This document shows, one piece after another, positions 1-64,000 of a DNA stretch of 64,000 nucleotides. This DNA is from Yuukianura sp. NJ FZ-2021 (taxonomy: Eukaryota). Below the pieces are notes generated by a model, which was not told the origin of the DNA, did not search any database, and saw only the letters and a list, made by a program, of their open reading frames with translations. Made by a program: the position numbers and the translations under genes. Numbering within the stretch: position 1 is the stretch's first letter; the number at the start of each line of letters is the position of its first letter. The stretch spans positions 1,116,001 through 1,180,000 of the forward strand of contig CM102286.1 in NCBI GenBank assembly GCA_046563655.1, given 5' to 3'.

Positions 1-449
1 TTGTTGCAAAAGATATGTTTCTGGAAACGGTATCGGTTGTCCATTTGCTAGTTCTCCTACAATTGGAAGAAAATCCATAACCTCCAGTTCCTTTTTTCGA
101 CTAAAACCGTTTTCCCGTTGCACACAATTTTCAAAAACGGGAAGAAGAGCGTCCGGAATTTTTTTGTAAATTGGTTCCAAAAACTCATATTGTAGCCTTA
201 AAACATAGACAAAAGTTATTTTCGAAAATCATCCATATGATGATCTAAACATTCTACCACTCTGCACGCGCATCCAAGCTTAGAATTTTCAAAATTTCTT
301 GACAAAGGATGGTTTCGGATTTTGGACATGACTTTCAGCGTGGAAAAGAGCATCAACCCGATAACGCAACAGTCTGAAATTTCACAGACGTCATGTGGCC
401 TTAGAGTAGAATCGATGTTCAAAAAATTGGCGTGATGCGTTTTCGGGTT
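1..449 (-). CDS. Probable further exons of a minus-strand gene running off the window (LQYEFLEPIYKKIPDALLPVFENCVQ...DFLPIV...PETYLLQQ), resembling the post-ankyrin linker of TRPA-family channels
   Basis: Open frame 1-196 after a taag acceptor, and ORF 216-449 after a tag acceptor. The family resemblance was judged by eye only. Confidence 0.35.
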
Positions 450-942
450 CTAGTCCAAAAGTGACGCCAAAGTTGACCATATTCCGACGGAAAAAATCAC
501 AACTTTTGTTTATTTCCTTCCATCTTGAGGAAAATTGTTTTTAACACTGTTGTGCATACTTTTGAACGTTTCGTGTGCAAACGTTGCACAATTGAAATTA
601 CAAAAATTGGCGGTTTTAGTGTTGCACAATTTTAAACTCCGGATTTTTTATGCACAATTTTAAACATTTCCTGAATGCGTTTCCTTGGCAAACGCTAATT
701 ACGTGCTTGTTTGTTACTGAAGTTTTTTTTTCAAAATTATTTTCGAATTTGAGATAAAAAACGTTCGAAAGCTTCGCAGTGTGTTTTGAGTGTTTGAACA
801 GAACGGAAGTCAGCAATCCTTTGAAAAGTTTAAAGTTTATATACAGTTTTTATACAGTTTTTATAGTTTTTATACAATCATTATACAGTAACTTTAAACA
901 ACCAATAAGTTTTCTGAAGAACTATATCTTGGTCAAGTGGAA

Positions 943-1545
943 AATGGGACGCTGGCAATGTGGAACATGCCTTCGGAACTTTGAGCAAAAACAAAGAAAA
1001 TACGTTTCTGGCCACGACTCTATCTGTGGGAAATGCCATATGACCTTGCGTCATGTCACAGGCTCTGTGATTCCTAAGTTGAAAATTGGTAAGTCTAAAT
1101 GGCAAAAGTGATTTAGTAGTATGCAATATTTGAGAAATTGATGTAATATTGATGATATTTTTTCTAGCTATTGCAGCCAGTAAAGCTGTGACTCCAGTTC
1201 CGCCAACTACTAGGAGCAAAGCCAATCGTAACAAGGAATGTGAACTTGTTGCAAGTCAATCTTCGAATATCTCATCCAATGAAGATATGGATGTTGAGTT
1301 TAGCCAAGAGTCAGTTCCACTTTCTCAAGGTAAAAATATTTTAGTTTTTATAGTGTGCAATATTTTTTCAAGTCCGCATTTGGTTTGCATAGCATTTTTT
1401 TAAGTTTTAAATGCGTGATTTTATGTTTCAGACTCTCAACTCACGGAATCATCACAAGACTTGCCACAATTATCGGAAGAAGAGCCTGTTGTTTTGTCCC
1501 AACTATCAAATGCTTCTACAATCTTCACGAATGTGAATTCAATTG
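943..1545 (+). other. Spliced fragment with CxxC...CxxC N-terminus and SQ-rich tract, possibly the 5' remnant of a transposon-encoded protein
   Basis: MGRWQCGTC...ICGKCH, then exon-like segments ~1168-1329 and ~1432-1545 with GT-AG boundaries and many SQ dipeptides. No catalytic domain or TIR seen. Confidence 0.3.
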
Positions 1546-2988
1546 AGGTTTCGCAGACTTCCAAAGGTTTCGGATCCCGCGGCAATTTGAAGCACAGTTT
1601 GTCCGCTGCTGTCTTTATGCATACAAAATTTCTCTCGGTCTCGTTCGTATATTAAGTCTGGATGGTTCAAGATCAGTTTGACACATTCCACGCTTCCGTG
1701 TGACGCATCTTCATTTTATAAACACCATTAAAAATTGTAATTTTTTTTATAATATTTTTTGAACTTACTCTCATTTGGAATTATATGGAGGCAAGTTTGT
1801 CCTTTTTCATTCAAAAGAGAGGGATGCAGAAGATGGTCTTTCCAAATTTCGTTGCTTTCCATTTTATAATGCGTCAGTGCAGAAATTCTACGTTCTCCAT
1901 TTTGAATCAACAATTCGCCACTGCCAGATTCAGTGTAAACGTTGAATAAAAATTCAAGAATTTGCCACTTTCCAAACCTGGCGGCCACATGAATCGGACT
2001 ATTTTTTTCTTCTTTCGTAAAGTAGTTCTCTGAAGACGTTTTCTTCAATAGGTACAATATGCGTGAACACGTACTACGCTCAGACTCATCTTCAAAAAAT
2101 GAAAATATAACAAAATTGAAGAATTTTTTTTTAAGAAAATGTTTTTTTTAAGTACCTGAGTGTTGTATTGCAGCATGGAGTGCAGTGTATCCGTCAACAT
2201 CGAATTCATCTGGGCTAAAACCGCAAACGTCAATCAGAAGTTGGACCATTTGAACTGAAGCGGTATTTGCCGCTAGATGGAGCGGCGGAGGACGGTTCAA
2301 TTCATGTGACTGATTTCTTGCAGCCTCCCAAATCGTTTTGACAATCGGCACCAGTTCGTCGCGAGGTGCTTTAAAATCAATTGAGAATTGAAATATAAAA
2401 TGTAAACTAAAAATAATTAAATTAACCAGTTTTGTGTTTACATTTAATCAGATAATGAAAAGGAGTAAGTTGGTCAGCATCTTCTTCGAAAATAGTTTGA
2501 AGAAGGTTTTTTTCAATAAACCACAGCAAAAGCATGCTCCGTTCAAATTTTGCAGCATAATGCAATGGCGTTCGTTTTTCAACATCAGGACGATTTAAAT
2601 TTTGTAAGTGAAAATCTTGAGGAATGGGATCTGCTTGTAACGAACGAGTGTAAATCCATTCCGCAATTTCCACACGCCTTTCATCGCTGTATCCCCCTAT
2701 ATTAATGTTAGATACAATTATTAAAGTTATAGAAAATAATAAGTCATAGTTACCTGTCATGCACAGGAGATGTAGAATTGTTTGCTTCTGGTCATTTTTC
2801 AAGTCAAGTATTTTGTACTCTTTTTCTAGAGCATCGTCGCCAAGATTTTGAATAGAATTCAAATTTCCCTCCCGTAAGGCAGTACATAAACTGTTAATAA
2901 TATTATGCGAAGATAGTCTTTCTTTATGCCAAGGAAATCCATTTTCCATCACAACTCCTTTGCCATTGACAAATTTCACTGACGACAT
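1536..2988 (-). CDS. Multi-exon ankyrin-repeat protein, possibly the N-terminal part of a TRPA-like channel gene that continues left
   Basis: Ankyrin motifs in successive exons: QTILHLLC, RTPLHYAAKF, PPLHLAA, GYTALHAAIQ, NSPIHVAARFG, GQTCLH, GQTVLQIAA. GT-AG introns. The last readable exon runs into a TGA near 1540. Left boundary approximate. Confidence 0.75.
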
Positions 2989-4403
2989 TTGGAAATAGTT
3001 GAACTTCGAAAACAAATTGTATCAACACAATATCAGCGTCAATTCAAGGAATTAATGTAAAATAATATGGTTTTACAGGAACGGTTTTATAACCCAAAGA
3101 AAACCAACAAAATTCACAAGGAAGAAGGATTTGCGTTGCTCATATGGAAAATACAAAATAAATTTAATACCTCAAATAAACGAATTTTGCAGGAAACACG
3201 TAAGAGGAATTTTTGTAGATCCCTCAAAAACAAATTTTTAATTCGACGTACGTGATTACGTAGAAGTAAACCGAACTCGTGAACGTCATTATATGAACTA
3301 ATTTTTTCTTTGATTTTAAATTAAAGACATACAAACTAAGTTAGGCCTCAAACAAAAACGTAAGTTTCTCTAGGAAAAACGAAAAACAAATTCACGCTTC
3401 CTAGTTTCTATACGAAGAACAAAAAACAATTCACGCTTCCTTTGATGATCATTGCCTCTTTTTTTAAATTTCAAGGTCAATCACACTGTTGGTTGCGTGT
3501 CGTTCAAAAGTACAGTTTAATTTGAACATACGTTGTCTGTTATCCGTTTAATAAAAACTGCGATGGTTTTGCTTTTGTATATGTTCATGTTTGTTGAATT
3601 CCCAGTTACGCGAAAAATTTCAAAAGCTCACAAGAGGATTTTGCGTAAAAGATTTTCTTCGTTGCCTAGGGTGAAGTTTAGAAAAGATTTTTGGAGGTGG
3701 AAAAGAAAGTAGTTTTGGAAATGTTCTCACAGTCTCAGATTTAACACTCGAGTCAACACAAGTAAAAAGCAAGGCTCCACTATTGTCACCTAGTTTATGT
3801 AACAATTTGTTAAGTTATACAAATTTATTGTATTAACATTGTCCAAAAAGTTTAGAATAAATGGCTTTAGACTTCACTTTTAAAACGTTTTGAATTGCAA
3901 AAAATTTTGAATTGATTTACTGAAAATTTTAGGAACATGAAATTATTCAAAATACGGTAAGTAGAAACTGTTTTCCATACTAAACACTATTCATTATAAA
4001 GCATAAACAGATTCAAAATCTGAAATTTTTAAAATGAAACACTGTTTTTAAAATTTCTAGCATTGAGTGCTTTGAAAATGTCGCGTAGAATCATCCAGTC
4101 TCCGAAAAAAATAAGAACAGCCTGTGAAACAAAATGTTTTTGCATACGCGGAATGAAATTGGCACAAGTTTAAAATAGGAATTTGTACCAGTTTAAAAAT
4201 AGATAAGAAAAAAGAATGAAGATCCGATTTCGTCTGCTGTCACACAGCTTCCTGTTCCCACCTTGATAAAATGCAGTTTACAGTGTTAGCTGCTCTTCTT
4301 AAACAAGATTTAGAACAGATCTGATTGAAAATGTTTTTTAAAAATCCTATTTGAGGGTTGATTTATTTATTTTTCTAGGAATTTTGTCTAGTTGATTTTG
4401 GAA

Positions 4404-6121
4404 ATGGGAGTTGAACCGCAACCTCGGCAGGCGGGAAGTGATTGGTTGACTTCCGGCAGCCACGAGGGGAACAGACACTTCTTGTCTAATGCAACCAGAA
4501 ACGGATGTCAAATGGGCTTCTACGGATGGAGACGACGCTGTCTCTTTGTCGTGGTTACAATACTGCTATTTCTGGCGTTGCTCAACCTAGCCCTTACACT
4601 TTGGATCCTAAAAGTCATGGAGTTCACTTCGGTAATTCTATAAACTGTCTTTCCAAAATTTTGAAACTTTAGCTCAATATGAATTGACTGTACTGAATGC
4701 AAGTTTGGTCATTTTTTTTTATTTTGTTTAACTTTCTAGTAACTATTAAATTTCCGTAAGACACTTTTCTATTGAAAAGAGCCTCAAAAATTTTAATTAA
4801 AAAAAAGAGAAACTTCGCTTTTTTGCTGTTTTTTTTTTTGAAACTCAAAGTTTGTTTATTTACCTAAATGGAGATTCGATTTGTTTGAAAAGAATGCGAT
4901 GCTTGGAGTTAAACTCTTTCTTCGATTGGATAAACACAGCGGGAGAATTCAAACATTTTACGCAAGTGGCACTGAAAAACAAATAAGAAAGTGAATTTTA
5001 TCAGGAAACGGAATCTTCTTACCCAAAAACAATTAAAATGAAACTTAATTTTTAAAAACTGTTTAAAACTAAATTTTTAAGTACTCCTTTATCATTTCTT
5101 TTTGTAGAGTGGCCTTGGTCCCTTAAGGGTAGTTTCTGGTGGATTGCAACTGCGTGGGGAGGCACTTGTACTAGACAGCTTAGTTGCGTCTAAAATCCGT
5201 TCAAGGAAAGGTCAAGGAATTCAGATTGAAAGTAACAGAAACATTAGCCTAAACGCAAGGTCACCCAATGGCAGACTCTCAGGTCAATTGTTTCTAGGTA
5301 ACTTTCAAAAACAAAATTCAAAATTTTCTTCAGAAAACTTAGTTATCGTTGATTTTTTTTTCAAAAACAAGGTGAAAGTTCCATGGAAATCGTCGCATCG
5401 TCTATGAGAATCGGAGATGTTCAAGGGCGACCGTTGCTTTCAGTGGATAAAAAAGAAATGTTAGTTGGTGCTGACACGCTCGTGGTCACTGGTGAGATTA
5501 AATTTGAAGTTTTCCTGATACAAAATTTTGAAATTTTTCATTTTTTTTAAGGCGAGGGAGGAGTAATTTTTGGGGGATCTCTTCAAACTCCTAAAGTAAA
5601 AGCCGATTCCGGTCACGAACTCAGGTGAAAGCACAATAAAAAAAATGAAGGTCAAAGGTCACGTTTTTATTTTTAATGATAGATTGGAGTCACCAACAAG
5701 GTCACTCGACATTTTTGGAACTTTTGGTGTAAATCTCGTCTCTGATGCAGGAGACATCAGTGTAATGGCACTTGATGACATCAAACTCCAATCAGACACA
5801 GGAAGTGTAAGCTCCGCTCATTTTTTATTTCACAGGTTTCAAAATTAGTTTTTGAAAAAAAATACACATTACACTCATAAAAAAAGTTTTCGAAAAAATC
5901 TTTAGGTTCGACTTGAAGCTCCTAATATTTATTTCCCGGCACTTGAAACAGTGCGCGTAGCTGAACTCGGCGGAAATGTCCAACGCCATGTCACTTATGG
6001 ACCTCTTCCAGCAGACAAATCTGGTTTCAAAATTTACCAAGTTTGCATTTGCCAAAAAGGACGCATTTTCCTAGCTCCACCAGAAGGTGAATGTGTAGCA
6101 GACAATGATGTTTGTCGATGA
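4404..6121 (+). CDS. Scgdelta: Delta/gamma/zeta-type sarcoglycan
   Basis: [11 protein letters not shown] followed by a TM helix ending [23 protein letters not shown]-terminal Cys cluster [28 protein letters not shown]; about six exons. Confidence 0.92.
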
Positions 6122-6365
6122 CATTTTCTACATGCATAATTCTCCACGACATGTTTTCAAAACTCTTCTGCTACTGCATAATTTCTACTAATTAAAATCA
6201 TTACTATGTAACTTGTGAAGCAATGGAAAATTTAACCTCCTACTGCTCAAATTTTTTATTTGTTTCATTCGAAGCTAAAATTTATATTTGGAAATTACTC
6301 GAAACGATAGTTGTTTTTGAAAATGAAGTTTTTCTTAAACACTTGCCAATTGCAAAAAAAAAGTT

Positions 6366-7467
6366 TTAGTATTTCGAGATTTGAGTGTTCCAACATCCAG
6401 TGCGACACTTGGGAGTGACTCCTTTGGATTTGTCGTAATCAAAGTCCTTGTAGTCGTACTCCATCCGCGAAGCAATTGCTGTGGCTTCTCGTGCACCGAT
6501 AAATTTTTTGACTAAGTACAACGACAAATCAATTCCAGCAGAAACGCCTAAAATCCAAAAACTTTGAGTTAAGTTTTGGAATTTTGAAAATTTCATTTCA
6601 AAAATTCTGTTCTTACCAGCCGAAGTAAGAACTCTTCCGTTGTCAGTGAATCTGCGATCTCTAAACAGTTTTGACCTTGGACAATTTTGTTCAGCCAAAT
6701 CCATTGCTAGGTGGTGAGTCGTGATGTCCAGACCATCGACAAGTCCAGCTCTTCCCAGAAAATTTACTCCAGTACAAACTGAAATGATGTACTTGGCAGT
6801 CACTGCAACTCGTTTGATCCAAGGAACATACCTAATGTTTAACACAGTTAAAATTTTAAGTATTTGAACAAAATTTTTGTTTTTTTGAAAGTACGCTGGG
6901 TGATTGAGTGCAGCGTTGGTAAAATTTTCGTTGCTTCCAGGAACTACAACAACGTCCAGTTTTGGCAAACTCCTGTCGCCAATGACATAATCCACAACGA
7001 TATTGAGTCCATTCATGGCTCTCATTGTTTTTTTAGTACCAATCATGTAAACCTTATCAAAAAGTTTGAAAAATCAATTTACATAATACAGAAATACACA
7101 ATTACTTAAATATTTTGAAACTAATTATAGTTATTACGGGAAACTGGCTAACCTTAAAACTTCCAAACATTTCTCCAGCGATGGCCAGAACTTCAAATGG
7201 ACCAGCGACATCCAGAACTTCGACATTGTCGAACATCATTATCCCAATGGTCAAAGGTTGTCGCTGTGGTCCAACCGTTTGTTGTTGTTGCCCATATCTG
7301 TTAGGATTTGTGTGTTGCTTTTGATGCCCATATCTGGAAGGTGACGGAGATTGCGAATACTGCTGCTGGTCGTAGTTAAAGTTACCCGGTCCAGATCCCC
7401 AGGCATTCGTTTTTACAATTGAAAGCAGGGACAGGAGAACACAAATGTTCAAAATTTTATGAAACAT
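6366..7467 (-). CDS. Secreted DJ-1/PfpI (ThiJ, isonitrile-hydratase-like) family protein with Gln-rich linker
   Basis: Signal-peptide-like N-terminus; FDNVEVLDVAGPFEVL; VVVPG; nucleophile-elbow SVCTG; GLVDGLDITTH; TSAG|VSAGID; four exons. Confidence 0.88.
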
Positions 7468-10400
7468 TTTAAGATTTTTTTTTCTACTTTTTTTTTGTAA
7501 ATTTCTACTACAGTAAGTATCAAAATTCCCTCCTACTTATACCCTAGAAATGTTGGATTTAAGAGAAAAACAGGAAATTTAAAAAACCTCATCCGTTTTT
7601 TTCACAAAACAAAAAATTGTGGAAATTTTTTAATTCATTGCAAGCCAAAAACCAATTCCTGTTTATCCTTTCCTTGAAGGTCTTAGAAAAGCTAAACAAA
7701 GGCGGGCAGTTTTGAACAAACACTCGGAAAATTGAAATCAAAAGCGCTAAATGGATTTGAATTTTTAAAAATGAGGCGGGAAGTTCAAATCAGAAAAAAA
7801 TAGGAAAATGAGGCTTTCACGTTATAAAAATAGCATTTCTGGGTTGGCTACAATTTTTCATGAAAGTAATACTGTCGAAAGACGGGATTTTTTTTTTGAA
7901 TTTTGTTCTTGTTGACTTTGACATGCCTATCTTGTCACTGCATATAAATCTCTTGCTGACTCGGACTAAGCGAGTAATGATTTTGTGTGACACGGGTCAG
8001 CGCAGGGTCATTTATTGTCAACTTTAAGAAGACAGGAATAAAAATTTTCGGCCATAAAACACGAAAAAAAAATTCATTTTTTTTAGAATTTTGCTTCCCA
8101 TCAAATGTGTGAAATTTTCAAGAGAAGTGTTCTGGCAGAAAGGGAAAGCACGTTTTCTTTTTGACAAAATGTGTTGAATTTTGTTCGGGTTGATAGAAAT
8201 TTTGGAATCTCGGAAACTATGAGCGGTTTAATTTTAAGTACTCTTTGCGTTTGTAAGTTATTGGAACGCATGCTCTTTTTGTGTGATTTTAGTGATTTGG
8301 GAAATGATAGGGTTTGATGGATTGTTTGTGTAATGACTGGTTGTAGTGCCATTAAATTCTGAATCAACTCACGCCATAATCATGTAATTCAGCACAGTCG
8401 TTTGATGTAAAGTTCTCTCCTTCATTTCACACCGACACAACACGAACACTTCCAATTTGTCTTACGATCTGTCCAACCAACTCGAATTATCTCAATCAAA
8501 TCTACAAAGAAACTCTTTTATCCAAACTAACCAAATGCTCAACTGGTCATAAAGTTACGAATTGAAACTTATTTAAACACCAACGATAAAACTGCCCAAA
8601 TTCCATAAATCAAAACTCTTCAGATTTCAGAAACCAAAATGTCTTCCAAATTTCAAAATTTTGAAAACACGACTTCCATTTTTCTGTGAAATTGTAGCCT
8701 GTCTACATTGATTCATTTGACGCTTCATAGTTTGTTTGATGAACAGTGGAAATTAAAAGGAAATTGGGGGAAATGGAATCCATTTCCGGCTGAAACGCTT
8801 TTCAGAAACTCCTGACATGGAAGCAACCATCGAGAATCGATATGACTTAATGGAAACTTTGTTCTAAGGTGAAAGGTTACCAAAATGGTTGCTAATTGAC
8901 GTAAATGTAACATTAGCTTTAGTAGTAACCTTATGTATGGATTTGCGTTTAAGTTGTGGTGAAGTCATAATCAATTGAGGTTATTTTGAAGTAGCGTTTT
9001 GGCGTTTTATGACAGGAAGACTTTCTCCATAAATCCTGCTCCACAAAACAGTTTTTCAGAAACAGTTTCTTGGCTTTTTGCTTTTCCTTCCGGTTTGAAA
9101 TGCTCGCCACCACACTTTAACTTTTGGTTTCGTACATTTTGGAGCGTCTTTTTAGTATTCGACAGGAGAAAGCATTTGTCAGAAAGAGACAAGTTCAACT
9201 GCTACAACAGCGTTTTGGACGTGCTGTTTTTCTATGGAGGGAAAAAGGAAATGGACACGTTTTAAATCTCTGCCTCCTAAAACTACCAATTTCCTCAAAT
9301 TCAAAATTTTAAATTCACGAGGGATGTGTTCAGAATAATTTCTAATTGGAGCCTATGACCTTATTCACTCTAAATCTAAAAACAAAACGAATAAAAAAAC
9401 TTGAAAAACAAAGATAAAATGGAATTGTTTGAAAATTTATCAAGTGATCTCCGCGTAATTTCAAACAGTGCTTTGTACCACTGAATCTTGACACTTGCAA
9501 AGTTTTATTTCTCTTTTCCCGCCAATTCCCCAAAATAAAAACACTAAATGGATTGCCATTTAGCTCAAATTTATGTTCAGATGTAATGGGAGAAAGCGCG
9601 ATTCATTGAAACCAGTTTGGTAATTATTTTAGACAGAAAGGAATCGACCAAGTAACATTGTATTTAGTTGCCAATGCTCCCTCTCAACATGTATCCCCAA
9701 TAGTTACTCCCTCCACTTTCTCACTTTCATGATCTCCTAGAAGTGTAAAAGGTGTGAAAAATGAAGTGGTCGTCCAAGATCCACTTCTCGAAGAAACTGT
9801 TATGGCGTCTTTGCGTTTCCATGGAAACGGAACTGGGCAGGAGAGATGAATTCATGCGACTTCAGCTTCTTATCGCCGCAGTGCAGACCAGAAACGAGAG
9901 GATTTCTAGAACTTTAGTATCTTCTAAGAAAACTGTTTTTTCTAACTGAATCAAAAAAAAATTTCAGAAAATTTTTTGACAACTTGAAAAAAATTACGAT
10001 GTAAGTTCAAGTAAGCTTTCGCTACAACTTTGGTGAAAGTGGGTGTCTAATCCTCAGAAACTAAGTTTCCGTTTTCAGGTGAAAGTGGACGCGGAGAAAG
10101 TCATTTCGGCGGGATTAGGCTATTCCTCAGAACTCGGGAAATTACAGTTGATCCCCCAGATCAACCCTTGTTTCAAATGTTTCGTAGTGACCACTTTGAC
10201 CTTAAGCTTAACAAGATTAACTTTCGAAAAATCCATTTAGCTCACCTTAATCCCTGCAACTGGCCATCCTACAAATTGAACTTACAAGAAAAAACTAACT
10301 TTCGAAAAAGTAGTAAACCTGCATCACTTAAATTTTGTTTTTCCTAACTTTGGTTTTATTTGTGCTTTGCCCATTTTGTGTCTGATTAAAGTTTTCTCAA

Positions 10401-11517
10401 CTAGGATGATTTTGTAAAATTCATCAAGCATTCTAAAGTGAAAGTGTTTTGAATAAATGAGGGGAAGCGGCGGGGGTGAAACGTTGTAATTTGGGCTGCT
10501 AGCCACAACCTAAGCTCCTCTTCTCAAAAGTTTTTGGTGAAAGTGGAGCTTTATCTCCCACGGCGTCAAAAACCACACTAAGGAAGGAGGAAGTTTGCTG
10601 GAGAAAGTTAGGCTAGGTAGGCCTAACATTTGCTAAAATCCATTTAAATCCACATGCATAATTTAGCATTCCTTCAAATATTCATAACTCACTTTACTCT
10701 GGATTCATCAAGCAGACAAAATGGGATTAATTAGATCCAAGTGCTGAACAGAATGTTAACTAATAAAAGTATTTTTTGCTGTCATACGTAGCACAAATTT
10801 TTTAACCAGAATGCCATGCAGTAGCTGACCATTGTTCTTCTGGGTAATATTGTGTTCTATTTCAGGTAACCCAAAAAAAACGAATTTTTTTTTCGTTTGT
10901 CACTGTAGCATTTCATTTGTTACGCTAACATCCACGAAGGAAAAAAAAACTTGACCACCAGTTTTGGCTCATCCGCCTATCTTCAGTTTCTACTCGAATG
11001 ATTTCATATTGGCATAAAAAAACTCCTTCAGTCATAAGCGTCAGTTTTTGCTAGAAACGTAATCAAAAAATTATTATATAATAAAACATTTAATAATTTT
11101 TATTGAAAAAGCACGTAACATTCTGTCGAACATGTCATGTATCAAAATTTCAAAAAAAAAAAATACTAAAGAAAGCCCGATCTGCTCTCTGTTGAGGGTG
11201 AAAGTCAACTTTCTCCACCAACACACAACGTGTTTCACATTTTCCAAAAAAAACTAAGCAATTTAGATTTCAAATACGCTTACACGAGTTTAAATATAAA
11301 ATATTTATTATGCAAAGACGAGGTAAGTAATTTTTGAACCATTCCAAAATTTTCTAACCATATCTAATTTCAAACGCAAATACGAAATGAGTATATGTGT
11401 TTGTTGGTGGGCAATTTGAAGCAACAATTTCAAAATTTTGAAAAGTTGGCGTTTCATTTTATGTTGGGCAGTATTTCTAAATGTGTCCAGTTGTTGGAAA
11501 AAACGAGAACTACCAAC

Positions 11518-13205
11518 ATGCTGTCTCTGGAAGCAATTGACTTGCTTGAGGGAATATTTTCCATTAGCAGTCGCTTTTTCGCAATTCCATTTGTGTGGAA
11601 TCCTAAGCAGTTTAAACTTTTTGTAGTTCCCACCAAAAGTTTCCACTTCTTAATTGTGTGTCTCTCAGCCGTTGCGATTGGATTGGATTTTGTTGGCCAG
11701 TTGAGGAATTTTTTTACAGTACTTTCACTGGTTAAAGCAAACTCAGCCCCTAAGGAAGCTGCAGTCTCATGTGCATACAATGCCTATATAAAATATGTAT
11801 TTTTCAAACTGTACACTTTGTATATTATTGAACGACATTCCGTGGCACGTCAAACAAACTTGTTCCTTAATTTTTATATTAGTTTCAACAACAAAGGTAA
11901 TAATATTAGTTAAAAAAAATTCGTTTTCAAAAACTTGTAATTTTTTACTATTCTGGCATTCAAAGTTGCAGTGTCTGAGCACTTTCGTGAAAAGAAGGTT
12001 GAGCAATATCGGAGTGGACTACGATTGTTGAAAGTGTTGATTGTAGTTAGCGCCATCCTCATAGTCCTGTTGATACTGACATATTTTACTTCAAAAACAG
12101 CTTCAGCCGTGGGCATCTCTATGGGAACCGATGCAACATTTTTGAAGCGGCTAGTATTTGCACCGCTCTTCTTCTTGAACCTAAACTACGTTCATATAAA
12201 TAGATTTTTATTCTCAGTTTGCACAGTATACGCCTTTAGCACAATCGATCTGCTCATGGAAACCAACCGGTAAATTTATTAGCTTCAAAAGTTTGTACAT
12301 AACAGTTTTAGTTAATTACTAATAACGCAATACAATCCAATATATGGAATACAAATCGGGTGTTCAAAAAGTTAGTTTCATCCTTTCCTCGCTGTGTAAC
12401 TTCTCCATACATGTAGATACCAAGGTTCGTAAACAAACAAGCTACACCAGGTTGTCCAGAAACTGGCAGTTTTAAAATTTGTTTGAAAATAACAAATCTG
12501 CTTTTCTATGGTAATTTTTGCATGTAATGTAAATGCGATTGGAGGAAAATTGGAGGAAAAAATTGTTTTCTTCCAAAAATTTTGAAGTAGGGAGGTACTG
12601 AATAACCTGGTGTAGCAAATACAACTTGTTGTATTTTGGTTGTCAAGGCACCTTGGTAGATACTACTTACTACACATTGTAACATGTGTATGTATTGTAA
12701 GTAAGCTGTCATACGTTTGTTGCTTTGCAGAGCTCCTTCTCAATCAAGCGAAAGTTCAGGAATGCTGCGACGCTATAGATGCCTGCAAATTTTGAATACG
12801 GAGGTAGCCGCCATTTTTGCCGCCATCTTTCCCAACATCGTTTTGTTAGTTTTGGGAACAAGTGTAATTCCACTAACAACTTTAATTCGATTCCTTTCTG
12901 GCCAATCAAATCCAAAGTTAGGCAGAAGTAATTACGTTTTGCTATTTGGTAGAGGAATACTTGGAATCACATTTGCTTGTTTTCTTTTCCCAAAATTTAG
13001 TGTCGTTAACGTACAATCTAGAAAATTGGTTCGCAAATGGCAGAAATTTGACAACAGAAGTTCTGAATTTGGGAAAGAAGCTAGGTCTTTAAATACGTTA
13101 AGAATTTATGTAGCTGACCTTTACTACTTTCAAAGGGAAACTTCCTTCAGAGTTATTGGTTCCATCTTCTACCTCACTTGCAGACTTATTCTCCTACTCA
13201 AATAA
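11518..13205 (+). CDS. Multi-pass membrane protein, gustatory/odorant-receptor-like (7TM chemoreceptor superfamily)
   Basis: Three exons (~11518-11896, ~11957-12269, ~12731-13205) with several hydrophobic helices. C-terminal LRIYVADLYYFQRET...TCRLILLLK resembles divergent GR C-termini. Confidence 0.55.
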
Positions 13206-14094
13206 GAAGTTAAATAGTAATTTACGAAATAAACTATCATAAGAATACAAAAGACTGACATTAGTAATTTCAGTTTTGTTCACCTTGCTATTAAAATCAT
13301 GTTGCATTTTTGTTTCTAAGTTTCAAACCTGTTTTAAAAACGTTAATTTCTATAATCTCAAAGAAGGTATAATAATTACTGATTTTCAGTAGAATAGGCT
13401 TTGACGTTGCCTTATACTACAAAGTTGTTCATTATCTAAAGTATCTCCATTTTTGTTAATTCAATTACGTTTTTGATTATTCAAATGCTCCTGACGTCCA
13501 AAAACAAGTTTCTATAGTCAATTTGCTTTGTAATTTAAGTCATATAGGCGGTACTTTTCAATAGCAGAAGATTAGTCAAGTTCCACCTTACAAGTATTAA
13601 AAGCGTACAAATTAATGATAAAATGTAATTGATAGCCCCTTTCACAACTAGTTAAAAGGTAATACAGATTAAATCGGATTTGCATATTTAAGAAGAGACG
13701 TACTATATAAGAGTCATTTGTGATGAAAAAGTTTAGTTTAAACGTTCGACTGATTTTCAACTGCATGTTTCTTTTAAATCAAAAATAAAATTAATCGTTC
13801 TTAAAAAGTCGACTCAAAAAATTTCTTTGAACAGAATTTTGAAATAGAAAATATAAGGGACAACTAGCTTTTTAGACTCTTTTTTTTTGTGTTCTCAAAA
13901 ACCAAAAATAATCACAAAGGATTTTAAGTCTGAATAATCTCACATACGGCCTTTGGCTATAAAAGTTTTTGGAGTTTTTTTCCTATTTACTTGTCAAAAC
14001 AATTTAGAAACAAAAAATAAGCTGACAAGTACAGTGAGAAAATTTTGAATCGATAACTTATATTTTTTCATTTCAATATTTTCAAATTCTCACA

Positions 14095-15081
14095 ATGAAA
14101 ATTGCAGACGATCGAGTTTTGCAAATAAGTGAAATCTTGAAATGCATCGAAAAAGCTACGGACTTCATTCGACACAAAACGAATCCAGTTTTTGGTCTTC
14201 AATCGACGTTTATCGGTACCTCACGACATGAATTGCAAATTCCGTCGCCATTTCCACCAGAACAGTTCACGACTCTTCTAGCTCTGGATCTTCTCGACGG
14301 TAAAGTGGAGCCGAACATCATCCAAAATTGGCGAAAAAGTCTCAAAGGCTGTCAAGATTTATCAAAATCCACTGCAAACTTTTTTTACCCAAACAATTCC
14401 TATAATCTTCCAGACGATGTTGACACTACTTCCCTTTTTTACCTCACGCATGCTCAATACTTTTCAAACGAAGAATTGCTCCAAGTCGGCCAGTCGATGC
14501 TTCAAAATGTCACCAAAACCGGAATTATTCAAACTTACTTCCCGCCTCAAGGACATCGCATTCGGGTCGACTGCATTGCTAATGCCAACTGCATGAGACT
14601 TCTGTATCGCTTGGGGCTGGACGCAGACGCTGAAAAAACTGAAAGCGACATCTACCACAATTTAGTGTCAAACGAATTTTTGAATGGATCTCGCTACTAC
14701 TTTTCGCCAGACACATTTTTGTACTTTGTTGCTCGAGCTGTTGGCACGACCGAGCGTTCGAGATCAATGTTTCTGGAACCGACGCTGACAGCGATTCTTC
14801 AGCGCATGGGCATTAGTTCTCAACCGCTAGATTCTGCGCAGAAGATCTTGGCTCTGCATTATCTCAATGTGCTACACGGAAATGAAGTTGATTGGCATGG
14901 AGTTGTTGAAAACGAAGTTCAAAATTTGATCGAAAAGCAAATGGAGGATGGCGGGTGGGAGGAAGATTCGGTTTTCAAATTTGGAAGCAAGGAAATTCTT
15001 CTCGGAGGGAGAGAAATTACTTCCGTTTTTGCATTGGCTGCGCTGATTTCATACGCAGACTCTTTAACTTTTCGATGTTAA
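14095..15081 (+). CDS. Intronless class II terpene cyclase domain protein (DxDTT type, like the cyclase domain of AstC/drimenol-synthase enzymes) without a HAD domain
   Basis: Single 328-aa ORF with PDDVDTTS, RVDCIANAN, GSRYYFSPDTFLYF, the QW-type motif QMEDGGW and GGREITSVFALAAL. TATAAAA near 13958. Confidence 0.8.
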   Translation: MKIADDRVLQISEILKCIEKATDFIRHKTNPVFGLQSTFIGTSRHELQIPSPFPPEQFTTLLALDLLDGKVEPNIIQNWRKSLKGCQDLSKSTANFFYPNNSYNLPDDVDTTSLFYLTHAQYFSNEELLQVGQSMLQNVTKTGIIQTYFPPQGHRIRVDCIANANCMRLLYRLGLDADAEKTESDIYHNLVSNEFLNGSRYYFSPDTFLYFVARAVGTTERSRSMFLEPTLTAILQRMGISSQPLDSAQKILALHYLNVLHGNEVDWHGVVENEVQNLIEKQMEDGGWEEDSVFKFGSKEILLGGREITSVFALAALISYADSLTFRC

Positions 15082-15775
15082 TTCGTTTAAGTTATTAATC
15101 TTATAAAAGATAAGTTTTACCATACTTTGATTACTGTTTACTTAATTTTTCTAATTACTGATTACTAACTAATCATACTGTATTATTCAGTTTCACTTAA
15201 AAAACTAGGTTTAAGATTACAGCTATACACATACGTTTGGATTCAAACAAAAATAAAGTTTCAAAAACGGTTTTAAAAAACAAACAAAAATTTGTGTTAC
15301 CTAATTAATTTTTTTATTGCAATGTTGGATGTAAATCTGACGTCAGCACATTGATGTCTTTCAGATTGGCGTATGTGTAATGCTACACATCGTTAAGAAA
15401 ATTAAATGTAACATAAAACCGGTTCTACCGGACACCAATTAAAATTTTTGTTCCAATTTTTGTTGTTGCATTGACGTACTTTCAATTATTTTTTCATTTC
15501 ACAGAAGATAAGCTTAAAAACAAATTAAAGTGAAAATTCAACTACCACTTTAAAACCGAACTTGGGTGAAAATCTGTCAAAAAAAGACATTTAAAGTTTT
15601 TTATTTGATGCTAATTTTCAAAAAGTTGTTTGAATATTTGCTAGTTTGAAAGTCTTACAAGTTTATTGACTACTTTTGTAAGCTATTGTGAGCTTAACTC
15701 AAGTCACCGAAAAGTCATCTGAGGTCAACTACGTTCCCAATGCTGAAATGGGTACAGGTCACGAGGTCATTGACC

Positions 15776-16828
15776 TCACTTCAACTTTGCAAAAATCCTG
15801 ATAGGTGACCCCGTCCCGCCTTCTACTTTCAATGGAAACAAAAATAGATTGAATCCTTTTGCCGGGAGAATATGCAAGTTGGCGACATTTTCCATTAGGA
15901 AAATGTTGCGAGCGCCCATGTACGAGTGCACAGGAAAAGTCTAAAAAATTTGAGCAATTTAAGATCATTAAAAACAGTTTTAACCTTTGACCTTCTCCGG
16001 TAAGAATTTTGATACCTCAGTGTACCCAACGTCCAGTGATACTAAAAAGTTAAGAAACAATTGAAAAATATGTCGAAATATGCTGCAGTTTTTTTTTCAC
16101 TAACCAACATCAACTCCAACACCGAAAACGCCTCGTTCTGCAAAAACTTTTGCAGATCCGAGACCCAATCCTGGAAACGAGCAGCATTTCGGATCATTTC
16201 CAATAAAGTCTTTTCCATCCGTTAAAAATTTGTCTCCCCACCCAGTTCGCACAAAAACGACGGAACCAGAAGGGATTTTGCCATTCCGTTGTTCCCACCT
16301 AAACGTTTAACTAACTTTTAGTTAAGTTAAATTTTAATTATTCTTAGTTTTTAAGTCTAATTACTCCAAAATATCTTCTTTTCCAACTGCATAGTTGCGT
16401 TTGACCGGATTTACTTTGGTTATTTTCCAGGACATGTCGATCATAATGCCCGGAATGTCCATGAGTCGTTCCAGCGGAATGTCAGTGAGTTTCCACATGC
16501 CAGGAAAAACGTGAAACGGAGCGTCAATGTGTGTTGACATATGTTCACTCATGATGAACGACTGAGATGCAACCCTGTCAACAACAATTAGGTCAACTGC
16601 AATACAGTCAACAAGTATTTTTATAACTTACCAGTCGTTGGCGTCGTCAGGTTGGTGACGTTCTGGCCCATCCATCTCGTCGTGTCGTTCAAACCGTCGA
16701 TGTGTTGGCCAAAGTGGCGTTTCAGAGCCAATTGGATACGTAAGGTCAACATAACGTGCTGGAGTAACAAAATTCCAGAAATTTCCAAAGAGAAAAAATT
16801 CTATAAAAAAATTTGTACTGGAATACAT
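15776..16828 (-). CDS. Kynurenine formamidase-like / putative cyclase family metal-dependent hydrolase
   Basis: YVDLTYPI; EHMSTHIDAPFH (HxGTHxDAPxH variant); FVRTGW; FPGLG; GVGVD; C-terminal PLKVEGGTGSPIRIFAKLK*; about five exons; hydrophobic N-terminus. Confidence 0.88.
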
Positions 16829-17280
16829 TTTTACTAAACAGTTTTTATGAACTGAAGACGCCGACAGTTGGAATCGAACTCACCACTTTTTCAATTTCCA
16901 GCGTCGGTTTTGACCCTAACGAGAGTTCTTAATTAAGAAATGGCTTGACACAGATTGACATACGTCACTGATTTGACATGTGTCTGTTCAAATTGTGCAA
17001 AAACTGAGTTGCTGTCAATTTAATAAATGTGCATTTAGGTCAACTTTGTTTTGATCAACATCAAAGTTCCATTACAAATGAGATTACTTTCGGACAACTA
17101 AAAGCTTTTGCGGATTTTCACACTAATTAAATTATGTACCTACAAACAATTTTAGTTAAACTTGACATCAAACCAATTAAGTTAGTTTCATAATTTACTA
17201 CTACATTATGTTAGAGAATTGGGTGACAGGTCACGAGGTCAGATTCAGAATGGTCACTGGTTGCTTAGCAACCAATTGAT

Positions 17281-20200
17281 TTAGGCATAGTAAGCCCAAA
17301 TGCAAATTCCAATGGTCATGAGAAGCACAGCATTTCCACTGGCAAATCTACAAATCCAGAAATTGTCCAATTTTGTTAAAATCATTTGAAATTTTTGGAA
17401 ATTTTTTCAATTGTTAACTCACCTCCGCCAGAATTTGTTTTCATTCAAAAATTTTGCGGCTTCCATGGCTTCTTCCTCCAGCGTGGCTCGAGGCGTGACG
17501 TTCTTGTCATTTTCTGGTTCCGGAGCAACAGAATCCGAAGACAACCCGCAGAAACAATTGACAGCTTTTCTGAAATAAGAAGCTTCTGCTTCATCGTTGA
17601 CGATTTGCACTGCTGAGTTCTTCCGCGCCTGCGCGTTGATCTCTTTCTGCTGGTTGTCAATCGGCTCTCTGACGGCAGTGCTCGTCTTTGTCCAGAATGT
17701 GAGTCTGTGTAACTTATCAGGGTCAATGGGTTCAGTGAGGTAACTGATCACAGTAGTCACGATCAGAGTGACAAAGAACAGTCCAATGCCGTAGTGAAGG
17801 TAGTGAACTTCCTTCAAAAATGTTTTGATCCACAGAGGGCGAGCGTCCTCTTCCACTAAATCCATTCAAAAATTAATTTTGAAAACTCCATGCACCATTT
17901 TTTTTTTGAAATTTCAGAGAAACTTACATGATCCGCATGCAGGAGCAATAAATGAGAACTCAAGGACGAATCGGAAGAGTCCCAGCACCAGTCCGGTCAT
18001 CAGTCCCCAAAATGCTCCCTAAAACACACAAAACTTATTGACTTTTTGAAAAGAACTTTTGACATGTCACACAACTGACATAAAATTGAAGCATGCAGAA
18101 AAAAGCAGTGGACAGAAATGGCATGAATAAAAAACGGCGGACAGAAATGACATAAACAAAAAACGGTGGACAAAAACGGCATGTAGAAAAATAGAAGCAT
18201 GCAAGAAGCAAGGTCTATTCACTCAAACTTACAAGTAATACAGAAGAATTGTGTCAAAATTAACGCAAATCAACAATGTTTTTCCTACTTGAGAGTCATG
18301 CGCATGCCAAAGTAAACACTTGGAAATTAAGGTGAAAACATGTTCATGCCAAGACGTTAAGTGAAAATTACATAATGTCGACTTTCACCTGCTCTGTTGT
18401 ACGCTGTGAAGCGATGGCCGTGAAGTACACAGCACAAACGGGAGGAGCCAAGTAAGAAGTGATGCTTTGAATGTACGTAAACAGTTGAGACTCACGATAT
18501 GCCAAAATAATTGGAACCCACACAATACTCACCGCCACCAAAAACAGAACAAACAACCTGTGTCAAACGTTAATTAAAATTAATTCATCAACCTTCCACA
18601 AAAATTCTTGTTTGTTCTCCACTAAACCAATGTCAAAAACTAACAAACCGTCAAACACCTCTCAAATTTGTCCTACATACACGCTCTCTAACTAAAAAAT
18701 ATACCACAACCTTGGAACAAATTTGCACCAAAACCCCAACAAATTTTTGAAAAAATTTGCAAAAATCGCCCGAAAACCCCGGAAAAAAAGCTTCGAAGCC
18801 CCAGCGGTATTTTTGTGTCGTTTTAAATTTGAAGTTACCGGTTCGTTTGTCCTAGGCACAAAAATGGCCAATAGGAAAACAGCAGCTATCGGAGGTGACA
18901 GGAAGTTTGAAACTTGTTGAATGTAAACGAAGAGTTGTGGGGAATTTAGGTTGCTCAGGACAGGGACCCAGAGAACTGAGATCACCATGACAACGCCAAC
19001 AGATGCCCTTTGAATTTGTATCCATGGTTACTATATCCTAGCATATGCAGCTAATGTCATTACATCTACGTGACTTACCTGCCAACAATTAGGAGTTCCG
19101 TATCAGACGGATTTTTTCTAAAACGTGTCCAAATGTCAATTGTGAAAATTGTTGAAGAAGAATTGAAAATTGAGGTCAATGAACTCATGAGAGCAGCCAA
19201 CATTACAGCAAGTAATAATCCAGAGAGGCCTATAACATTCAAAAAGTTGCACTTTTTCAAAATTTTGAATTTGAATTTCGCGCCATTTTGAACTTTCAAT
19301 ATTGCATACCAACTGGCATCAACTTGATGACGAGTTCAGCATAAGCTATATTTGTACATCCGCTTCTCGAGCCACAAACTTCATAGCAAACGTCCGGATC
19401 TGCACAGGCCACGCGATCAGTAAACAAAACCCGAGCGGCCATTCCCGGGAAAACTCTTAAAAAAACCAAAATTTTCAAAATTCAAAATTTGATTTCCCGC
19501 GAACTTTCTTTGAATTTTAAAAATTCGGTACTTACAGAAGGTACATTGGCAACAGTTTGAGGTATCCCGCCAGAATGCAGCCTCCCTTGGCATGCGTCAT
19601 GTTTTTTGACGCAAGTGCTCTCTGTACAATAACCTGATCTGAGCACCAGTACCAAATGGACGAAATTGTGAGTCCAAAAATGACGCCAGTCCATGGGAGG
19701 TCACTGTCCAGGTCACGGAAGAGATGCATTGCATCCTCAGGTACTGCACCACAACTTTTGTTATTGGCATCGTAGAGAGTTGCGTTTTCAGAGGGATTTG
19801 CGTTCATAAATCGCCTGATCAATTCATTGTAGCCGCCAACAGCATTGAACGACAGGATCATCAAAATCACTGAACCGACTAACATTAAAACTGTTTGGAC
19901 AAAGTCAGTCCAAATCACTAAAAATTGAAACAAAAAAACATCACCAATTTTTAAGAAACTTAAAAAAACTTCAACTAACATACTAAATTTAACGTGAAAA
20001 TTATAGCTCATGCGTACCTGCTGTCAGCCCTCCAGCGATTGTAAAAACTGCAGCGATTGCAAGTAGAATCATGATTGAAATATACAGTCCTCCATCTCCA
20101 GATAATCCAAGAGCCAGTTGAATAAAAAGTGCTCCAGCGTACAAGTCAGCCTTAACAAATTTTTAACTTTTCAAATTTTAACAAAATTTGAAAAGTTTTA

Positions 20201-21558
20201 CTTTGGATTTTTGTTATGTGGAAGAGTTACCGAAATTTTAGTAAATACATAAAGAATCAAAGCGAGGACGGCCAGGTAAACCCGAATTCTTTGCCCGCCA
20301 AACCGAATTCTCAAGTATTCCGGCATTGTGTAAATTCCTGCCGCCATGTACACGGGAATGAAAATCCATCCAAGAATCATCAGCACAAAAATTGCCTAAA
20401 GGCATAACAAAATCTTCAAAAAATTGTATTTTAGCAAATTTTTGTACAATTTCTCAAAAATTTGGTCTACATTTAGCTCAAAAGCGGCAATTCCAATTCC
20501 AGAAGCAGCTCCAGATCCAGCGAGACCAATGAAATGTCCACTGCCAATATTTGAAGCAAACAGGCTGGCGCCAACTGGAATCCAATGCATACTCCGAGAA
20601 GCCAAAAAGTAGCCAGAAACGCTTGATCGCTTGCTTCTGTAAGAAGACTTAAAGAAACAAAAAATTTTCTTAAAACAGAAAACGGCTTAACATTTTAAAG
20701 AAGGTGTCAAAAAGCTTCGGCCGATAAACGTTTTCAGTTTCCTAGAAAGCTTTTATATTATCATTACATGTAAAATATCCATAAAACGGAGCAAATGGAC
20801 TAAAAATATCTGCTTTAACAAAGATCCACTACAAGGATGTCCAAGTTATGGACAAGGTTTCACTGTACAAGTTATGGTTTTGCATGATTACGTAATGTGA
20901 ACTGTCAGTTATCACTCGTTGCCATGTCTACATAACGTTCTTTGATGTTATTTTTGGTACTGTCCTGTCTTCTCTTAATAAAAATTCAGTGTTACATGAA
21001 ATCGGGGGATAAGACAACGATTGTCTTTGTGTAAAAGAAAATAAGTGAACGCCATACTTGAAAAGTCTCACGCGCGTTAAGAATTGACTGTTCATAAGCA
21101 ACGTTGAGCCGCTGCTAACACAACTCTTCAATTTCTATGGAAATACAAGCTCAAGTCAAGCACAAAATTTTCTCCTTTCAGGAAATTTTCTGATTCGGAA
21201 TAAATTAGGAAAACAAAAATTTTTTCTGACCTAAAATAGTTTGGTTGTGCTTGTGGAGATTCTCTAATTAATTCTAAGAAACTGATTCCATCTAAGGTAC
21301 TAATTACGATAACAAAAATTATGAATTTTGGTTAAGTCGTGTCACGAAAACGCAGCGCGTGTTACATCACTCGCAGAAGAAACGCAAAATTTTAAGTTTC
21401 CAAACAAAAAATTTAGAAAATTAAATCTGACAACCTATTTTTTGAAATGAAAGTAAAGTTTGAATTTCACTTACGTAAAGTCCAACTCCAAGGACAAAAG
21501 TAAAGTAGAGTGCAATGACAATAAAGTCAACAAACGTCGGTTGCTTTCTGGTGTCCAT
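17281..21558 (-). CDS. SLC5A sodium/glucose (SGLT/SMIT-like) cotransporter
   Basis: [96 protein letters not shown]; ends IWAYYA*. Confidence 0.95.
18088..18210. repeat. Degenerate ~29-bp tandem repeat in an SLC5A intron
   Basis: Three to four units like gcatg..aaaaa(cg)g(t/c)ggacagaaatg. Confidence 0.6.
18389..18557 (-). other. SLC5A alternative exon A (169 nt)
   Basis: AG/GT bounded; encodes [17 protein letters not shown]...[33 protein letters not shown]. Confidence 0.85.
18839..19007 (-). other. SLC5A alternative exon B (169 nt)
   Basis: AG/GT bounded; encodes [17 protein letters not shown]...[33 protein letters not shown]; homologous to exon A. Confidence 0.85.
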
Positions 21559-23739
21559 TTTGATGTCTCCAAGAAATCAGAAACTAACCAAACTCCGAAC
21601 TGTTCTTTTTTCAAAATGGAACAAAAAACTGAAATGCTTTTAAAATTTGGAGATCTGGAAAATAGAAGATGTGATCTTGTGTGTCGGTTACAGACGAATG
21701 GCTTGTGTTAGGAGACGCTAAACAGAGAAAGTCGCTTTCTCCACGCGTTGTGCTCTGCAATGTCTCCCACGTACAGCTTTCTACTCCAACTTCATACTTC
21801 TGCAACCCAAAAAACAAGAGTTATTTAACACAATTTTTTTTTATGTCACATGAATTTGAAATATTTTTGAAAAAGCAATTGATATATAAATTCTTGCCTT
21901 TTCTGACAGAAATCGAGCCGGATCAGAATTTTTTGTGACAGTTGACAGAAAAACGCAAGGTAACGTTCAAAACAATTTGGAATGGAACTTGTTGATCAAA
22001 ACGTGTTGTAATCGATTAAAATGAGTAAAACCGATTAAAATCAGTGAATCTTTTAGAACACTGAGGTTATTTGAAGGTCCTACAGCAGGTGGATGTTGAG
22101 AATAAAAACAAGTGGAGTGTTATTTGCTCTTGCCTTGGAGGAAATGGGACCTTAAACTTCGTAGATTCCGTTGCTTCCAAAGTAAAGTTCCGCTTCTACT
22201 TCTAATGAATTTTGTGACAGACAACTGAAATTGGAAAGTGTGCAGAAGCATAATTACGAACTTAATCACCACTTCGTTTTCCAATGGCCTCCAATGAACC
22301 AGGAGATGCGTTTTCCTTATGACTTCAACCTAACTGATCCATAATAGACAACACGAGGACCAATTTGTTGACAGATTTGGTTCACAACCAAATCCTGATC
22401 TGATTATCAAAACAACAATTGACTTCCCAGTCATGCTTCGGTAGGAAAACTGTGTCAAACTAGTATTTACATGCAAAAACTGTTTTTCCAATTTCATGTA
22501 ACAATACATAAAGGGGAAAATTACGACTGAAGACTTTCCAAGTATTGTTGTAATGACGCTTGTAAATTGTCGGTTTTTGTTGCATTGTAAAGGAAAACAC
22601 CAGAAAACCATTTTATGCAATTGTGTCTTTCCCATGTCCGTCTGTTTGTCTGAAAAAAAAATTGAGCCACTCCTCTGAAAAAAAATTCTGTTTAGTTTTC
22701 ATTTCAATTAATTGAAAACCTTTTATGTTTACTTTAATATGTTTTATATTTACTTTAATATACTTTTATAATTAAACACTAACATGAGTTTCTTTGGATA
22801 AACATTGGAGTAGTACTCCTGTGCTTCGTTTTTGTAATTTTGTGTGACTTGCGTGCATCAGTATGGAGTCTAATTTGAGGAAATTGAATTCAAGGTTACT
22901 ACAATTCCATGGATTGTTTAGCACATCCGACGTCAATTGTTACGTAAAATGCAATGCCACACTGCAACAGGAATTAGTCATCACTGCTACACTACTTTGG
23001 TAACATAACACCGTCGTCGTTCCCAGAATGACTGAATTCAATTTTTGACATAAAAAGTTCACTATTTTGTTTCCACAAAAAGCTACTTTAACTTTTCTCT
23101 TTAGCAGGAATTGGATTGCAATATTTTTTGCTTTTTGGTTTGCTTTTTGTGACTAAGGATTTTTGTTTTATAAAAAAAAAGTCACATGATTTCCATTTTT
23201 TTATGAAGAGTTTACACAATCATATCCTTCGCATCTTCATTAGAAGTAATTGACGTGTAATTATTTCCTGGAAATCGTGTGCTATGTGACGACATTTCGC
23301 CAATTTTTTTTATCTGTGTCGAATATTTTGCTAAGCTACAAAGTCAAGTAGGTTTCATTTTAATACCTAAAATTTTAAGTAATGCTTTGTAATTTTTTGT
23401 TTGAAAAAATCCGACCTTTTTCGAAAACATTGTTCTCTAATTTCATTTTGCTTTCACTGAGATCGTATGATTTTAACAGTAGTTTTTAAGATAATGACTT
23501 TAGTAGCATCAAACAAAAACGGCTTTTGCGCTTTATTTTTTTCGCAAGTTTAATACAAAACCTTGTCAAATGTTATCTTCAGTGACGTTGAGAAATTTAT
23601 TGAAGCTTATTACAGAAGATGTGACAGATATGATATAAAACAAAAAGTTTTTAGTGTCAAGTTCGCAAATTTTAATAACTAAAAATGCAATTCTAATTTG
23701 TTTTCAACTCCTGGAGAAGTTTTCACTAAAAAACTAAAA

Positions 23740-26313
23740 ATGTTGAAACTGCTGTTCTACTGCCTTTTGTTTTTCTTATTTGTTACTGAGATTGTTAAAG
23801 GTCAAAGGTCAAAACCTCCGCCTAGAATAGATGTTAGTCAAGTATCTTGGCACAGTTTAAGTGAGGAATTGATTCCATTTAGTAACGGTGTTTTGGAATT
23901 GACTGCTGAACACTTTGGCAGCATCAATTCAGAAGACAAAACATATTTTGTCTACATCAGTTGTCATTCCAGTGAGCCCATTGAGTGGATCATTGATGGA
24001 CCAGTGGTAACTTTCCAATTTCCAAAATTTCAACTTTTTTTTTTCAAAATTTTGAAAATTTTGGTTTTTAGTACAACAGTGTCCATGATTTTGACGAATA
24101 TTATGACCGAACTGACCACTGGGAAAATGATCCCAGCGGAGACACTGAAATTTTCAGAAGCCGATTGGCCGTGATTGATCCAGTGCCAGAAAATACTGAA
24201 ACTTACACATGTAGACACTTAAGGGACCCGTCCCTTAGCGCTTCCATTCACATTTTCATGAACACCGAACCTAGTAAGGTTATAATAACTTAAATTATTT
24301 TACATAACATATTTAATTATTTTAATAACATATTTTATTATATATTTTATGTATTCAGAACCAATCTTTTTCCAACCGGGCGTAACGCACTTACTCACGA
24401 CGTATCCATACAACCGAAACACGACAATTTTTTATATCGAAACGGAAAATGAAAATTCGCTAGTTCTGCTGCCGTTTCACTCGAACCAAGCTAATGCAGA
24501 TTTGCTCATTTATGCCAACGAAGTAAGTTTTAAAAAAAAAACTCTTTTTTGAAAAACTTGATTTTTAAAATTGTATTTTTAGACGCTTGAGATACCAAAT
24601 GCAGCTTGGTTTTACAATAGTAGAGAAGGACTGTATTTGAACTTGGGCCAAATTGACAACCCTTTTGCCACAACCTTCGATGTGCATGCAACAAAAGATG
24701 ATGATTTCATGTTCAACTTTCACCTTCGCAAAAACTTTACTGTTAGGCCCAATGTCACCAGAATTAATCAACCAGAACAAGATCCAATCACATTTCGGTG
24801 TTTCGCTCAAGAGCCAATCGAATTCTATTTTGATCCAACTCCAAATCCAGAAGAAGAAGGCGGGGAACGTACAAAATTCTGTAATTTAACAACAGAATGT
24901 CACCATAGCATTACTCCTAATGCATGGCCTTACAGGTCGACCTTGACATGTCGCCGTGTAAATGCATCGGAAATGACGACATCAATGTCAACTTTACATA
25001 CTTGGATGTTTACATCAGAAGAACCTCCAGTGGCAACTATTACATTGAATGAAACTGACTCCAGTGTAAAATGTTGTACAAAAGATCACTACAAACCACT
25101 GCTCCAAATCTACTCTGATTGTTACACTTTTAGTGAATGTAATTTGAGAAGAATTGAATTGGAGAGATTTGACTACACGTATAGTTCGGATCATGAAATT
25201 GAGCCAAAGTATGATGCGGAAGAAGCATGTGATGAAAAAATTATTCCATGGGGATATACACACGAAACGGTTACGGTGGCGTGTAGTGTTGGTCCAGAAG
25301 CTTTTACATTTGCGCAGTACTCGAGATCTGATCATGAAATCGGTAAAGTGAATTCAAAAATTCCAATCCAATACACGGTTTTGATCAAGGTTCCTTGACA
25401 TCCGAATTGTATTTTCTACGACAGGTTGTCCAATAACTCCCTACGTCAAAATTTTCAAACAAACCAATTTTTTCCTCCAATTTTTTTCTCCAACTGCTCG
25501 ACAACGACTAAAAAAAAAGACTTTGGCATTGAAACGGAGGCCAAGGTGAATCGGCTTCATTTTTTAAAAAATACTTTGCACAAAAACTTGAATTTGAAAA
25601 GCATGAGTTATTGGACAACCGGTTGTAAAAAAAACATTTTCTTTGTTTACAAACCTTGGTTTTGATGATGATAATGATCTTGATGATGATGATGATGTTG
25701 AATGTTTCGCAGTTGATGTGATAGCTACCGAAAATTACCCGGGTAGCTTAAGAGCTTTGTTGCTTGGAGACGACGGTTCGTACTACGAAACAAGCGAAAT
25801 AATTACGGGGAATGTCAACGACGTCATAGAAGTCGCTTGTGCTTCGGATCGCTTCTACTTTGGCAAACCAAAACTCTATGTTGACTATTGCGATCGAGAG
25901 TCGAAACAAATTTTTGGTAATTTTGGTAATTTTTGAAAAAAAAATTCTTTTTTCATGTTTTTGTTTTTGTGTTTCAAAAAGTGCCGTGTCGAGACCATTT
26001 CAACTACGGCCTCAACTGGCACTTTTGTGCTGGAGATGTTCAACTTTCAGATGAAAAAATAATCGGAATTAGTTGTCGAGCGGGAAAATTAAATTCAAAA
26101 GAAAAATGGAATTTCGAAACACTCAAAGTTTCAGTTAGTAGCAGTGAGTACTATGTCAAAACGTTTAAAATTCGAAAACATCTTGACAAAAGAAGAAAAG
26201 TTATTTAATAATTTTTTGTTTAAATTTCAGCAGCTTCCAGCTATAGCATCAGCGGTGCAACTATTGTCGCTTTTTTAATATTCGCTTTCACAACGTGCCT
26301 ATTCTTCAATTAA
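23740..26313 (+). CDS. Secreted or cell-surface Cys-containing protein with Ig-like segments and a hydrophobic C-terminal tail (possible GPI anchor); function unknown
   Basis: Signal peptide MLKLLFYCLLFFLFVTEIVKG; ISCHSSEPIEW...YTCRH pattern; several GT-AG exons; ends GATIVAFLIFAFTTCLFFN*. Confidence 0.6.
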
Positions 26314-26921
26314 ATCTGCTGCTCTTTCTGTACGGTGTGAAGTCTTTGTTCAAACGAAAACCGTTTTCATTTTTTTCCCAAAATGTTCCCAAAAATCAAA
26401 AACTGTTTTGCTACTAATAAAAATTAATACTTTTTAGTAACTTCTATTCTTTTAATGCTCCGTTTCTTTTTGGGTTTTTAATTACTCGTTGTAATTTTTA
26501 GTACTTTTTTATCATTAGTACGATGATTTGTATTTTCTTTTTCTTGTCATGGCTATGATTTTTATTGCTTTTTCTTATCATTGCATGGTTTTTGATCCTG
26601 TCGATACGAATTAAATAGTAGAATGAAATAAATTTTTGACCAATCTTTCAATGCATTGTGCAAACTTCATTTGTTGGTGTTTTTTTTTAGTGTATTCACA
26701 TAATTAGTTAACATAACTGCAATGAAACCACAACAAATTAGAGTGAAATTTATGTGTATTGGGTCACGATTACTTTTAACATCGTGGGGCCAAAGCTTTC
26801 TTTCAAAAGACATGAAATGTAAAAGTATGAAAACAAAGTTGATTAATTACGTAAAACTCAAAACTTTTATTTTCATTTTACTTTTGATTGTGCAACAAGT
26901 AGTATTCGAACTTTTGAAATC

Positions 26922-28519
26922 ATGCGTTTGTCTCTGAATTTACAAATTATGGTTTTCAGTATTTTAATTTTTGCGAAAACCGGGGTTGGACGTGAAAATT
27001 TTTTTGGTAGAACTTTGTTTAACAATTTTTTGAAAAGTGCGTTTCCATCTCTTTTTCCTTCTGGAAATTCTGGAGCAGAGTACGATCCAGTAGACGATTT
27101 CAGGAGATCTACAAACAGTATACTAAGATCATCGGGATACTGGAAACTGAAAAATGGAGATGAAAAGTCGAATCTTGGTCCCGTCACAGGGCCAGTCAAT
27201 GTCCGACGACCATCACTGGAGTCTGTCATGTACTACTGGAACTACTCACTTGTAGTCACATGTGAATCTAGTCTGGAGAGATGGGACTGTCCATATTGCA
27301 AAGTCCTGGGTGGGCACATTCAGATTTTTAAAATTCACCACAACTTAAAACATCACACGAAGTGGATGGTCACAGTTGACTCCCGAAGGCAAGAAATTGT
27401 GTTCACCTTTCGACCTACCTACAATGTTGCCACAATGCTTCAGGATTTAGACATCGGGCTGATTAAACTCAATGGCACGAAATTTGCTATTCACAGCGGG
27501 TTTCTGCAAATGGTCAACGCAGATTGGGCGGACATTGTAAAAAGCCTAAGGCAAACGGTCGAGTTGTACCCAACTTACAAACTCATCATCACAGGTAATA
27601 AAGTTAACTAAAGAAGCGTAATTTGGCAACAGCGCGAAACTTGATCTTCGATTTTTACCTTCAAAGTTTAAAACCTTGACCTTTCAATGTGACCTATAAA
27701 ATTGTTAACCAAAATCATGGTTAAAAGTGGCAACAGCGCTAATCTTAACAGTTCTATTTTTGCCTTTAGAACAGTTAATCCAAGTTAAATTTATATTTGG
27801 CAACAGCGCTAAGTTTGAACTTTTTACTTTTGCTTTGACCTTTAACCATTTACTTAACTCAAGGCTTGACAACAGCACATCTTTACAGTTGACTTTGAAT
27901 TTTAGGCCATAGTCTGGCAGGTCTGGCAATGTCAGCCATCGCCACATTTTACTTAAAGTACAACAACATTTTCCCGCATACGACCATTGAGTTGTACACT
28001 TATGGCCAACCACGAACTGGCAACAAGGCATTCGTCGACTACATGAATAGTCTGGACATCATTTCAGTCCGCGTCGTCAACCGAGGTGACCTTGCAGCCC
28101 GGTTTTTTCCCGCCTTTCTCGGCTACTATCACCATCACAACGAACTTTTTTTGAGTTATGACTCCAGTGGGAATCGAACTGCCCACTACTGCTCAACCGC
28201 AGTGTACGAAGATCCAGAATGTGGACAATCCCGGGGTCCACTCTACTCCATTTCGAGCATATTTTTGGCCTTTATCGACCATGAGACCTACTTTGACACA
28301 GACGCACTCAAGTGTGCTCAGAACAGCATTCTGGAATTTGGGTTACAATATATTTGGCCACTACGCCAGTACATTCCTAAGGAAATCCTGCACAGACTGC
28401 CGCCATTGGCAGTGGAGACCACATTGCTTCAGGATATTGCGTACTTAGTTGAGGGCGGCGGAATTCGAAACTTGTATCAAATCGCTGCTAAACAATCCCA
28501 ATCCAAAGTACTGCTATAG
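26922..28519 (+). CDS. Class 3 lipase (alpha/beta hydrolase), two exons
   Basis: WDCPYC; EIVFTFR; IHSGF; splicing 27594/27906 rebuilds the nucleophile motif ITGHSLAG; YTYGQPRTGNKAF; RVVNRGD; YYHH; DH catalytic His region. Confidence 0.92.
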
Positions 28520-29290
28520 TTAACAAGGAAAATGATAAAATAACAAAATGTAATGTGAAATCTTAAATGTTGCTTCCAAATTTTCTTAGTGTTCAGATCA
28601 ATGCAAATTTTTAAGAAGAGTGTTAGGAAGAATAATTTGTTTTTAAAAAAAAATCAACTTTTACAGTTTCATGTTTAAGAAAAAAGAAATTTTGCCAAAT
28701 AAAGAGGAAAAAAAACTTGCCAAAATTTTATCTCAAAAAAAGCATTAAAGGTTAAAATTGAGTTAAAGTTCTAAAATATTAAAATTTTAAATTTTAATTA
28801 AAACTTGAATTATATTTTAAACCAACCAATTAGTTGTGTTTAAAACATTAAAAAGCAAAAAAATAAATCATTTAGGTCACTGTTTCACGTGAATGGTAAA
28901 TGTTTTGAAAGATATGAATCTCAACAGGTTCTAGGTCAAGGGCTCTTTTTGTTCAAAAGTGACGTTCAAGGGAAACGTGTTTCCCAAAATTTCGAAAGAT
29001 CACGAAGGGACCCTTAAGCTGGATTTGTTCTAGTTTTTGAAAATAAACCGACCTTGAACTTGTAGCAAAGGGATCTTAAGTGAGGTTCCAAAACAAGTTC
29101 AGTGTCATTTCGATCCCAGAGTCGAAAACACTTACTCAACAGAAGTGCAAATTTTGGGGCATTGTGAAAGTAAGTTGATACATAGAAAAAAACTTTTTAA
29201 CATAAAATTTTAAAATACAATTCAAAATTCTGTAAAGTCGATATCATTTGCAAGCTTAGATTTGTAACAAAGAAGGAAGGAAGCGGAGGG

Positions 29291-32200
29291 ATGGAGAAAT
29301 CTGTGGCTACTGTTCTTACCGAAAAAATATTTGGCAACGGCATCTCATTGACGGTAGAGACATAAACTATGAAATTATATATATTATATTAATTAATTAA
29401 TTTAAATAATAAATTTTTGCAAATTTGAATTAATTAATTTGAATTTGAAAAACTAGAATGGGAAGCACAAAGAAACTACGAACGGAGTCGAACATCATCC
29501 ACAAAAAAATGGAGTCACAAACGGACATCACAAAATTTCGAAAAGTGGGCTAAATGGCGTTGAAAATTTGAAGAAAAAAACTGTAGAGAATTCAAAAAAT
29601 TTGGAAAATTTGGACGGCGCAATCGCAATAGTCGGCATGAGTTGTAGATTTCCTGGAGCAAACGATTCAGAAGAATTTTGGGATTTGTTGATCAACGGTC
29701 GAAATCCGATTGGTCCATTTCCAGCCAATCGACCACCTCCGTTGAACGATGACCAGAAAAACTTTGAAGCGGGATTTTTGAAATGTGCTGTAGATGAATT
29801 TGATGCTAAATTTTTTGGAATGAGTCCCCGCGAAGCTCCATTTGTGGACCCCCAGCAACGGATTTTGCTTGAAGTAGTTTGGGAAAGCTTGGAAAACGCT
29901 GCGATGAATCCAGAAGAGTTGCGTGGGAGTGACACGGGCGTTTTTGTTGGAATTTGGAACGATGAGTACAAAAGCTGGTTTCCCGAATTGGGCTTGGATG
30001 CTGGAGATCATCATCGGATTTACTTGGGAAATGCTTTCAGTGCAACTGCAGGACGCATTTCACACTTCCTTGGACTTCATGGACCAAACTATTGTTCAGA
30101 GTGAGTCAAAATTTCAAAAAACGTAAAAAATCAAATTCTAAAATTTTTCTCCTTTCAACTTTTTTTTAGAAGTGGCTGTTCCAGTAGTGCCGGAGCTCTG
30201 CATCTTGCTTGCCAGGCGCTGCGCAATGGAGACTCAAAAATTGCAATTGCTGCCGGTGTGAATTTGGTTTTGCGATGCATCAATCCGATTGGTGGAGGAA
30301 AACTTCTGGAAGGACCAGTGTTTGCACAGGACTTCAAATGCAAATCTTTTGATGAGAGGTACTATGAACAAAAACAAAATTTGAAAAACTTTTCCAATTT
30401 TTTTTAAATCAGTTTTTAGTGTAGATTAATTACATTTATCTCATTACAGAGCTGATGGATATGTGAGAGCAGAAGGATGTGGATCGGTGGTGCTTCGTCC
30501 ACTAGCTGACGCGATTAAAGCAGGCGACAATATTCACGGCGTCATTCGCGGAATTGCACTAAATCACAATGGCTCGTCCAGTTTTGGAAGTCCAAATGCC
30601 ATTGCAATGGAAATGGCTGCACGGGAAGCTTTGAGAGAAGCAAAAGTAGAACCACGTGACATAAGCTTTGTAGAAGCACATGGGACAGGAACTGCCGTAG
30701 GAGGTACGGTAGACTTTCTAATTTATGAATTGGGCAAAATACAAAACAAATGGCAATTGCACAAACGGGAGTTAGAAAATTTCCTTACTCTGAGGTTTTA
30801 TTGTCATTGCAAAACCCACCGAATAGGCAAATTTTGCAATGACAATAGCACATGGCAAGGAAATCTTCTAACCTCCCGTTTCTGCAATTGCCATTTGTTT
30901 TGCATTTTGCACATTTCATAAGTTGGAGGCTTCATTGTAATGAAATGACAAATTTTTAGTTAACTTCAGTTTAATTAATTAACTTAAACTAGTTTATACT
31001 AACGTAACCTAAATTATGTTTCAGATCCTGCGGAAATCGATGCATTTGAAAAAGTATATTCAGCTGACCGGCGGGAAACGCTGTTCGTGTCTTCGGTTAA
31101 GACGAACATGGGACACTCAGAGTCATGCGCCGGATTGGCGGGGCTAATCAAAGTCCTTCTTTGTTTCAAACACAAACAAGTTCCACCACACCTTCATTTT
31201 CAAAATTTAAACCCGCGAATCAATCTTGACAAAATTCCGGCATGTATTCCCCTCAAACCGACCGCATGGGCACAAGAAAACCGGATTGCCGCAATCAATT
31301 CCTGTGGCATGAGCGGCACCAACGTTCACATGATTGTTCAAGAACCACCGCCAATCAAAACTTTGAAAAAGCACCACATTGCAAAACTACCACAAATGAT
31401 TGGCATTTCTGCAAAATCTGAAGAAGCTTTGGACGCTCTTTGTGCAAAATATGTTTCTCATTTTGAGCAAGATCCGAAACTAAGTTTGAGCGACATCGCT
31501 TTTACACTTAACACCGGAAGAGCAAACTTATCGCATCGAATTGGCCTTGTTGCAAAAGATACGCAAGACTTTATGATAAAACTGACGCAGAAGATGTACG
31601 TCAAAGGCAAAAATTCGACGCAGAAGCCAAAAGTGATTTTTCTGTTCACGGGTCAAGGGTCACAGTACTTTCGAATGGCTAAAAACGTGTACGAAAATTC
31701 GACAATTTTCAAATTGGCGCTGGATCAATGTGAAACACTTTTCAAAAAACATGTGACCATTTCGCTCAAAAAAGTTTTGTGGGAAGATGCTGCCTTGCTG
31801 GACAAAACCGAGTACTGCCAACCTGCAATTTTTTCAGTCCAGTATGCACTCGTTCAACTTTGGAATTCTTTTGGCATTGTTCCTGACATGGTCCTTGGTC
31901 ACAGCGTTGGTGAGTTCTGCGCATCGGTCTGCGCAGGAGTAATGTCACTGGAAGATGGAATGAAGTTAGTTGTCGCCAGAAGCAGACTTGTGAATTCTTT
32001 GGATGGCGGGAAAATGCTGGTTTTGAAAACGTCGCCAGAAAATTTGAAAAATTTGCTTCAGGAGTTCGGTGAATCTGATTTGCATTTTTGTCTGGATGTT
32101 GCCGCCGAAAATTCGGATGAAGAAGTTGTCGTTTCTGGCAGTTTTGAAAATGTTCAAAAATTTGGAAATTTTTGTGAATCAAAAGGACTTAAAACCAAGA

Positions 32201-35200
32201 TGTTAAAAGCTTCTCACGCTTTTCACTCAAGACAAATGGATCCAATCGCACGAGAATTTGGACAAGTTGCTTCAAAAATTAAACCACAAAGTTTCAAATG
32301 TCGATACATCTCTGGTACTTTAGCACGGGAAATCAAATTTAGTGATGAACTTGATGCTAAATATTGGGTGCGTCATTTGCGTGATACCGTGAGATTCCGT
32401 GACGCCAGTATCAAAATTGGACAAATTTTGGAAGAATCTAAAATTTTTGTTGAAATTGGCAGTCAACCGATCCTGTCTGCCCTGACCATGGCCAACATTC
32501 CCAATTGTGCAAAAGACACATTTTGTGCTTCACTGCGCAGAAGTGAAGACGACTTGTCGTCAATTTTGAATTCACTGTCCAAAATGTTCGTAGCTGGAAT
32601 GCAAATTTCATGGAAAAAATGGTTTGGACAAAATTTGGCCAACAAAAAACTAATTCTACCGACGTATCCGTTTCAACGCCAAAAATTTTGGTTTCAGCGT
32701 GAAGATTTTTACGCCGCCGAATCGTCGCATCATCTTGAAATTCATCCGACGCTTGGTCGTTCCCTACCAACGCCATTTTCAGAACATGTTTTTACCCAAA
32801 TTTTGTCAACTCGAAATTTAAAATTTGTTGCAGATCATCGCGTTGCAGAAAAGATAATTTTTCCTGGAACGGCTTACTTGGAAACCATCATGGCCGCGGG
32901 GTGTCACGTTCTCCAAGCCGGGAAAATCCAAGTTCCAGTTTCAATCCAAAATTTTGCAATTGATGCTCCACTGGAACTGGAAAAATCTTGCCAAATTCAA
33001 ACCATTGTGAAACCAATCGGAACAGATGAGGTAAAATTTGAAATTGCAATTCACAAGCAGTCACGTGAAGATACACAGAAGTGGAAAAGACATGCAACTG
33101 CTGCGTTTGTGCCAAGTCACATGCGTCACATGCAAGTTTCTCACAGTGCCCCAATTGATGTAGAAGAAATCAAGAAAAATTCAAAGTTTGTGGAATGCAC
33201 TACGAAAGCTTACGATGCCCTGGGAAAATCTGGATTCCAATTTGGCCCCAAATGCAGATCGATTTGTCGTGCCTGGTTTACAGAAAATGGACTTTTGGCT
33301 GAAATCAAAATGCCGAAAGATTCAAATTTGTTCATTTGTCATCCGGTTGTATTGAACGCAATGGTGGAAACTTTTGTGTTGCATCCAGCACTGGATCTTA
33401 CGGAAGACGTTTTGCTTCCACTTGAATTTGCAGTTGGAATCAGAAAATTTATGCTGCACTCTCAAAATTTTACATCTGAAGTTTATGCATACGGAGCGTG
33501 GGAAAATCGGAATGTGAACGTCACTTTACTGAATTCAAAAAATGAAATTTTGGCAACAATGGAAGGAGTTGAATACATCCAGTCCTGTGCTTCCAAATTT
33601 TTGAGTTCACTGAATCAAGAAAACAGAGATGAACTACCTCTACTCTATGAAACTTGGCGTCCGACCAATCACAGTTCGCCTGGCACGGATTCGACCAATC
33701 ACAGCACGTCTTGCAAAGAACCGACCAATCAGCAACTGACTTCGTCTGTTATGACTTGCGCAAATCCATCCAGGTCTACTTTGCTTGTGCTTGGAGACGA
33801 TTCTCAATTGGAATCAAACCTAACTTCAAAATTGTTATGGCGTGGACGCAATGTCATCAAAGATTATGCGCATGATCAGTCCAGAAATTTAGAAGGAGTA
33901 ATTTTTATGTCGACCGTGATCCCTTCAAGCTTGGATGAAAATCAAGAAAAATGTAAACAATTTGTCAAACTTTGTCAAAAGTTGATTTTGACTTACGAAA
34001 ATGAAAATTCAAAACCAACAATAGTTTTGGTGACACGCGGAGTTCAGTACTTGGAAGACGAAGGACCGGGAAACCCAAACGCAGCTACAATTTCAACTTT
34101 TGTGAGATCTTTTGCCAACGAACACAAAGATTTCAAAGTCAAAGTCATTGACCTTGACCAGAGCGAGGTCAACTTCGATTCGGAAGCAGAAGCAGCATTG
34201 AAAATAATTTGGTCAGAAGACAGCGAAATGTTTACGGCAGTTCGACAAAATCAAATTTTTGTTCAGCGATTGACATTTGCTGAAAAAATGAAACAGCCAC
34301 TTCCGTTTCCAAATTCAAACCGATTTCAAGTACTGACACCAACAACAAAAAATTTGAACGATTTGGAAATTTCTGTGGCGCCAAAAGTGGATCCAATTGA
34401 AGATGAAGTTGAAGTGGCTGTGAAAGCAACTGGAATAAATTCCGAAGATTTGTTTTTTATCCAATCCGAATTTTCGGATTCAACCAATCACGAACCAGGT
34501 TTGGAAGTGGCAGGAATCGTTTCAGATGTAGGACCAACCTGTACAAAATTTAAAATTGGTGACGCCGTTTTTGGAATTGTTGAGGGAAGCGGATTGGCAT
34601 CGCATGTTACAGTATCGTCAAAATTTTTGATGCGAAAACCAGATCACATGACTTTCACTTCGGCTGCTTCAGCTCCAGTTGCCTTTCTAACATCTTTTTA
34701 TGGACTCCAAGAACTTGCAAATTTGAAACCCGGAGAGCAAGTTTTGATTCACAAAGCAGTTGGAGGAGTTGGTCTCGCAGCGATTCAAATTGCAAAAAAT
34801 GTTGGAGCTGAAATTTTTGCAACAGCGGGAAGTCGAAGGAAACGAGCCTATTTGAGATCAATTGGAATCAAACATGTTTACCACTCCAGAAATACGGATT
34901 TTGGAAACGAAATTTTGAAAGACACAAATGGAGCAGGAGTGGACGTCATTTTGAATTCCCTGACTGGACCACATTTTAAAGAAGCTTCACTCAAAGCCTG
35001 TGCTCAAAATGGCAGATTTGTGGAAATTGGGAAAATGAATATTTGGACGGAAGAGGAAGTGAGGAGCATGCGTCCAGACGTTAAGTATTTTGTGGTGGAA
35101 CTTGCTGAAACTTCTCGCAACGAACCAGAAAAATTGAACGAATTGGCGGGAACTGTTGAAGCTGAATTTGAAAAAGGGTCGTACCAGGGGCTTCCACATG

Positions 35201-36520
35201 AAGCTTTTCCTCTGGACATGATCAGAGAAGCTTTCTTTTACTTTCAAGAAGCAAAACACATTGGGAAAATTGTCATCAACATTCCAGAGGCCAAAGTTTC
35301 ACCAGCAGGAAAAATTGAATTTAAAAATAATCTTTTCCATTCACAAAGTACGTACTTGATCACTGGGGGGTTGGGTGGACTTGGGCTTCAAGTGGCCAAG
35401 TGGATGAGTCAATCAGGGGCCAGGAATCTAGTTTTACTGGGACGCAGCAAACCTTCAACCGAAGTTCAAGAAATTTTGAATGTCATGGCTGCCAGTGGAT
35501 GTCGAACGGTAGCTCTGCAAGGAAATGTTGCAATTTACGAAGAAATGGAAACGTGTTTAAAATCTTTGGAAACTTTAAATTTCCCGCCACTTCGTGGAAT
35601 TATGCATGCGGCGGGAGTACTAGCAAGTGGAGTTGTGCAAAATTTGACATGGGAAAAATTTGAAACTGTTTTTCGGCCTAAAGTTCAAGGGACTCTGAAT
35701 TTGCACAAATTGACCCTAGGTTGTGACCTCGAATTTTTTTTGATGTTTTCAAGCATTGCTGCTATTTTTGGCAGTCCAGGAATTGCCAACTATTCAGCGG
35801 CCAACGGATTTTTAGATTCATTCATGAACTACCGACATGCAATGGGGCTTCCAGCCACGAGTATAAATTTTGGACCTTGGGCAGAGGTACGATTCAAAAT
35901 TTTCAAAAAACTCAGATAAAACGCAAATCCAAAAAAAAATTCAATTTTTAACATTTTTTTTTTTTGCAAATTTTGTGTAGGCTGGAATGGCTGTCACTGA
36001 TTTCAAAGACGGAGATTCTGGAATTTTCCATTTTCCACCCGCTCAAGGCATCTCTGCAATAGAAAACATTCTTCGAACCGGAATTAAGCGGTCGACGGTT
36101 TTGAAAGTATCGGATTGGAGTACCGTGAAACACAACTTCCGACTCGGTAACTACTTGGACGAGATTCAATCAACTACCAAAGTCGAACCTTTGAACAGCG
36201 ATTGGCACGTTTCTGTTTTGGAAGAAATCCAAACTTGTTCTACATTGGCAGAAAAACAGACCAAAATCCAAAATTTTTTGATGAAAACTTTGAAAGAGAC
36301 GCTTCGAGTGGCAGAAAAGGAACAATTAGATCCAGATCAAAATATTTTTGAACTTGGAGTTGACTCGCTCATTGCCATCGAGTTGCGCAACCGCCTTCAA
36401 GCAACTTTTCAAAAAATGCAACTAACAGTAAGTGCTTTGCAATACTCAAGCGTCCAGCGTCTTGCTGCTTACTTAGTTGGTTTGATGCAACTCGAAAAAC
36501 AAAATCAAGGTCAACCGTAA
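29291..36520 (+). CDS. Type I reducing polyketide synthase A: KS-AT-DH(variant)-ER-KR-ACP, no cMT and no release domain
   Basis: Exons 29291-29353, 29457-30100, 30170-30358, 30450-30703, 31025-35886, 35981-36520. KS: ESGCSSS, EAHGTGT, KTNMGHSE. AT: GHSVG and HAFHS. DH: HRVAEKIIFP. ER: GGVGLAA. KR: TGGLGGLG and NYSAAN. ACP: GVDSL. Start codon less certain. Confidence 0.95.
30711..30932. mobile_element. MITE-like fold-back element in a PKS-A intron
   Basis: ~100-bp imperfect inverted arms (gcaaaatacaaaacaaatggcaattgca...attgtcattgcaaaa / ttttgcaatgacaat...tgcaattgccatttgttttgcattttgc) around a ~17-bp spacer. Confidence 0.8.
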
Positions 36521-37098
36521 TGGTTTTCTTGACAAACTTTGTTCATAATCTTAGTGTTTTAAGTTTTGAAAAAACGGGTTTACTGTTAAATAAAAAAAAC
36601 TAACAAAAATAAAATTCCCAGTTTAATTGTCTTTTTCTAAATCCGGTTCCTTTAAATGAGGATGTCAAATTTCTACTGCGTTGTTTTCAACAATTTAATT
36701 CAGGTTCTTTTAGGTTAGTAAAATTGGTGCACTTTGTTACTGAGAACATAAGTTCCTTTAGTCTTTTAAAACCAAAATTAACGTTGACGTCAATTCGCTT
36801 AAAAACTCTCATTTTTCTAAGAAATTTCAAAAAAATACTAAAAAAAAATTGATCACTATAATAATTCTTGGAATTTTGTTAGTTCCCACGCTACGTGGGA
36901 AGTGTTTTACGTTCGCGTGACAAACTATTTGGATTCATTTTTTCAAAACACCCACTCATAATTCTGGAAAAAGCATGTTACTGCAAAAACGTTACTCCCA
37001 CTAAAAAATTTCCAACACGAATCCAGGTCAAACGATGGAAAAGTTACCCAATTTCGTATTTGCTTAAAATTTTTGAATTTCCAGAAAGAAACTCACGA

Positions 37099-37460
37099 TT
37101 TTATTAAGTAGCGAAAGCTACTTTATGCATCCAAACTGTCTGTCTGTCTGTCTGACCGGCCATTCCTGCAAATTATCTTTAAAGCAGCTCAACATTTCCA
37201 GGATCCGTTTTCATCTATAGATACCTTGTTACCTGTTGAATAGTCACAATCCCTTGAGCCAACATCAAAGGTCAAGGTCAACCGCTTTTATCTCCGGTAG
37301 CATAGAAAATGACCTCTAGAAGAGTTGTTCATCCCTTCGAAGTCAAGAAATTTCCTGTATTCACAAAAATTGTTAACTTTTCTGTATGTCATATCATAAC
37401 TCACCGCGGTTCGTGATTGAAGCGTCATCTTTCGCTACTCCGGGTTACAACCGGGTTTTT
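37099..37460 (+). mobile_element. DINE-1/HINE-like non-autonomous Helentron-type element
   Basis: 11-bp subterminal inverted repeat (agtagcgaaag 37107-37117 / ctttcgctact 37429-37439), (GTCT)n microsatellite ~37136-37155, short imperfect 3' hairpin, T-runs at both ends. Confidence 0.7.
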
Positions 37461-38153
37461 ACAACTGAGATGCCGAACATTTATGATTTTGTTCTGCTAA
37501 AATTTATCGAACTTCGAACAGGTTTTGTGATGAAGGTGAGTTTCTTTTTTCAAAGAAACCCCAAATTTGTCAAATGTAAACAACTCCAATATTTGGTTTT
37601 GGCAAAACGGTTTTGTACAGAAAAATGATATCAAGTACGTGAGAAAATTAACTTGAACGCATAATTTTAAAAGTATTTTTAAGTTTCAGGAAACACAAGT
37701 TGTGTAACTACTGCTCACAATTTGAAAAAATGCTTTTAGTTAGTTGTTTGAACAAAAAGTGGTTTATTATCTCACAAAGTCGAATTCAGATGAGACCCAA
37801 TATTTATTATAATTGGAACACGATTAATTAACTTTTACCACTGGAAAACTCCTAACAAGGAATTAAAAACCTAGAAAAAAGTTGGATGTTTAAATTGCTA
37901 CTTGCCTTGGGTTGACAACTTTTCATTTCCACGATTGCTACCAAACTCGTCCAGTATATTTTGAGAAACAAGGAAGAAGCTAGCTTTAGTTTAATTCCGT
38001 CAGTTCACCAATCAACTTCAAACTTCAATATTTCAAAAACTAACTTCAAAAACAAACAGCAATTAAGAAAAAGTACTTTTACAGGGTGTGAAGACAGTCC
38101 AATTGTGATTAACTCGCACTTTCTACTGCAACCTTGTTTTTGGAACAACGGAA

Positions 38154-41100
38154 ATGAAAGGTAAAAGTTGTCCATTTAAAAGATTCGATAAAAAGATGTT
38201 TTTTAATAAAAAAAAAGTGTTTAAAAAAATATTTTTAAAAAAAATTCAGTGAACATATAAAAAATTGAACGTAATTAAACATCATCAGCTAAAAAAAAAC
38301 TAAAATTCATCCCAAAAATAACGATTAATTACATTTTAGTTCATTTAAAATTGCAAAGTTTTCAACTTTGTACATAAGTTTTAACCTTGATTGTAGATGT
38401 TGAAATTTTTCCTGTTATTTTTGGAAATGGGAAGTTTGTTTTTTAGCATCAGCGTAAAAAGTAGTCATTCGACTTCTGGAAAGTTTCAAAATCCAATTTT
38501 CTTATAAGTGTCCAATAAATTGCAAATCAAGTTTAAGTAGTTTAGTATTTTTTGAAACATTTTGGTCATTATAGTTGAAAAAGAGTGATTTCTGATTCTA
38601 AACTAGTTTGATGGTGAAAACTAGTTCTGTGGACAACTTTGTTGTTGTTTGATGGCTCAATATCTACATAGGTGTCAAATAGTTGTCGAAGTGCAATTAA
38701 CAATGACTGACAACTTACAGTAACAATTACATCCTACTTTGTACTTTTAATTTTGTAGAACCCCAGTGCTGGGTGACCTTGGCTCAAAGCGATGCGGAAG
38801 GATGGGCAGCCACTGTCCTTGCAAGGTCAATTCGGAATTCCCTCACTACTCGGCCTCTGACAATTGTAATTTCGGAAAATGTGACGCTACCAATGAAGTA
38901 ATTAAAGTTATACTAATTTATATTCAACCTGTTTATGTGATCTCATACCACTGCTTCGAATGAATGGCTCCGAAATGAAATGCTACGAATGAATTGGTGC
39001 GAAACCAATTGCTGCGAATGGCATATTTACTGAACGGCAAATTAAAAATAGTAGCTAAAACAAAAATTTCCTACAAAAAATGTTCACCTAGCGTAATGAG
39101 TCTTACAACTCCAACGAGTGTAATTTTATAATTGTTAGCCCTAAAGCTAACTTTACAATTGTTAGGTTAACTTAACCTCCTTACTGTGAACTAATACAGT
39201 TCGGAGCAACTTTGTTGTCTTTCGGAGGAATTGGGTTCGTAGGGATTCATTCGGAGCGTTTCATTTGAAGTAATGTCGTGATACCGTTTAGGTAAACTCA
39301 TTTATGTAAACACTGTTTAGGGTATTGCTGCAGAAGGAATTCGACGCAGTGTTTCGATTTGATTTGGCTGAAGTAGGTGGACATGCCAATTGTGGGCTAT
39401 TGTGGCTCTGGAACTTACGGAGCTGGACAAAATGTGTTTATGTTGACGCAAACTCCTACGTAAGACAAAGCTTCAAAAAATTGAGATTTAAACAAAATTA
39501 ATTTTTAACTTGCGCCAATGGTTCATCGTAGATGCTCAAAAATTGTGACGATTTGTTTCAAAAACCATCGTTTTCTGCTGTACAAAACGAAAATGGTACA
39601 TTCTCTACGCAGCTATTCGTTTTCAGGCCAAATGTCACTGAATTTGACCAACTTTTGGAACTTGCTCAAGATGCCAAAGGTTAAAAATTTAACTCAATTA
39701 ATACTGCATGTGCTATGAAACATTTGAAATTTCGAAATCTCAATTTTAAAACTTCAAATTTCAGGAGATGTTGTGAAAATTCTCAACTGGAACTTCAACG
39801 AATCCTTTGCCAACCCCAAAAATCAAATTCGCGATTCCGTGCTATGGAAAGTTACTGAGCTTGGAAGCAATTCGAAGTAAGATGCGGGCTACATACTAGT
39901 TTATGTTATATGTGAATACTGTTCGTCCTACTAAACTAAAAGTATTAAAATATTGTATTAGTATTATATTTTATTGTTGTTTATATAATTTTGCATCTTA
40001 TAGTCACTTGGATCCAAACATGATAAGTTTTGATGGACCAGCTTGGAAAAAAACCGGGACGAATGACGCCATCAACGAAATTGTGCACAAGTGGATTGCA
40101 ACTTTTGTGCACGAAGTCATTCCACACATCAAAGGAATGAAGGTACACATAATATTACTTAATACATATATTTCATATTATTACATATTAATATATTTCT
40201 ATATATTATACATTAATATTGTGGCGTCTGGCAAAAATTGGTCTATCCCTACCCGAATTATTGTCAAAAACATTTTTTTTAATTTTTTAATTTTAGATTT
40301 AATTTTAATTTAATTTTAGAATATTTTTAAAATTTGCCCAAATATTTACTTACAAGATTAGGATTGCATGGAAGAAATGAGTTGCGAGAGCCGCTCTTTC
40401 ACCTCATGTAGAATAGGAAATGATAGGTCAATGGTTACAGCTCTTCCCGGATTGAAGCGATGTGGGTTCGAATCCCACTCGGTTCATTAATTTTTCTACA
40501 CGCTGGCTTGTCTCTCAAGCCATGTGAGCCTTGAATCTCACAATGTATGATGTTTTAAATGTTATGTAGGATGAAGGTACGAGGAAGGCATTGATGGAGG
40601 CCATTGAAGAACGTCAACTTCCTGTCGTCAATGGTCCAGCGTCCACTCGTCCACAAAATCTGGAGGATCTTGGAACTTTGAAAGACGCCATTGCAGTAGT
40701 GGGCATGAGTTGTCGCTTCCCTGGAGCCAACAACGCCGATGAATTTTGGGAAGTGCTTGCCAGTGGCAGAGATCCGATCCGAAAATACCCGGCTGACCGT
40801 CCACGTCCACCGAGTCACCGATACACTGTTGAGGATGAAAAGGCTTTTGAGGCGGGATTTTTGAAATGTGCGGTAGATGAATTCGATGCAAAGTTTTTTG
40901 GAATTAGTCCCCGCGAAGCTCCGTTTGTGGATCCTCAACAGAGGATTTTGCTTGAAGTGATTTGGGAGAGCCTTGAAAATGGAAACATCAATCCACAAAA
41001 GTTGCGTGAAACTAACACTGGCGTGTTTGTTGGGATTTGGCAACAGGAGTATAATCAGCATTTCCCAGATTCACTTGCATTCACACCAAATGAATTTCAC

Positions 41101-44100
41101 CATCGATATTTGGGCAATGCCTTCAGTGCTACCGCCTCTCGTATCTCACATTTCCTTGGACTTTATGGACCAAACTACTCAATCGAGTAAAAAATATGAC
41201 AAAAGCAGCAAAAATTTTAAAAATAGAAAAAAAAAGTTTAGCATTTCTGAATTTCTCAAAATTTGATTTCGTAGAAGCGGATGTTCAAGCAGTTCCAGCG
41301 CAGTGCATCTCGCTTGTCAGAGTCTGCGTAGAGGTGAAACTACGCTGGCAATTGCCAGCGGTGTGAACCTGGTTTTACATTTCGTGAATCCAATTGGAGG
41401 AGGCGACGGAGATGCTGTTGTGCTCTCAGCTAATTTTAGATGCAAAACTTTTGATGAGAGGTTCATTTTTAAACTAAAAAAAAATTTTCAAAAAATTCTT
41501 TTAAAAAAAAACTAAATTTTTTTTTTGTTTTTTATTTTTGTTGCGAAACAGTGCTGATGGTTTCGTGCGAGCAGAAGGTTGTGGTGCAGTCGTATTGAAA
41601 CCTCTAGCACACGCCATGCGCGATGGAGACAACGTGATTGGCCTAATTCGCGGGACGGCCCTGAACAATGACGGCCCTGCGACCAGTTTTGGAACGCCAA
41701 ACGCCAGAGCTCAAGAACGAGCTTACCGCGAAGCTCTGGCCGACGCTGGAGTAAAACCGAACGAAGTTAGTGTCGTAGAAGCTCATGGAACAGGAACGAT
41801 TGTGGGAGGTAAAAACAAAAATTTAGATTTTTTTTCTTTTTCTGAACAGGTTATGCCATAACTCCTGCTTTTAAAAAATTGTTTGTTTTGAATTTTTTCT
41901 ACGATTTGTTAGCCTCGCACCTTGTAAAGTAAATGCGATTGGTCCAAAAGTTATTTTTTTTAAATCAGACTTATGGCATAACATGTTACAGCATTTGTAC
42001 ATATGACCGTTATAGTAACCTTGGATGAAACAAAACCGTTAAAACATTTTTTTTCAATAAGTTTTGCATTTCAAAATTTTTTAGACCCCACTGAAATGTA
42101 CGCCATTGGACAAGTTTACTCTGAAGACAGAACTGAACCACTTTTCGTCAGTTCTGTAAAAACGAACATTGGGCACTCCGAGGCATGCGCAGGAATGGCT
42201 GGGCTGATCAAAATCCTTCTTTGTCTCAAAAACAAACAACTTCCACCGCACCTTCATCTTGAAAGACTAAATCCCCGAATCAATCTTGAATCCATTCCGG
42301 CCATAATTCCACAAGAAGTGACTGCCTGGACAGCCGAAACAAGAATTGCAGCAGTCAGTTCATTCAGCATGAGCGGAACCAACGTCCACTTAATTGTTCA
42401 AGAAACTCCCGAAATTTTGAAATCTCCGGCCAAAATCAAAAAAGATGAAAACTCAAAACCGTTTGACATGATTACAATTTCGGCCAAATCGGAAGAAGCA
42501 CTGGAAGCTCTTTGTCAAAAATACGTAACCTATTTGGAGGAAAATTCAAATTTGAATATCAGCGATATCGCTTATACGCTCAACACTGGAAGGGCAAACA
42601 TGGCACACCGAATTGCTCTTGTAGCAAAAGATACTGCCCAAGTAGTTTCAAAATTACAGAGTCGTTCGTATGTCATTGGAAAAGCACCAACACAAAAACC
42701 CAAAACGATTTTCCTGTTTACGGGTCAAGGGTCACAGTACTTCAGTATGGGCAAAAATTTATACAACATGTCACCAGTATTTCGGTCGGCATTGAGAAAA
42801 TGTGACACCCTTTTTAAAAAATACTTGCGCTGTTCTCTCAAAGACGTTTTGTGGGGAGATGCAACTTTTTTGGAACAAACAATTTACTGTCAACCGGCAA
42901 TTTTTTCGATTCAATTTGCACTTTTCCAACTGTGGAACTCATTTGGAATTTTCCCAGACTTTGTTGTTGGTCACAGCGTTGGTGAGTTCTGCGCATCAGT
43001 TTGCGCAGGCGCACTGTCACTTGAAGACGCAATGCGATTGGTTATCGGCAGAAGTAAGTTGGTGGATTCTCTTGAAGGCGGGAAAATGATGGTCGTCAAA
43101 ACATCACCAAGTGAAACACGCGGATTGATTCAAGAATTCACGGCGTCGATAAAAGAAAAAGACGTTTGGATTGACGTCGCCGCTGAAAATTCAATGGAAG
43201 AAGTCGTCGTTTCTGGAACGGAGAAAAACGTATCAGATTTCGGCACTTTTTGCTCATCACGTTCTTTTAAAACACAGATGATCAGTGCATCTCACGCTTT
43301 CCACTCTCGTGAGATGGATCCAGTGTTGCCTGAGTTTGGTGCATTGGCGTCTCGAATCACCCCGAGCAAACTCAATTGTCGTTACATTTCTGGAACATTA
43401 GCGCGCGAATTGTCTGAAACCGATTTCGACTCTTGTTATTGGATGAGACATTTGAGAGATACTGTCCGATTTTGCGATGCAATCAAATATGTCAATCGCT
43501 TATTTGACGAACCCAAAGTTTTTGTTGAAGTCGGAAGTCAACCGATTTTGTTAAGCCTGACAATGGCAAATTTGTCTAGCACTACAACTGCAACATACTG
43601 TCCATCACTACGCAAAAGTGAAGACGATTTGACCTGCGTGCTGAACTCACTTTCAAAAATGTTTGTCGGTGGAGTCGATATATCTTGGGATAAATGGTAT
43701 CCCGAGGCCAGGAAATTATCTTTACCGACTTATCCATTTCAGCGCCAAAAATTTTGGATTCGAGATGAAGACGAAGGCATTCCGATTCCGCCTATGCTCC
43801 ACCCAATTCTTGGACGTCATTTGCCAGCTCCAGTGTCAGATCACGTTTTTGCACAAGTTTTGTCATCTAAAGAGTTAAAGTACGCTGAAGATCATCGTGT
43901 CGCTGAAAAAATTATTCTTCCAGCCGCAGCGTATTTGGAAACAATCATGGCCGCTGGATGCCAAATTCTGCAGGGCGGCAGAGTTCAAGTTCCGTTCAGC
44001 GTCGAAAATTTACAAGTCGAAGCAGCTTTGGATCTGACAAAAAGTTGCCAAATTCATACAATTGTGCGGAGTTTAGGAGAAGAAGGTGACATTAAATTTG

Positions 44101-47100
44101 AAATTGGAATTCACAAACAAGTTTCCCGCGAAGATTTGGACAAATGGAAACGTCATGCAGTGGCATCATTCTCTCCAAGTTTGCATGTTGCCGCTACTGA
44201 AGATTTTGAAATTCAGGAAATTTTGAATCGTTTAGAGCTAGTTGAAAAAATATCTGAAGCGTACGACGCAGTCGCAAAAGCGGGAATTCAATTTGGGCCA
44301 AAATTTCAATCAATCATCCGCGCCTGGAAGGCAGAGACGGAACTTTTAACTGAAATTGAAATGCCGCCAGATTCAAATTCATACATTTGTCATCCAATTG
44401 TCCTAGACGCTATGATTCAAACTTTTGCTCTCCGGAATGCCATTAAGTCACGTGACAAACAACAAGAACTTCAACTTCAACTACCAATCAGCATCAAGAA
44501 ATTTACTTGGTTTTCGCGGGAACCTACTCAAAAAGTGTTTGCTTATAGTACATGGACTGGAGATGCTCAAATGCAAGGAACCGTTACACTTTTAAGCGAA
44601 ACTGGACAAACTCTAGGCATAATGGACGGCTTAGAACTGATTTCCACCACAGTTGCAAATTTTCTGCGCGTCATGAACTCCGAATCCAACTTGTTACCCG
44701 GGTTTCTAGAAGAAGTTTGGCGCCCGACTTCCGGAATTACACGAAACAGACAAAATCCGGCCAATTTTGAAATTGTTGCATCAACATACATAAACCGAGC
44801 TTATGGAAGTGTTGGACAAACGTACTTTGACCGATGGTTTGAAAGATATGACAAGCAATTTAGTCGGTTTCTCGTTCGGGCTGTAATTGAATGCAAATGG
44901 CCATGGGGACCAATTGGAGCAAAAATTCGAACGGGTGATTGGACAGCAGTGGCTCCTCCTGGACTTCTTATATGCAAAACGTCACGATTACAACAAATTT
45001 TAACAGAATATGATTATTTGAAAAAAGTAGGAGAAGATGAATTTGAAATTTTAAAAGATTTACCGCCTTTGGATCAATGTGAAGCTGAAATTGAGGAGGC
45101 ATGGGAAGCTAAAGATGAGTCGAGCCAAGGTGATACTTTTTCCCAGGAGTTTGCAAGACGCTGTGGAACTTACATCACTCCCGTCCTACAAGGATCGGTA
45201 ACGCCGATTGCCTATTTGTTTCCCGCCGATCCGCTGGAACCCGGAGCGGTACGATTTTATAACGAAGGTAAATTTTGAGAATTTAAATTTAAAGAAATGA
45301 AAGTTCACTCTTATAAGAACTTTACGATTGGCACGAAAAACTTTTTTTTACCGACCAAATCAGACTGAGTTTTGTGAGGCTCACATGCTTTGTGGACAGA
45401 GTGAAAAATAGTGTAGAAAAATATTGGAACCGATTGGGATTCGTACCCACATCTCTTCAAGTACAGCGAAATGCTCTAACCCTTGAGCTATCTGGTCCTT
45501 CGTTTGACAACGCCACTGTTGCCAAACTCAGCCGTTTCTAAACTGCAAGTTTTGCTTTAGTTTGAATAATGTTGTTTATTAGGTAAAGGAATTCGAGAAG
45601 CTGCAGAGATTGCAGCAGCGCTCATCATTGACAGCGTCTTAAGCGCCCACGGTGCTCCTGGAACGTTACGAATTCTGGAAGTTGGGGCTGGAAGTGGAGC
45701 AGCTTCTGTATTCGTCCTGGAAGGATTAGCAGCAGAAAACATTCCATTTCACTACACATTTACAGACATCTCACCTCTCTTTTTACATGAAGCCAAGAAA
45801 AAATTTACATCCAAAAACATAACTTTTTCATTGTTCAACATTGAAGAAGATCCGATTGGTCAAGGCTACGCTCCCGAAGAATTTGATATCATTCTTGCCC
45901 ATAATGTCATTCATGCTACAGCCGATGTTCAAAAAAGTCTCAAAAATTTAAACTTGATACTTCGGAACAACGGACTTCTGGCACTCGGCGAAACTTTTAA
46001 AGACGTTGTCCATTGTTCACTTTCCTTTGGTTTTCTGGACGGTTGGTGGCGATTCACCGATGACCGAAAAAATTCTCCGCTTTTAAGTCACGAACAATGG
46101 AAAACTGCATTCGAAAAAGCTGGATTCGGAGATGCTGCTGCCTGGACAATCTATAACGACAACTGCGGAGCCGTGATTGGTCGAAAGGAGAAAATTCAGC
46201 CAACCGACGAAAGTTCAGCGTCAAATTCAAATGCATGGCTCTTTGTCTCAGATCAATCACAACTTGAACTGAATTTGAAACAAAAAGCGGGATTGGCGGG
46301 AAGAAAATGTTTGAATTTTGAGGACGAAGTTCCAGAGGGCCTCGAAACGGTCATTTTTCTTTGGACTTCTCCAGTCGTATACTCCGAAAATCAAGTCAAA
46401 TGTCAACAACTTTTAAATTTTTGCCAAAAGTTGATTCAGAAATACCAAGACATCAAGGTCAAACCGAAATTTATTTTAGTGACACGCGGAGTTAACTACT
46501 TGGGTGACGCAGGATCGGGAAATCCAAATGTCGCTACGAGTTTTTCCTTTGTCCGTACATTTGCAAATGAACATCCAGATTTGAATATTGTTGCGATTGA
46601 CCTTGACCAAAATGAGGTCAATCAAGAACGAGAGGTCACTGAACTTTTTGCAACGATTTGTTCCAAAGAAAAAGAAGCGATAAAAGCTATCCGCGAAGAT
46701 AAAATTTTTGTGCAGCGTTTGGTTTCCTTGGATAACCGAAATTTAGCCATTCCAATGCCAAATTCAAATCGATTCAAAATTACCAATCCACCGTCCAAAA
46801 GTCTCCACGATTTACAAATTTCTGTGGCACCAAAAATTGAACCAGTTGAAGATCAAGTTGAAGTGGCAATTCGTGCAACTGGTTTGAACTTTCGTGATCT
46901 TTTTCTCATTTTGAGACCAGAAGGATTCGACATTCCAGAAAACATTAACATGGAACCAGGCCTGGACATTTCTGGAGTCGTTTCAGCCGTTGGACCAAAT
47001 TGCACAAAATTTCAAATTGGAGATGCCGTTTTTGGATCAGTTCCGGGAGGCGGTTTGGCATCGCACATCATTACATCTTCAAAATTGTTAATTCGAAAAC

Positions 47101-50100
47101 CACAAGAAATGACTTTCCCCGCTGCAGCAACAATTCCTGTAGCATTTTTGACAGTTTTCTACTCATTTCACGAATTGGCAAAACTTTCTCGTGGAGATCG
47201 AGTTTTAATTCATGTTGCAACTGGTGGAGTTGGATTAGCGGGAATTCAAATGGCGAATCACGTGGGTGCTGAAATTTTTGCAACAGCGGGAAGTCGGAGG
47301 AAGAGAGCCTACTTGAGATCAATTGGAATCAAACATGTTTACCACTCCAGAAATACGGATTTTGGAGACGAAATTTTGAAAGACACAAATGGAGCAGGAG
47401 TGGACGTCATTTTGAATTCCCTGACTGGACCAAATTTTAAAGAAGCTTCACTCAAAGCCTGTGCTCAAAATGGCAGATTTGTGGAAATTGGAAAAATGAA
47501 TATTTGGACGGAAGAGGAAGTGAAGAGCATGCGTCCAGACGTTAAGTATTTTGTGGTGGAACTTGCTGAAACTTCTCGCAACGAACCAGAAAAATTGAAT
47601 GAATTGGCGGGAACTGTGGAAGCTGAATTTGAAAAAGGCGCGTATCAGGGGCTTCCACATGAAGCTTTTCCTCTGGACATGATCAGAGAAGCTTTCTTTT
47701 ACTTTCAAGAAGCAAAACACATTGGGAAAATTGTCATCAACATTCCCGAGGCCAAAGTGTCACCAGCGGGAAAAATTGAATTTAAAAATAATCTTTTCCA
47801 TTCACAAAGTACGTACTTGATCACCGGAGGGTTGGGTGGAATTGGGATGGAAGTGGCCAAATGGATGAACCAATCAGGAGCCACCAATTTGATCCTCGTT
47901 GGTCGAAATCCACCATCGGCAAGTAGTCAGGATGTGCTGGATTGTTTGAATAAGAATGGCTGTCGAGCAGTAGCTATGCAAGCAGATATCGGCAATTACG
48001 ACGAATGTGCTGCAGTTTTGAATTCTATCAAAAATTTAAATTTCCCGCCACTTCGTGGAATTATGCATGCCGCAGGAGTTCTTGCGGATGGAATTGTGAT
48101 TAATCAGTCATGGGACAAATTTGAAGCAGTGTTTAAACCTAAAGTCAATGGAACTTGGAATTTGCACAACTTGACCTCTGGATTTGACCTTGAATTTTTT
48201 ACAATGTTTTCAAGTATGGTCTCAATTTTTGGTGGACCGGGACAAAGTAATCATACGGCTGCCAATCGTTTTATGGATTCATTTGCACATTACCGAAATT
48301 CACTTGGGCTTCCCGCCAACAGCATAAATTTTGGTCCATGGTCAGATGTAAGAAATTTTTTTCATTTTTTCACTTCTTTTCAGAAATCTGAGTTTTTCAG
48401 TTTTTTTTTTTGGAAATCTGTTTTTCACTGTTTTTTTATAACTCTGCAGGTTGGTGTAGCTGCAAATCTTAAAATGACGCAGGATGGATACATCGGCATT
48501 AAATTTTTCACTCCTGCGCAGGGACTGCTTTCGATCGAACACATGCTAAAAACTCATCGACGTCAAGCAATTGTTGCTGAAGTGTCGGATTGGAACTTTT
48601 TGAAACAACTTTGTCGACTTGGAAATTTTTTTGACGAAATCAAAACAACGACATCCAATTCTGCTAATGGAATTGAACAATACAAAGCCATTATTGAAGA
48701 AATTAAAAATGCTACACCAGAAACCCGTCAAGCCAAAATTGAAGACTTTCTGGAACAAGCTTTGAAAGAAACACTCCGAATTCCAGAAAATGAGCAATTG
48801 GATCGTGAGCAAAACTTTTCAGAAATCGGAGTCGACTCACTCATGGCAATGGAGTTGCGCAATAGGCTTCAAGGAATGTTAGGAGACAAGCAGTTGACAG
48901 TCAGCGCTCTACAAGAAAACAGAACCATACGCAGCCTTTCTGCGCATATGGCAAATCTCATGAATTCCGACGCATCCGTCGTTTCAGTGGAATCGTTAGT
49001 CACCCAAGACATAATTTTACCAGCCGACATTCAAGTTACGACGAAACTCCCGCAAAAACCGAGCGAATTCAAGAATATTTTGTTGACAGGAAGCACGGGT
49101 CACTTGGGGGTCAACTTGATTCCGGCTTTGCAGAACCAAAATTCAAATTTGGTGTTGCATTGTATCATTCGCGGGAAAAATTCAGAAGATGCTGAAAACC
49201 GGTTGAAGAAAACACTGAATTTGTATTCTTTGGGAGAAAAAGTAAATTTTGAACGAATCCAAATTTTGGCGGGAGATTTAACCAGACCGAATTTCGACTT
49301 GACTTTGGAACAATACGAGGCTTTTGCAGAGAAGATTGATGCTGTTGTGCACTGCGCAGTAAAGTCAAATCATTTAGAAGAATACAATTCGTTTGGCGAA
49401 GGGAGTCTGCGCAGTAACAACGTTTTAGCGACCGTGAACGTTTTGCGTTTTGCTGCTACCGGAAAAACTAAAGCCGTTTTGTACGCGTCCTCACTTTTAG
49501 CTGCAACTGAAGTAAGAGAAGACGGTTGCTTAGTTGAAAATTTTCCGGCTGAGGAAGATGTTGGCACTTCGATCAAAAATGGTTACGTTCTGTCAAAATT
49601 CGTTTCGGAAAAGTTAATGTCACAAGCCCTTGACCGTGGAATTCCGGTAACAGTTATCCGGTACGCCAGTATCGTCGGAAACAGCATAACCGGTTTCATT
49701 CCTACCGGAAAAAATCATTCATGGAGCATCATGACTTCTTGTTTTCGAATCAAAAAATTTCCAGCTATGAATCAAAATGGAATTCCAGTTATGGCTGTTG
49801 ACACAGCGGCGCAAGTTACTGCACAAATTTTCTTAACCGATTCAATGGAAACGGGAGTTTACAATTTGTCTGGAAAATCAATAATTTCCGAAGAGGAAAT
49901 GGCTACAGGCATAGCAAAATTTGGAATTGTAGGAGAATTTGTTCCGTTTTCAGAGTGGCGGGATACAGTTTTTGAAAATATGGATAAAAATGAATTGGCG
50001 CCATTTTTTAGCATTTATGGTGACGATGAGAATACACAGGCTCAAGCATACCTTGGCATGCATCCATTGGCGACTCAAATTGCAGCACTTGAATTTAATT

Positions 50101-50219
50101 CAGTTAGTGAAAAAGTGCGCCGAAATTGTCCCGAGTTTGAAAAAAGTATTGTTTCAATGGAAGATCTTATGCAGCGCCATCTACAATTCCATTTTGATTC
50201 ACTTACAAGCCAACCCTAA
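38154..50219 (+). CDS. Type I reducing polyketide synthase B with N-terminal glycogenin-like (GT8) domain: GT8*-KS-AT-DH-cMT-ER-KR-ACP-R
   Basis: Exons 38154-38160 (tentative), 38759-38897, 39321-39459, 39532-39679, 39765-39876, 40004-40142, 40570-41186, 41275-41460, 41552-41808, 42085-45267, 45583-48347, 48450-50219, all phase-compatible. KS: ESGCSSS, EAHGTGT, KTNIGHSE. AT: GHSVG, HAFHS. DH: HRVAEKIILP, LDAMIQ. cMT: ILEVGAGSG, YTFTDIS, HNVIHAT. ACP: GVDSL. R: TGSTGHLG, GYVLSK. Confidence 0.92.
38759..40142 (+). other. Five exons encoding a degenerate glycogenin-like GT8 domain at the N-terminus of PKS-B
   Basis: QCWVTLAQSDAEGWAATVLARSIRNSLTTRPLTIVISENVT; LWNLRSWTKCVYVDANSYMLKNCDDLF; LFVFRPN; KILNWNF; KWIATFVHEVIP. 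Collinear with the glycogenin pattern AFVTL...ALVLG.SL...TTR.L / W.L..Y.KCVF.DAD..VL.N.DDLF. Confidence 0.85.
38943..39281. mobile_element. MITE-like element with ~50-bp inverted ends and ~15-bp cgaatgaa-type subrepeats, in a PKS-B intron
   Basis: tcataccactgcttcgaatgaatggctccgaa... matches the reverse complement of ...ttcggagcgtttcatttgaagtaatgtcgtga. Similar subrepeats occur at ~61150-61260. Confidence 0.65.
40416..40540 (+). mobile_element. tRNA-derived SINE-like element, copy 1
   Basis: A-box-like taggtcaatggtta and B-box ggttcgaatccc. The tail tttttctacac...catgtgagcct is shared with the copy at 45362-45498. Confidence 0.65.
41846..41986. mobile_element. Small MITE-like element with ~30-bp inverted ends in a PKS-B intron
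   Basis: acaggttatgccataactcctgcttttaaaaaa versus the reverse complement of the right end, acatgttatgccataagtctgatttaaaaaaa. Confidence 0.6.
45362..45498 (-). mobile_element. tRNA-derived SINE-like element, copy 2
   Basis: Reverse complement GGACCAGATAGCTCAAGGGTTAGAGCA...TTGAAGAGATGTGGGTACGAATCCCAATCGGTTCC has a tRNA-like head with A and B boxes, followed by the tail shared with copy 1. Confidence 0.7.
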
Positions 50220-50312
50220 CTTTTTGACAAATTCAAAACATAGTATAGAGTACATATTTCAAGGATTTTAATTTTAGGAATTGTAAATAAACAAAAATTT
50301 TGTTTCAAAATT

Positions 50313-51096
50313 TTATGGATCTTGATTCTGTGAAACAAAAAAGTTTCCAGCCACAGGAGCCGTCGAAAGCCGATTTTCTTGCACAAATTTTTTCCAGTCC
50401 AAATTTGTTATGTAAGGCAACCGTCCGGTGTTTTCAAGCGTCAAATTCAATTTCCCGCCAAGTTGCTCATGGACCAGAAACACATAACGTCGAAGGCCAA
50501 CTCCTTTTGGTGGCATTGGACCAAAGTACTTGACCTTGACCTCACCGTGACCTTGACCTTGACCTCTTTTCTCAGGTTGAATGTTCACTTGAAGCCAATG
50601 TGGAACTGAGCGATGAATTGGATTTGCTCGACTCACGGCATCTATCCCTACAAAGCAAAATTTAAAATTTTCATTAAAATTTTGCTTTTTTTTGTAATTT
50701 TTATTAAAATTTTGCTTTTTTGTCATATTTGTACCGAGAAATGCCAGCATGTAGACAGCATCTACTTTTCCCATCCACTGAATCCAGTAAGGCTGTTCCG
50801 AAGTTTGACCTGGGGTCAACTCCATTCCTGGGTACACGGGAGTAGTTGTGCCGTAAGTCACCCATAACATTTCTTTTGGACTTCTATCCAAAATGTCCGG
50901 TACAATTTCAGCTGATAAAAATGCGTCTTCAACCATCATCATCTGACAAGTGACCAGGTTCGGCTTAAACATCTAGCAAAATTTTTAAATTTTGAAAATA
51001 TTAAATTATGAAAAATTCAGTTTGAGTTCATCTAAAGAATTGCTGTTACAATCTTACCAATTCCAGTAGCGCCAACAAATGCCAAAACCGATTCAT
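50313..51096 (-). CDS. Phosphatidylethanolamine-binding protein (PEBP/RKIP family), probably secreted
   Basis: IVPDILD; PGMELTP; HWLQVNI; YFGPMPPKGVGLRRYVFLVHEQ; PVAGNFF; short hydrophobic first exon MNRFWHLLALLEL. Confidence 0.9.
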
Positions 51097-51637
51097 CTTT
51101 TTTTTTTCTACCAATGGCAGCTCAGGTCAACAATTTTTGAAACACTGGCTCATTTACATATACGCACGTCGAAATTATAACACACATAAAAAATTGTAAA
51201 AGTTGTGTTGCGAAATGAGAAATGAGCTTGTATTTGATTGGATGCACCTCTTTGGTTTCAGTTTTGCGGTCCTTGGCATGTCACTTTGACACTCCAAGGT
51301 AAAATTTTGACAATTTTTCATACAAAAATACACACAATTTTTCATACAAAAATAGACACACTTTTTCATACACAAATGCATGTAAGCAAACCATAATTCA
51401 AGTGTTTTCGTAAAATGTTTTGCTTTTGATCCACAAATTACGTTATGTGAACCATGAATCATTAACTTTTCAAGCTCGAAAGAATCACTTTCAAGTTTTT
51501 TATTCAAATTGATATAATTGTAGGTAAACAAATTTCAAAATTTTAGAAAAGTGCAAAAAGTTTCTGAAATTGACTATTTTTATTTTTTTTTGCAAAATGT
51601 TTTTTTTTCTCCAGAAATTGTATTTTCCAAAGAATGG

Positions 51638-52449
51638 TTATAGTTTGAGCTCAACGGTTTTTGAGTATGTTGTAGTAGAGAGCTCAGACATATTTGGTTT
51701 CAACTTTTGAATTTCGTTATACACCGAGTCTTGTATCGTTTTTTGCAGAGCTGGATCACTCAGTGGAAGTTTGGGATAAATTCGGATATCCAAATTTTCA
51801 AAACCAAAAGTCATACTAATTTTTGACAATTTGAACCAGTTGCCAGGCGACGGTAGAACCGTGCCGGATCCACGCAGATCTGCACCGTAGATGGCTCCAT
51901 AAGCAGAACCTACCACCAAAAGTTAATATCAAAATCAAAAATTTAGCTTCTAAAGTTATGTTTTTTGTTACCTTCGCTGATTGGCGTAGGAACTTGAAAA
52001 AAACTTGCAAAGTAATATTTCAGAACGTAGTTGGTGGAGGCACTCATGTTGCCCACAAAATTTTCAAAGGTCATGTCTCTTGTCAAGGGGTCAATTTGGA
52101 GCCCTTTGACCTTGAACGTCGAGAGCCCACTGAAGGTCAACTTGCTTAAAATTAGTTCATAAAAACCTAGGTTTGGAGACAAAGGATGCGGAAATTTCAA
52201 AGGAATGTCCAGGGGAAACACAAATGGATCCAGAAATGGAATCCCATTGGCTGCACTTCCCTTTAACATCACTCGGCGCCAATTTTCAAAAGATTGGAGC
52301 ACAAGAGTTTCCAGCGGAATTGTTCCAGTTCCTGGAAGGGGTACTGAAATTCCATTTCGATCTTCTTCCAGGTCAGAGGTCACTTGTGATAAAAATGCTA
52401 TTTTAGACACCAGCAATAACAAAATATGACAACTTTTAAAAATTTTCAT
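51638..52449 (-). CDS. Haemolymph juvenile-hormone-binding/takeout-like lipid carrier
   Basis: Signal peptide; GIPFLDPF; LTFSGLSTFKV; two exons; about 250 aa. Confidence 0.65.
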
Positions 52450-53056
52450 TCTAAACTGCGAAAAAGAGTTGGGATGAAATAGCACAAAAATGCACTTTTT
52501 GACAAAACAAAAATAGCAGTGGCAAGGTTGTTTTATAGAGGATTATTTTGTCAAAACAGTGACGAAAATTATCACAGCAATAATTTTCATAATTTTCATA
52601 AAATTTTGTTATATAATTCAAGGTGTTTGGTGGAATTCGACATTGAGAATGAAACAAAAACCGCAGATGTGTGGAAGAATAATTTATTGAGATAGGAATA
52701 ATAGTTGTGCAATAAATGCTATTCATTAACGCAGTTCGAGGTCGAACAAAGAGTGGAATTTTTTCTGAATTGAATGATTTTTAGCACGTTTTTACAATTT
52801 TGACAACTTAACCAAACGAAAACTTCTGTCAATTCATGTTTTCTTCTAAATCACTAAAACGTTTTTTTAATGACGCAAACAAATCTTGTGCTGAATTCTT
52901 GGTTGAATTCTGATTACTTCTGATTGAATTCTGATTGTAATCAAAACCAAAAATTTGCTTACACGGACATCATCATGCGGCTTAAGATTTTCAAATTAAA
53001 GATTTGGTTACTAACTTTTTTGAGGTTATTTGGAAACTGTGCTAGTAGAGAGAACC

Positions 53057-55590
53057 ATGACGGAAAAGAAAGAAAAAATTAGTGACTCAAAACCAAAAAA
53101 TTTTGAAGATATTTTGGATCTCATTGGCAAGTTTTGATTTCTGTACTTAAGCTAGTGAAAACTTCGAAATTTGCCAGCTTCAAGATAAAATTTGAGAATT
53201 AAATTAATTTTTTTTTCTTTTTAGGCGGATTCGGAAAATTTCAAGTTTTTGTTCTGGTGGTTCTTACAGGTTTAGACTTTCCGTCAGCACTGTTGAGCTT
53301 ACTGCCTATTTTTATTGGTAGTTTTTTAAACATTTTTTTTTTTTCAAAATTCCAAAATTTTCAATCTTCAAAGTTTTATTTTTGATCTTAGGAGCTAACC
53401 CGGAGCATTGGACATGTGATGGAAATGTCCTAAACGCCGCGGAAATTTGCAGTTGTAACGGAACCTTGACGTCGTCGCTGCCACAAACGTCAATTGTAGG
53501 AGAGGTTAGTGTTGTCCGCGTGTTCAACTCAAACTGCAGGCTAAAATTTAAAAAAAAATATTTCAGTGGTCTCTCGTTTGTGGTCAGTCGTGGGTTACCG
53601 ACTTCGTAACGAGTTTACAGATGCTTGGATCCGTTTTGTCAACTCTTTTGTTATCTCAGATTTCTGATTGGTACGAGTTTTCACTTTGTCAAAATTTTTA
53701 ATTTTATGAACTGTGGCCGCAGAACTTTTTCGAAATTTTTAAATTTATCGTTTTTTTTTTGTGTTAGGTATGGACGTCGTGGAGCAATAAATTCAGTTTG
53801 CATTGTGTTTGGAATTGGTGCCATTTTATCTGCTCTGGCTCCCGATATCTACACTTTTGCACTCGGCCGAATCCTTGTGGGAGCTGGATCATCAGGTATT
53901 CATCACTTAATTAATTAGTTTTAATTAAAATTAATTAAATGTAACAATTAACTAATTTTTAGCATTCATTTTTTTAAATGTAGGTTCCCAAGGACTGGCG
54001 ACTGTTTACAGTATTGAGTTTATGCCGATTGCATCGCGACCACTTCCGAGCTCCGTTCGGCCATACGGTGAAGCCATCATGTTGCTGGGTGTCTTGGCTT
54101 ACTTTTTTCGTCCGTGGAGAACTCTAGCATGGGCCACAGCAGCTTCCATTTTAATAGTGGGCTGCTTAGTACCGTAAGTTAGCCGAACTAAACTAACGTC
54201 AAGTTATAATTTACCGTAAAACTTCTAATAGACGCCGGTTTCTAAAGATCCCAGGGCTTCTATATGCTAATATGCTATAATAGCTATGCTATAGGTTATA
54301 ACCCACTTTTTCAAAAAATTACGAAAAACAAATTCTGTACAAATTTTGTACGAATCCCATTTGCTTTACATATGGCACGAGGTCCACTATACAGACAAAA
54401 AATTAAACCAAATAATTTTTTTAAACAGGATTTATTGCATTACCTGTTAAGAAAAAACAGACAAAATTTCGATTTAACCAACCTTGGCCTAGACCAGTAT
54501 TATTCTATTTACCTTAGGCCCAGTCTGAGAAACAAATACGCAGGATAGAATTCAAACTCTTAATACACGCCGGGGCATTTATTAGAATTTTTACGGTAAC
54601 TGAATTTTGAGGACTTGTTTTTTTTTGTGCAGACTCGTTCCAGAGAGTCCACGGTGGTTAATGCAAAAAGGCCGGGTAGCAGAGGCACATGAAATTTTGG
54701 CACGCATGGCCAAAATAAATAATCGACCGCCATTGGACGAAAGCGTGGTTCGGGATGTGGCTGAAAAAGAAATGGGCAGTGGAGCTGCTGAGAATGTCGG
54801 TTCAGATGGAAAAGCAGTGAAGAATTCTTATTTGACGATACTTAAAGACAGGAGCCTTCGAACCCGCGCTCTCTGTTTGATGATTTTATGGTTTTCTTGG
54901 GCTGTTGTTGGGTTTGGACTGGCGTTTAACATTCGACATATACCGGGTGATCCATACTGGAATGTCATCTACATGGGCTTGGCGGATTCTCTTGGCTACC
55001 CCTCCGGTCTACTCATTTTGAATCGCCTGGGACGAAAAACATCAGTTTGTTTGTCCATGACGTTTGGGGCAGTTTGGCTCGTGGTGTTGGCCGTTTTGTA
55101 TTTGACGACAGAGGTCAAAGGTCATCCTGAAATTGTGATGCTGTTGTACCTGCTGGCCAAGTATGGATATGCAATTGCTCGGTCGACACTACGATGTCTC
55201 AGTGCAGAATCCTTCCCAACTGCAGTTAGAAGCATTGGTAACTTACCCGCCTTTTTAAATTCAAAAATTTAAGGTTATTTGAAGGTTTTTTTTTTCAACT
55301 TTGACGTTTTTCTAAGGTTCTGGCCTTTCTGGAGTTTCATTTTCAATGGGACTAGTGATTTGTCCACAACTTGTTTACTTGGGAGCATGTAAGATTCAAA
55401 TCTCAAAACATTTACAAAATTATTGTGGAATTTTTTTTTGATTTTGCAAAAAAAATTTTGCATTGCAGATGACCCGGCTATTCCACTGTTGGCTTTTGCA
55501 GCAATCAGCGTGATTGGTTGCATATTTGCATTTTTGATGCCGGAGACTAAAGGAAAACCGCTTCAAGATACAATTAAGCATCGCATTTAG
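53057..55590 (+). CDS. SLC22/organic cation transporter-like MFS transporter
   Basis: FEDILDLIGGFGKFQ; SIVGEWSLVC; SDWYGRR; VPESPRWL; RLGRK; AESFPTAVRS; MPETKGKPL. Confidence 0.92.
54214..54596. mobile_element. Tc1/mariner-pogo-type MITE with TA target duplication, in an SLC22 intron
   Basis: TA|ccgtaaaacttctaatagacgcc ... ggcatttattagaatttttacgg|TA: imperfect ~24-bp TIRs flanked by TA. Confidence 0.75.
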
Positions 55591-55665
55591 ATACTGCGTC
55601 TTAAAAAATGTTTTTGTAAACAAAATAAAATTTATAATAAAATGTTGTTACAATACTAATACATT

Positions 55666-58082
55666 TTATTTGCCATGTTCTACGTCTGCAACAGTTTCTG
55701 GCAGTCGTCTATTCTTTGTTTCCGGTAACACTAGTGAAACCGTACCAGCTACCAACGACACCGTTCCGAAAACAAAAGTGGGCAACGCCTTATTGTCTTG
55801 GCCCTGCAACAATCATAGAATTATAAATATAATATAATACATATTTCGATTCAATATTAATATAATTTATATCATTTAAAGTTATACTTATAGTTATTTT
55901 GTAGTTTTACCATCAAGTCTACAATGAAAGGTGCCGATGCAGATCCGATTCTGCCGACCATCGATGCCGATCCGACGCCGAACGTTCTTAAAATTGTTGG
56001 CATCACTTCAGTAGCGTACAGGTAAATTAAACTGAAAAAAAAAATTCAAACTAAAATTTATAAGAAATTTCATAAAAGTTTGCACTCTTTTTTAGAACTT
56101 ACGCATATGCAGCTCCTATTAACAATTTTCCAATCAGAGCAAGTGCAATTATCAATACTGAACCCTGCTCAAACAAAAGTGAGCCCATGAGACACAAACC
56201 GCACAGCAGAAGAAATCCAGAGAAAATTTTACGTCTTCCCAAAAATTTTATGAGTGGCGACACCATGAGATACGAAGGAATTTCTAGCACTCCGCTTAGG
56301 AATGTGTATCTAAAAGTTCAAAAAAAGCATTGACCTTTGACCTACAAAATTTTGAACTTTAGAGTAGCACTGTCTTGTAAATTACAAATAGCGGTCAGCT
56401 GACAAATTCGGAGAGTTGAGCGCCACACCGTAGTAAACCATTGCAATTGACGTCCAGCATATGTAGAGCACCAGAGTTCGTGTGCGCAGTTTCCGTGTGC
56501 GAAAAAGCCTGGCATGCCCACTAACCCATGCACTGAGTCTCTCCGTCCAACTTCTGTTTTCTGGTTTCATTTTCTGAAAAAGTAACCACAATTTTCTAAA
56601 AACTGGAGTTTTCGAATTAGTTTTTAAGTTTTACAACTTACAATATTTCCCGCCACGTTTTGAACAAGATCAGAAAAATTCGTGGGAAGATTTTCTGCCC
56701 GTCGATTTAAAGATGCTGCTCTGCGCAAGCATGACTCTGCTTCTGCTGTTCTGCCTTTGCTGAGTAGCCACCGTGGACTTTCTGGAGTAAGCCAACACAC
56801 GAGGATCTGCAAAATAGATGGAGTAGACAGCACTAGTTGTAAAGTGCGCCACTCACGGAAGAAATACGCAACAGCAGGCAATGTCATGTAACCTTCAAAA
56901 AGTTCCAAAACATAAAGAAAAGCGCATGCGTACAGCCATTTTCGTTGCAAACCTACCCAGTGCAAAGGGAAGGCAAAACAGACTTCCCACGAGTCCTCTC
57001 CATGATTGTCCCACATTCTCTACAACTAAAAAAAAAATTCAAAATTCTAAGCCTTGGATACATTTTTTTCAAAATTTCGAAGTTTTTGATTGTTTTTTTA
57101 CCAAGTACGAATGAAGTTGCGTAGAGTCCGGGAGCAGATGTACCAAGAATGAACCGGGCTATCATGAGTAATGGAAAATTTGGAGCGAGAGCGACCATTG
57201 GTCCAGCGAAGAGAAAAACGATACTTGCGACGGTCAACGTCCGACGACGTCCGATTTTGTCCGAAAGAGAGCCGAATATGGTACTGCCGAAGAGTATTCC
57301 GATCATATAAATTGCTTGAACTGCAGAAGCCAATGGTTCAGATCCACAAACTAAATTGAACTTAAAGTTGAAAAAAACTCAATTAACTCCAAATTTTAAC
57401 GTTAAAGTTAACAACGTTAATTTAATTTTTAAGTTAGTACTTCTGTAACAATCGTGGTCTGAAATATGTCTGAATTATACTCAAATTCGGAACAGCTCAA
57501 AGTTTTGTTTCGGTTCACAAGTATCGTTTCATTTGTCCAAGGAATTTCACTGTTCGGCAGGTCAAAGGTCATGCACATTTCATACTCTCCAGCATCATCT
57601 CTAAAAATTTCAAAAATGTTAGGTTATGTTTTAAGCATAAATTAACAAAAACTTTAGTTCTTACTTTGGAATCAGCAAATCTCTGACTTCTGATTGGCTA
57701 CTGCCGTTAATCTGCGGAAGTTTACAGAAATGCGGCGGTGCAGCTCCGATGAATGCATAAGCCAAATTTTGAATTGACGTCGAAAAGCCACAGAACGACG
57801 CCAGGAAAAACACCTACATACAAATTCAAAAAAAATTGAAAACATTTTTTTTTTCAAAAATTTTGGAAATTTGATGAAGTTTTTTGCCTGTACCTTGGCC
57901 TGCCAAAGTCCAGCTTGTCCACACATTTTGAGTAAATCTTCAAAAGTGGTTGGAGTGCCTTTGAGTTTTGTTTCATCTCGTGCCTGAAGTTGACTTGGAG
58001 TGGCATCGGCGTCACTTTCATCCCAACTTTCACCACGGATACAAGTGGCTCTTTCACCCTCGTATGTCTGTTCACTTTTCAT
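55666..58082 (-). CDS. SLC22/organic cation transporter-like MFS transporter
   Basis: FEDLLKMCGQAGLWQ; TIVTE; GSLSDKIGRR; PESPRWLL; YYGVALNS; LEIPSY; ATEVMPTILR; LPETKNRRLPETVADVE. Confidence 0.93.
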
Positions 58083-61000
58083 TTCTGCCGGTGCTTTCCC
58101 TTATCGCCTAGGAAAAAGTCACGTTTAGTTTAGTATTCACGTCGTTCCTGCCTCTTGTAGCTTTCGCCAGTGTTTTCCAGATTTAAAAGAAACGCGGGCT
58201 TGTTGTGGTTATCTTGTCCTTAGCTCAGCTAGAGTTGAATTGATCCAGAATTTTTTTATGGCAGCCCAACAGTAGAATAAAAGTCAATTCAAATGGCCAT
58301 GTCAACCGACACTGGCAGAATTTCTGCACTGAAATTTGATCCGCCTGGCCTAAAACACAGACATTTCAAGAACCACTCCATTAGTACAACTCTAGATTCA
58401 GTTACGGAAAATTTTGACGGAGAATAAACAAAACTTTGTTTCGAAAACATCATTAGACACTAACCAAAAAATAACAAAAATCTGCACAAGCACACTGGAG
58501 CACCAAAAACTCAACTTTTTTGACAAAGTGCTTTTGAATTATGTGATTCGAGTTCGGAGAAAATCGGAACCGAACGGTGAAATTTCCAAAGGGGGCAAAA
58601 AAATTCAAGCCGAATTCGGGCATAAGCTTTTTAGTTCTCTTCTTTTAGCAACTCTTTGTAACTTTTAGACTTTTAGCACTTTAAGACTAATAATTATTTT
58701 GAACACATACTTGGATTAAAAGTTGAAATTTTTTGAAATTTAAAAGGAACGCTGTATAGCCGTAAAGAAACGGAGTTTGCAGTGCAGTGAACTAAAAAAA
58801 AGTTAGGTACGCAAAAATGAGGAGCAATTTTTTTTTTTTTGGAAAAGTGCCAAATTAAAACAGGAATGAAAGGCGTAAGGAAGAAAATTATGTAAGTCCT
58901 TGCGCCTATTTCCTGCTGAGAATTGGCATTCCACTTCACCAAAATTTTAGAAAAAGAACTTGGCTTCGTCTGGAATTTACTTTTTCAAAAACTTAAAGCT
59001 TTTGTCTAGTTTTACACTGAAGATGACTCAGACAAAATACTACCAGTTCTGTTCAACCGTCTATAAACTAAGAGTCTATAAACTAAGCGTCTATAAGCCT
59101 ATTCTCTCATCCCAAAATCTCTCTCCTTCTCGATCCATTAATTTCATCTAATAAAATTAAGGCCCCTTGTTTTGAAATTTATTCTCAAGGGACCCTTGGC
59201 GTTTAATAAATTAAAATTAGTTTAAACTTCATAAAATTTTCAAAATTCTAAAACACAAGATCCCAATCCCAACTTCAACCAAACTACAAACTTCAAAAAA
59301 ACTTAAAATAAAAAATTAAAATTCTTTGTAGCCACCGAAACACTCACTCCTGAAATTTGTGAAATTCTTTGATCATTTTTAAATACACTTCACCTTCTAA
59401 CATAAGTGGAGTCCCTTCAATATTTTTTTATTCAGTTTCAAAAAATGAAAAAAAAAAATAAGATTTTTGAAACTGTGCTTCTTGAGTCAATTTGGGTTTG
59501 ACAATGAAAAGAAATGGAGAAAGCATTTTTGCTGAGTCATTTGTACCAAATCAAAGGAAAGAATTTCAGCTGAGCCAAAGAGGGGGCACTTAAGGACAAA
59601 GTCAAAAAGTGAACGTGCTTCGTCATCAATTTCACTGACTCAATTGATTTTTTCCATCGGAAAAAGTACCCTGTGTACCCTTAAAGCAGGGACTATGTGC
59701 TCTGGAGTGTCTTTAGGCAAGTGACTTGACTGTAATCGACTCGATACTTTCTCTCCAGTAGCTGTCTTTCGCCTGATACTTTATTTTTGTGAAAAGGATT
59801 TGAAAAGTACCCGGGATTTATGATCTTCCGGGTCACACGAAATTCCGGAACAGACAAGGTTCTGCTCCCATCTCGGTTTTTTTTCTTATGCTTTTTACAC
59901 CCTGACAGTATCGATTGTTATTTCGGAGCAAAAGAAAAGCTTTCTCGACCTTACATTTTCGTTCCAACGTTTTGAAGTTTTGAAAAACAGAAAATTCAAA
60001 AACTCAAAATTTTATAATTCTGTAAATTTTTTGTATATATGAGAATATACTCGTAGTTTACATAACTCAACACCAAAATATGAAAACGAAGCCCGCTTTT
60101 GAGATTATCGATAAACCATTTTCAAATTTTTGAATTTTTTTTTCTTTCAAAATGCGGGAGTTGCAAACAAGGCTCGCCGCAAAACAAACTTCCTTAAGGA
60201 AAAGGAGTGTATTTAAGCATTTTGAATTTTCCCGCTCGTTCGCTTTCTCCGCCGCTCTTAATATGAAAATCAATACGCATACAGAATGGAAAGGAGGAAA
60301 AACCTCAGTTTTCTCTCATCAGTTTCTTTTTCCCTCCGGACGTCTAATGAAAATGAAAGAGAAGATATCAAGTTTTCCAATTCCTAGTTTTTGAAAAAAG
60401 CGCCTTTTCTTACTGACTTTCTCTTTTTTGGAAAAAAAATGAATGGGAAACCTTAGAATTTTCATTCTTTGAGGATTTTTAATCTTTTCTCCAAAAATTA
60501 ATTGTTTTCCTGTCATACAATTTTTTTAGGAGTATAAGATAACTTTTCAGACTTTCATGAAAAAAATGGCAACATGTTTTTAAGAATCTTACAAAAAAAA
60601 TTCTTTGTTATGAAAAAAGTTATGAAACTTTTGAAAACTAACATGAATGAGACAACAGAAAGTATGAAAACCACTCGGGACTTGTTAGACAGCCTGGGTG
60701 GGATTACGTAATAATTGATTTTTCCTTTGGACTTGACTTTCTCCATTAGTTCCACTTGAAGTGCCGCTGGAAATGAGTTTTGTTGGAGTTCAACGGAATG
60801 AAAGCTTTCTCTTTTTTTCGTTTTTCGGATTTTTTTTCGAAGAAAAAATCGAAAAAAGCAGGATCAAAGTAGGACGATTGGGATTAAACGGAAAACAATC
60901 CTTTTTGTAAAGCCTGTCCATTTCTTTTCATTCTTTTTGTTACAATCTGAAACTGATAGAAATCATCGACACTATCTCAATTCTTCCACTTTCTCTTTTT

Positions 61001-63299
61001 GTTCACTTTTTTTGTGCCCGCCAATTCATTTAATCCCACTAATCCAGCTTTTTCACATAAAATCCTAACACCTTTTTTTTGATAAAAAAAAAGAAATTGT
61101 AAAACTAGTCGAATTCTGCTTTATCCCTTCACTAGGTGAGTAGGAAGTACGCCATTTAATCGAATGAATTACTACGAACCAAATTTCTCCGAATGAATTT
61201 CTCCGAAACCAATTGAAACGAAAGTTGATTTTACCCGAATCAAATTCAACGAAAGAAATAGTAGTACAGACACAAGAGAACCTAACCACTTTTACATTTT
61301 CAGAAATGTTGTCTTATTTTATTAACGCTGTTTTTCCCTTCGAGATAGCTTTCACTGCATTTCGACAAAAAAAATCCAACTGCATTTTTTGATTACGTTT
61401 TTCATTGATTTTGTTTGCAGCACTTTTTTTTTCAAAAAAATTCTTTCCACTGCACGTTTTTTCGAAAATGGCTCAAATCAAAGGTTAGTAGAACAAAGTT
61501 GTGCAGCACGAATGTACTCACAGTAGAACAAAGTTTCCCTTTAGGAAAAAATGTTCAACCAACTGTAACGTAAACATCCTAACGAGTACACCCTAACCTA
61601 AACAAACCTCAATAACCTAACAAAAAGTAATAATAAAACGAAAGTCCATTTAGGTAATGGGAAGGTTCTAAGGAATCTACTTTGATGTGCTTACCTGTTC
61701 TTCCTGTTCTGAAGTTTACTTTATGTGCAATCAAGTTGCTCAAGTACCTCCAGGACTAACATTCTTCCTAACTCCGTTTTTACCAATAATGAATCCAGAG
61801 CAAACAACTTTTTATTTCCTTCCGTTTCCACTGTTAGCTCACAAGAAAAAAATGAGATTTTTTAGAACCTTTATTGAGAAGGGAGATTTTGAAATTCGCG
61901 GCATGAGGAAAAGAGGGCGGGTGTAAAATATAAATCGGATATTGGCACAGAAGGCACAGGAGAATGTCGTTGTTCGGAGCTTCCTCAAGGTTGTTGGCAT
62001 GGCTTTTTGGCAAATGGAAAAAACTGGTCTTAAACCTCTAAATTCCATTACACTTTTTTGAACTTTCGCGTTCAGTTCAATATGACTTTCTCTTTTCATG
62101 AGAAAAGAAAGTGAGAGGAAAAAATTTCATTCAAAATGGAAATTCCAGTCACTTCAAATCCAAATTTAAACTTCCCGCGTCTCTCCAGATTTCAAATCAC
62201 AGACCAATGTCTCTAGTTTTCAAAAAAAAAAGAGAAAGTGGAAACGGACATAAAAACTTTTATAGTTTTTTTTGGACAAATTGACTTGGGCTTGCTTTTA
62301 GCCTAACGTAAACCTAAATTTACCGTTGCTTGACTCTAGATTAGGGTAGGTTAACCTAACATGTTAGGCTAACAAGTGATGGTTGACGCCAATTTGGGTT
62401 AAGTTTTAGCCAAACTGTTTTGAATTTTGAGCCTCATTTCCCTCCGTTCAGCACCTCACTTCCCTTTGAATTTTAAATTAAAGAGTCTCAGGTTACCCCA
62501 AAATGAGTTTCGGAATTATTCAAAGAAGGGGGCTTTTAAGGACCAAAATTTAATCAAAATTTAGCTGAAGCGAGTGAACTTTTTTGCATTCTCGAAAGTA
62601 GAATGCAAAAGAAAGTAGAGGAGCTCAATTACTGAAAATTACTCTGAGAGAGGCCTCTGGCTTCATGCTACAACAAAAAGAGAAAATTTCTACTTTCGTT
62701 TTAGGCTATAGACTGAAAAAAAATCAAAAAACTTAGAAAGTTATTCCACTTTTGCAACTTTCTTCAAAACGCCCGCGCTTTCATTCAAAATGCAAATCTG
62801 GTTCAGCACAAAAGTTTTCGAAAAAATAATTTCCGGAGAGACTGCGTCAATTTAAAAAATTAAAAAAAAGCAAGCAAGTTTGTGAATTATTAACAAAATG
62901 TATGCAGTTTCAGTAGCACCAAAAATTGTTCAAATACGAGAATTCGAAATTTTTAGTTTCAAAGATTTTGAAATTTTCCTTTCTTAAATTGGCCGTTTTT
63001 GTGACGTTTTTTTAAAATGGAAAATTTTGGAAAATGTGGCACATTATCTTATGTAGTTTTTGTGGTAAATATGTTACGGTTACTGCTACTGCAAAATTTA
63101 GTTCAAATGCACAGAAGCTTCCAGTAAAAAATTGTACGATTTTATCGTTATCTTTGTTAGTGCCATTTCAAAAGACTTTTTTGAATCGTTAGACGTCCTG
63201 AATTTTAAGTTGCTTTAAATTGTGATGTGTAATCTCTAAAGAGGCACTGTTGCATAAATTGTCAAGCAAAAACTAGGCAAATGGTTACAAAAGAGATAC

Positions 63300-63370
63300 G
63301 GGTGGTTATGACCCCTACGATGGTTACGATGGTTACGATGGTTACTCCTACAGAAGCCCCGGTGGTTACT
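63300..63370. repeat. Short 9-bp tandem repeat (gatggttac)
   Basis: gatggttac three times plus related ggtggtta(c/t) units. Confidence 0.6.
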
Positions 63371-64000
63371 TAGACTTCCAACTGGGAGTCAATGATGCAA
63401 GGAACATTTTTCCTTTTCGAATCATCTCCAGAGATCCGAATTTTCCTGAATCCAGCTCAAATCTACTTCGTTTTTGGCACTGGCTTTCTCCACAAAAAAA
63501 AATCAAAAAACTGAATGAAAAAAATCGAAAGGCTCTCGGCTTATGGTAAATCCTCTATTTGAAGTTGTAACTTTGACTTTTACAATCTCCAACTGTCACC
63601 AGAATAAAATCAAAGTCAACTAGAAATCCATTACTTTTCCAAATTTTCAAAAAATCGAATTCCAAAAAACCTCAGACGGATTTTGCTAAAAAAATCGGAG
63701 CGAAATTAGACTTCCGCTATGCCGGTTTTTGCAAAAGTGGAAACTGGTTTTCACTTAATCCAAAAATTGAAATTTTGAAATCAAATTACAAAAAAAGTTA
63801 CCTAGATATCATGGGTCAATGGACGCATTGTGAATGTTACTTTCTCTTTTTATCTCAAAATTTCATTTTTTTTTGTTACGCAATAACTTTTTTCCGGAAA
63901 AACGGAAAAAAATCAGGCGTATTTTGGGAGTGGCTGAAACATAGATGGACGAAATTTTTTTGTCCTCTTTGCCTCGTGTGACTGCGCGACAAAGGCTGAA

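Follow-up and report, generated by a model that had tools for sequence, protein, structure and literature searches.

How does a microbial-type terpene cyclase gene come to stand among the genes of an animal, and what would its product do there? The question is raised by one open reading frame in a stretch of DNA of 64,000 nucleotides, the whole of which was analyzed and is referred to here as the window. Animals were long regarded as incapable of producing most cyclic terpenes on their own, and the skeletons of drimanediol and sclareol arise by proton-initiated (class II) cyclization. Both compounds are listed among the terpenoids of springtails (PMC13638087), and class I terpene synthases of microbial type have been found in springtails, mites, and fungus gnats (PMC11665903, PMC13638087). 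The term "class II" is absent from the main texts of these two papers, and a full-text literature search found no paper on class II terpene cyclases in springtails. The microbial-type cyclization of linear terpene precursors into rings would be a reaction type as yet undescribed in springtails.

An intact single-exon gene

The coding sequence, P0001, lies at 14095..15081 on the forward strand and is annotated here as a single-exon class II terpene cyclase of 328 aa with one beta domain. The ORF list of the window bears out the frame that had been proposed at this position, with an ATG-to-stop reading frame intact over 328 codons. An in-frame stop is located 19 codons 5' of the ATG, and the cyclase domain begins about 13 aa past this ATG. 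Residues 13 to 320 align end to end with residues 21 to 327 of the 331-aa relative P0006; because P0001 aligns with its relatives over the full length, no intron is required. The flanks of the frame are AT-rich and noncoding, with a GC content of 0.27 on the 5' side and 0.32 on the other. A pattern search found a putative TATA box (TATAAA, 13958..13963, forward strand) in the 5' flank, 137 nt before the ATG, and a putative polyadenylation signal (AATAAA, 15252..15257, forward strand) 171 nt past the stop codon.

The frame had also been described as the only substantial intronless ORF of the window. This does not hold for open frames as such, since stop-to-stop frames of 1638, 1549, and 1098 aa are also present; these are exons of two polyketide synthase (PKS) genes, and the cyclase ORF may remain the sole complete single-exon gene in the window.

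Family assignment and predicted fold

A phmmer search against the PDB identified the cyclase domain of the drimenol synthase AsDMS as the best solved relative (E 1.7e-29 over aa 96 to 317), and AstC was matched at E 1.1e-10. Among 1.84 billion representatives searched, 443 were related to P0001 at E<=1e-3, and no known sequence exceeded 41% identity. An alignment of 30 sequences (A1) was assembled, and the profile made from it was matched over 99% of its length. The label PF28380 (AstC-like_C) was attached to all four word-index matches, where it describes these relatives and is not a profile score of P0001 itself, and it is carried by 42% of the members of the nearest Atlas cluster. A metagenome scan returned 12 loci, among which only L001 to L003 are close relatives; the other nine (L004 to L012) share 25 to 30% identity across about 115 residues.

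The AF2 model of P0001 has an all-helical core and is confident throughout (pLDDT 92.1, pTM 0.92, no segment below pLDDT 50). In Foldseek, the ten best matches to this model were all AsDMS chains (TMq 0.80 to 0.83, rmsd 2.2 to 2.6 A; 9mhs at TM 0.82), followed by other class II cyclases, namely the squalene-hopene cyclase (SHC)-like 8pak, SsDMS, and MstE. The phmmer and Foldseek results agree with the original prediction of a class II terpene cyclase with a DxDTT motif whose homologs include the AsDMS and AstC cyclase domains. [quoted passage not shown]

An identity as a squalene-hopene or oxidosqualene cyclase of beta-gamma type was considered and rejected, as P0001 does not have the two-domain architecture and its profile scores fall below the cutoffs. 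SQHop_cyclase_C scored 11.4 bits against a cutoff of 26.1 (E 0.16) and TIGR01787 scored 18.9 against 322.7, and both matched the last ~65 residues only. These weak matches come from the stretch around QMEDGGW (aa 282 to 288; 14938..14958, forward strand), a QW-type repeat (QW motif) near the C terminus. SHC resembles P0001 at the level of fold, at a TM of about 0.6 in Foldseek.

Catalytic and substrate-binding residues

All four sequence motifs from which the cyclase had been recognized (DDVDTT[S], RVDCIANAN, GSRYYFSPDTF[LYF], and QMEDGGW) are present in P0001. Their residues were mapped by AsDMS numbering only; P0142, P0143, and P0126 are homologs of AstC and not AstC itself, and AstC numbering was therefore left out. 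In AsDMS, D323 is reported as the general acid, R368, R370, R415, and Y416 as phosphate-binding residues, and Y417 as a cation-pi contact (PMC12232559). In the phmmer alignment, D110 of P0001 aligns with D323, D108 with D321, and F97 with F308. D108 and D110 form the class II acid motif D108-x-D110-T-T within DDVDTTS (aa 107 to 113; 14413..14433, forward strand), which begins at nt 14413, next to the approximate position of 14414 given earlier. R155 and R157 of HRIRVD (aa 154 to 159; 14554..14571, forward strand) align with R368 and R370, and RVDCIANAN begins within this stretch at aa 157. R200, Y201, and Y202 of GSRYYFSPDTF (aa 198 to 208; 14686..14718, forward strand) align with R415, Y416, and Y417. 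Across the 30 sequences of A1, D108 and Y202 are invariant and Y201 is at least 90% conserved. The closest relative, P0006, is without the R-x-R of the HRIRVD stretch, which indicates that this site varies among members of the clade.

The equivalents of the general-acid Asp are described as essential in two fungal enzymes, as judged by AacA D270N and AstC D273N (PMC13244436). The mapped catalytic and phosphate-binding residues are all kept in P0001 except for the equivalent of AsDMS R503, a proposed extra diphosphate contact that aligns with S298 and is adjoined by K299. With these residues retained, the frame of 328 codons unbroken, and the AF2 model confident along its whole length, it is highly improbable that P0001 is a decaying or noncatalytic relic of an old transfer whose expression or activity has been lost, even though a long terminal branch of 0.92 changes per column leads to it in the tree presented below and its best known identity, as noted, is low. 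Among the best-supported differences listed for the ORF, a small sample, four of seven variants are synonymous, one of these four in the D108 codon, which also argues against decay.

Residence in a probable arthropod genome

The 14 ORFs scanned in the window include JHBP, SLC5, MFS, PEBP, DJ-1, and ankyrin genes, and host genes are found on both sides of the cyclase ORF. Short introns interrupt both PKS genes, and the best named match of an MFS exon is from the springtail Allacma fusca, at 32% identity; an Atlas search with an SLC5 exon yielded no informative taxon. This single match, the JHBP domain, and the tree placement of one Allacma protein (see below) suggest, weakly, that the host is a springtail. 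The JHBP, SLC5, and MFS genes and the intron-split neighbors substantiate the animal-type setting that had been proposed, and the cyclase ORF is physically linked to host genes with eukaryotic structure. Its GC content is 0.432 and its GC3 is 0.424, within a host exon GC3 range of 0.307 to 0.554, and the codon-use cosine between the cyclase ORF and host exons is 0.935. The eukaryotic contig and the host-like codon use point to an old, settled acquisition and not to contamination.

Assemblies from public sequencing runs bear on the same point. Contigs extend from the ORF into the flanking DNA at both ends, over the start codon at 14064-14488 and over the stop codon at 15021-15863. The four runs consist of short contigs, and contiguity is piecewise, with no single record spanning the 8-kb stretch; in run X5, from a second study, a high-depth contig covers 15439-18623 only, and the cyclase ORF lies in low-depth pieces. 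The shortness of these contigs would be in keeping with a microbial or fungal ORF wrongly joined to an arthropod contig, by contamination or chimeric assembly, as would the Atlas cluster labels of the family, which are mostly bacterial, and the absence of the exact P0001 sequence from both the 15-billion collection and the Atlas. Such an error is nevertheless scarcely credible, given that the setting is one of AT-rich noncoding flanks and host-like codon use instead of gene-dense microbial DNA, that host genes stand on either side within one 64-kb window, that both ends of the ORF are bridged into the flanks, and that the Allacma fusca assembly includes an annotated homolog.

The neighborhood raises a further possibility. 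Two highly reducing PKSs are encoded 15 to 35 kb downstream of the cyclase, with domain orders KS-AT-DH-ER-KR-ACP (PKS1) and KS-AT-DH-MT-ER-KR-ACP-reductase (PKS2), and their best named matches are cyanobacterial, at 37 to 39% identity. Between the cyclase and the PKSs, the gene 3' of the cyclase on the opposite strand belongs to PF04199 ("putative cyclase"). It could be argued that the cyclase and the two PKSs, three genes of microbial secondary-metabolism type within 36 kb, form a local cluster in which P0001 cyclizes a prenylated polyketide to a meroterpenoid, as MstE does, instead of a prenyl diphosphate; the cyanobacterial affinity of the PKSs, the intervening PF04199 gene, and the presence of the single-domain MstE among the Foldseek matches would all suit such a cluster. 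The match to MstE is at the level of fold only (E 4e-6, 12% identity, TM 0.64), with none by sequence, whereas the phosphate-binding residues of AsDMS are kept in P0001 and fit a diphosphate substrate. The SLC5, lipase, and unknown secreted-type ORFs that also stand between the cyclase and the PKSs are ordinary host genes, and there is no prenyltransferase among the 14 ORFs scanned. We therefore consider a PKS-linked role quite improbable.

Phylogeny and domain architecture

Relationships were assessed with a careful tree of 52 rows, which is unrooted, and a quick tree of 125 rows. In the 52-row tree, P0001 pairs with P0006 (100/99) inside a clade of nine rows (95/96), all of them single-domain proteins, that includes CAG7821423.1 of Allacma fusca. 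The latter is only 28% identical to P0001, and taxon evidence for this "springtail" clade exists for two of its nine rows, the others being metagenome or run-assembly proteins. A wider clade of 16 rows (98/98) also holds P0008, P0010, and P0012, which are fused to class I terpene synthases; P0012 is CAG8634281.1 of the fungus Scutellospora calospora. An insertion near aa 257 to 270 is common to P0001 and these class I fusions and is missing from the bacterial-type rows of A1. On the contigs that carry the nearest relatives, ORFs are sparse and a copia-like fragment is present, which gives them a eukaryotic appearance. As the tree is unrooted, it does not reveal the donor or the direction of transfer.

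The original prediction held that such enzymes are not standard animal genes, and the relatives appear overwhelmingly nonanimal; among 29 matches looked up by name, an organism was given for two, one fungus and one springtail. Vertical orthologs in animals, which the same prediction had named as evidence against horizontal transfer, are present in a narrow form only, as the homolog in the springtail Allacma fusca, which suggests an acquisition that is old within springtails and not recent.

P0001 had been pictured as a single-domain cyclase without a HAD phosphatase, and this part of the proposal stands. The upstream stop limits the frame, Pfam found no HAD domain in P0001, and tblastn searches of the window, including those with five HAD parts, gave no HAD, His-phosphatase, or NUDIX match better than E 0.27; no phosphatase partner was found in the window. 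Pfam likewise found no Terpene_syn_C_2 (alpha) domain in P0001, and no class I terpene synthase is encoded in the window, where six fused relatives matched in tblastn via their cyclase parts only.

The accompanying claim, that P0001 derives from a HAD-fused drimane synthase of the AstC/drimenol synthase type by loss of the HAD domain and yields drimenyl diphosphate for conversion to drimenol by an unrelated phosphatase of the host, is not supported in its evolutionary part by the tree. The HAD-fused proteins, both AsDMS-like (P0039) and AstC-like (P0126), form a clade of 11 rows (97/96) that leaves P0001 out, and the quick tree agrees, with a HAD clade of 13 rows (SH-aLRT 96) and P0001 again outside. 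The fused members of the clade to which P0001 does belong carry class I terpene synthase domains and not HAD. Single-domain forms are in the majority, with 114 of the 150 best matches shorter than 400 aa, and a domain loss need not be assumed. A drimane product would be in line with the best solved relatives, AsDMS and AstC, being drimane enzymes, with a bacterial mono-beta homolog that uses FPP, and with a report of drimanediol in Podura aquatica, a springtail (PMC13638087). Within the family, structures have been solved for AsDMS and AstC alone, so that the best PDB match is a poor guide to the product. Taken as a whole, this route seems unlikely to us.

A candidate class II step in springtail terpene metabolism

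We conclude that P0001 is probably a functional stand-alone AstC-like TC-beta cyclase encoded in the nuclear DNA of an arthropod of the soil, for which a springtail is the likeliest candidate. On the basis of the residue mapping, FPP or GGPP would sit at the opening of the alpha-helical barrel, where R155, R157, R200, and Y201 would hold its diphosphate, and D110 of DVDTT would donate a proton to the terminal double bond. The ensuing cation cascade would give a bicyclic drimane- or labdane-type skeleton (presumably C15 or C20), and the product would be released with the diphosphate still attached. As P0001 is without a HAD domain, it could not dephosphorylate this product itself, and a separate enzyme would finish the reaction, perhaps a phosphatase or else a class I terpene synthase of microbial type, of which springtails are reported to have many. 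The gene may be an ancient acquisition from a fungal or other microbial source that then diversified in springtails. What the analysis establishes is the homology of P0001, its predicted fold, its retained catalytic and phosphate-binding residues, its single-domain architecture, its eukaryotic setting, and its place in the tree; its activity, substrate chain length, product, downstream partner, donor, and expression are inferred.

More tentatively, we hypothesize that springtails have a clade of their own of single-domain class II cyclases, acquired in the distant past and since diversified, which includes P0001 and feeds bicyclic prenyl diphosphates, possibly 8-hydroxylated, to class I synthases or phosphatases. 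If this is true, the activities that are fused in the class II/class I enzymes of the sister fungal group would here be divided between separate proteins, and springtail drimanediol and sclareol would be explained as the animals' own products. No animal class II cyclase lineage besides the sterol-forming oxidosqualene cyclase is known to us, and this one would then be the first. P0001 and its Allacma fusca relative offer a concrete candidate for the missing class II step in springtails. The tree also reveals an uncharacterized group of TC-beta/class I fusions in arbuscular mycorrhizal fungi and soil eukaryotes, which may hint at the gene source and the natural partner enzyme of P0001.

Comparison with known terpene cyclases

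AsDMS of Aquimarina spongiae (PDB 9mhs, 9m7d) is a HAD phosphatase fused to TC-beta. Its cyclase domain is homologous to P0001; the two superpose at TM 0.82 and are about 27% identical when aligned by structure. Both have the DxDTT acid motif, and the Arg and Tyr positions that bind phosphate coincide. P0001 differs in having no HAD domain, in falling outside the HAD-fusion clade, and in having Ser at the equivalent of R503.

The fungal HAD-like terpene cyclases AstC and AacA (PDB 22tz, 22ty) share a family with P0001, although AstC-like proteins belong to the separate HAD clade. [quoted passage not shown] When isolated, the AacA and AstC TC domains are reported to convert FPP to a cyclic diphosphate (PMC13244436), and by analogy P0001 would be expected to work as these isolated domains do and to release a cyclic diphosphate.

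By score, the nearest fused relatives are the TC-beta/class I fusions P0008, P0010, and P0012 (35 to 39% identity), which share the 16-row clade with P0001. They carry Terpene_syn_C_2 before or after the cyclase, whereas P0001 has none, and a literature search found no functional study of such fusions. The microbial-type class I terpene synthases of springtails, many of which are intronless and which form their own clade of unresolved origin (PMC13638087, PMC11665903), resemble P0001 as microbial-type terpene genes resident in springtail genomes; they differ from it as ionization-initiated alpha-domain enzymes of unrelated fold.

A natural mono-beta enzyme has been described from the bacterium Sorangium cellulosum. 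It is related to the AsDMS cyclase domain and cyclizes FPP without Mg2+, and the alcohol was detected only after phosphatase had been added (bioRxiv 10.1101/2025.09.20.677545). Its motif is written DxDVT in that account, compared with DVDTT in P0001. Set beside P0001 by description, this bacterial cyclase appears to be the closest known working model for the enzyme.

A stand-alone class II terpene cyclase

The open reading frame at 14095..15081 on the forward strand runs from ATG to stop and encodes a protein of 328 residues. All four motifs quoted in the original prediction were located in this frame and on this strand: DDVDTT at residue 107 (nt 14413), RVDCIANAN at residue 157, GSRYYFSPDTF at residue 198, and QMEDGGW at residue 282. 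The frame aligns with its relatives from end to end, and no intron is required. It had been thought to be the sole long open frame of the window, but frames of 1638, 1549, and 1098 amino acids are also present, as exons of two polyketide synthase (PKS) genes.

The Pfam and NCBIfam profile sets used gave only subthreshold matches, between the last ~65 residues and squalene cyclase profiles. A sequence search of the PDB retrieved the cyclase domain of AsDMS, the drimenol synthase of Aquimarina spongiae (E 1.7e-29; residues 96-317), and the fungal HAD-like terpene cyclase AstC (E 1.1e-10). The label PF28380, described in the Atlas as AstC-like_C, was carried by all four word-index matches; the clusters nearest to the protein are placed in bacteria by the Atlas. 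An AlphaFold2 model built from a 30-sequence alignment (pLDDT 92.1, pTM 0.92) was searched with Foldseek; the top ten matches were AsDMS chains throughout (TMq 0.80-0.83, rmsd 2.2-2.6 Å), followed by other class II cyclases (SHC-like proteins, SsDMS, and MstE). The two PDB matches and the AsDMS fold bear out the assignment to the DxDTT class II terpene cyclases.

Catalytic residues were mapped through the PDB-search alignment using the AsDMS roles described in PMC12232559, namely, D323 as the general acid, R368, R370, R415, and Y416 as phosphate-binding residues, and F308 and Y417 as cation-pi residues. On this alignment, D110 corresponds to the general acid and D108 to D321, while R155, R157, R200, and Y201 occupy the phosphate-binding positions and F97 and Y202 the cation-pi positions. 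The sole mapped residue not kept is AsDMS R503, which is replaced by S298, next to K299. The 30-sequence alignment shows no variation at D108 and Y202.

The protein consists of the cyclase domain alone, as originally proposed: an in-frame stop lies 19 codons 5' of the ATG, Pfam detected no HAD domain in the product, and tblastn against the window with the domains that relatives fuse to the cyclase (HAD, His-phosphatase, NUDIX, and methyltransferase) gave nothing better than E 0.27. This stand-alone form is the rule in the family and not an oddity, since 114 of the best 150 matches in a library of 1.84 billion proteins are shorter than 400 amino acids. By Pfam, the 36 longer relatives among these 150 comprise 12 with a class I terpene synthase domain (Terpene_syn_C_2), 11 with a HAD domain, one each with His_Phos_1 (P0041), NUDIX (P0119), and methyltransferase (P0054) domains, and 10 without any Pfam domain. 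The fusions to class I synthases occur in either domain order (P0008, P0010, P0012, P0020, P0022-P0025, P0030, P0109, P0114, and P0117), and a literature search found no functional study of them.

Phylogeny of the cyclase domain

Cyclase domains were cut from 155 proteins, of which 127 covering at least 75% of the profile were retained; removal of the near-duplicates P0003 and P0005 left 125 rows for a quick tree. A careful, unrooted IQ-TREE phylogeny used 52 hand-picked rows (all 16 of the window clade, class I-fused rows, HAD-clade rows, and 13 other single-domain rows), with support given as ultrafast bootstrap/SH-aLRT. The two trees agree. In the 52-row tree, the window protein groups with P0006 (100/99; 41% identity), and both fall within a clade of nine single-domain rows (95/96) that is nested in a 16-row clade (98/98) with the class I-fused P0008, P0010, and P0012. 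The original prediction had pictured a drimane-type cyclase lacking the HAD domain. The tree position does not support descent from a HAD-fused drimane synthase by loss of that domain, because the HAD-fused enzymes, including the AsDMS-like P0039 and the AstC-like P0126, form a separate clade (97/96) and, in the nearest fused relatives, the partner domain is a class I synthase.

The source organism is known for 2 of the 29 relatives looked up by name, and most tree rows carry no taxon. The arbuscular mycorrhizal fungus Scutellospora calospora is the source of P0012. P0135 belongs to the nine-row clade, shares 28% identity with the window protein, and is annotated as an "unnamed protein product" in the springtail Allacma fusca. 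The contigs of P0006 and P0009, both from metagenomes, look eukaryotic because their open reading frames are sparse and one bears a copia-like fragment. This fragment (L002, the contig of P0009, 2159-2461, reverse strand) resembles, as judged by eye, the RNase H/integrase-adjacent part of a copia-type retrotransposon. P0009 has a signal-peptide-like N terminus.

Genomic setting and host

Genes for a JHBP-domain protein and for SLC5 and MFS transporters lie in the window, as do PEBP, DJ-1, ankyrin, and lipase genes; the best named match of an MFS exon is from A. fusca (32% identity). The tblastn matches of the two PKS genes are otherwise collinear with short gaps, which we read as probable introns. 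The cyclase frame (GC 0.432) has a GC3 of 0.424, within the host exon range of 0.307-0.554, and its codon use is close to that of host exons (cosine 0.935). It is flanked by AT-rich noncoding DNA (GC 0.27 and 0.32), with TATAAA 137 nt 5' of the ATG and AATAAA 171 nt 3' of the stop. Both ends of the frame are bridged by contigs from public sequencing runs, 14064-14488 across the start codon and 15021-15863 across the stop codon, and a run from a second study contained a 432-nt piece of the frame with 5 differences. Contamination is unlikely in view of the host genes, introns, codon use, AT-rich flanks, TATAAA/AATAAA motifs, and run contigs taken together. They suggest a gene that has long been resident, and has settled in composition, in the genome of an arthropod, probably a springtail. 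Foreign ancestry, as first proposed, is probable.

Two contigs of run X2 cover the 5' part of the frame (14064-14488) with 4 and 42 differences in 425 letters, which points either to a second haplotype diverged by ~10% or to a paralogue within that sample. In run X5, from another study, the stretch 15439-18623 is covered by a 3.2-kb contig (depth 150) with ~6% differences and a loose end before 15439. Over the cyclase frame, the matching contigs of that run have a depth of only ~4.

Both PKSs are highly reducing type I enzymes on the forward strand, arranged in tandem, with short introns interrupting the KS region of each: PKS1 (29457-36520; KS-AT-DH-ER-KR-ACP) and PKS2 (40570-50219; KS-AT-DH-MT-ER-KR-ACP-reductase). 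Their best named relatives are cyanobacterial PKSs (37-39% identity), with metagenome proteins at 46-62%. They, too, resemble secondary-metabolism genes of foreign type that have settled in this animal genome. The next gene 3' of the cyclase (~16080-16700) is on the opposite strand and contains an exon with a match to Pfam PF04199, "Putative cyclase" (E 2.9e-11), a family typified by an HxGTHxDxPxH-type motif. Just 5' of the cyclase, three consecutive hydrophobic frames (11368-13205, forward strand; 181, 110, and 166 amino acids) without a Pfam match may be exons of a multipass membrane receptor gene. At 12335-12868, the summed contig depth in run X1 rises to ~10,100, compared with ~250-350 in adjoining bins, and this jump, with many joints and loose ends, indicates a high-copy repeat within an intron or gap of the upstream gene.

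Expected reaction and possible relation to springtail terpenoids

The isolated cyclase domains of AacA (another fungal HAD-like terpene cyclase) and AstC convert FPP to a cyclic diphosphate, according to PMC13244436. A natural mono-beta-domain enzyme of Sorangium cellulosum cyclizes FPP without Mg2+, its product being detectable only once phosphatase is added, as bioRxiv 10.1101/2025.09.20.677545 describes. By these precedents, the cyclase domain can be catalytically sufficient on its own in this family, and the same is therefore expected, by analogy, of the window enzyme. D110 would donate a proton to the terminal double bond of FPP or GGPP, with ring closure to a bicyclic skeleton that would leave the enzyme as the diphosphate. 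Drimenyl diphosphate, the example given in the original prediction, is a possible product. The next step might be taken by a phosphatase, as the original prediction proposed, or by a microbial-type class I synthase, a possible partner because class I fusions occur in the sister group. PMC13638087 reports 277 microbial-type class I genes in 21 of 26 springtail genomes. By tblastn with the parts of fused relatives, the 64-kb window encodes no partner of either kind.

The skeletons of drimanediol and sclareol are products of class II-type cyclization. Springtail terpenoids include drimanediol, in Podura aquatica, and sclareol, in Megaphorura arctica and Folsomia quadrioculata (PMC13638087). For these reasons the window gene is a direct candidate for this chemistry. 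The terpene synthases of springtails and other arthropods treated in PMC13638087 and PMC11665903 are class I enzymes, and the term "class II" is absent from the main text of both papers. Full-text literature searches covering few subscription journals returned no paper on class II terpene enzymes in Collembola and a single, unrelated one for arthropods. Enzyme family, motif, and stand-alone architecture are already known, and it is the host that is new; although such biochemistry is familiar, an animal lineage of class II cyclases, if true, would be a real addition.

Follow-up and report, generated by a model that had tools for sequence, protein, structure and literature searches.

Cyanobacterial-type single-module synthases of the order KS-AT-DH-cMT-ER-KR-ACP, such as the 'probable polyketide synthase' P0207 of Crocosphaera subtropica and P0229 of Moorena producens, match the domain order of PKS-B, the second of the two tandem polyketide synthase (PKS) genes described here. 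Bacterial, mostly cyanobacterial, synthases are 31–35% identical to the locus over KS-AT-DH and likewise carry a histidine at the position of the KR tyrosine. However, they are free of introns, mostly lack a terminal R domain, are joined to the PKS-A/PKS-B family by a long branch of 1.04 in our tree and have no N-terminal glycogenin-like (GT8-like) region on record. PKS-A shares the order KS-AT-DH-ER-KR-ACP with mycocerosic acid synthase-like enzymes (MAS, Pks2), and MAS is the best match of solved structure for the KR of the locus (114.9 bits). MAS uses methylmalonyl-CoA, whereas both ATs of the locus read SHAFHS, in which HAFH is a mark of malonyl specificity, and the DH of PKS-A is missing its catalytic aspartate. 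The NCBIfam Pks2 model spans the whole large exon of PKS-A, but its score of 730.6 bits is far under the cut-off of 2400, so that PKS-A is not a Pks2 equivalent. Among the fungal highly reducing PKSs, LovF has the architecture KS-AT-DH-cMT-ER-KR-ACP with SAM-derived methyl branches and a malonyl-specific AT, much like PKS-B, and LovB (7cpx, 96 bits) is one of the KR matches of solved structure. However, the sequence affinity of the locus is bacterial, not fungal, and PKS-B has a terminal R domain.

Bacterial-type genes in animal genomes, as found here, have precedents: type I PKS clusters number 30 in the genome of Folsomia candida, where most were called transfers (PMC5490193; also PMC10764717), and bdelloid rotifers are reported to possess horizontally acquired type I PKS genes (PMC11258130). 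No named springtail or rotifer protein was present among the best 120 matches listed or in the further homologue set. We know of no characterized product or function for any bacterial-type PKS of an animal genome. The AFPKs, for example EcPKS1, are likewise type I synthases encoded by animals and belong to the same wide superfamily; they are described as grouping with animal FAS and mostly ending in a TE (PMC10764717). We rejected AFPK membership of the locus on three grounds: the named homologues among the matches listed are bacterial PKSs; the KR resembles MAS and DEBS more closely than it does FAS or EcPKS1, with only 60.7 bits to EcPKS1 and 78–81 bits to FAS; and Pfam found no TE domain in PKS-A or PKS-B.

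All features lie on the forward strand of the window, i.e. the whole stretch of 64,000 nucleotides that was analyzed. Its setting is eukaryotic, with spliceosomal introns and with JHBP-like (30.1 bits, cut-off 29.2), PEBP, ankyrin and MFS transporter genes in the same window. The arthropod assignment of the host is weak, as the JHBP-like match is close to its cut-off and one match to a springtail protein (32% identity) was recorded; Rfam returned two tRNA-like matches and nothing further. The models of PKS-A, PKS-B and the GT8-like region were built by hand from open reading frames and GT-AG sites and are predictions. PKS-A (29291..36520) comprises six exons (29291-29353, 29457-30100, 30170-30358, 30450-30703, 31025-35886 and 35981-36520) that join into a frame of 2183 codons with one terminal and no internal stop. 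The core of PKS-B (40570..50219; domains assigned with Pfam and NCBIfam) is composed of the exons 40570-41186, 41275-41460, 41552-41808, 42085-45267, 45583-48347 and 48450-50219. All 16 modeled introns have GT..AG borders (five in PKS-A, five in the PKS-B core, six in the GT8 model), and their lengths range from 49 to 427 nt. Poly(A)-signal-like AATAAA motifs occur at 36589 and 36608, 69 and 88 nt past the stop of PKS-A, and 67 nt past the stop of PKS-B; the similar spacing favors two transcripts.

A sequence-only reading of this DNA had proposed that both genes arose by duplication, as they have introns at the same four sites. In the hand models these introns indeed agree in site and phase: 5' of S-G-C-S-S-S in phase 2, 3' of FDE(R/S) in phase 2, 3' of HGTGTxVG in phase 1 and 3' of FGPWxx in phase 0. 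Two of the motifs named in that reading need correction although the intron sites themselves stand: PKS-B reads FDES instead of FDER, and the supposed HGTGTxxGG is HGTGTxVG followed by D, the second G having come from reading through the intron. Each gene has one further intron, in PKS-B at the start of the cMT (45268-45582) and in PKS-A close to the 5' end. Besides the common introns, the duplication is borne out by a protein identity of about 58–61% outside a converted tract (see below) and by the tree, in which PKS-A and PKS-B are sisters with moderate support (91/90), nested in a clade of metagenome proteins. These metagenome proteins are the closest relatives of the locus; a metagenome scan with universal PKS motifs yielded 75 loci at 28–39% identity, a set that contains no close relatives. 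The open reading frame fragments of the relatives begin and end at exon borders of PKS-B, e.g. P0123 with 1059 aa for an exon of 1060 aa and P0243 with 911 aa for an exon of 921 aa, which indicates that the introns predate the duplication; P0004 runs through the site of the cMT intron.

Pfam detected KS, AT, DH, ER, KR and ACP in PKS-A and KS, AT, DH, methyltransferase, ER, KR, ACP and NAD_binding_4 in PKS-B, so that all six domains of a fully reducing module score above the cut-off in both proteins. Both also contain SGCSSS, EAHGTGT and N(M/I)GHSE with the KS cysteine and the two KS histidines, GHSVGE with the AT serine and GVDSL with the ACP serine. Several statements of the earlier reading stand here, namely HAFH in both ATs (by alignment), cMT and R in PKS-B (by Pfam), the absence of both from PKS-A, which stops after the ACP (by Pfam and tblastn), and Tyr versus His in the two KRs (by codons). 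The ACP of PKS-A (36278..36475; Pfam PP-binding) is followed by the stop at 36518-36520, and the protein terminates 15 residues past the end of the ACP match, which lies at residue 165 of the 179 in this exon. Where PKS-B has its C-methyltransferase of about 430 residues, the alignment places a short Ser/Thr-rich linker (33670..33795) in PKS-A, and tblastn detected no remnant of cMT or R within or downstream of PKS-A. The cMT region of PKS-B (44700..46127; Pfam Methyltransf_12, _23 and _31) bears the SAM motif ILEVGAGSG and contains the intron mentioned above. Its terminal thioester reductase (49074..50156) matches NAD_binding_4 with 150.9 bits and TIGR01746 with 212.2 bits, slightly under the cut-off of 213.35, and the translation downstream of the ACP includes TGSTGHLG, an instance of the R-domain NAD-binding motif TGxxGxxG.

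The cMT is also present in P0004, P0122, P0124 and P0125, and R in P0124, a distribution which marks the build of PKS-B as ancestral. Judged by its relatives, PKS-B is thus the ancestral form and PKS-A the derived copy, in which cMT and R are gone, the KR histidine has given way to tyrosine and the DH aspartate to asparagine, the last change being unique to PKS-A. In the DH of PKS-A (32743..33606) this asparagine (AAC, 33355-33357) aligns opposite the aspartate of the fluvirucin DH, and the neighboring glutamine is replaced by glutamate, giving LNAMVE. Seven of the eight aligned family members have LDAxIQ; PKS-A is the sole exception. Its catalytic histidine (HxxxGxxxxP) is kept, but the His-Asp pair is incomplete. 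In PKS-B (DH 43800..44657), the pair is complete (HxxxGxxxxP and LDAxxQ), with the aspartate encoded by GAC at 44406-44408 in LDAMIQ.

The KR of PKS-A (35347..35886) retains the catalytic tyrosine (TAT, 35791-35793), whereas the KR of PKS-B (47808..48347) has a histidine (CAT, 48252-48254) that aligns opposite the tyrosine of mycocerosic acid synthase. A KR without the catalytic tyrosine is usually read as inactive. The sequence-only reading had regarded the active-site changes of both enzymes as complementary, a view that was not supported in this form. Six of nine family members have His at this position (PKS-B, P0004, P0121, P0122, P0124 and P0243) and three have Tyr (PKS-A, P0125 and P0314). 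In a set of 388 bacterial homologues with 507 KR motifs in total, His occurred 70 times with and nine times without a cMT in the same module, Tyr five times with and 421 times without, and other residues twice, although these counts come from related sequences that share ancestry and do not represent independent events. Within the family, P0121 (His without cMT) and P0125 (Tyr with cMT) depart from this pairing. Of the surveyed His-type KR modules, 32 also have DH and ER motifs; if their KR were dead, the downstream domains would be idle in many lineages. As His is usual both in the family and in cMT-bearing bacterial modules, the KR of PKS-B shows no sign of loss: by this comparison its histidine is probably not a defect but the common state of the family and a regular companion of the cMT, and the asymmetry between the paralogues runs one way, on the side of PKS-A. 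Among the publications listed on the subject, we found no statement on whether a His-type KR is active.

In nucleotide comparison, a segment from the C-terminal part of the ER to the start of the KR (34807..35363 in PKS-A, 47268..47824 in PKS-B) is identical at 541 of 557 positions (97%), as opposed to 127 of 191 and 178 of 256 in the flanks (about 66–70%). Identity at third codon positions is 0.90–0.98 in comparison windows wholly inside the tract and 0.28–0.70 in those wholly outside. Sharply bounded near-identity that includes silent sites, in otherwise diverged copies, is the pattern of gene conversion. The tract is 0.70 similar to P0243 and thereby as near to it as the flanks of PKS-B (0.65 and 0.67), in contrast to the flanks of PKS-A (0.52 and 0.54), which suggests PKS-B as the donor. 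The 557 nt were thus copied recently, probably from PKS-B to PKS-A, and the two paralogues still exchange sequence.

Upstream of the PKS-B core, three exons (38721-38897, 39321-39459 and 39532-39679; 38721..39679) have glycogenin-1 as their best PDB match and align in consecutive order to its residues 4-44 (E 0.16–0.41), 88-106 (E 0.75) and 109-156 (E 0.0015), i.e. in three of the five GT8 exons tested, with one E value below 0.01. The full model (38652..40142) adds 38652-38671, 39765-39876 and 40004-40142 on the basis of frame and GT-AG sites only; in the exon-wise comparison the latter two had no glycogenin match, and the C-terminal third is accordingly unrecognizable. Pfam gave no match for any of these five exons searched one by one, the 20-nt first exon being left out. 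At the DxD site, the locus reads VDANS opposite MDADT of glycogenin-1, so that DxD has become D-A-N, and the region is probably not a working glycosyltransferase. The model could join the KS exon at 40570 in frame, and its fusion to PKS-B is possible on this basis but unproven. A tblastn search with the GT8-like region of PKS-B against the rest of the window returned chance-level matches only. The first exon of PKS-A was considered as a GT8 remnant and rejected, since 670 of 2000 shuffled sequences score equally high. The titles and abstract beginnings of the literature revealed no paper on a PKS-glycogenin fusion.

Our preferred reading, to which we assign a probability of about 0.6, is that the locus contains tandem single-module PKS paralogues, PKS-B ancestral and PKS-A derived, that work independently of each other and make different products. 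Both would be fully reducing type I PKSs, a type of bacterial ancestry, whose spliced genes now reside in the genome of a eukaryote, probably an arthropod. In PKS-B, the malonyl-specific AT would load the extender unit and the KS would condense it, after which the cMT would add a methyl group from SAM at the alpha carbon, the His-type KR, DH and ER would reduce the chain, and the terminal R domain would free it in the form of an aldehyde or an alcohol. PKS-A, its DH being presumably inactive, would most likely build an unmethylated chain that remains hydroxylated and would need a separate enzyme for release.

It is unlikely, by our estimate, that the two enzymes instead collaborate in trans, as the earlier reading had considered, with the ACP-bound chain of PKS-A passing to the KS of PKS-B for extension, methylation and reductive release. 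PKS-A and PKS-B are adjacent on the same strand, cMT and R are found in PKS-B and not in PKS-A, and collaborating PKS pairs are reported from fungi (PMC8251887). PKS-A ends shortly after its ACP without a release domain; release by a separate enzyme fits this ending equally well as dependence on a partner. However, Pfam matched neither a docking domain (PF08990) after the ACP of PKS-A or before the KS of PKS-B, where short helices could escape Pfam, nor a SAT domain (PF16073), the mark of the NR-PKS acceptor in fungal HR-PKS/NR-PKS pairs, in either protein. The histidine of PKS-B represents the ancestral state and not a complementary loss, PKS-B is self-sufficient on paper, and P0121 is likewise without cMT, which indicates that loss of this domain recurs in the family.

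That PKS-A is a duplicate in decay, or one that has already lost its function, appears quite unlikely to us. Its branch is twice as long as that of PKS-B (0.56 versus 0.27), its amino-acid composition deviates in the tree analysis, the catalytic aspartate of its DH is gone and no trace remains of the deleted cMT and R. Furthermore, PKS-A has lost 14 of 140 family-invariant residues compared to one of 127 in PKS-B. Still, 10 of these 14 losses are clustered in a single domain, the DH, and PKS-A keeps the other 126 (PKS-B 126 of 127), together with the KS Cys and His motifs, GHSVGE and HAFH of the AT, the KR motifs and the ACP serine. In the absence of selection, an open frame of this length with five intact GT-AG introns would not be expected to persist to a protein divergence from PKS-B of about 40%. 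The earlier suggestion that PKS-A is degenerating can thus be upheld for the DH only, and not for the reading frame, the splice sites or the bulk of the invariant residues.

A more elaborate proposal, which we consider very unlikely, is a two-step animal assembly line in which PKS-B extends the unmethylated, hydroxylated chain of PKS-A once, methylates it and releases it reductively, the two being linked either through one transcript, by way of a splice donor overlapping the PKS-A stop, or through the dead glycogenin-like domain serving as a landing site for the PKS-A ACP. Such a donor exists in sequence: a GT overlaps the stop at 36517 (GTAATG, phase 2), and the acceptor of the exon at 38721 needs this phase. 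We regard it as highly improbable that PKS-A, the GT8-like region and PKS-B constitute one bimodular gene spliced from 36517 to 38721, for although these phases agree and the GT8-like frame opens at 38707 without an in-frame ATG, its alternative start in the hand model being no more than a 20-nt mini-exon, such a match is roughly estimated to arise by chance in one of every 12 genes, the intron required, at 2204 nt, would be five times as long as the longest other, the AATAAA motifs follow the PKS-A stop at the same spacing as that of PKS-B, and a GT8-like insert of 245 residues between ACP and KS has, to our knowledge, no precedent.

Bacterial-type PKSs in animal genomes are already known from genome surveys. 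What this locus offers is a clean pair of old duplicates for study, in which the ancestral enzyme is situated beside a trimmed copy. If the GT8-like region, glycogenin-like but with its metal site disrupted, is part of the PKS-B protein, it would be an unusual PKS domain. PKS-A, the paralogue without a cMT, appears to have reverted to tyrosine in its KR. Should the His-type KR be functional and adapted to substrates with an alpha-methyl group, this would bear on the prediction of KR activity from sequence.

PKS-A and PKS-B are paralogues that arose long ago by tandem duplication in a eukaryote, and both belong to a fully reducing type of polyketide synthase related to bacterial enzymes. The window itself has a eukaryotic look, with a GC content of 33-42% and long coding blocks interrupted by short GT-AG introns. 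Both gene models are predictions assembled by hand: PKS-A (29291-36520) comprises six exons encoding 2183 residues with a single terminal stop, and the core of PKS-B (40570-50219) likewise six exons. Four introns are found at the identical site and in the same phase in both genes, namely before SGCSSS (phase 2), after FDE(R/S) (phase 2), after HGTGTxVG (phase 1) and after FGPWxx (phase 0). PKS-B has an extra intron at the start of the C-methyltransferase (cMT) domain and PKS-A one near its 5' end. According to Pfam, PKS-A is organized as KS-AT-DH-ER-KR-ACP and PKS-B as KS-AT-DH-methyltransferase-ER-KR-ACP-NAD_binding_4, the last domain being a thioester reductase (R) by NCBIfam (212.2 bits versus a cut-off of 213.35). 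Gene models, Pfam and codons thus agree with the paralogue differences and common intron sites described in the sequence-only reading, of which two motifs are slightly corrected. That PKS-A lacks cMT and R and stops after the ACP also held: it ends 15 residues past its ACP match, the A/B alignment leaves a linker of ~45 residues in place of the ~430 residues of cMT in PKS-B, and tblastn detected no cMT or R remnants in or downstream of PKS-A. Both ATs carry the previously noted HAFH, a mark of malonyl specificity, as SHAFHS. The 321-nt intron of PKS-A contains a 55-nt inverted repeat (30717-30771 / 30873-30927, 89% complementary, arms 101 nt apart) that looks like a small foldback element. Within PKS-B introns, two tRNA-like elements (40417-40486, + strand; 45426-45498, - strand) score 33.8 and 36.1 bits with the Rfam tRNA model; ARAGORN called only the latter, as tRNA-Tyr. 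They may represent repeats of tRNA origin or genuine tRNA genes.

Protein searches yielded a handful of close relatives, all metagenome-derived. P0123 shares 62-65% identity with the KS-AT-DH exon of PKS-B, followed by P0004 (about 50%), P0121 (44%), P0122 (39-42%) and P0124 and P0125 (35-38%), and P0243 shares 60% with the cMT-ER-KR exon. Several of them are ORF fragments whose ends match exon ends of the window genes (P0123, 1059 residues versus 1060 for the exon; P0243, 911 versus 921), and P0004 runs on past the site of the cMT intron, where its sequence turns hydrophobic and no longer aligns. The family is therefore present in several uncultured eukaryotes, and the shared introns predate the A/B duplication. 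All named homologues among the matches listed were bacterial, mostly cyanobacterial, with 28-39% identity. In a tree of the KS-AT-DH part with 21 hand-picked rows (family members, 12 bacterial matches and the fetched protein P0127), PKS-A and PKS-B grouped together (91/90), joined successively by P0123, P0004, (P0121,P0122) and (P0127,(P0124,P0125)), and the bacterial rows were connected through a branch of length 1.04. The own branch of PKS-A measures 0.56 versus 0.27 for PKS-B. PKS-A is the trimmed, faster-evolving copy and PKS-B the ancestral form.

At the KR position highlighted earlier, PKS-A indeed encodes Tyr (TAT) and PKS-B His (CAT), a single-base difference; the His lies opposite the Tyr of mycocerosic acid synthase. 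A reading of this His as a defect of PKS-B is not supported. We extracted 507 KR motifs from 388 fetched PKS proteins with a regular expression, which misses KRs not fitting it. His occurred in 70 modules with and 9 without a cMT motif, Tyr in 5 with and 421 without, these 505 counts not being independent events as related modules share ancestry; the remaining two motifs had Gly and Ser. DH and ER motifs also accompanied 32 of the His modules. His is thus the usual residue alongside cMT, and its retention across many fully reducing modules makes it an unlikely sign of a dead KR. It is also the commonest residue within the family (PKS-B, P0004, P0121, P0122, P0124 and P0243, versus Tyr in PKS-A, P0125 and the fetched protein P0314), where the link to cMT is loose: P0121 has His without cMT and P0125 Tyr with cMT. 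A limited literature search found no statement on this association. The tree places the PKS-B state (cMT, His, R) as ancestral; PKS-A lost cMT first and exchanged His for Tyr afterwards.

The most likely outcome, with a probability of roughly 0.6, is that PKS-A and PKS-B are two separate synthases with separate products. For a hand-over of the chain from PKS-A to PKS-B, the sequence offers only the adjacency of the genes and the missing release domain of PKS-A; we consider it unlikely, since Pfam detected neither a docking domain nor a SAT domain and PKS-B is complete on paper. Directly upstream of PKS-A, a class 3 lipase gene with at least two exons (26847-28519, + strand, Pfam Lipase_3) lies on the same strand, and one could speculate that it supplies a trans-acting release enzyme for PKS-A.

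The DH is what sets PKS-A apart. In the motif HPxxLDAxxQ, Asp and Gln occur in seven of eight aligned sequences and PKS-A alone has Asn (AAC, 33355-33357) and Glu. Solved-structure searches placed this Asn opposite the Asp of the fluvirucin DH and opposite an Asn in the deposited CurK variant 5tz7, which we take to be an engineered active-site mutant. The PKS-A DH is therefore probably no longer a working dehydratase. Of the alignment columns that do not vary among the seven others, PKS-A keeps 126 of 140 residues (PKS-B and P0123 each 126 of 127). Still, PKS-A is not a wreck, as its KS, AT, KR and ACP motifs are intact and 10 of the 14 losses lie within the DH. Decay of PKS-A appears slightly less likely still than collaboration.

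PKS-A has also been patched recently through gene conversion. Positions 34807-35363 of PKS-A and 47268-47824 of PKS-B, covering the C-terminal part of the ER and the first KR residues, are identical at 541 of 557 bases, with 90-98% identical third positions in windows entirely within the tract; outside, 60-codon windows show 46-79% DNA identity and 28-70% at third positions. PKS-B is the likely donor, because the tract of both copies is as near to P0243 (~70%) as the flanks of PKS-B (0.65, 0.67), whereas those of PKS-A are lower (0.52, 0.54).

Least probable is a single bimodular gene spliced from a donor (GTAATG) at 36517 that overlaps the PKS-A stop, as the required intron would measure 2204 nt versus 49-427 nt for all others and an AATAAA follows the PKS-A stop at the same distance as that of PKS-B. 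The phase of this donor fits the acceptor at 38721 of the first of several exons upstream of the PKS-B KS exon whose translation resembles glycogenin (family GT8). This exon has no in-frame ATG and requires a phase 2 donor, for which a 20-nt mini-exon at 38652 is the other candidate. Searched singly, none of the five modelled exons tested matched Pfam. Three consecutive ones matched glycogenin-1 better than any other solved structure, at successive stretches of it: 4-44 (E 0.16-0.41), 88-106 (E 0.75) and 109-156 (E 0.0015). The DxD motif reads D-A-N; the two further exons gave no glycogenin match. Since the last modelled exon ends and the KS exon begins in phase 0, fusion to PKS-B is possible, but the Met encoded at 40594 is an equally possible start of PKS-B.

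Downstream of PKS-B follow genes for a PEBP (50313-50972, - strand), a JHBP-like protein (51943-52542, - strand; 30.1 bits versus a cut-off of 29.2) and two MFS transporters (53610-55272, + strand, Pfam Sugar_tr; 56624-57378, - strand, assigned by eye), both with ESPRWL, a typical motif of organic cation transporters. Ankyrin-repeat and DJ-1 genes are further neighbours. For one transporter exon, the sole homologue found was a springtail protein (32%). The Folsomia genome report counts 30 clusters of type I PKS, most of them attributed to transfer (PMC5490193); by contrast, no named springtail PKS was among our 120 best matches listed or the matches listed in a further protein search. The host is therefore probably an arthropod. 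The PKS pair is preceded, at a distance of 14 kb, by an intron-free ORF of 347 residues (14038-15081, + strand). No Pfam model matched this ORF, which is a terpene cyclase as judged by its similarity to AstC and to solved drimenol synthases in their cyclase part (residues 307-522 of 526, E 1.7e-29). Terpene cyclases of this type are found in bacteria and fungi, and the ORF may represent a second acquired gene of specialised metabolism.

Follow-up and report, generated by a model that had tools for sequence, protein, structure and literature searches.

The fusion gene and its neighbors

The window, by which we mean the whole stretch of 64,000 nucleotides analyzed, contains two tandem polyketide synthase (PKS) genes on the + strand. 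The second of these (38154–50219) is predicted from the sequence to comprise 12 exons separated by 11 introns, all GT-AG, and its spliced frame stays open for 3153 codons with a stop solely at the end. The predicted 3153-residue protein carries a glycosyltransferase (GT8) domain followed by KS-AT-DH-cMT-ER-KR-ACP-R in one reading frame. The preliminary description of this DNA had reported intact splice sites and neither stops nor frameshifts, and the complete gene model agrees.

The GT8 part spans residues 1–228 and is encoded by a start exon of 7 bases plus five small ones. The probable start exon (38154–38160) would supply Met-Lys and the first base of a Glu codon; it has an ATG, and the GT donor of its phase-1 intron fits the phase of the next exon. 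Exon 2 (38759–38897) encodes the strand and helix that open the nucleotide-binding half (WVTL...ARSIR), with Tyr15 changed to Glu, and scores 71 bits against a profile of related domains built without the window copy. In exon 3 (39321–39459), the “lid” segment around Arg77–Thr83 is deleted or replaced and the DxD motif reads DAN. Exon 4 (39532–39679) retains the DDLF helix and has the PDxGWPDCFNSG loop replaced (FSTQ). Exon 5 (39765–39876) is without GGDQG and the Tyr195/Tyr197 segment, and exon 6 (40004–40142) has lost His212 and Lys218 while keeping the last helix. The domain was originally placed at 39421–40142; this end holds, but the true domain begins farther upstream, at 38154–38160 and 38759–38897, and then runs from 39321 onward. 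Every GT8 exon is 3n+1 bases long, so any three adjacent exons could be removed without a change of frame. Pfam matches none of the five small exons taken singly (0/5), and the domain is thus visible only once the exons are spliced. A PF01501 search of its own genome did not detect it.

A phase-0 intron (40143–40569) connects the GT8 exons in frame to the exon at 40570–41186, which encodes a roughly 38-residue linker, probably containing a short helix, and the start of KS, at about residue 267 of the model. Two further KS exons (41275–41460 and 41552–41808) hold the catalytic Cys and the first His. The end of KS, AT (GHSVG, HAFH), and DH (His and Asp present) are encoded at 42085–45267, the C-methyltransferase, ER, and KR at 45583–48347, and the ACP (GVDSL), the terminal thioester reductase (R) domain, and the stop at 48450–50219. 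Pfam recognizes KS, AT, DH, methyltransferase, ER, KR, ACP, and terminal reductase, and the KS Cys/His/His, AT Ser, DH His/Asp, ACP Ser, and R-domain motifs are all present.

The upstream paralog (29457–36520) has the order KS-AT-DH-ER-KR-ACP and carries no GT8, cMT, or R domain. Since it nests among GT8-bearing copies, it would have lost GT8 secondarily. It immediately follows a class 3 lipase gene. DJ-1/PfpI and ankyrin genes occupy the start of the window, and PEBP, JHBP, and sugar-transporter-family genes lie downstream of the PKS genes (50313–55272).

Relationship to glycogenin

The window GT8 domain aligns to the canonical glycogenin of the same genome (locus L068) with a local score of 211, against 32 ± 5 (maximum 54) for 1000 shuffles; BLASTP gives an E value of 5e-25 with 32% identity over 149 residues. 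A profile of 21 glycogenins yields 93.6 bits. Of the six introns that border the GT8 exons, five agree with host glycogenin in phase and order, and one differs. Two of the five, the one following the DxD strand and the one closing the domain, fall in the identical alignment column; among the other three, one is displaced by a single column, another sits beside a gap, and that of the start exon is phase 1 in both genes. The domain-end intron is the fusion joint: exon 6 stops at the same phase-0 intron that closes the catalytic domain of glycogenin. Past this intron, host glycogenin runs on to the glycogen-synthase-binding motif, so the PKS took the place of the glycogenin tail, and the C-terminal synthase-binding helix-turn-helix is present in host glycogenin and missing from the fusion. 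We also considered whether the linker helix could be a remnant of this motif, and rejected the idea because it scored best at the motif in only one of 12 glycogenin tails.

The fused domain shares with glycogenin (GYG1/GYG2, CAZy GT8, Pfam PF01501; PDB 1LL2, 3Q4S, and 3T7M) its sequence and intron positions, and probably its GT-A fold. Unlike glycogenin, it is without the DxD, the metal-binding His, the donor-sugar residues, the acceptor Tyr, and the synthase-binding tail, and it is joined to a PKS. A fusion of a bacterial-type PKS with a duplicate of host glycogenin, at the intron that ends the catalytic domain, is well supported by these comparisons.

For the PKS part, the named top matches are bacterial PKSs at 28%–37% identity. 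In a KS tree that included neither animal PKS nor FAS, the family clade nests in no sampled bacterial group. We take the bacterial origin of this part from the literature, in which a published tree of such fusions assigns it a bacterial donor (PMC13389597).

A family of fusions

A KS exon search of the genome returned 37 matches, from which 21 PKS loci were examined, namely the two in the window and 19 others; one 45% match and weaker, probably FAS-like ones were left out. GT8 exons lie upstream of KS in 16 of the 21. Fourteen of these 16 copies hold the whole domain in open frames, and two (L070 and L071) are decayed in its second half. In the remaining five loci, no GT8 exons were found within 5.7–6.6 kb upstream (four loci) or in the whole window (the neighboring paralog). 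These five copies fall in three separate places within the GT8-bearing KS clade (FastTree), which suggests at least three independent losses of the domain. As the GT8-less copies are scattered among GT8-bearing ones, the domain can be dropped.

Several of the other copies are irregular in their PKS parts. Four loci (L053, L054, L057, and L061) combine intact GT8 exons with PKS frameshifts, and L058 has intact GT8 exons and a gap of about 11 kb within KS; each could reflect decay or assembly error. The PKS parts of GT8-bearing L069 and L071 (with L078 and L082) are short: L069 matches KS-AT-DH and then ACP, and L071 extends little past KS.

In metagenomes, such GT8 exons occur at 12 of 53 loci, and a single assembly, from another species, accounts for 11; many of the other metagenome loci look bacterial or have too short an upstream sequence to judge. 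The phase-0 GT8-KS joint recurs in all 14 full-length copies and in L074, L075, L077, and L078 of the second species. That species also has a more divergent subfamily (L086, L088, L089, L090, L093, and L108) with its own replacement of the DxD strand and no counterpart among the examined loci of this genome.

Among proteins, a profile search with exon 2 identified a spliced 221-residue member (P0199) and two Orchesella dallaii models, one of them joined to PKS domains; most other long matches are true glycogenins. When 20 proteins were looked up, the only named non-glycogenin matches were from O. dallaii, which makes a springtail the most likely source of the window; the JHBP gene beside the PKS marks it as an arthropod. 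The nearest named match, CAL8109975.1, has the GT8 pseudo-domain joined to PKS domains. P0199 and P0314 (192 residues) have the domain without PKS sequence, and either may be cut short. Pfam finds no GT8 match in P0199, P0281, or P0314 (0/3). A word-index search of proteins of 87–2000 residues with exon 4 gave no match, and searches with the KS-AT-DH and R-domain regions returned bacterial, fungal, and amoebal enzymes, with no PF01501 fusion among the matches listed. An Atlas search with an 80-residue exon of L056 produced leads under 0.9 only, including one GT8 cluster at 0.84. Separately, the genome holds a nearly or wholly intronless GT8 gene whose DAD motif is intact (L001, G000:C3:3424574-3425401). 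It is only 26%–34% like glycogenin and is possibly another horizontally acquired glycosyltransferase.

We aligned 24 pseudo-domains (14 from this genome, seven from the 12 metagenome loci, and three proteins) with 21 glycogenins, leaving out L070, L071, and five short or poorly modeled metagenome loci. A quick tree, for which the careful search is unfinished, separates the two sets by a branch with 100% support. Pseudo-domains of the two species pair within it (L062/L075, L063/L074, and L069/L078), so the death of the domain and its duplication are older than the split of those species. These pairs are 52%–56% identical; their dS is saturated, and we use identities alone and do not interpret omega.

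Loss of active-site residues

The four motif readings in the preliminary description are all present in the spliced model: YVDAN (39321–39459), FSTQ (39532–39679), G/DVVKILN (across the intron into 39765–39876), and SFDGPAW (40004–40142). Host glycogenin has DAD, FNSG, GGDQGLLN, and HFIGPNKPW in the same places. Residue numbers here are those of human GYG1, obtained as host index + 4 on the assumption that later indels are absent. The window domain is without Asp104, Asn133, Asp160, Asp163, Gln164, Tyr195, His212, and Lys218, and of 19 named functional positions it retains only Asp102 and Trp220. In glycogenin, Asn133, Asp160, Asp163, Gln164, and Lys218 are donor-sugar and catalytic residues; Tyr15, Arg77, and Lys86 are functional positions as well. 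DxD and the His bind Mn2+ in GT8 enzymes (bioRxiv 10.1101/764241); the window has DAN at the former and Ser at the latter.

The losses extend across the family. The full DxD is found in none of the 24 pseudo-domains and in 21/21 glycogenins, and His212 in 1/24 versus 21/21. Gln164, Tyr15, Trp128, Gly135, Tyr195, and Tyr197 are each absent from all 24 copies, Lys218 survives in one, and Asn133 in three. The first Asp of DxD (Asp102) persists in nine copies, including that of the window, and Lys86 in 13. At the DxD, His, and Lys218 positions, the 24 copies share no Lys or Arg that might stand in for the lost residues, and no polar active-site residue is retained throughout. Human glycogenin loses autoglucosylation through either Asp102His or Thr83Met alone (PMC13671788). 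With eight key residues gone from the window copy and no complete DxD in any family member, the fused domain is almost certainly catalytically dead, as the preliminary description proposed; the residue loss is directly visible, and the loss of activity follows by inference.

Selection on the domain

Pairwise codon models give omega values of 0.13–0.45 for GT8 in all 12 paralog pairs, each below 1 (p < 0.001 versus omega = 1). The dN/dS check thus favors the view that the domain is kept rather than decaying. Recent pairs, comprising four unsaturated ones (dS 0.19–0.31) and L059/L061 (0.37), have GT8 omega of 0.33–0.45, which the frameshifted PKS copies among recent paralogs (L053, L054, L057, and L061) could push up. 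For the three pairs among the window copy, L052, and L055, whose dS of 1.8–2.0 is near saturation, GT8 omega is 0.19–0.20 when one synonymous rate is used per pair. On the same basis, the window pairs show 0.05–0.06 for KS, 0.10–0.12 for AT, 0.18 for cMT, and 0.28–0.45 for the linker. The window-L052 pair alone gives 0.12 for psiKR, the non-catalytic region preceding ER, and 0.29 for the DH-MT spacer. An omega near 0.2 is the level expected of a domain merely required to fold. Within GT8, exons 2–4 have omega of 0.21–0.31 versus 0.39–0.55 for exons 5–6, in three of three unsaturated pairs.

A neutrally drifting GT8 copy would be expected to accumulate about 12 stops. The open frame had been read as a sign that the domain is functional, an argument that fails here because any stop or frameshift in GT8 would also destroy the PKS downstream; the frame is uninformative on the use of the domain itself.

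Probably retained fold and eroded binding surfaces

Of 94 positions conserved at 90% or more in glycogenins, 24 persist in at least 60% of pseudo-domains and 36 have all but disappeared, among them most of the named catalytic residues. Sixteen of the kept positions are hydrophobic, and the majority map to core strands and helices. Among the losses are the lid (68–85), the 124–135 loop, 157–166, 185–200, and 212–218. The relative P0199 was modeled with pLDDT 80.6 and a TM score of 0.83 to glycogenin, although 27 of the 30 alignment rows are glycogenin-type and bias the model to that fold; folded without an alignment, it reaches pLDDT 33. Judged from the model of this one relative, the GT-A fold of the fused domain appears to be kept.

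The surfaces by which glycogenin dimerizes and engages glycogen have fared differently. Gat1 and glycogenin form dimers through the same interface, and the Gat1 dimer groove is lined by D141/F143 and L212–W221 (bioRxiv 10.1101/764241). By sequence offset, these segments probably correspond to GYG1 125–128 and 193–202, and both equivalents are eroded or deleted in the pseudo-domains: Asp125 is present in 1/24 copies, Trp128, Pro129, Tyr195, and Tyr197 in none, and residues 197–200 are deleted in 83%–100%. In glycogenin, Tyr195 is the glucan carrier and a C-terminal motif binds glycogen synthase (PMC9287172). It had been suggested that the domain is a structural pseudo-enzyme that dimerizes the PKS or tethers it to glycogen. 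A dead but folded domain still fits, but dimerization through the glycogenin interface is unlikely, as the 124–130 loop and the 195–200 segment belong to the parts that have eroded most. Tethering through the established routes also looks improbable with Tyr195 in 0/24 copies and the fusion joint replacing the exons for the synthase-binding motif. With groove, Tyr195, and synthase tail gone, the dimer and tether proposals are left without a known mechanism.

Some residues are enriched only in the pseudo-domains, namely Trp17 (0.62), Ser40 (0.71), Glu41 (0.62), and Trp95 (0.75), and could mark a new binding surface. Asp56 reaches 0.92, the highest frequency of any family residue, yet it is common in glycogenins too. 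A two-copy complex prediction for P0199 that used no alignment gave a median of 0.19 against a mark of 0.32, which speaks neither for nor against binding.

Relation to described systems

The architecture matches cluster 11 of the HGT chimeras of Kapoor et al., PNAS 2026 (PMC13389597), whose representative, Folsomia candida XP_035703129.1, has a metazoan GT8_Glycogenin interval at 6–111 and a bacterial-derived PKS_KS interval at 250–350, in the same order and spacing as in the window gene. The tables list 47 genes (22 from F. candida, three from Orchesella cincta, and 22 from O. dallaii) and a minimum age of 242 Myr (Dataset S5), give the metazoan interval glycosyltransferase-activity GO terms, and report gene-wide dN/dS below 1 in all 23 multi-species clusters. 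Cluster 11 appears in the supplementary tables only, with no RT-PCR and no function or functional link proposed; the main text has no match for “glycogenin,” “polyketide,” or “cluster 11.” The architecture and the O. dallaii match suggest that the window family is cluster 11, and CAL8109975.1 itself is not among the entries of those tables. The fusion architecture is thus already in print in that supplement, and the deadness of the domain was not found stated in those tables. A literature search that covered sources other than the SI Appendix of PMC13389597 returned no paper calling a PKS glycogenin domain dead.

Horizontally acquired, bacterial-type modular PKSs are likewise expanded in the genome of F. 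candida (30 antiSMASH type I PKS clusters; OXA62418.1) (PMC5490193, PMC10764717). In the accessible text of these springtail PKS papers, “glycogenin” does not occur in PMC5490193, nor “glycosyltransferase” in PMC10764717. Another parallel is oskar (LOTUS + OSK), also a fusion of arthropod host and bacterial sequences with one part catalytically dead (PMC13389597 section 12; PMC7250577). In oskar, it is the foreign domain that has lost catalysis and binds mRNA, whereas in the window gene the host domain appears dead and the foreign enzyme looks active.

Interpretation and alternatives

The reading we favor, to which we give an even chance, is that the dead GT8 domain is a folded, non-catalytic cap under fold-level constraint. 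The joining of PKS and glycogenin duplicate would have occurred in a springtail ancestor, the PKS acquiring the first exons of glycogenin and probably its promoter and start as well. Binding of metal, donor sugar, and acceptor would then have been lost ahead of the family radiation, leaving an N-terminal cap with selection chiefly on its core, because the domain has to preserve the frame and adopt a fold that does the megasynthase no harm. The cap may aid expression, folding, or solubility of the enzyme. It would not glycosylate the polyketide and is unlikely to use the dimer groove, the tyrosine anchor, or the glycogen-synthase tail; the PKS domains themselves would build the product and release it reductively. 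Several observations count against a mere passenger. Of 16 copies, 14 keep the whole domain even though loss of any three neighboring exons would preserve the frame. The family dates back 242 Myr or more (PMC13389597), and cross-species identity is still 52%–56%. Exons 2–4 are under the stronger constraint, and some residues are enriched only in the pseudo-domains. The repeated losses of the domain speak for a passenger.

The same long retention in most copies would be expected if the GT-A fold had been neofunctionalised, its N-terminal half binding a partner protein, membrane, or metabolite and so localizing or regulating the PKS. The stronger constraint on exons 2–4 in all three unsaturated pairs and the concentration of family-specific conserved residues in the N-terminal half point this way, as does the oskar precedent (PMC13389597 section 12). 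However, the N-terminal half is also the core of the fold, where stronger constraint would arise in any case. None of the family-specific residues is invariant, the best (0.92) being common in glycogenins as well, and three or more losses of the domain and its half-decay in two copies (L070 and L071) also count against this reading. We regard it as a real but doubtful possibility. If a host glycosyltransferase had been made a dedicated binding or regulatory module of an acquired megasynthase, an oskar in reverse with a surface of Glu15/Trp17/Ser40/Glu41/Trp95, which we hold only tentatively, the module would have persisted for over 240 million years across dozens of springtail PKSs, and would be how foreign megasynthases became wired into animal cells. 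A domain that dimerizes the PKS through the glycogenin interface, or tethers it to glycogen particles, is improbable. The apparently retained fold and the dimers formed by glycogenin and Gat1 (bioRxiv 10.1101/764241) are in its favor, but the interface residues are nearly absent (Asp125 1/24, Trp128/Pro129 0/24, 197–200 deleted), and both the glucan-bearing Tyr195 and the C-terminal synthase-binding motif are missing. Moreover, type I PKSs already dimerize unaided through their KS and DH domains.

That the domain still glycosylates the released polyketide alcohol, through a residual or altered activity that needs no metal, is scarcely credible. The terminal reductase would yield an alcohol or aldehyde that could serve as acceptor, and the first Asp of DxD (nine of 24 copies, the window copy among them) and Lys86 (13/24) do survive; against this, no polar active-site residue is shared family-wide, no conserved Lys or Arg substitutes for the lost ones, and the single changes Asp102His and Thr83Met already abolish human autoglucosylation (PMC13671788). 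It is also very unlikely that the GT8 exons belong to a small gene of their own or to an alternative transcript and that the fusion is merely apparent. The 40142/40570 joint is predicted from the DNA sequence, P0199 and P0314 hold the domain without PKS (either may be truncated), and for cluster 11 the Folsomia representative is listed with RNA support “No” for the metazoan interval and without RT-PCR (PMC13389597). Yet exon 6 meets a good donor before any stop, the phase-0 joint recurs in 14 full-length copies and in L074, L075, L077, and L078, CAL8109975.1 of O. dallaii joins GT8 to PKS domains, and cluster 11 comprises 47 such gene models (PMC13389597).

The family offers a clean test of foreign-gene domestication, with copies that have the host domain, lack it, or keep half of it, and with one GT8-bearing/GT8-less pair side by side in the window; captured host exons could be mere passengers, assist folding, or provide a new binding module. 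For expression of these PKSs, it matters whether the first 228 residues are retained. Springtail PKSs, a large source of natural products from animals, have hardly been studied, and the glycosyltransferase annotation that the fusion proteins now carry would mislead product prediction, as the residues argue against glycosylation.

The KR domain also bears an unusual residue. At the position of its catalytic Tyr (residue 2533, exon 45583–48347), the window PKS has His, as do 12 of the 14 family copies in which the motif was matched, compared with Tyr in 177/177 database matches; the GT8-less neighbor has Tyr and L061 has Leu. This would indicate either a His-type KR or inactive KRs alongside intact-looking DH and ER domains. 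Finally, two related tRNA-like elements lie in PKS introns, one at 45426–45498 (−), called tRNA-Tyr by ARAGORN, and a degenerate one at about 40421–40485 (+) in the GT8-KS joint intron; they are probably a tRNA-derived SINE.
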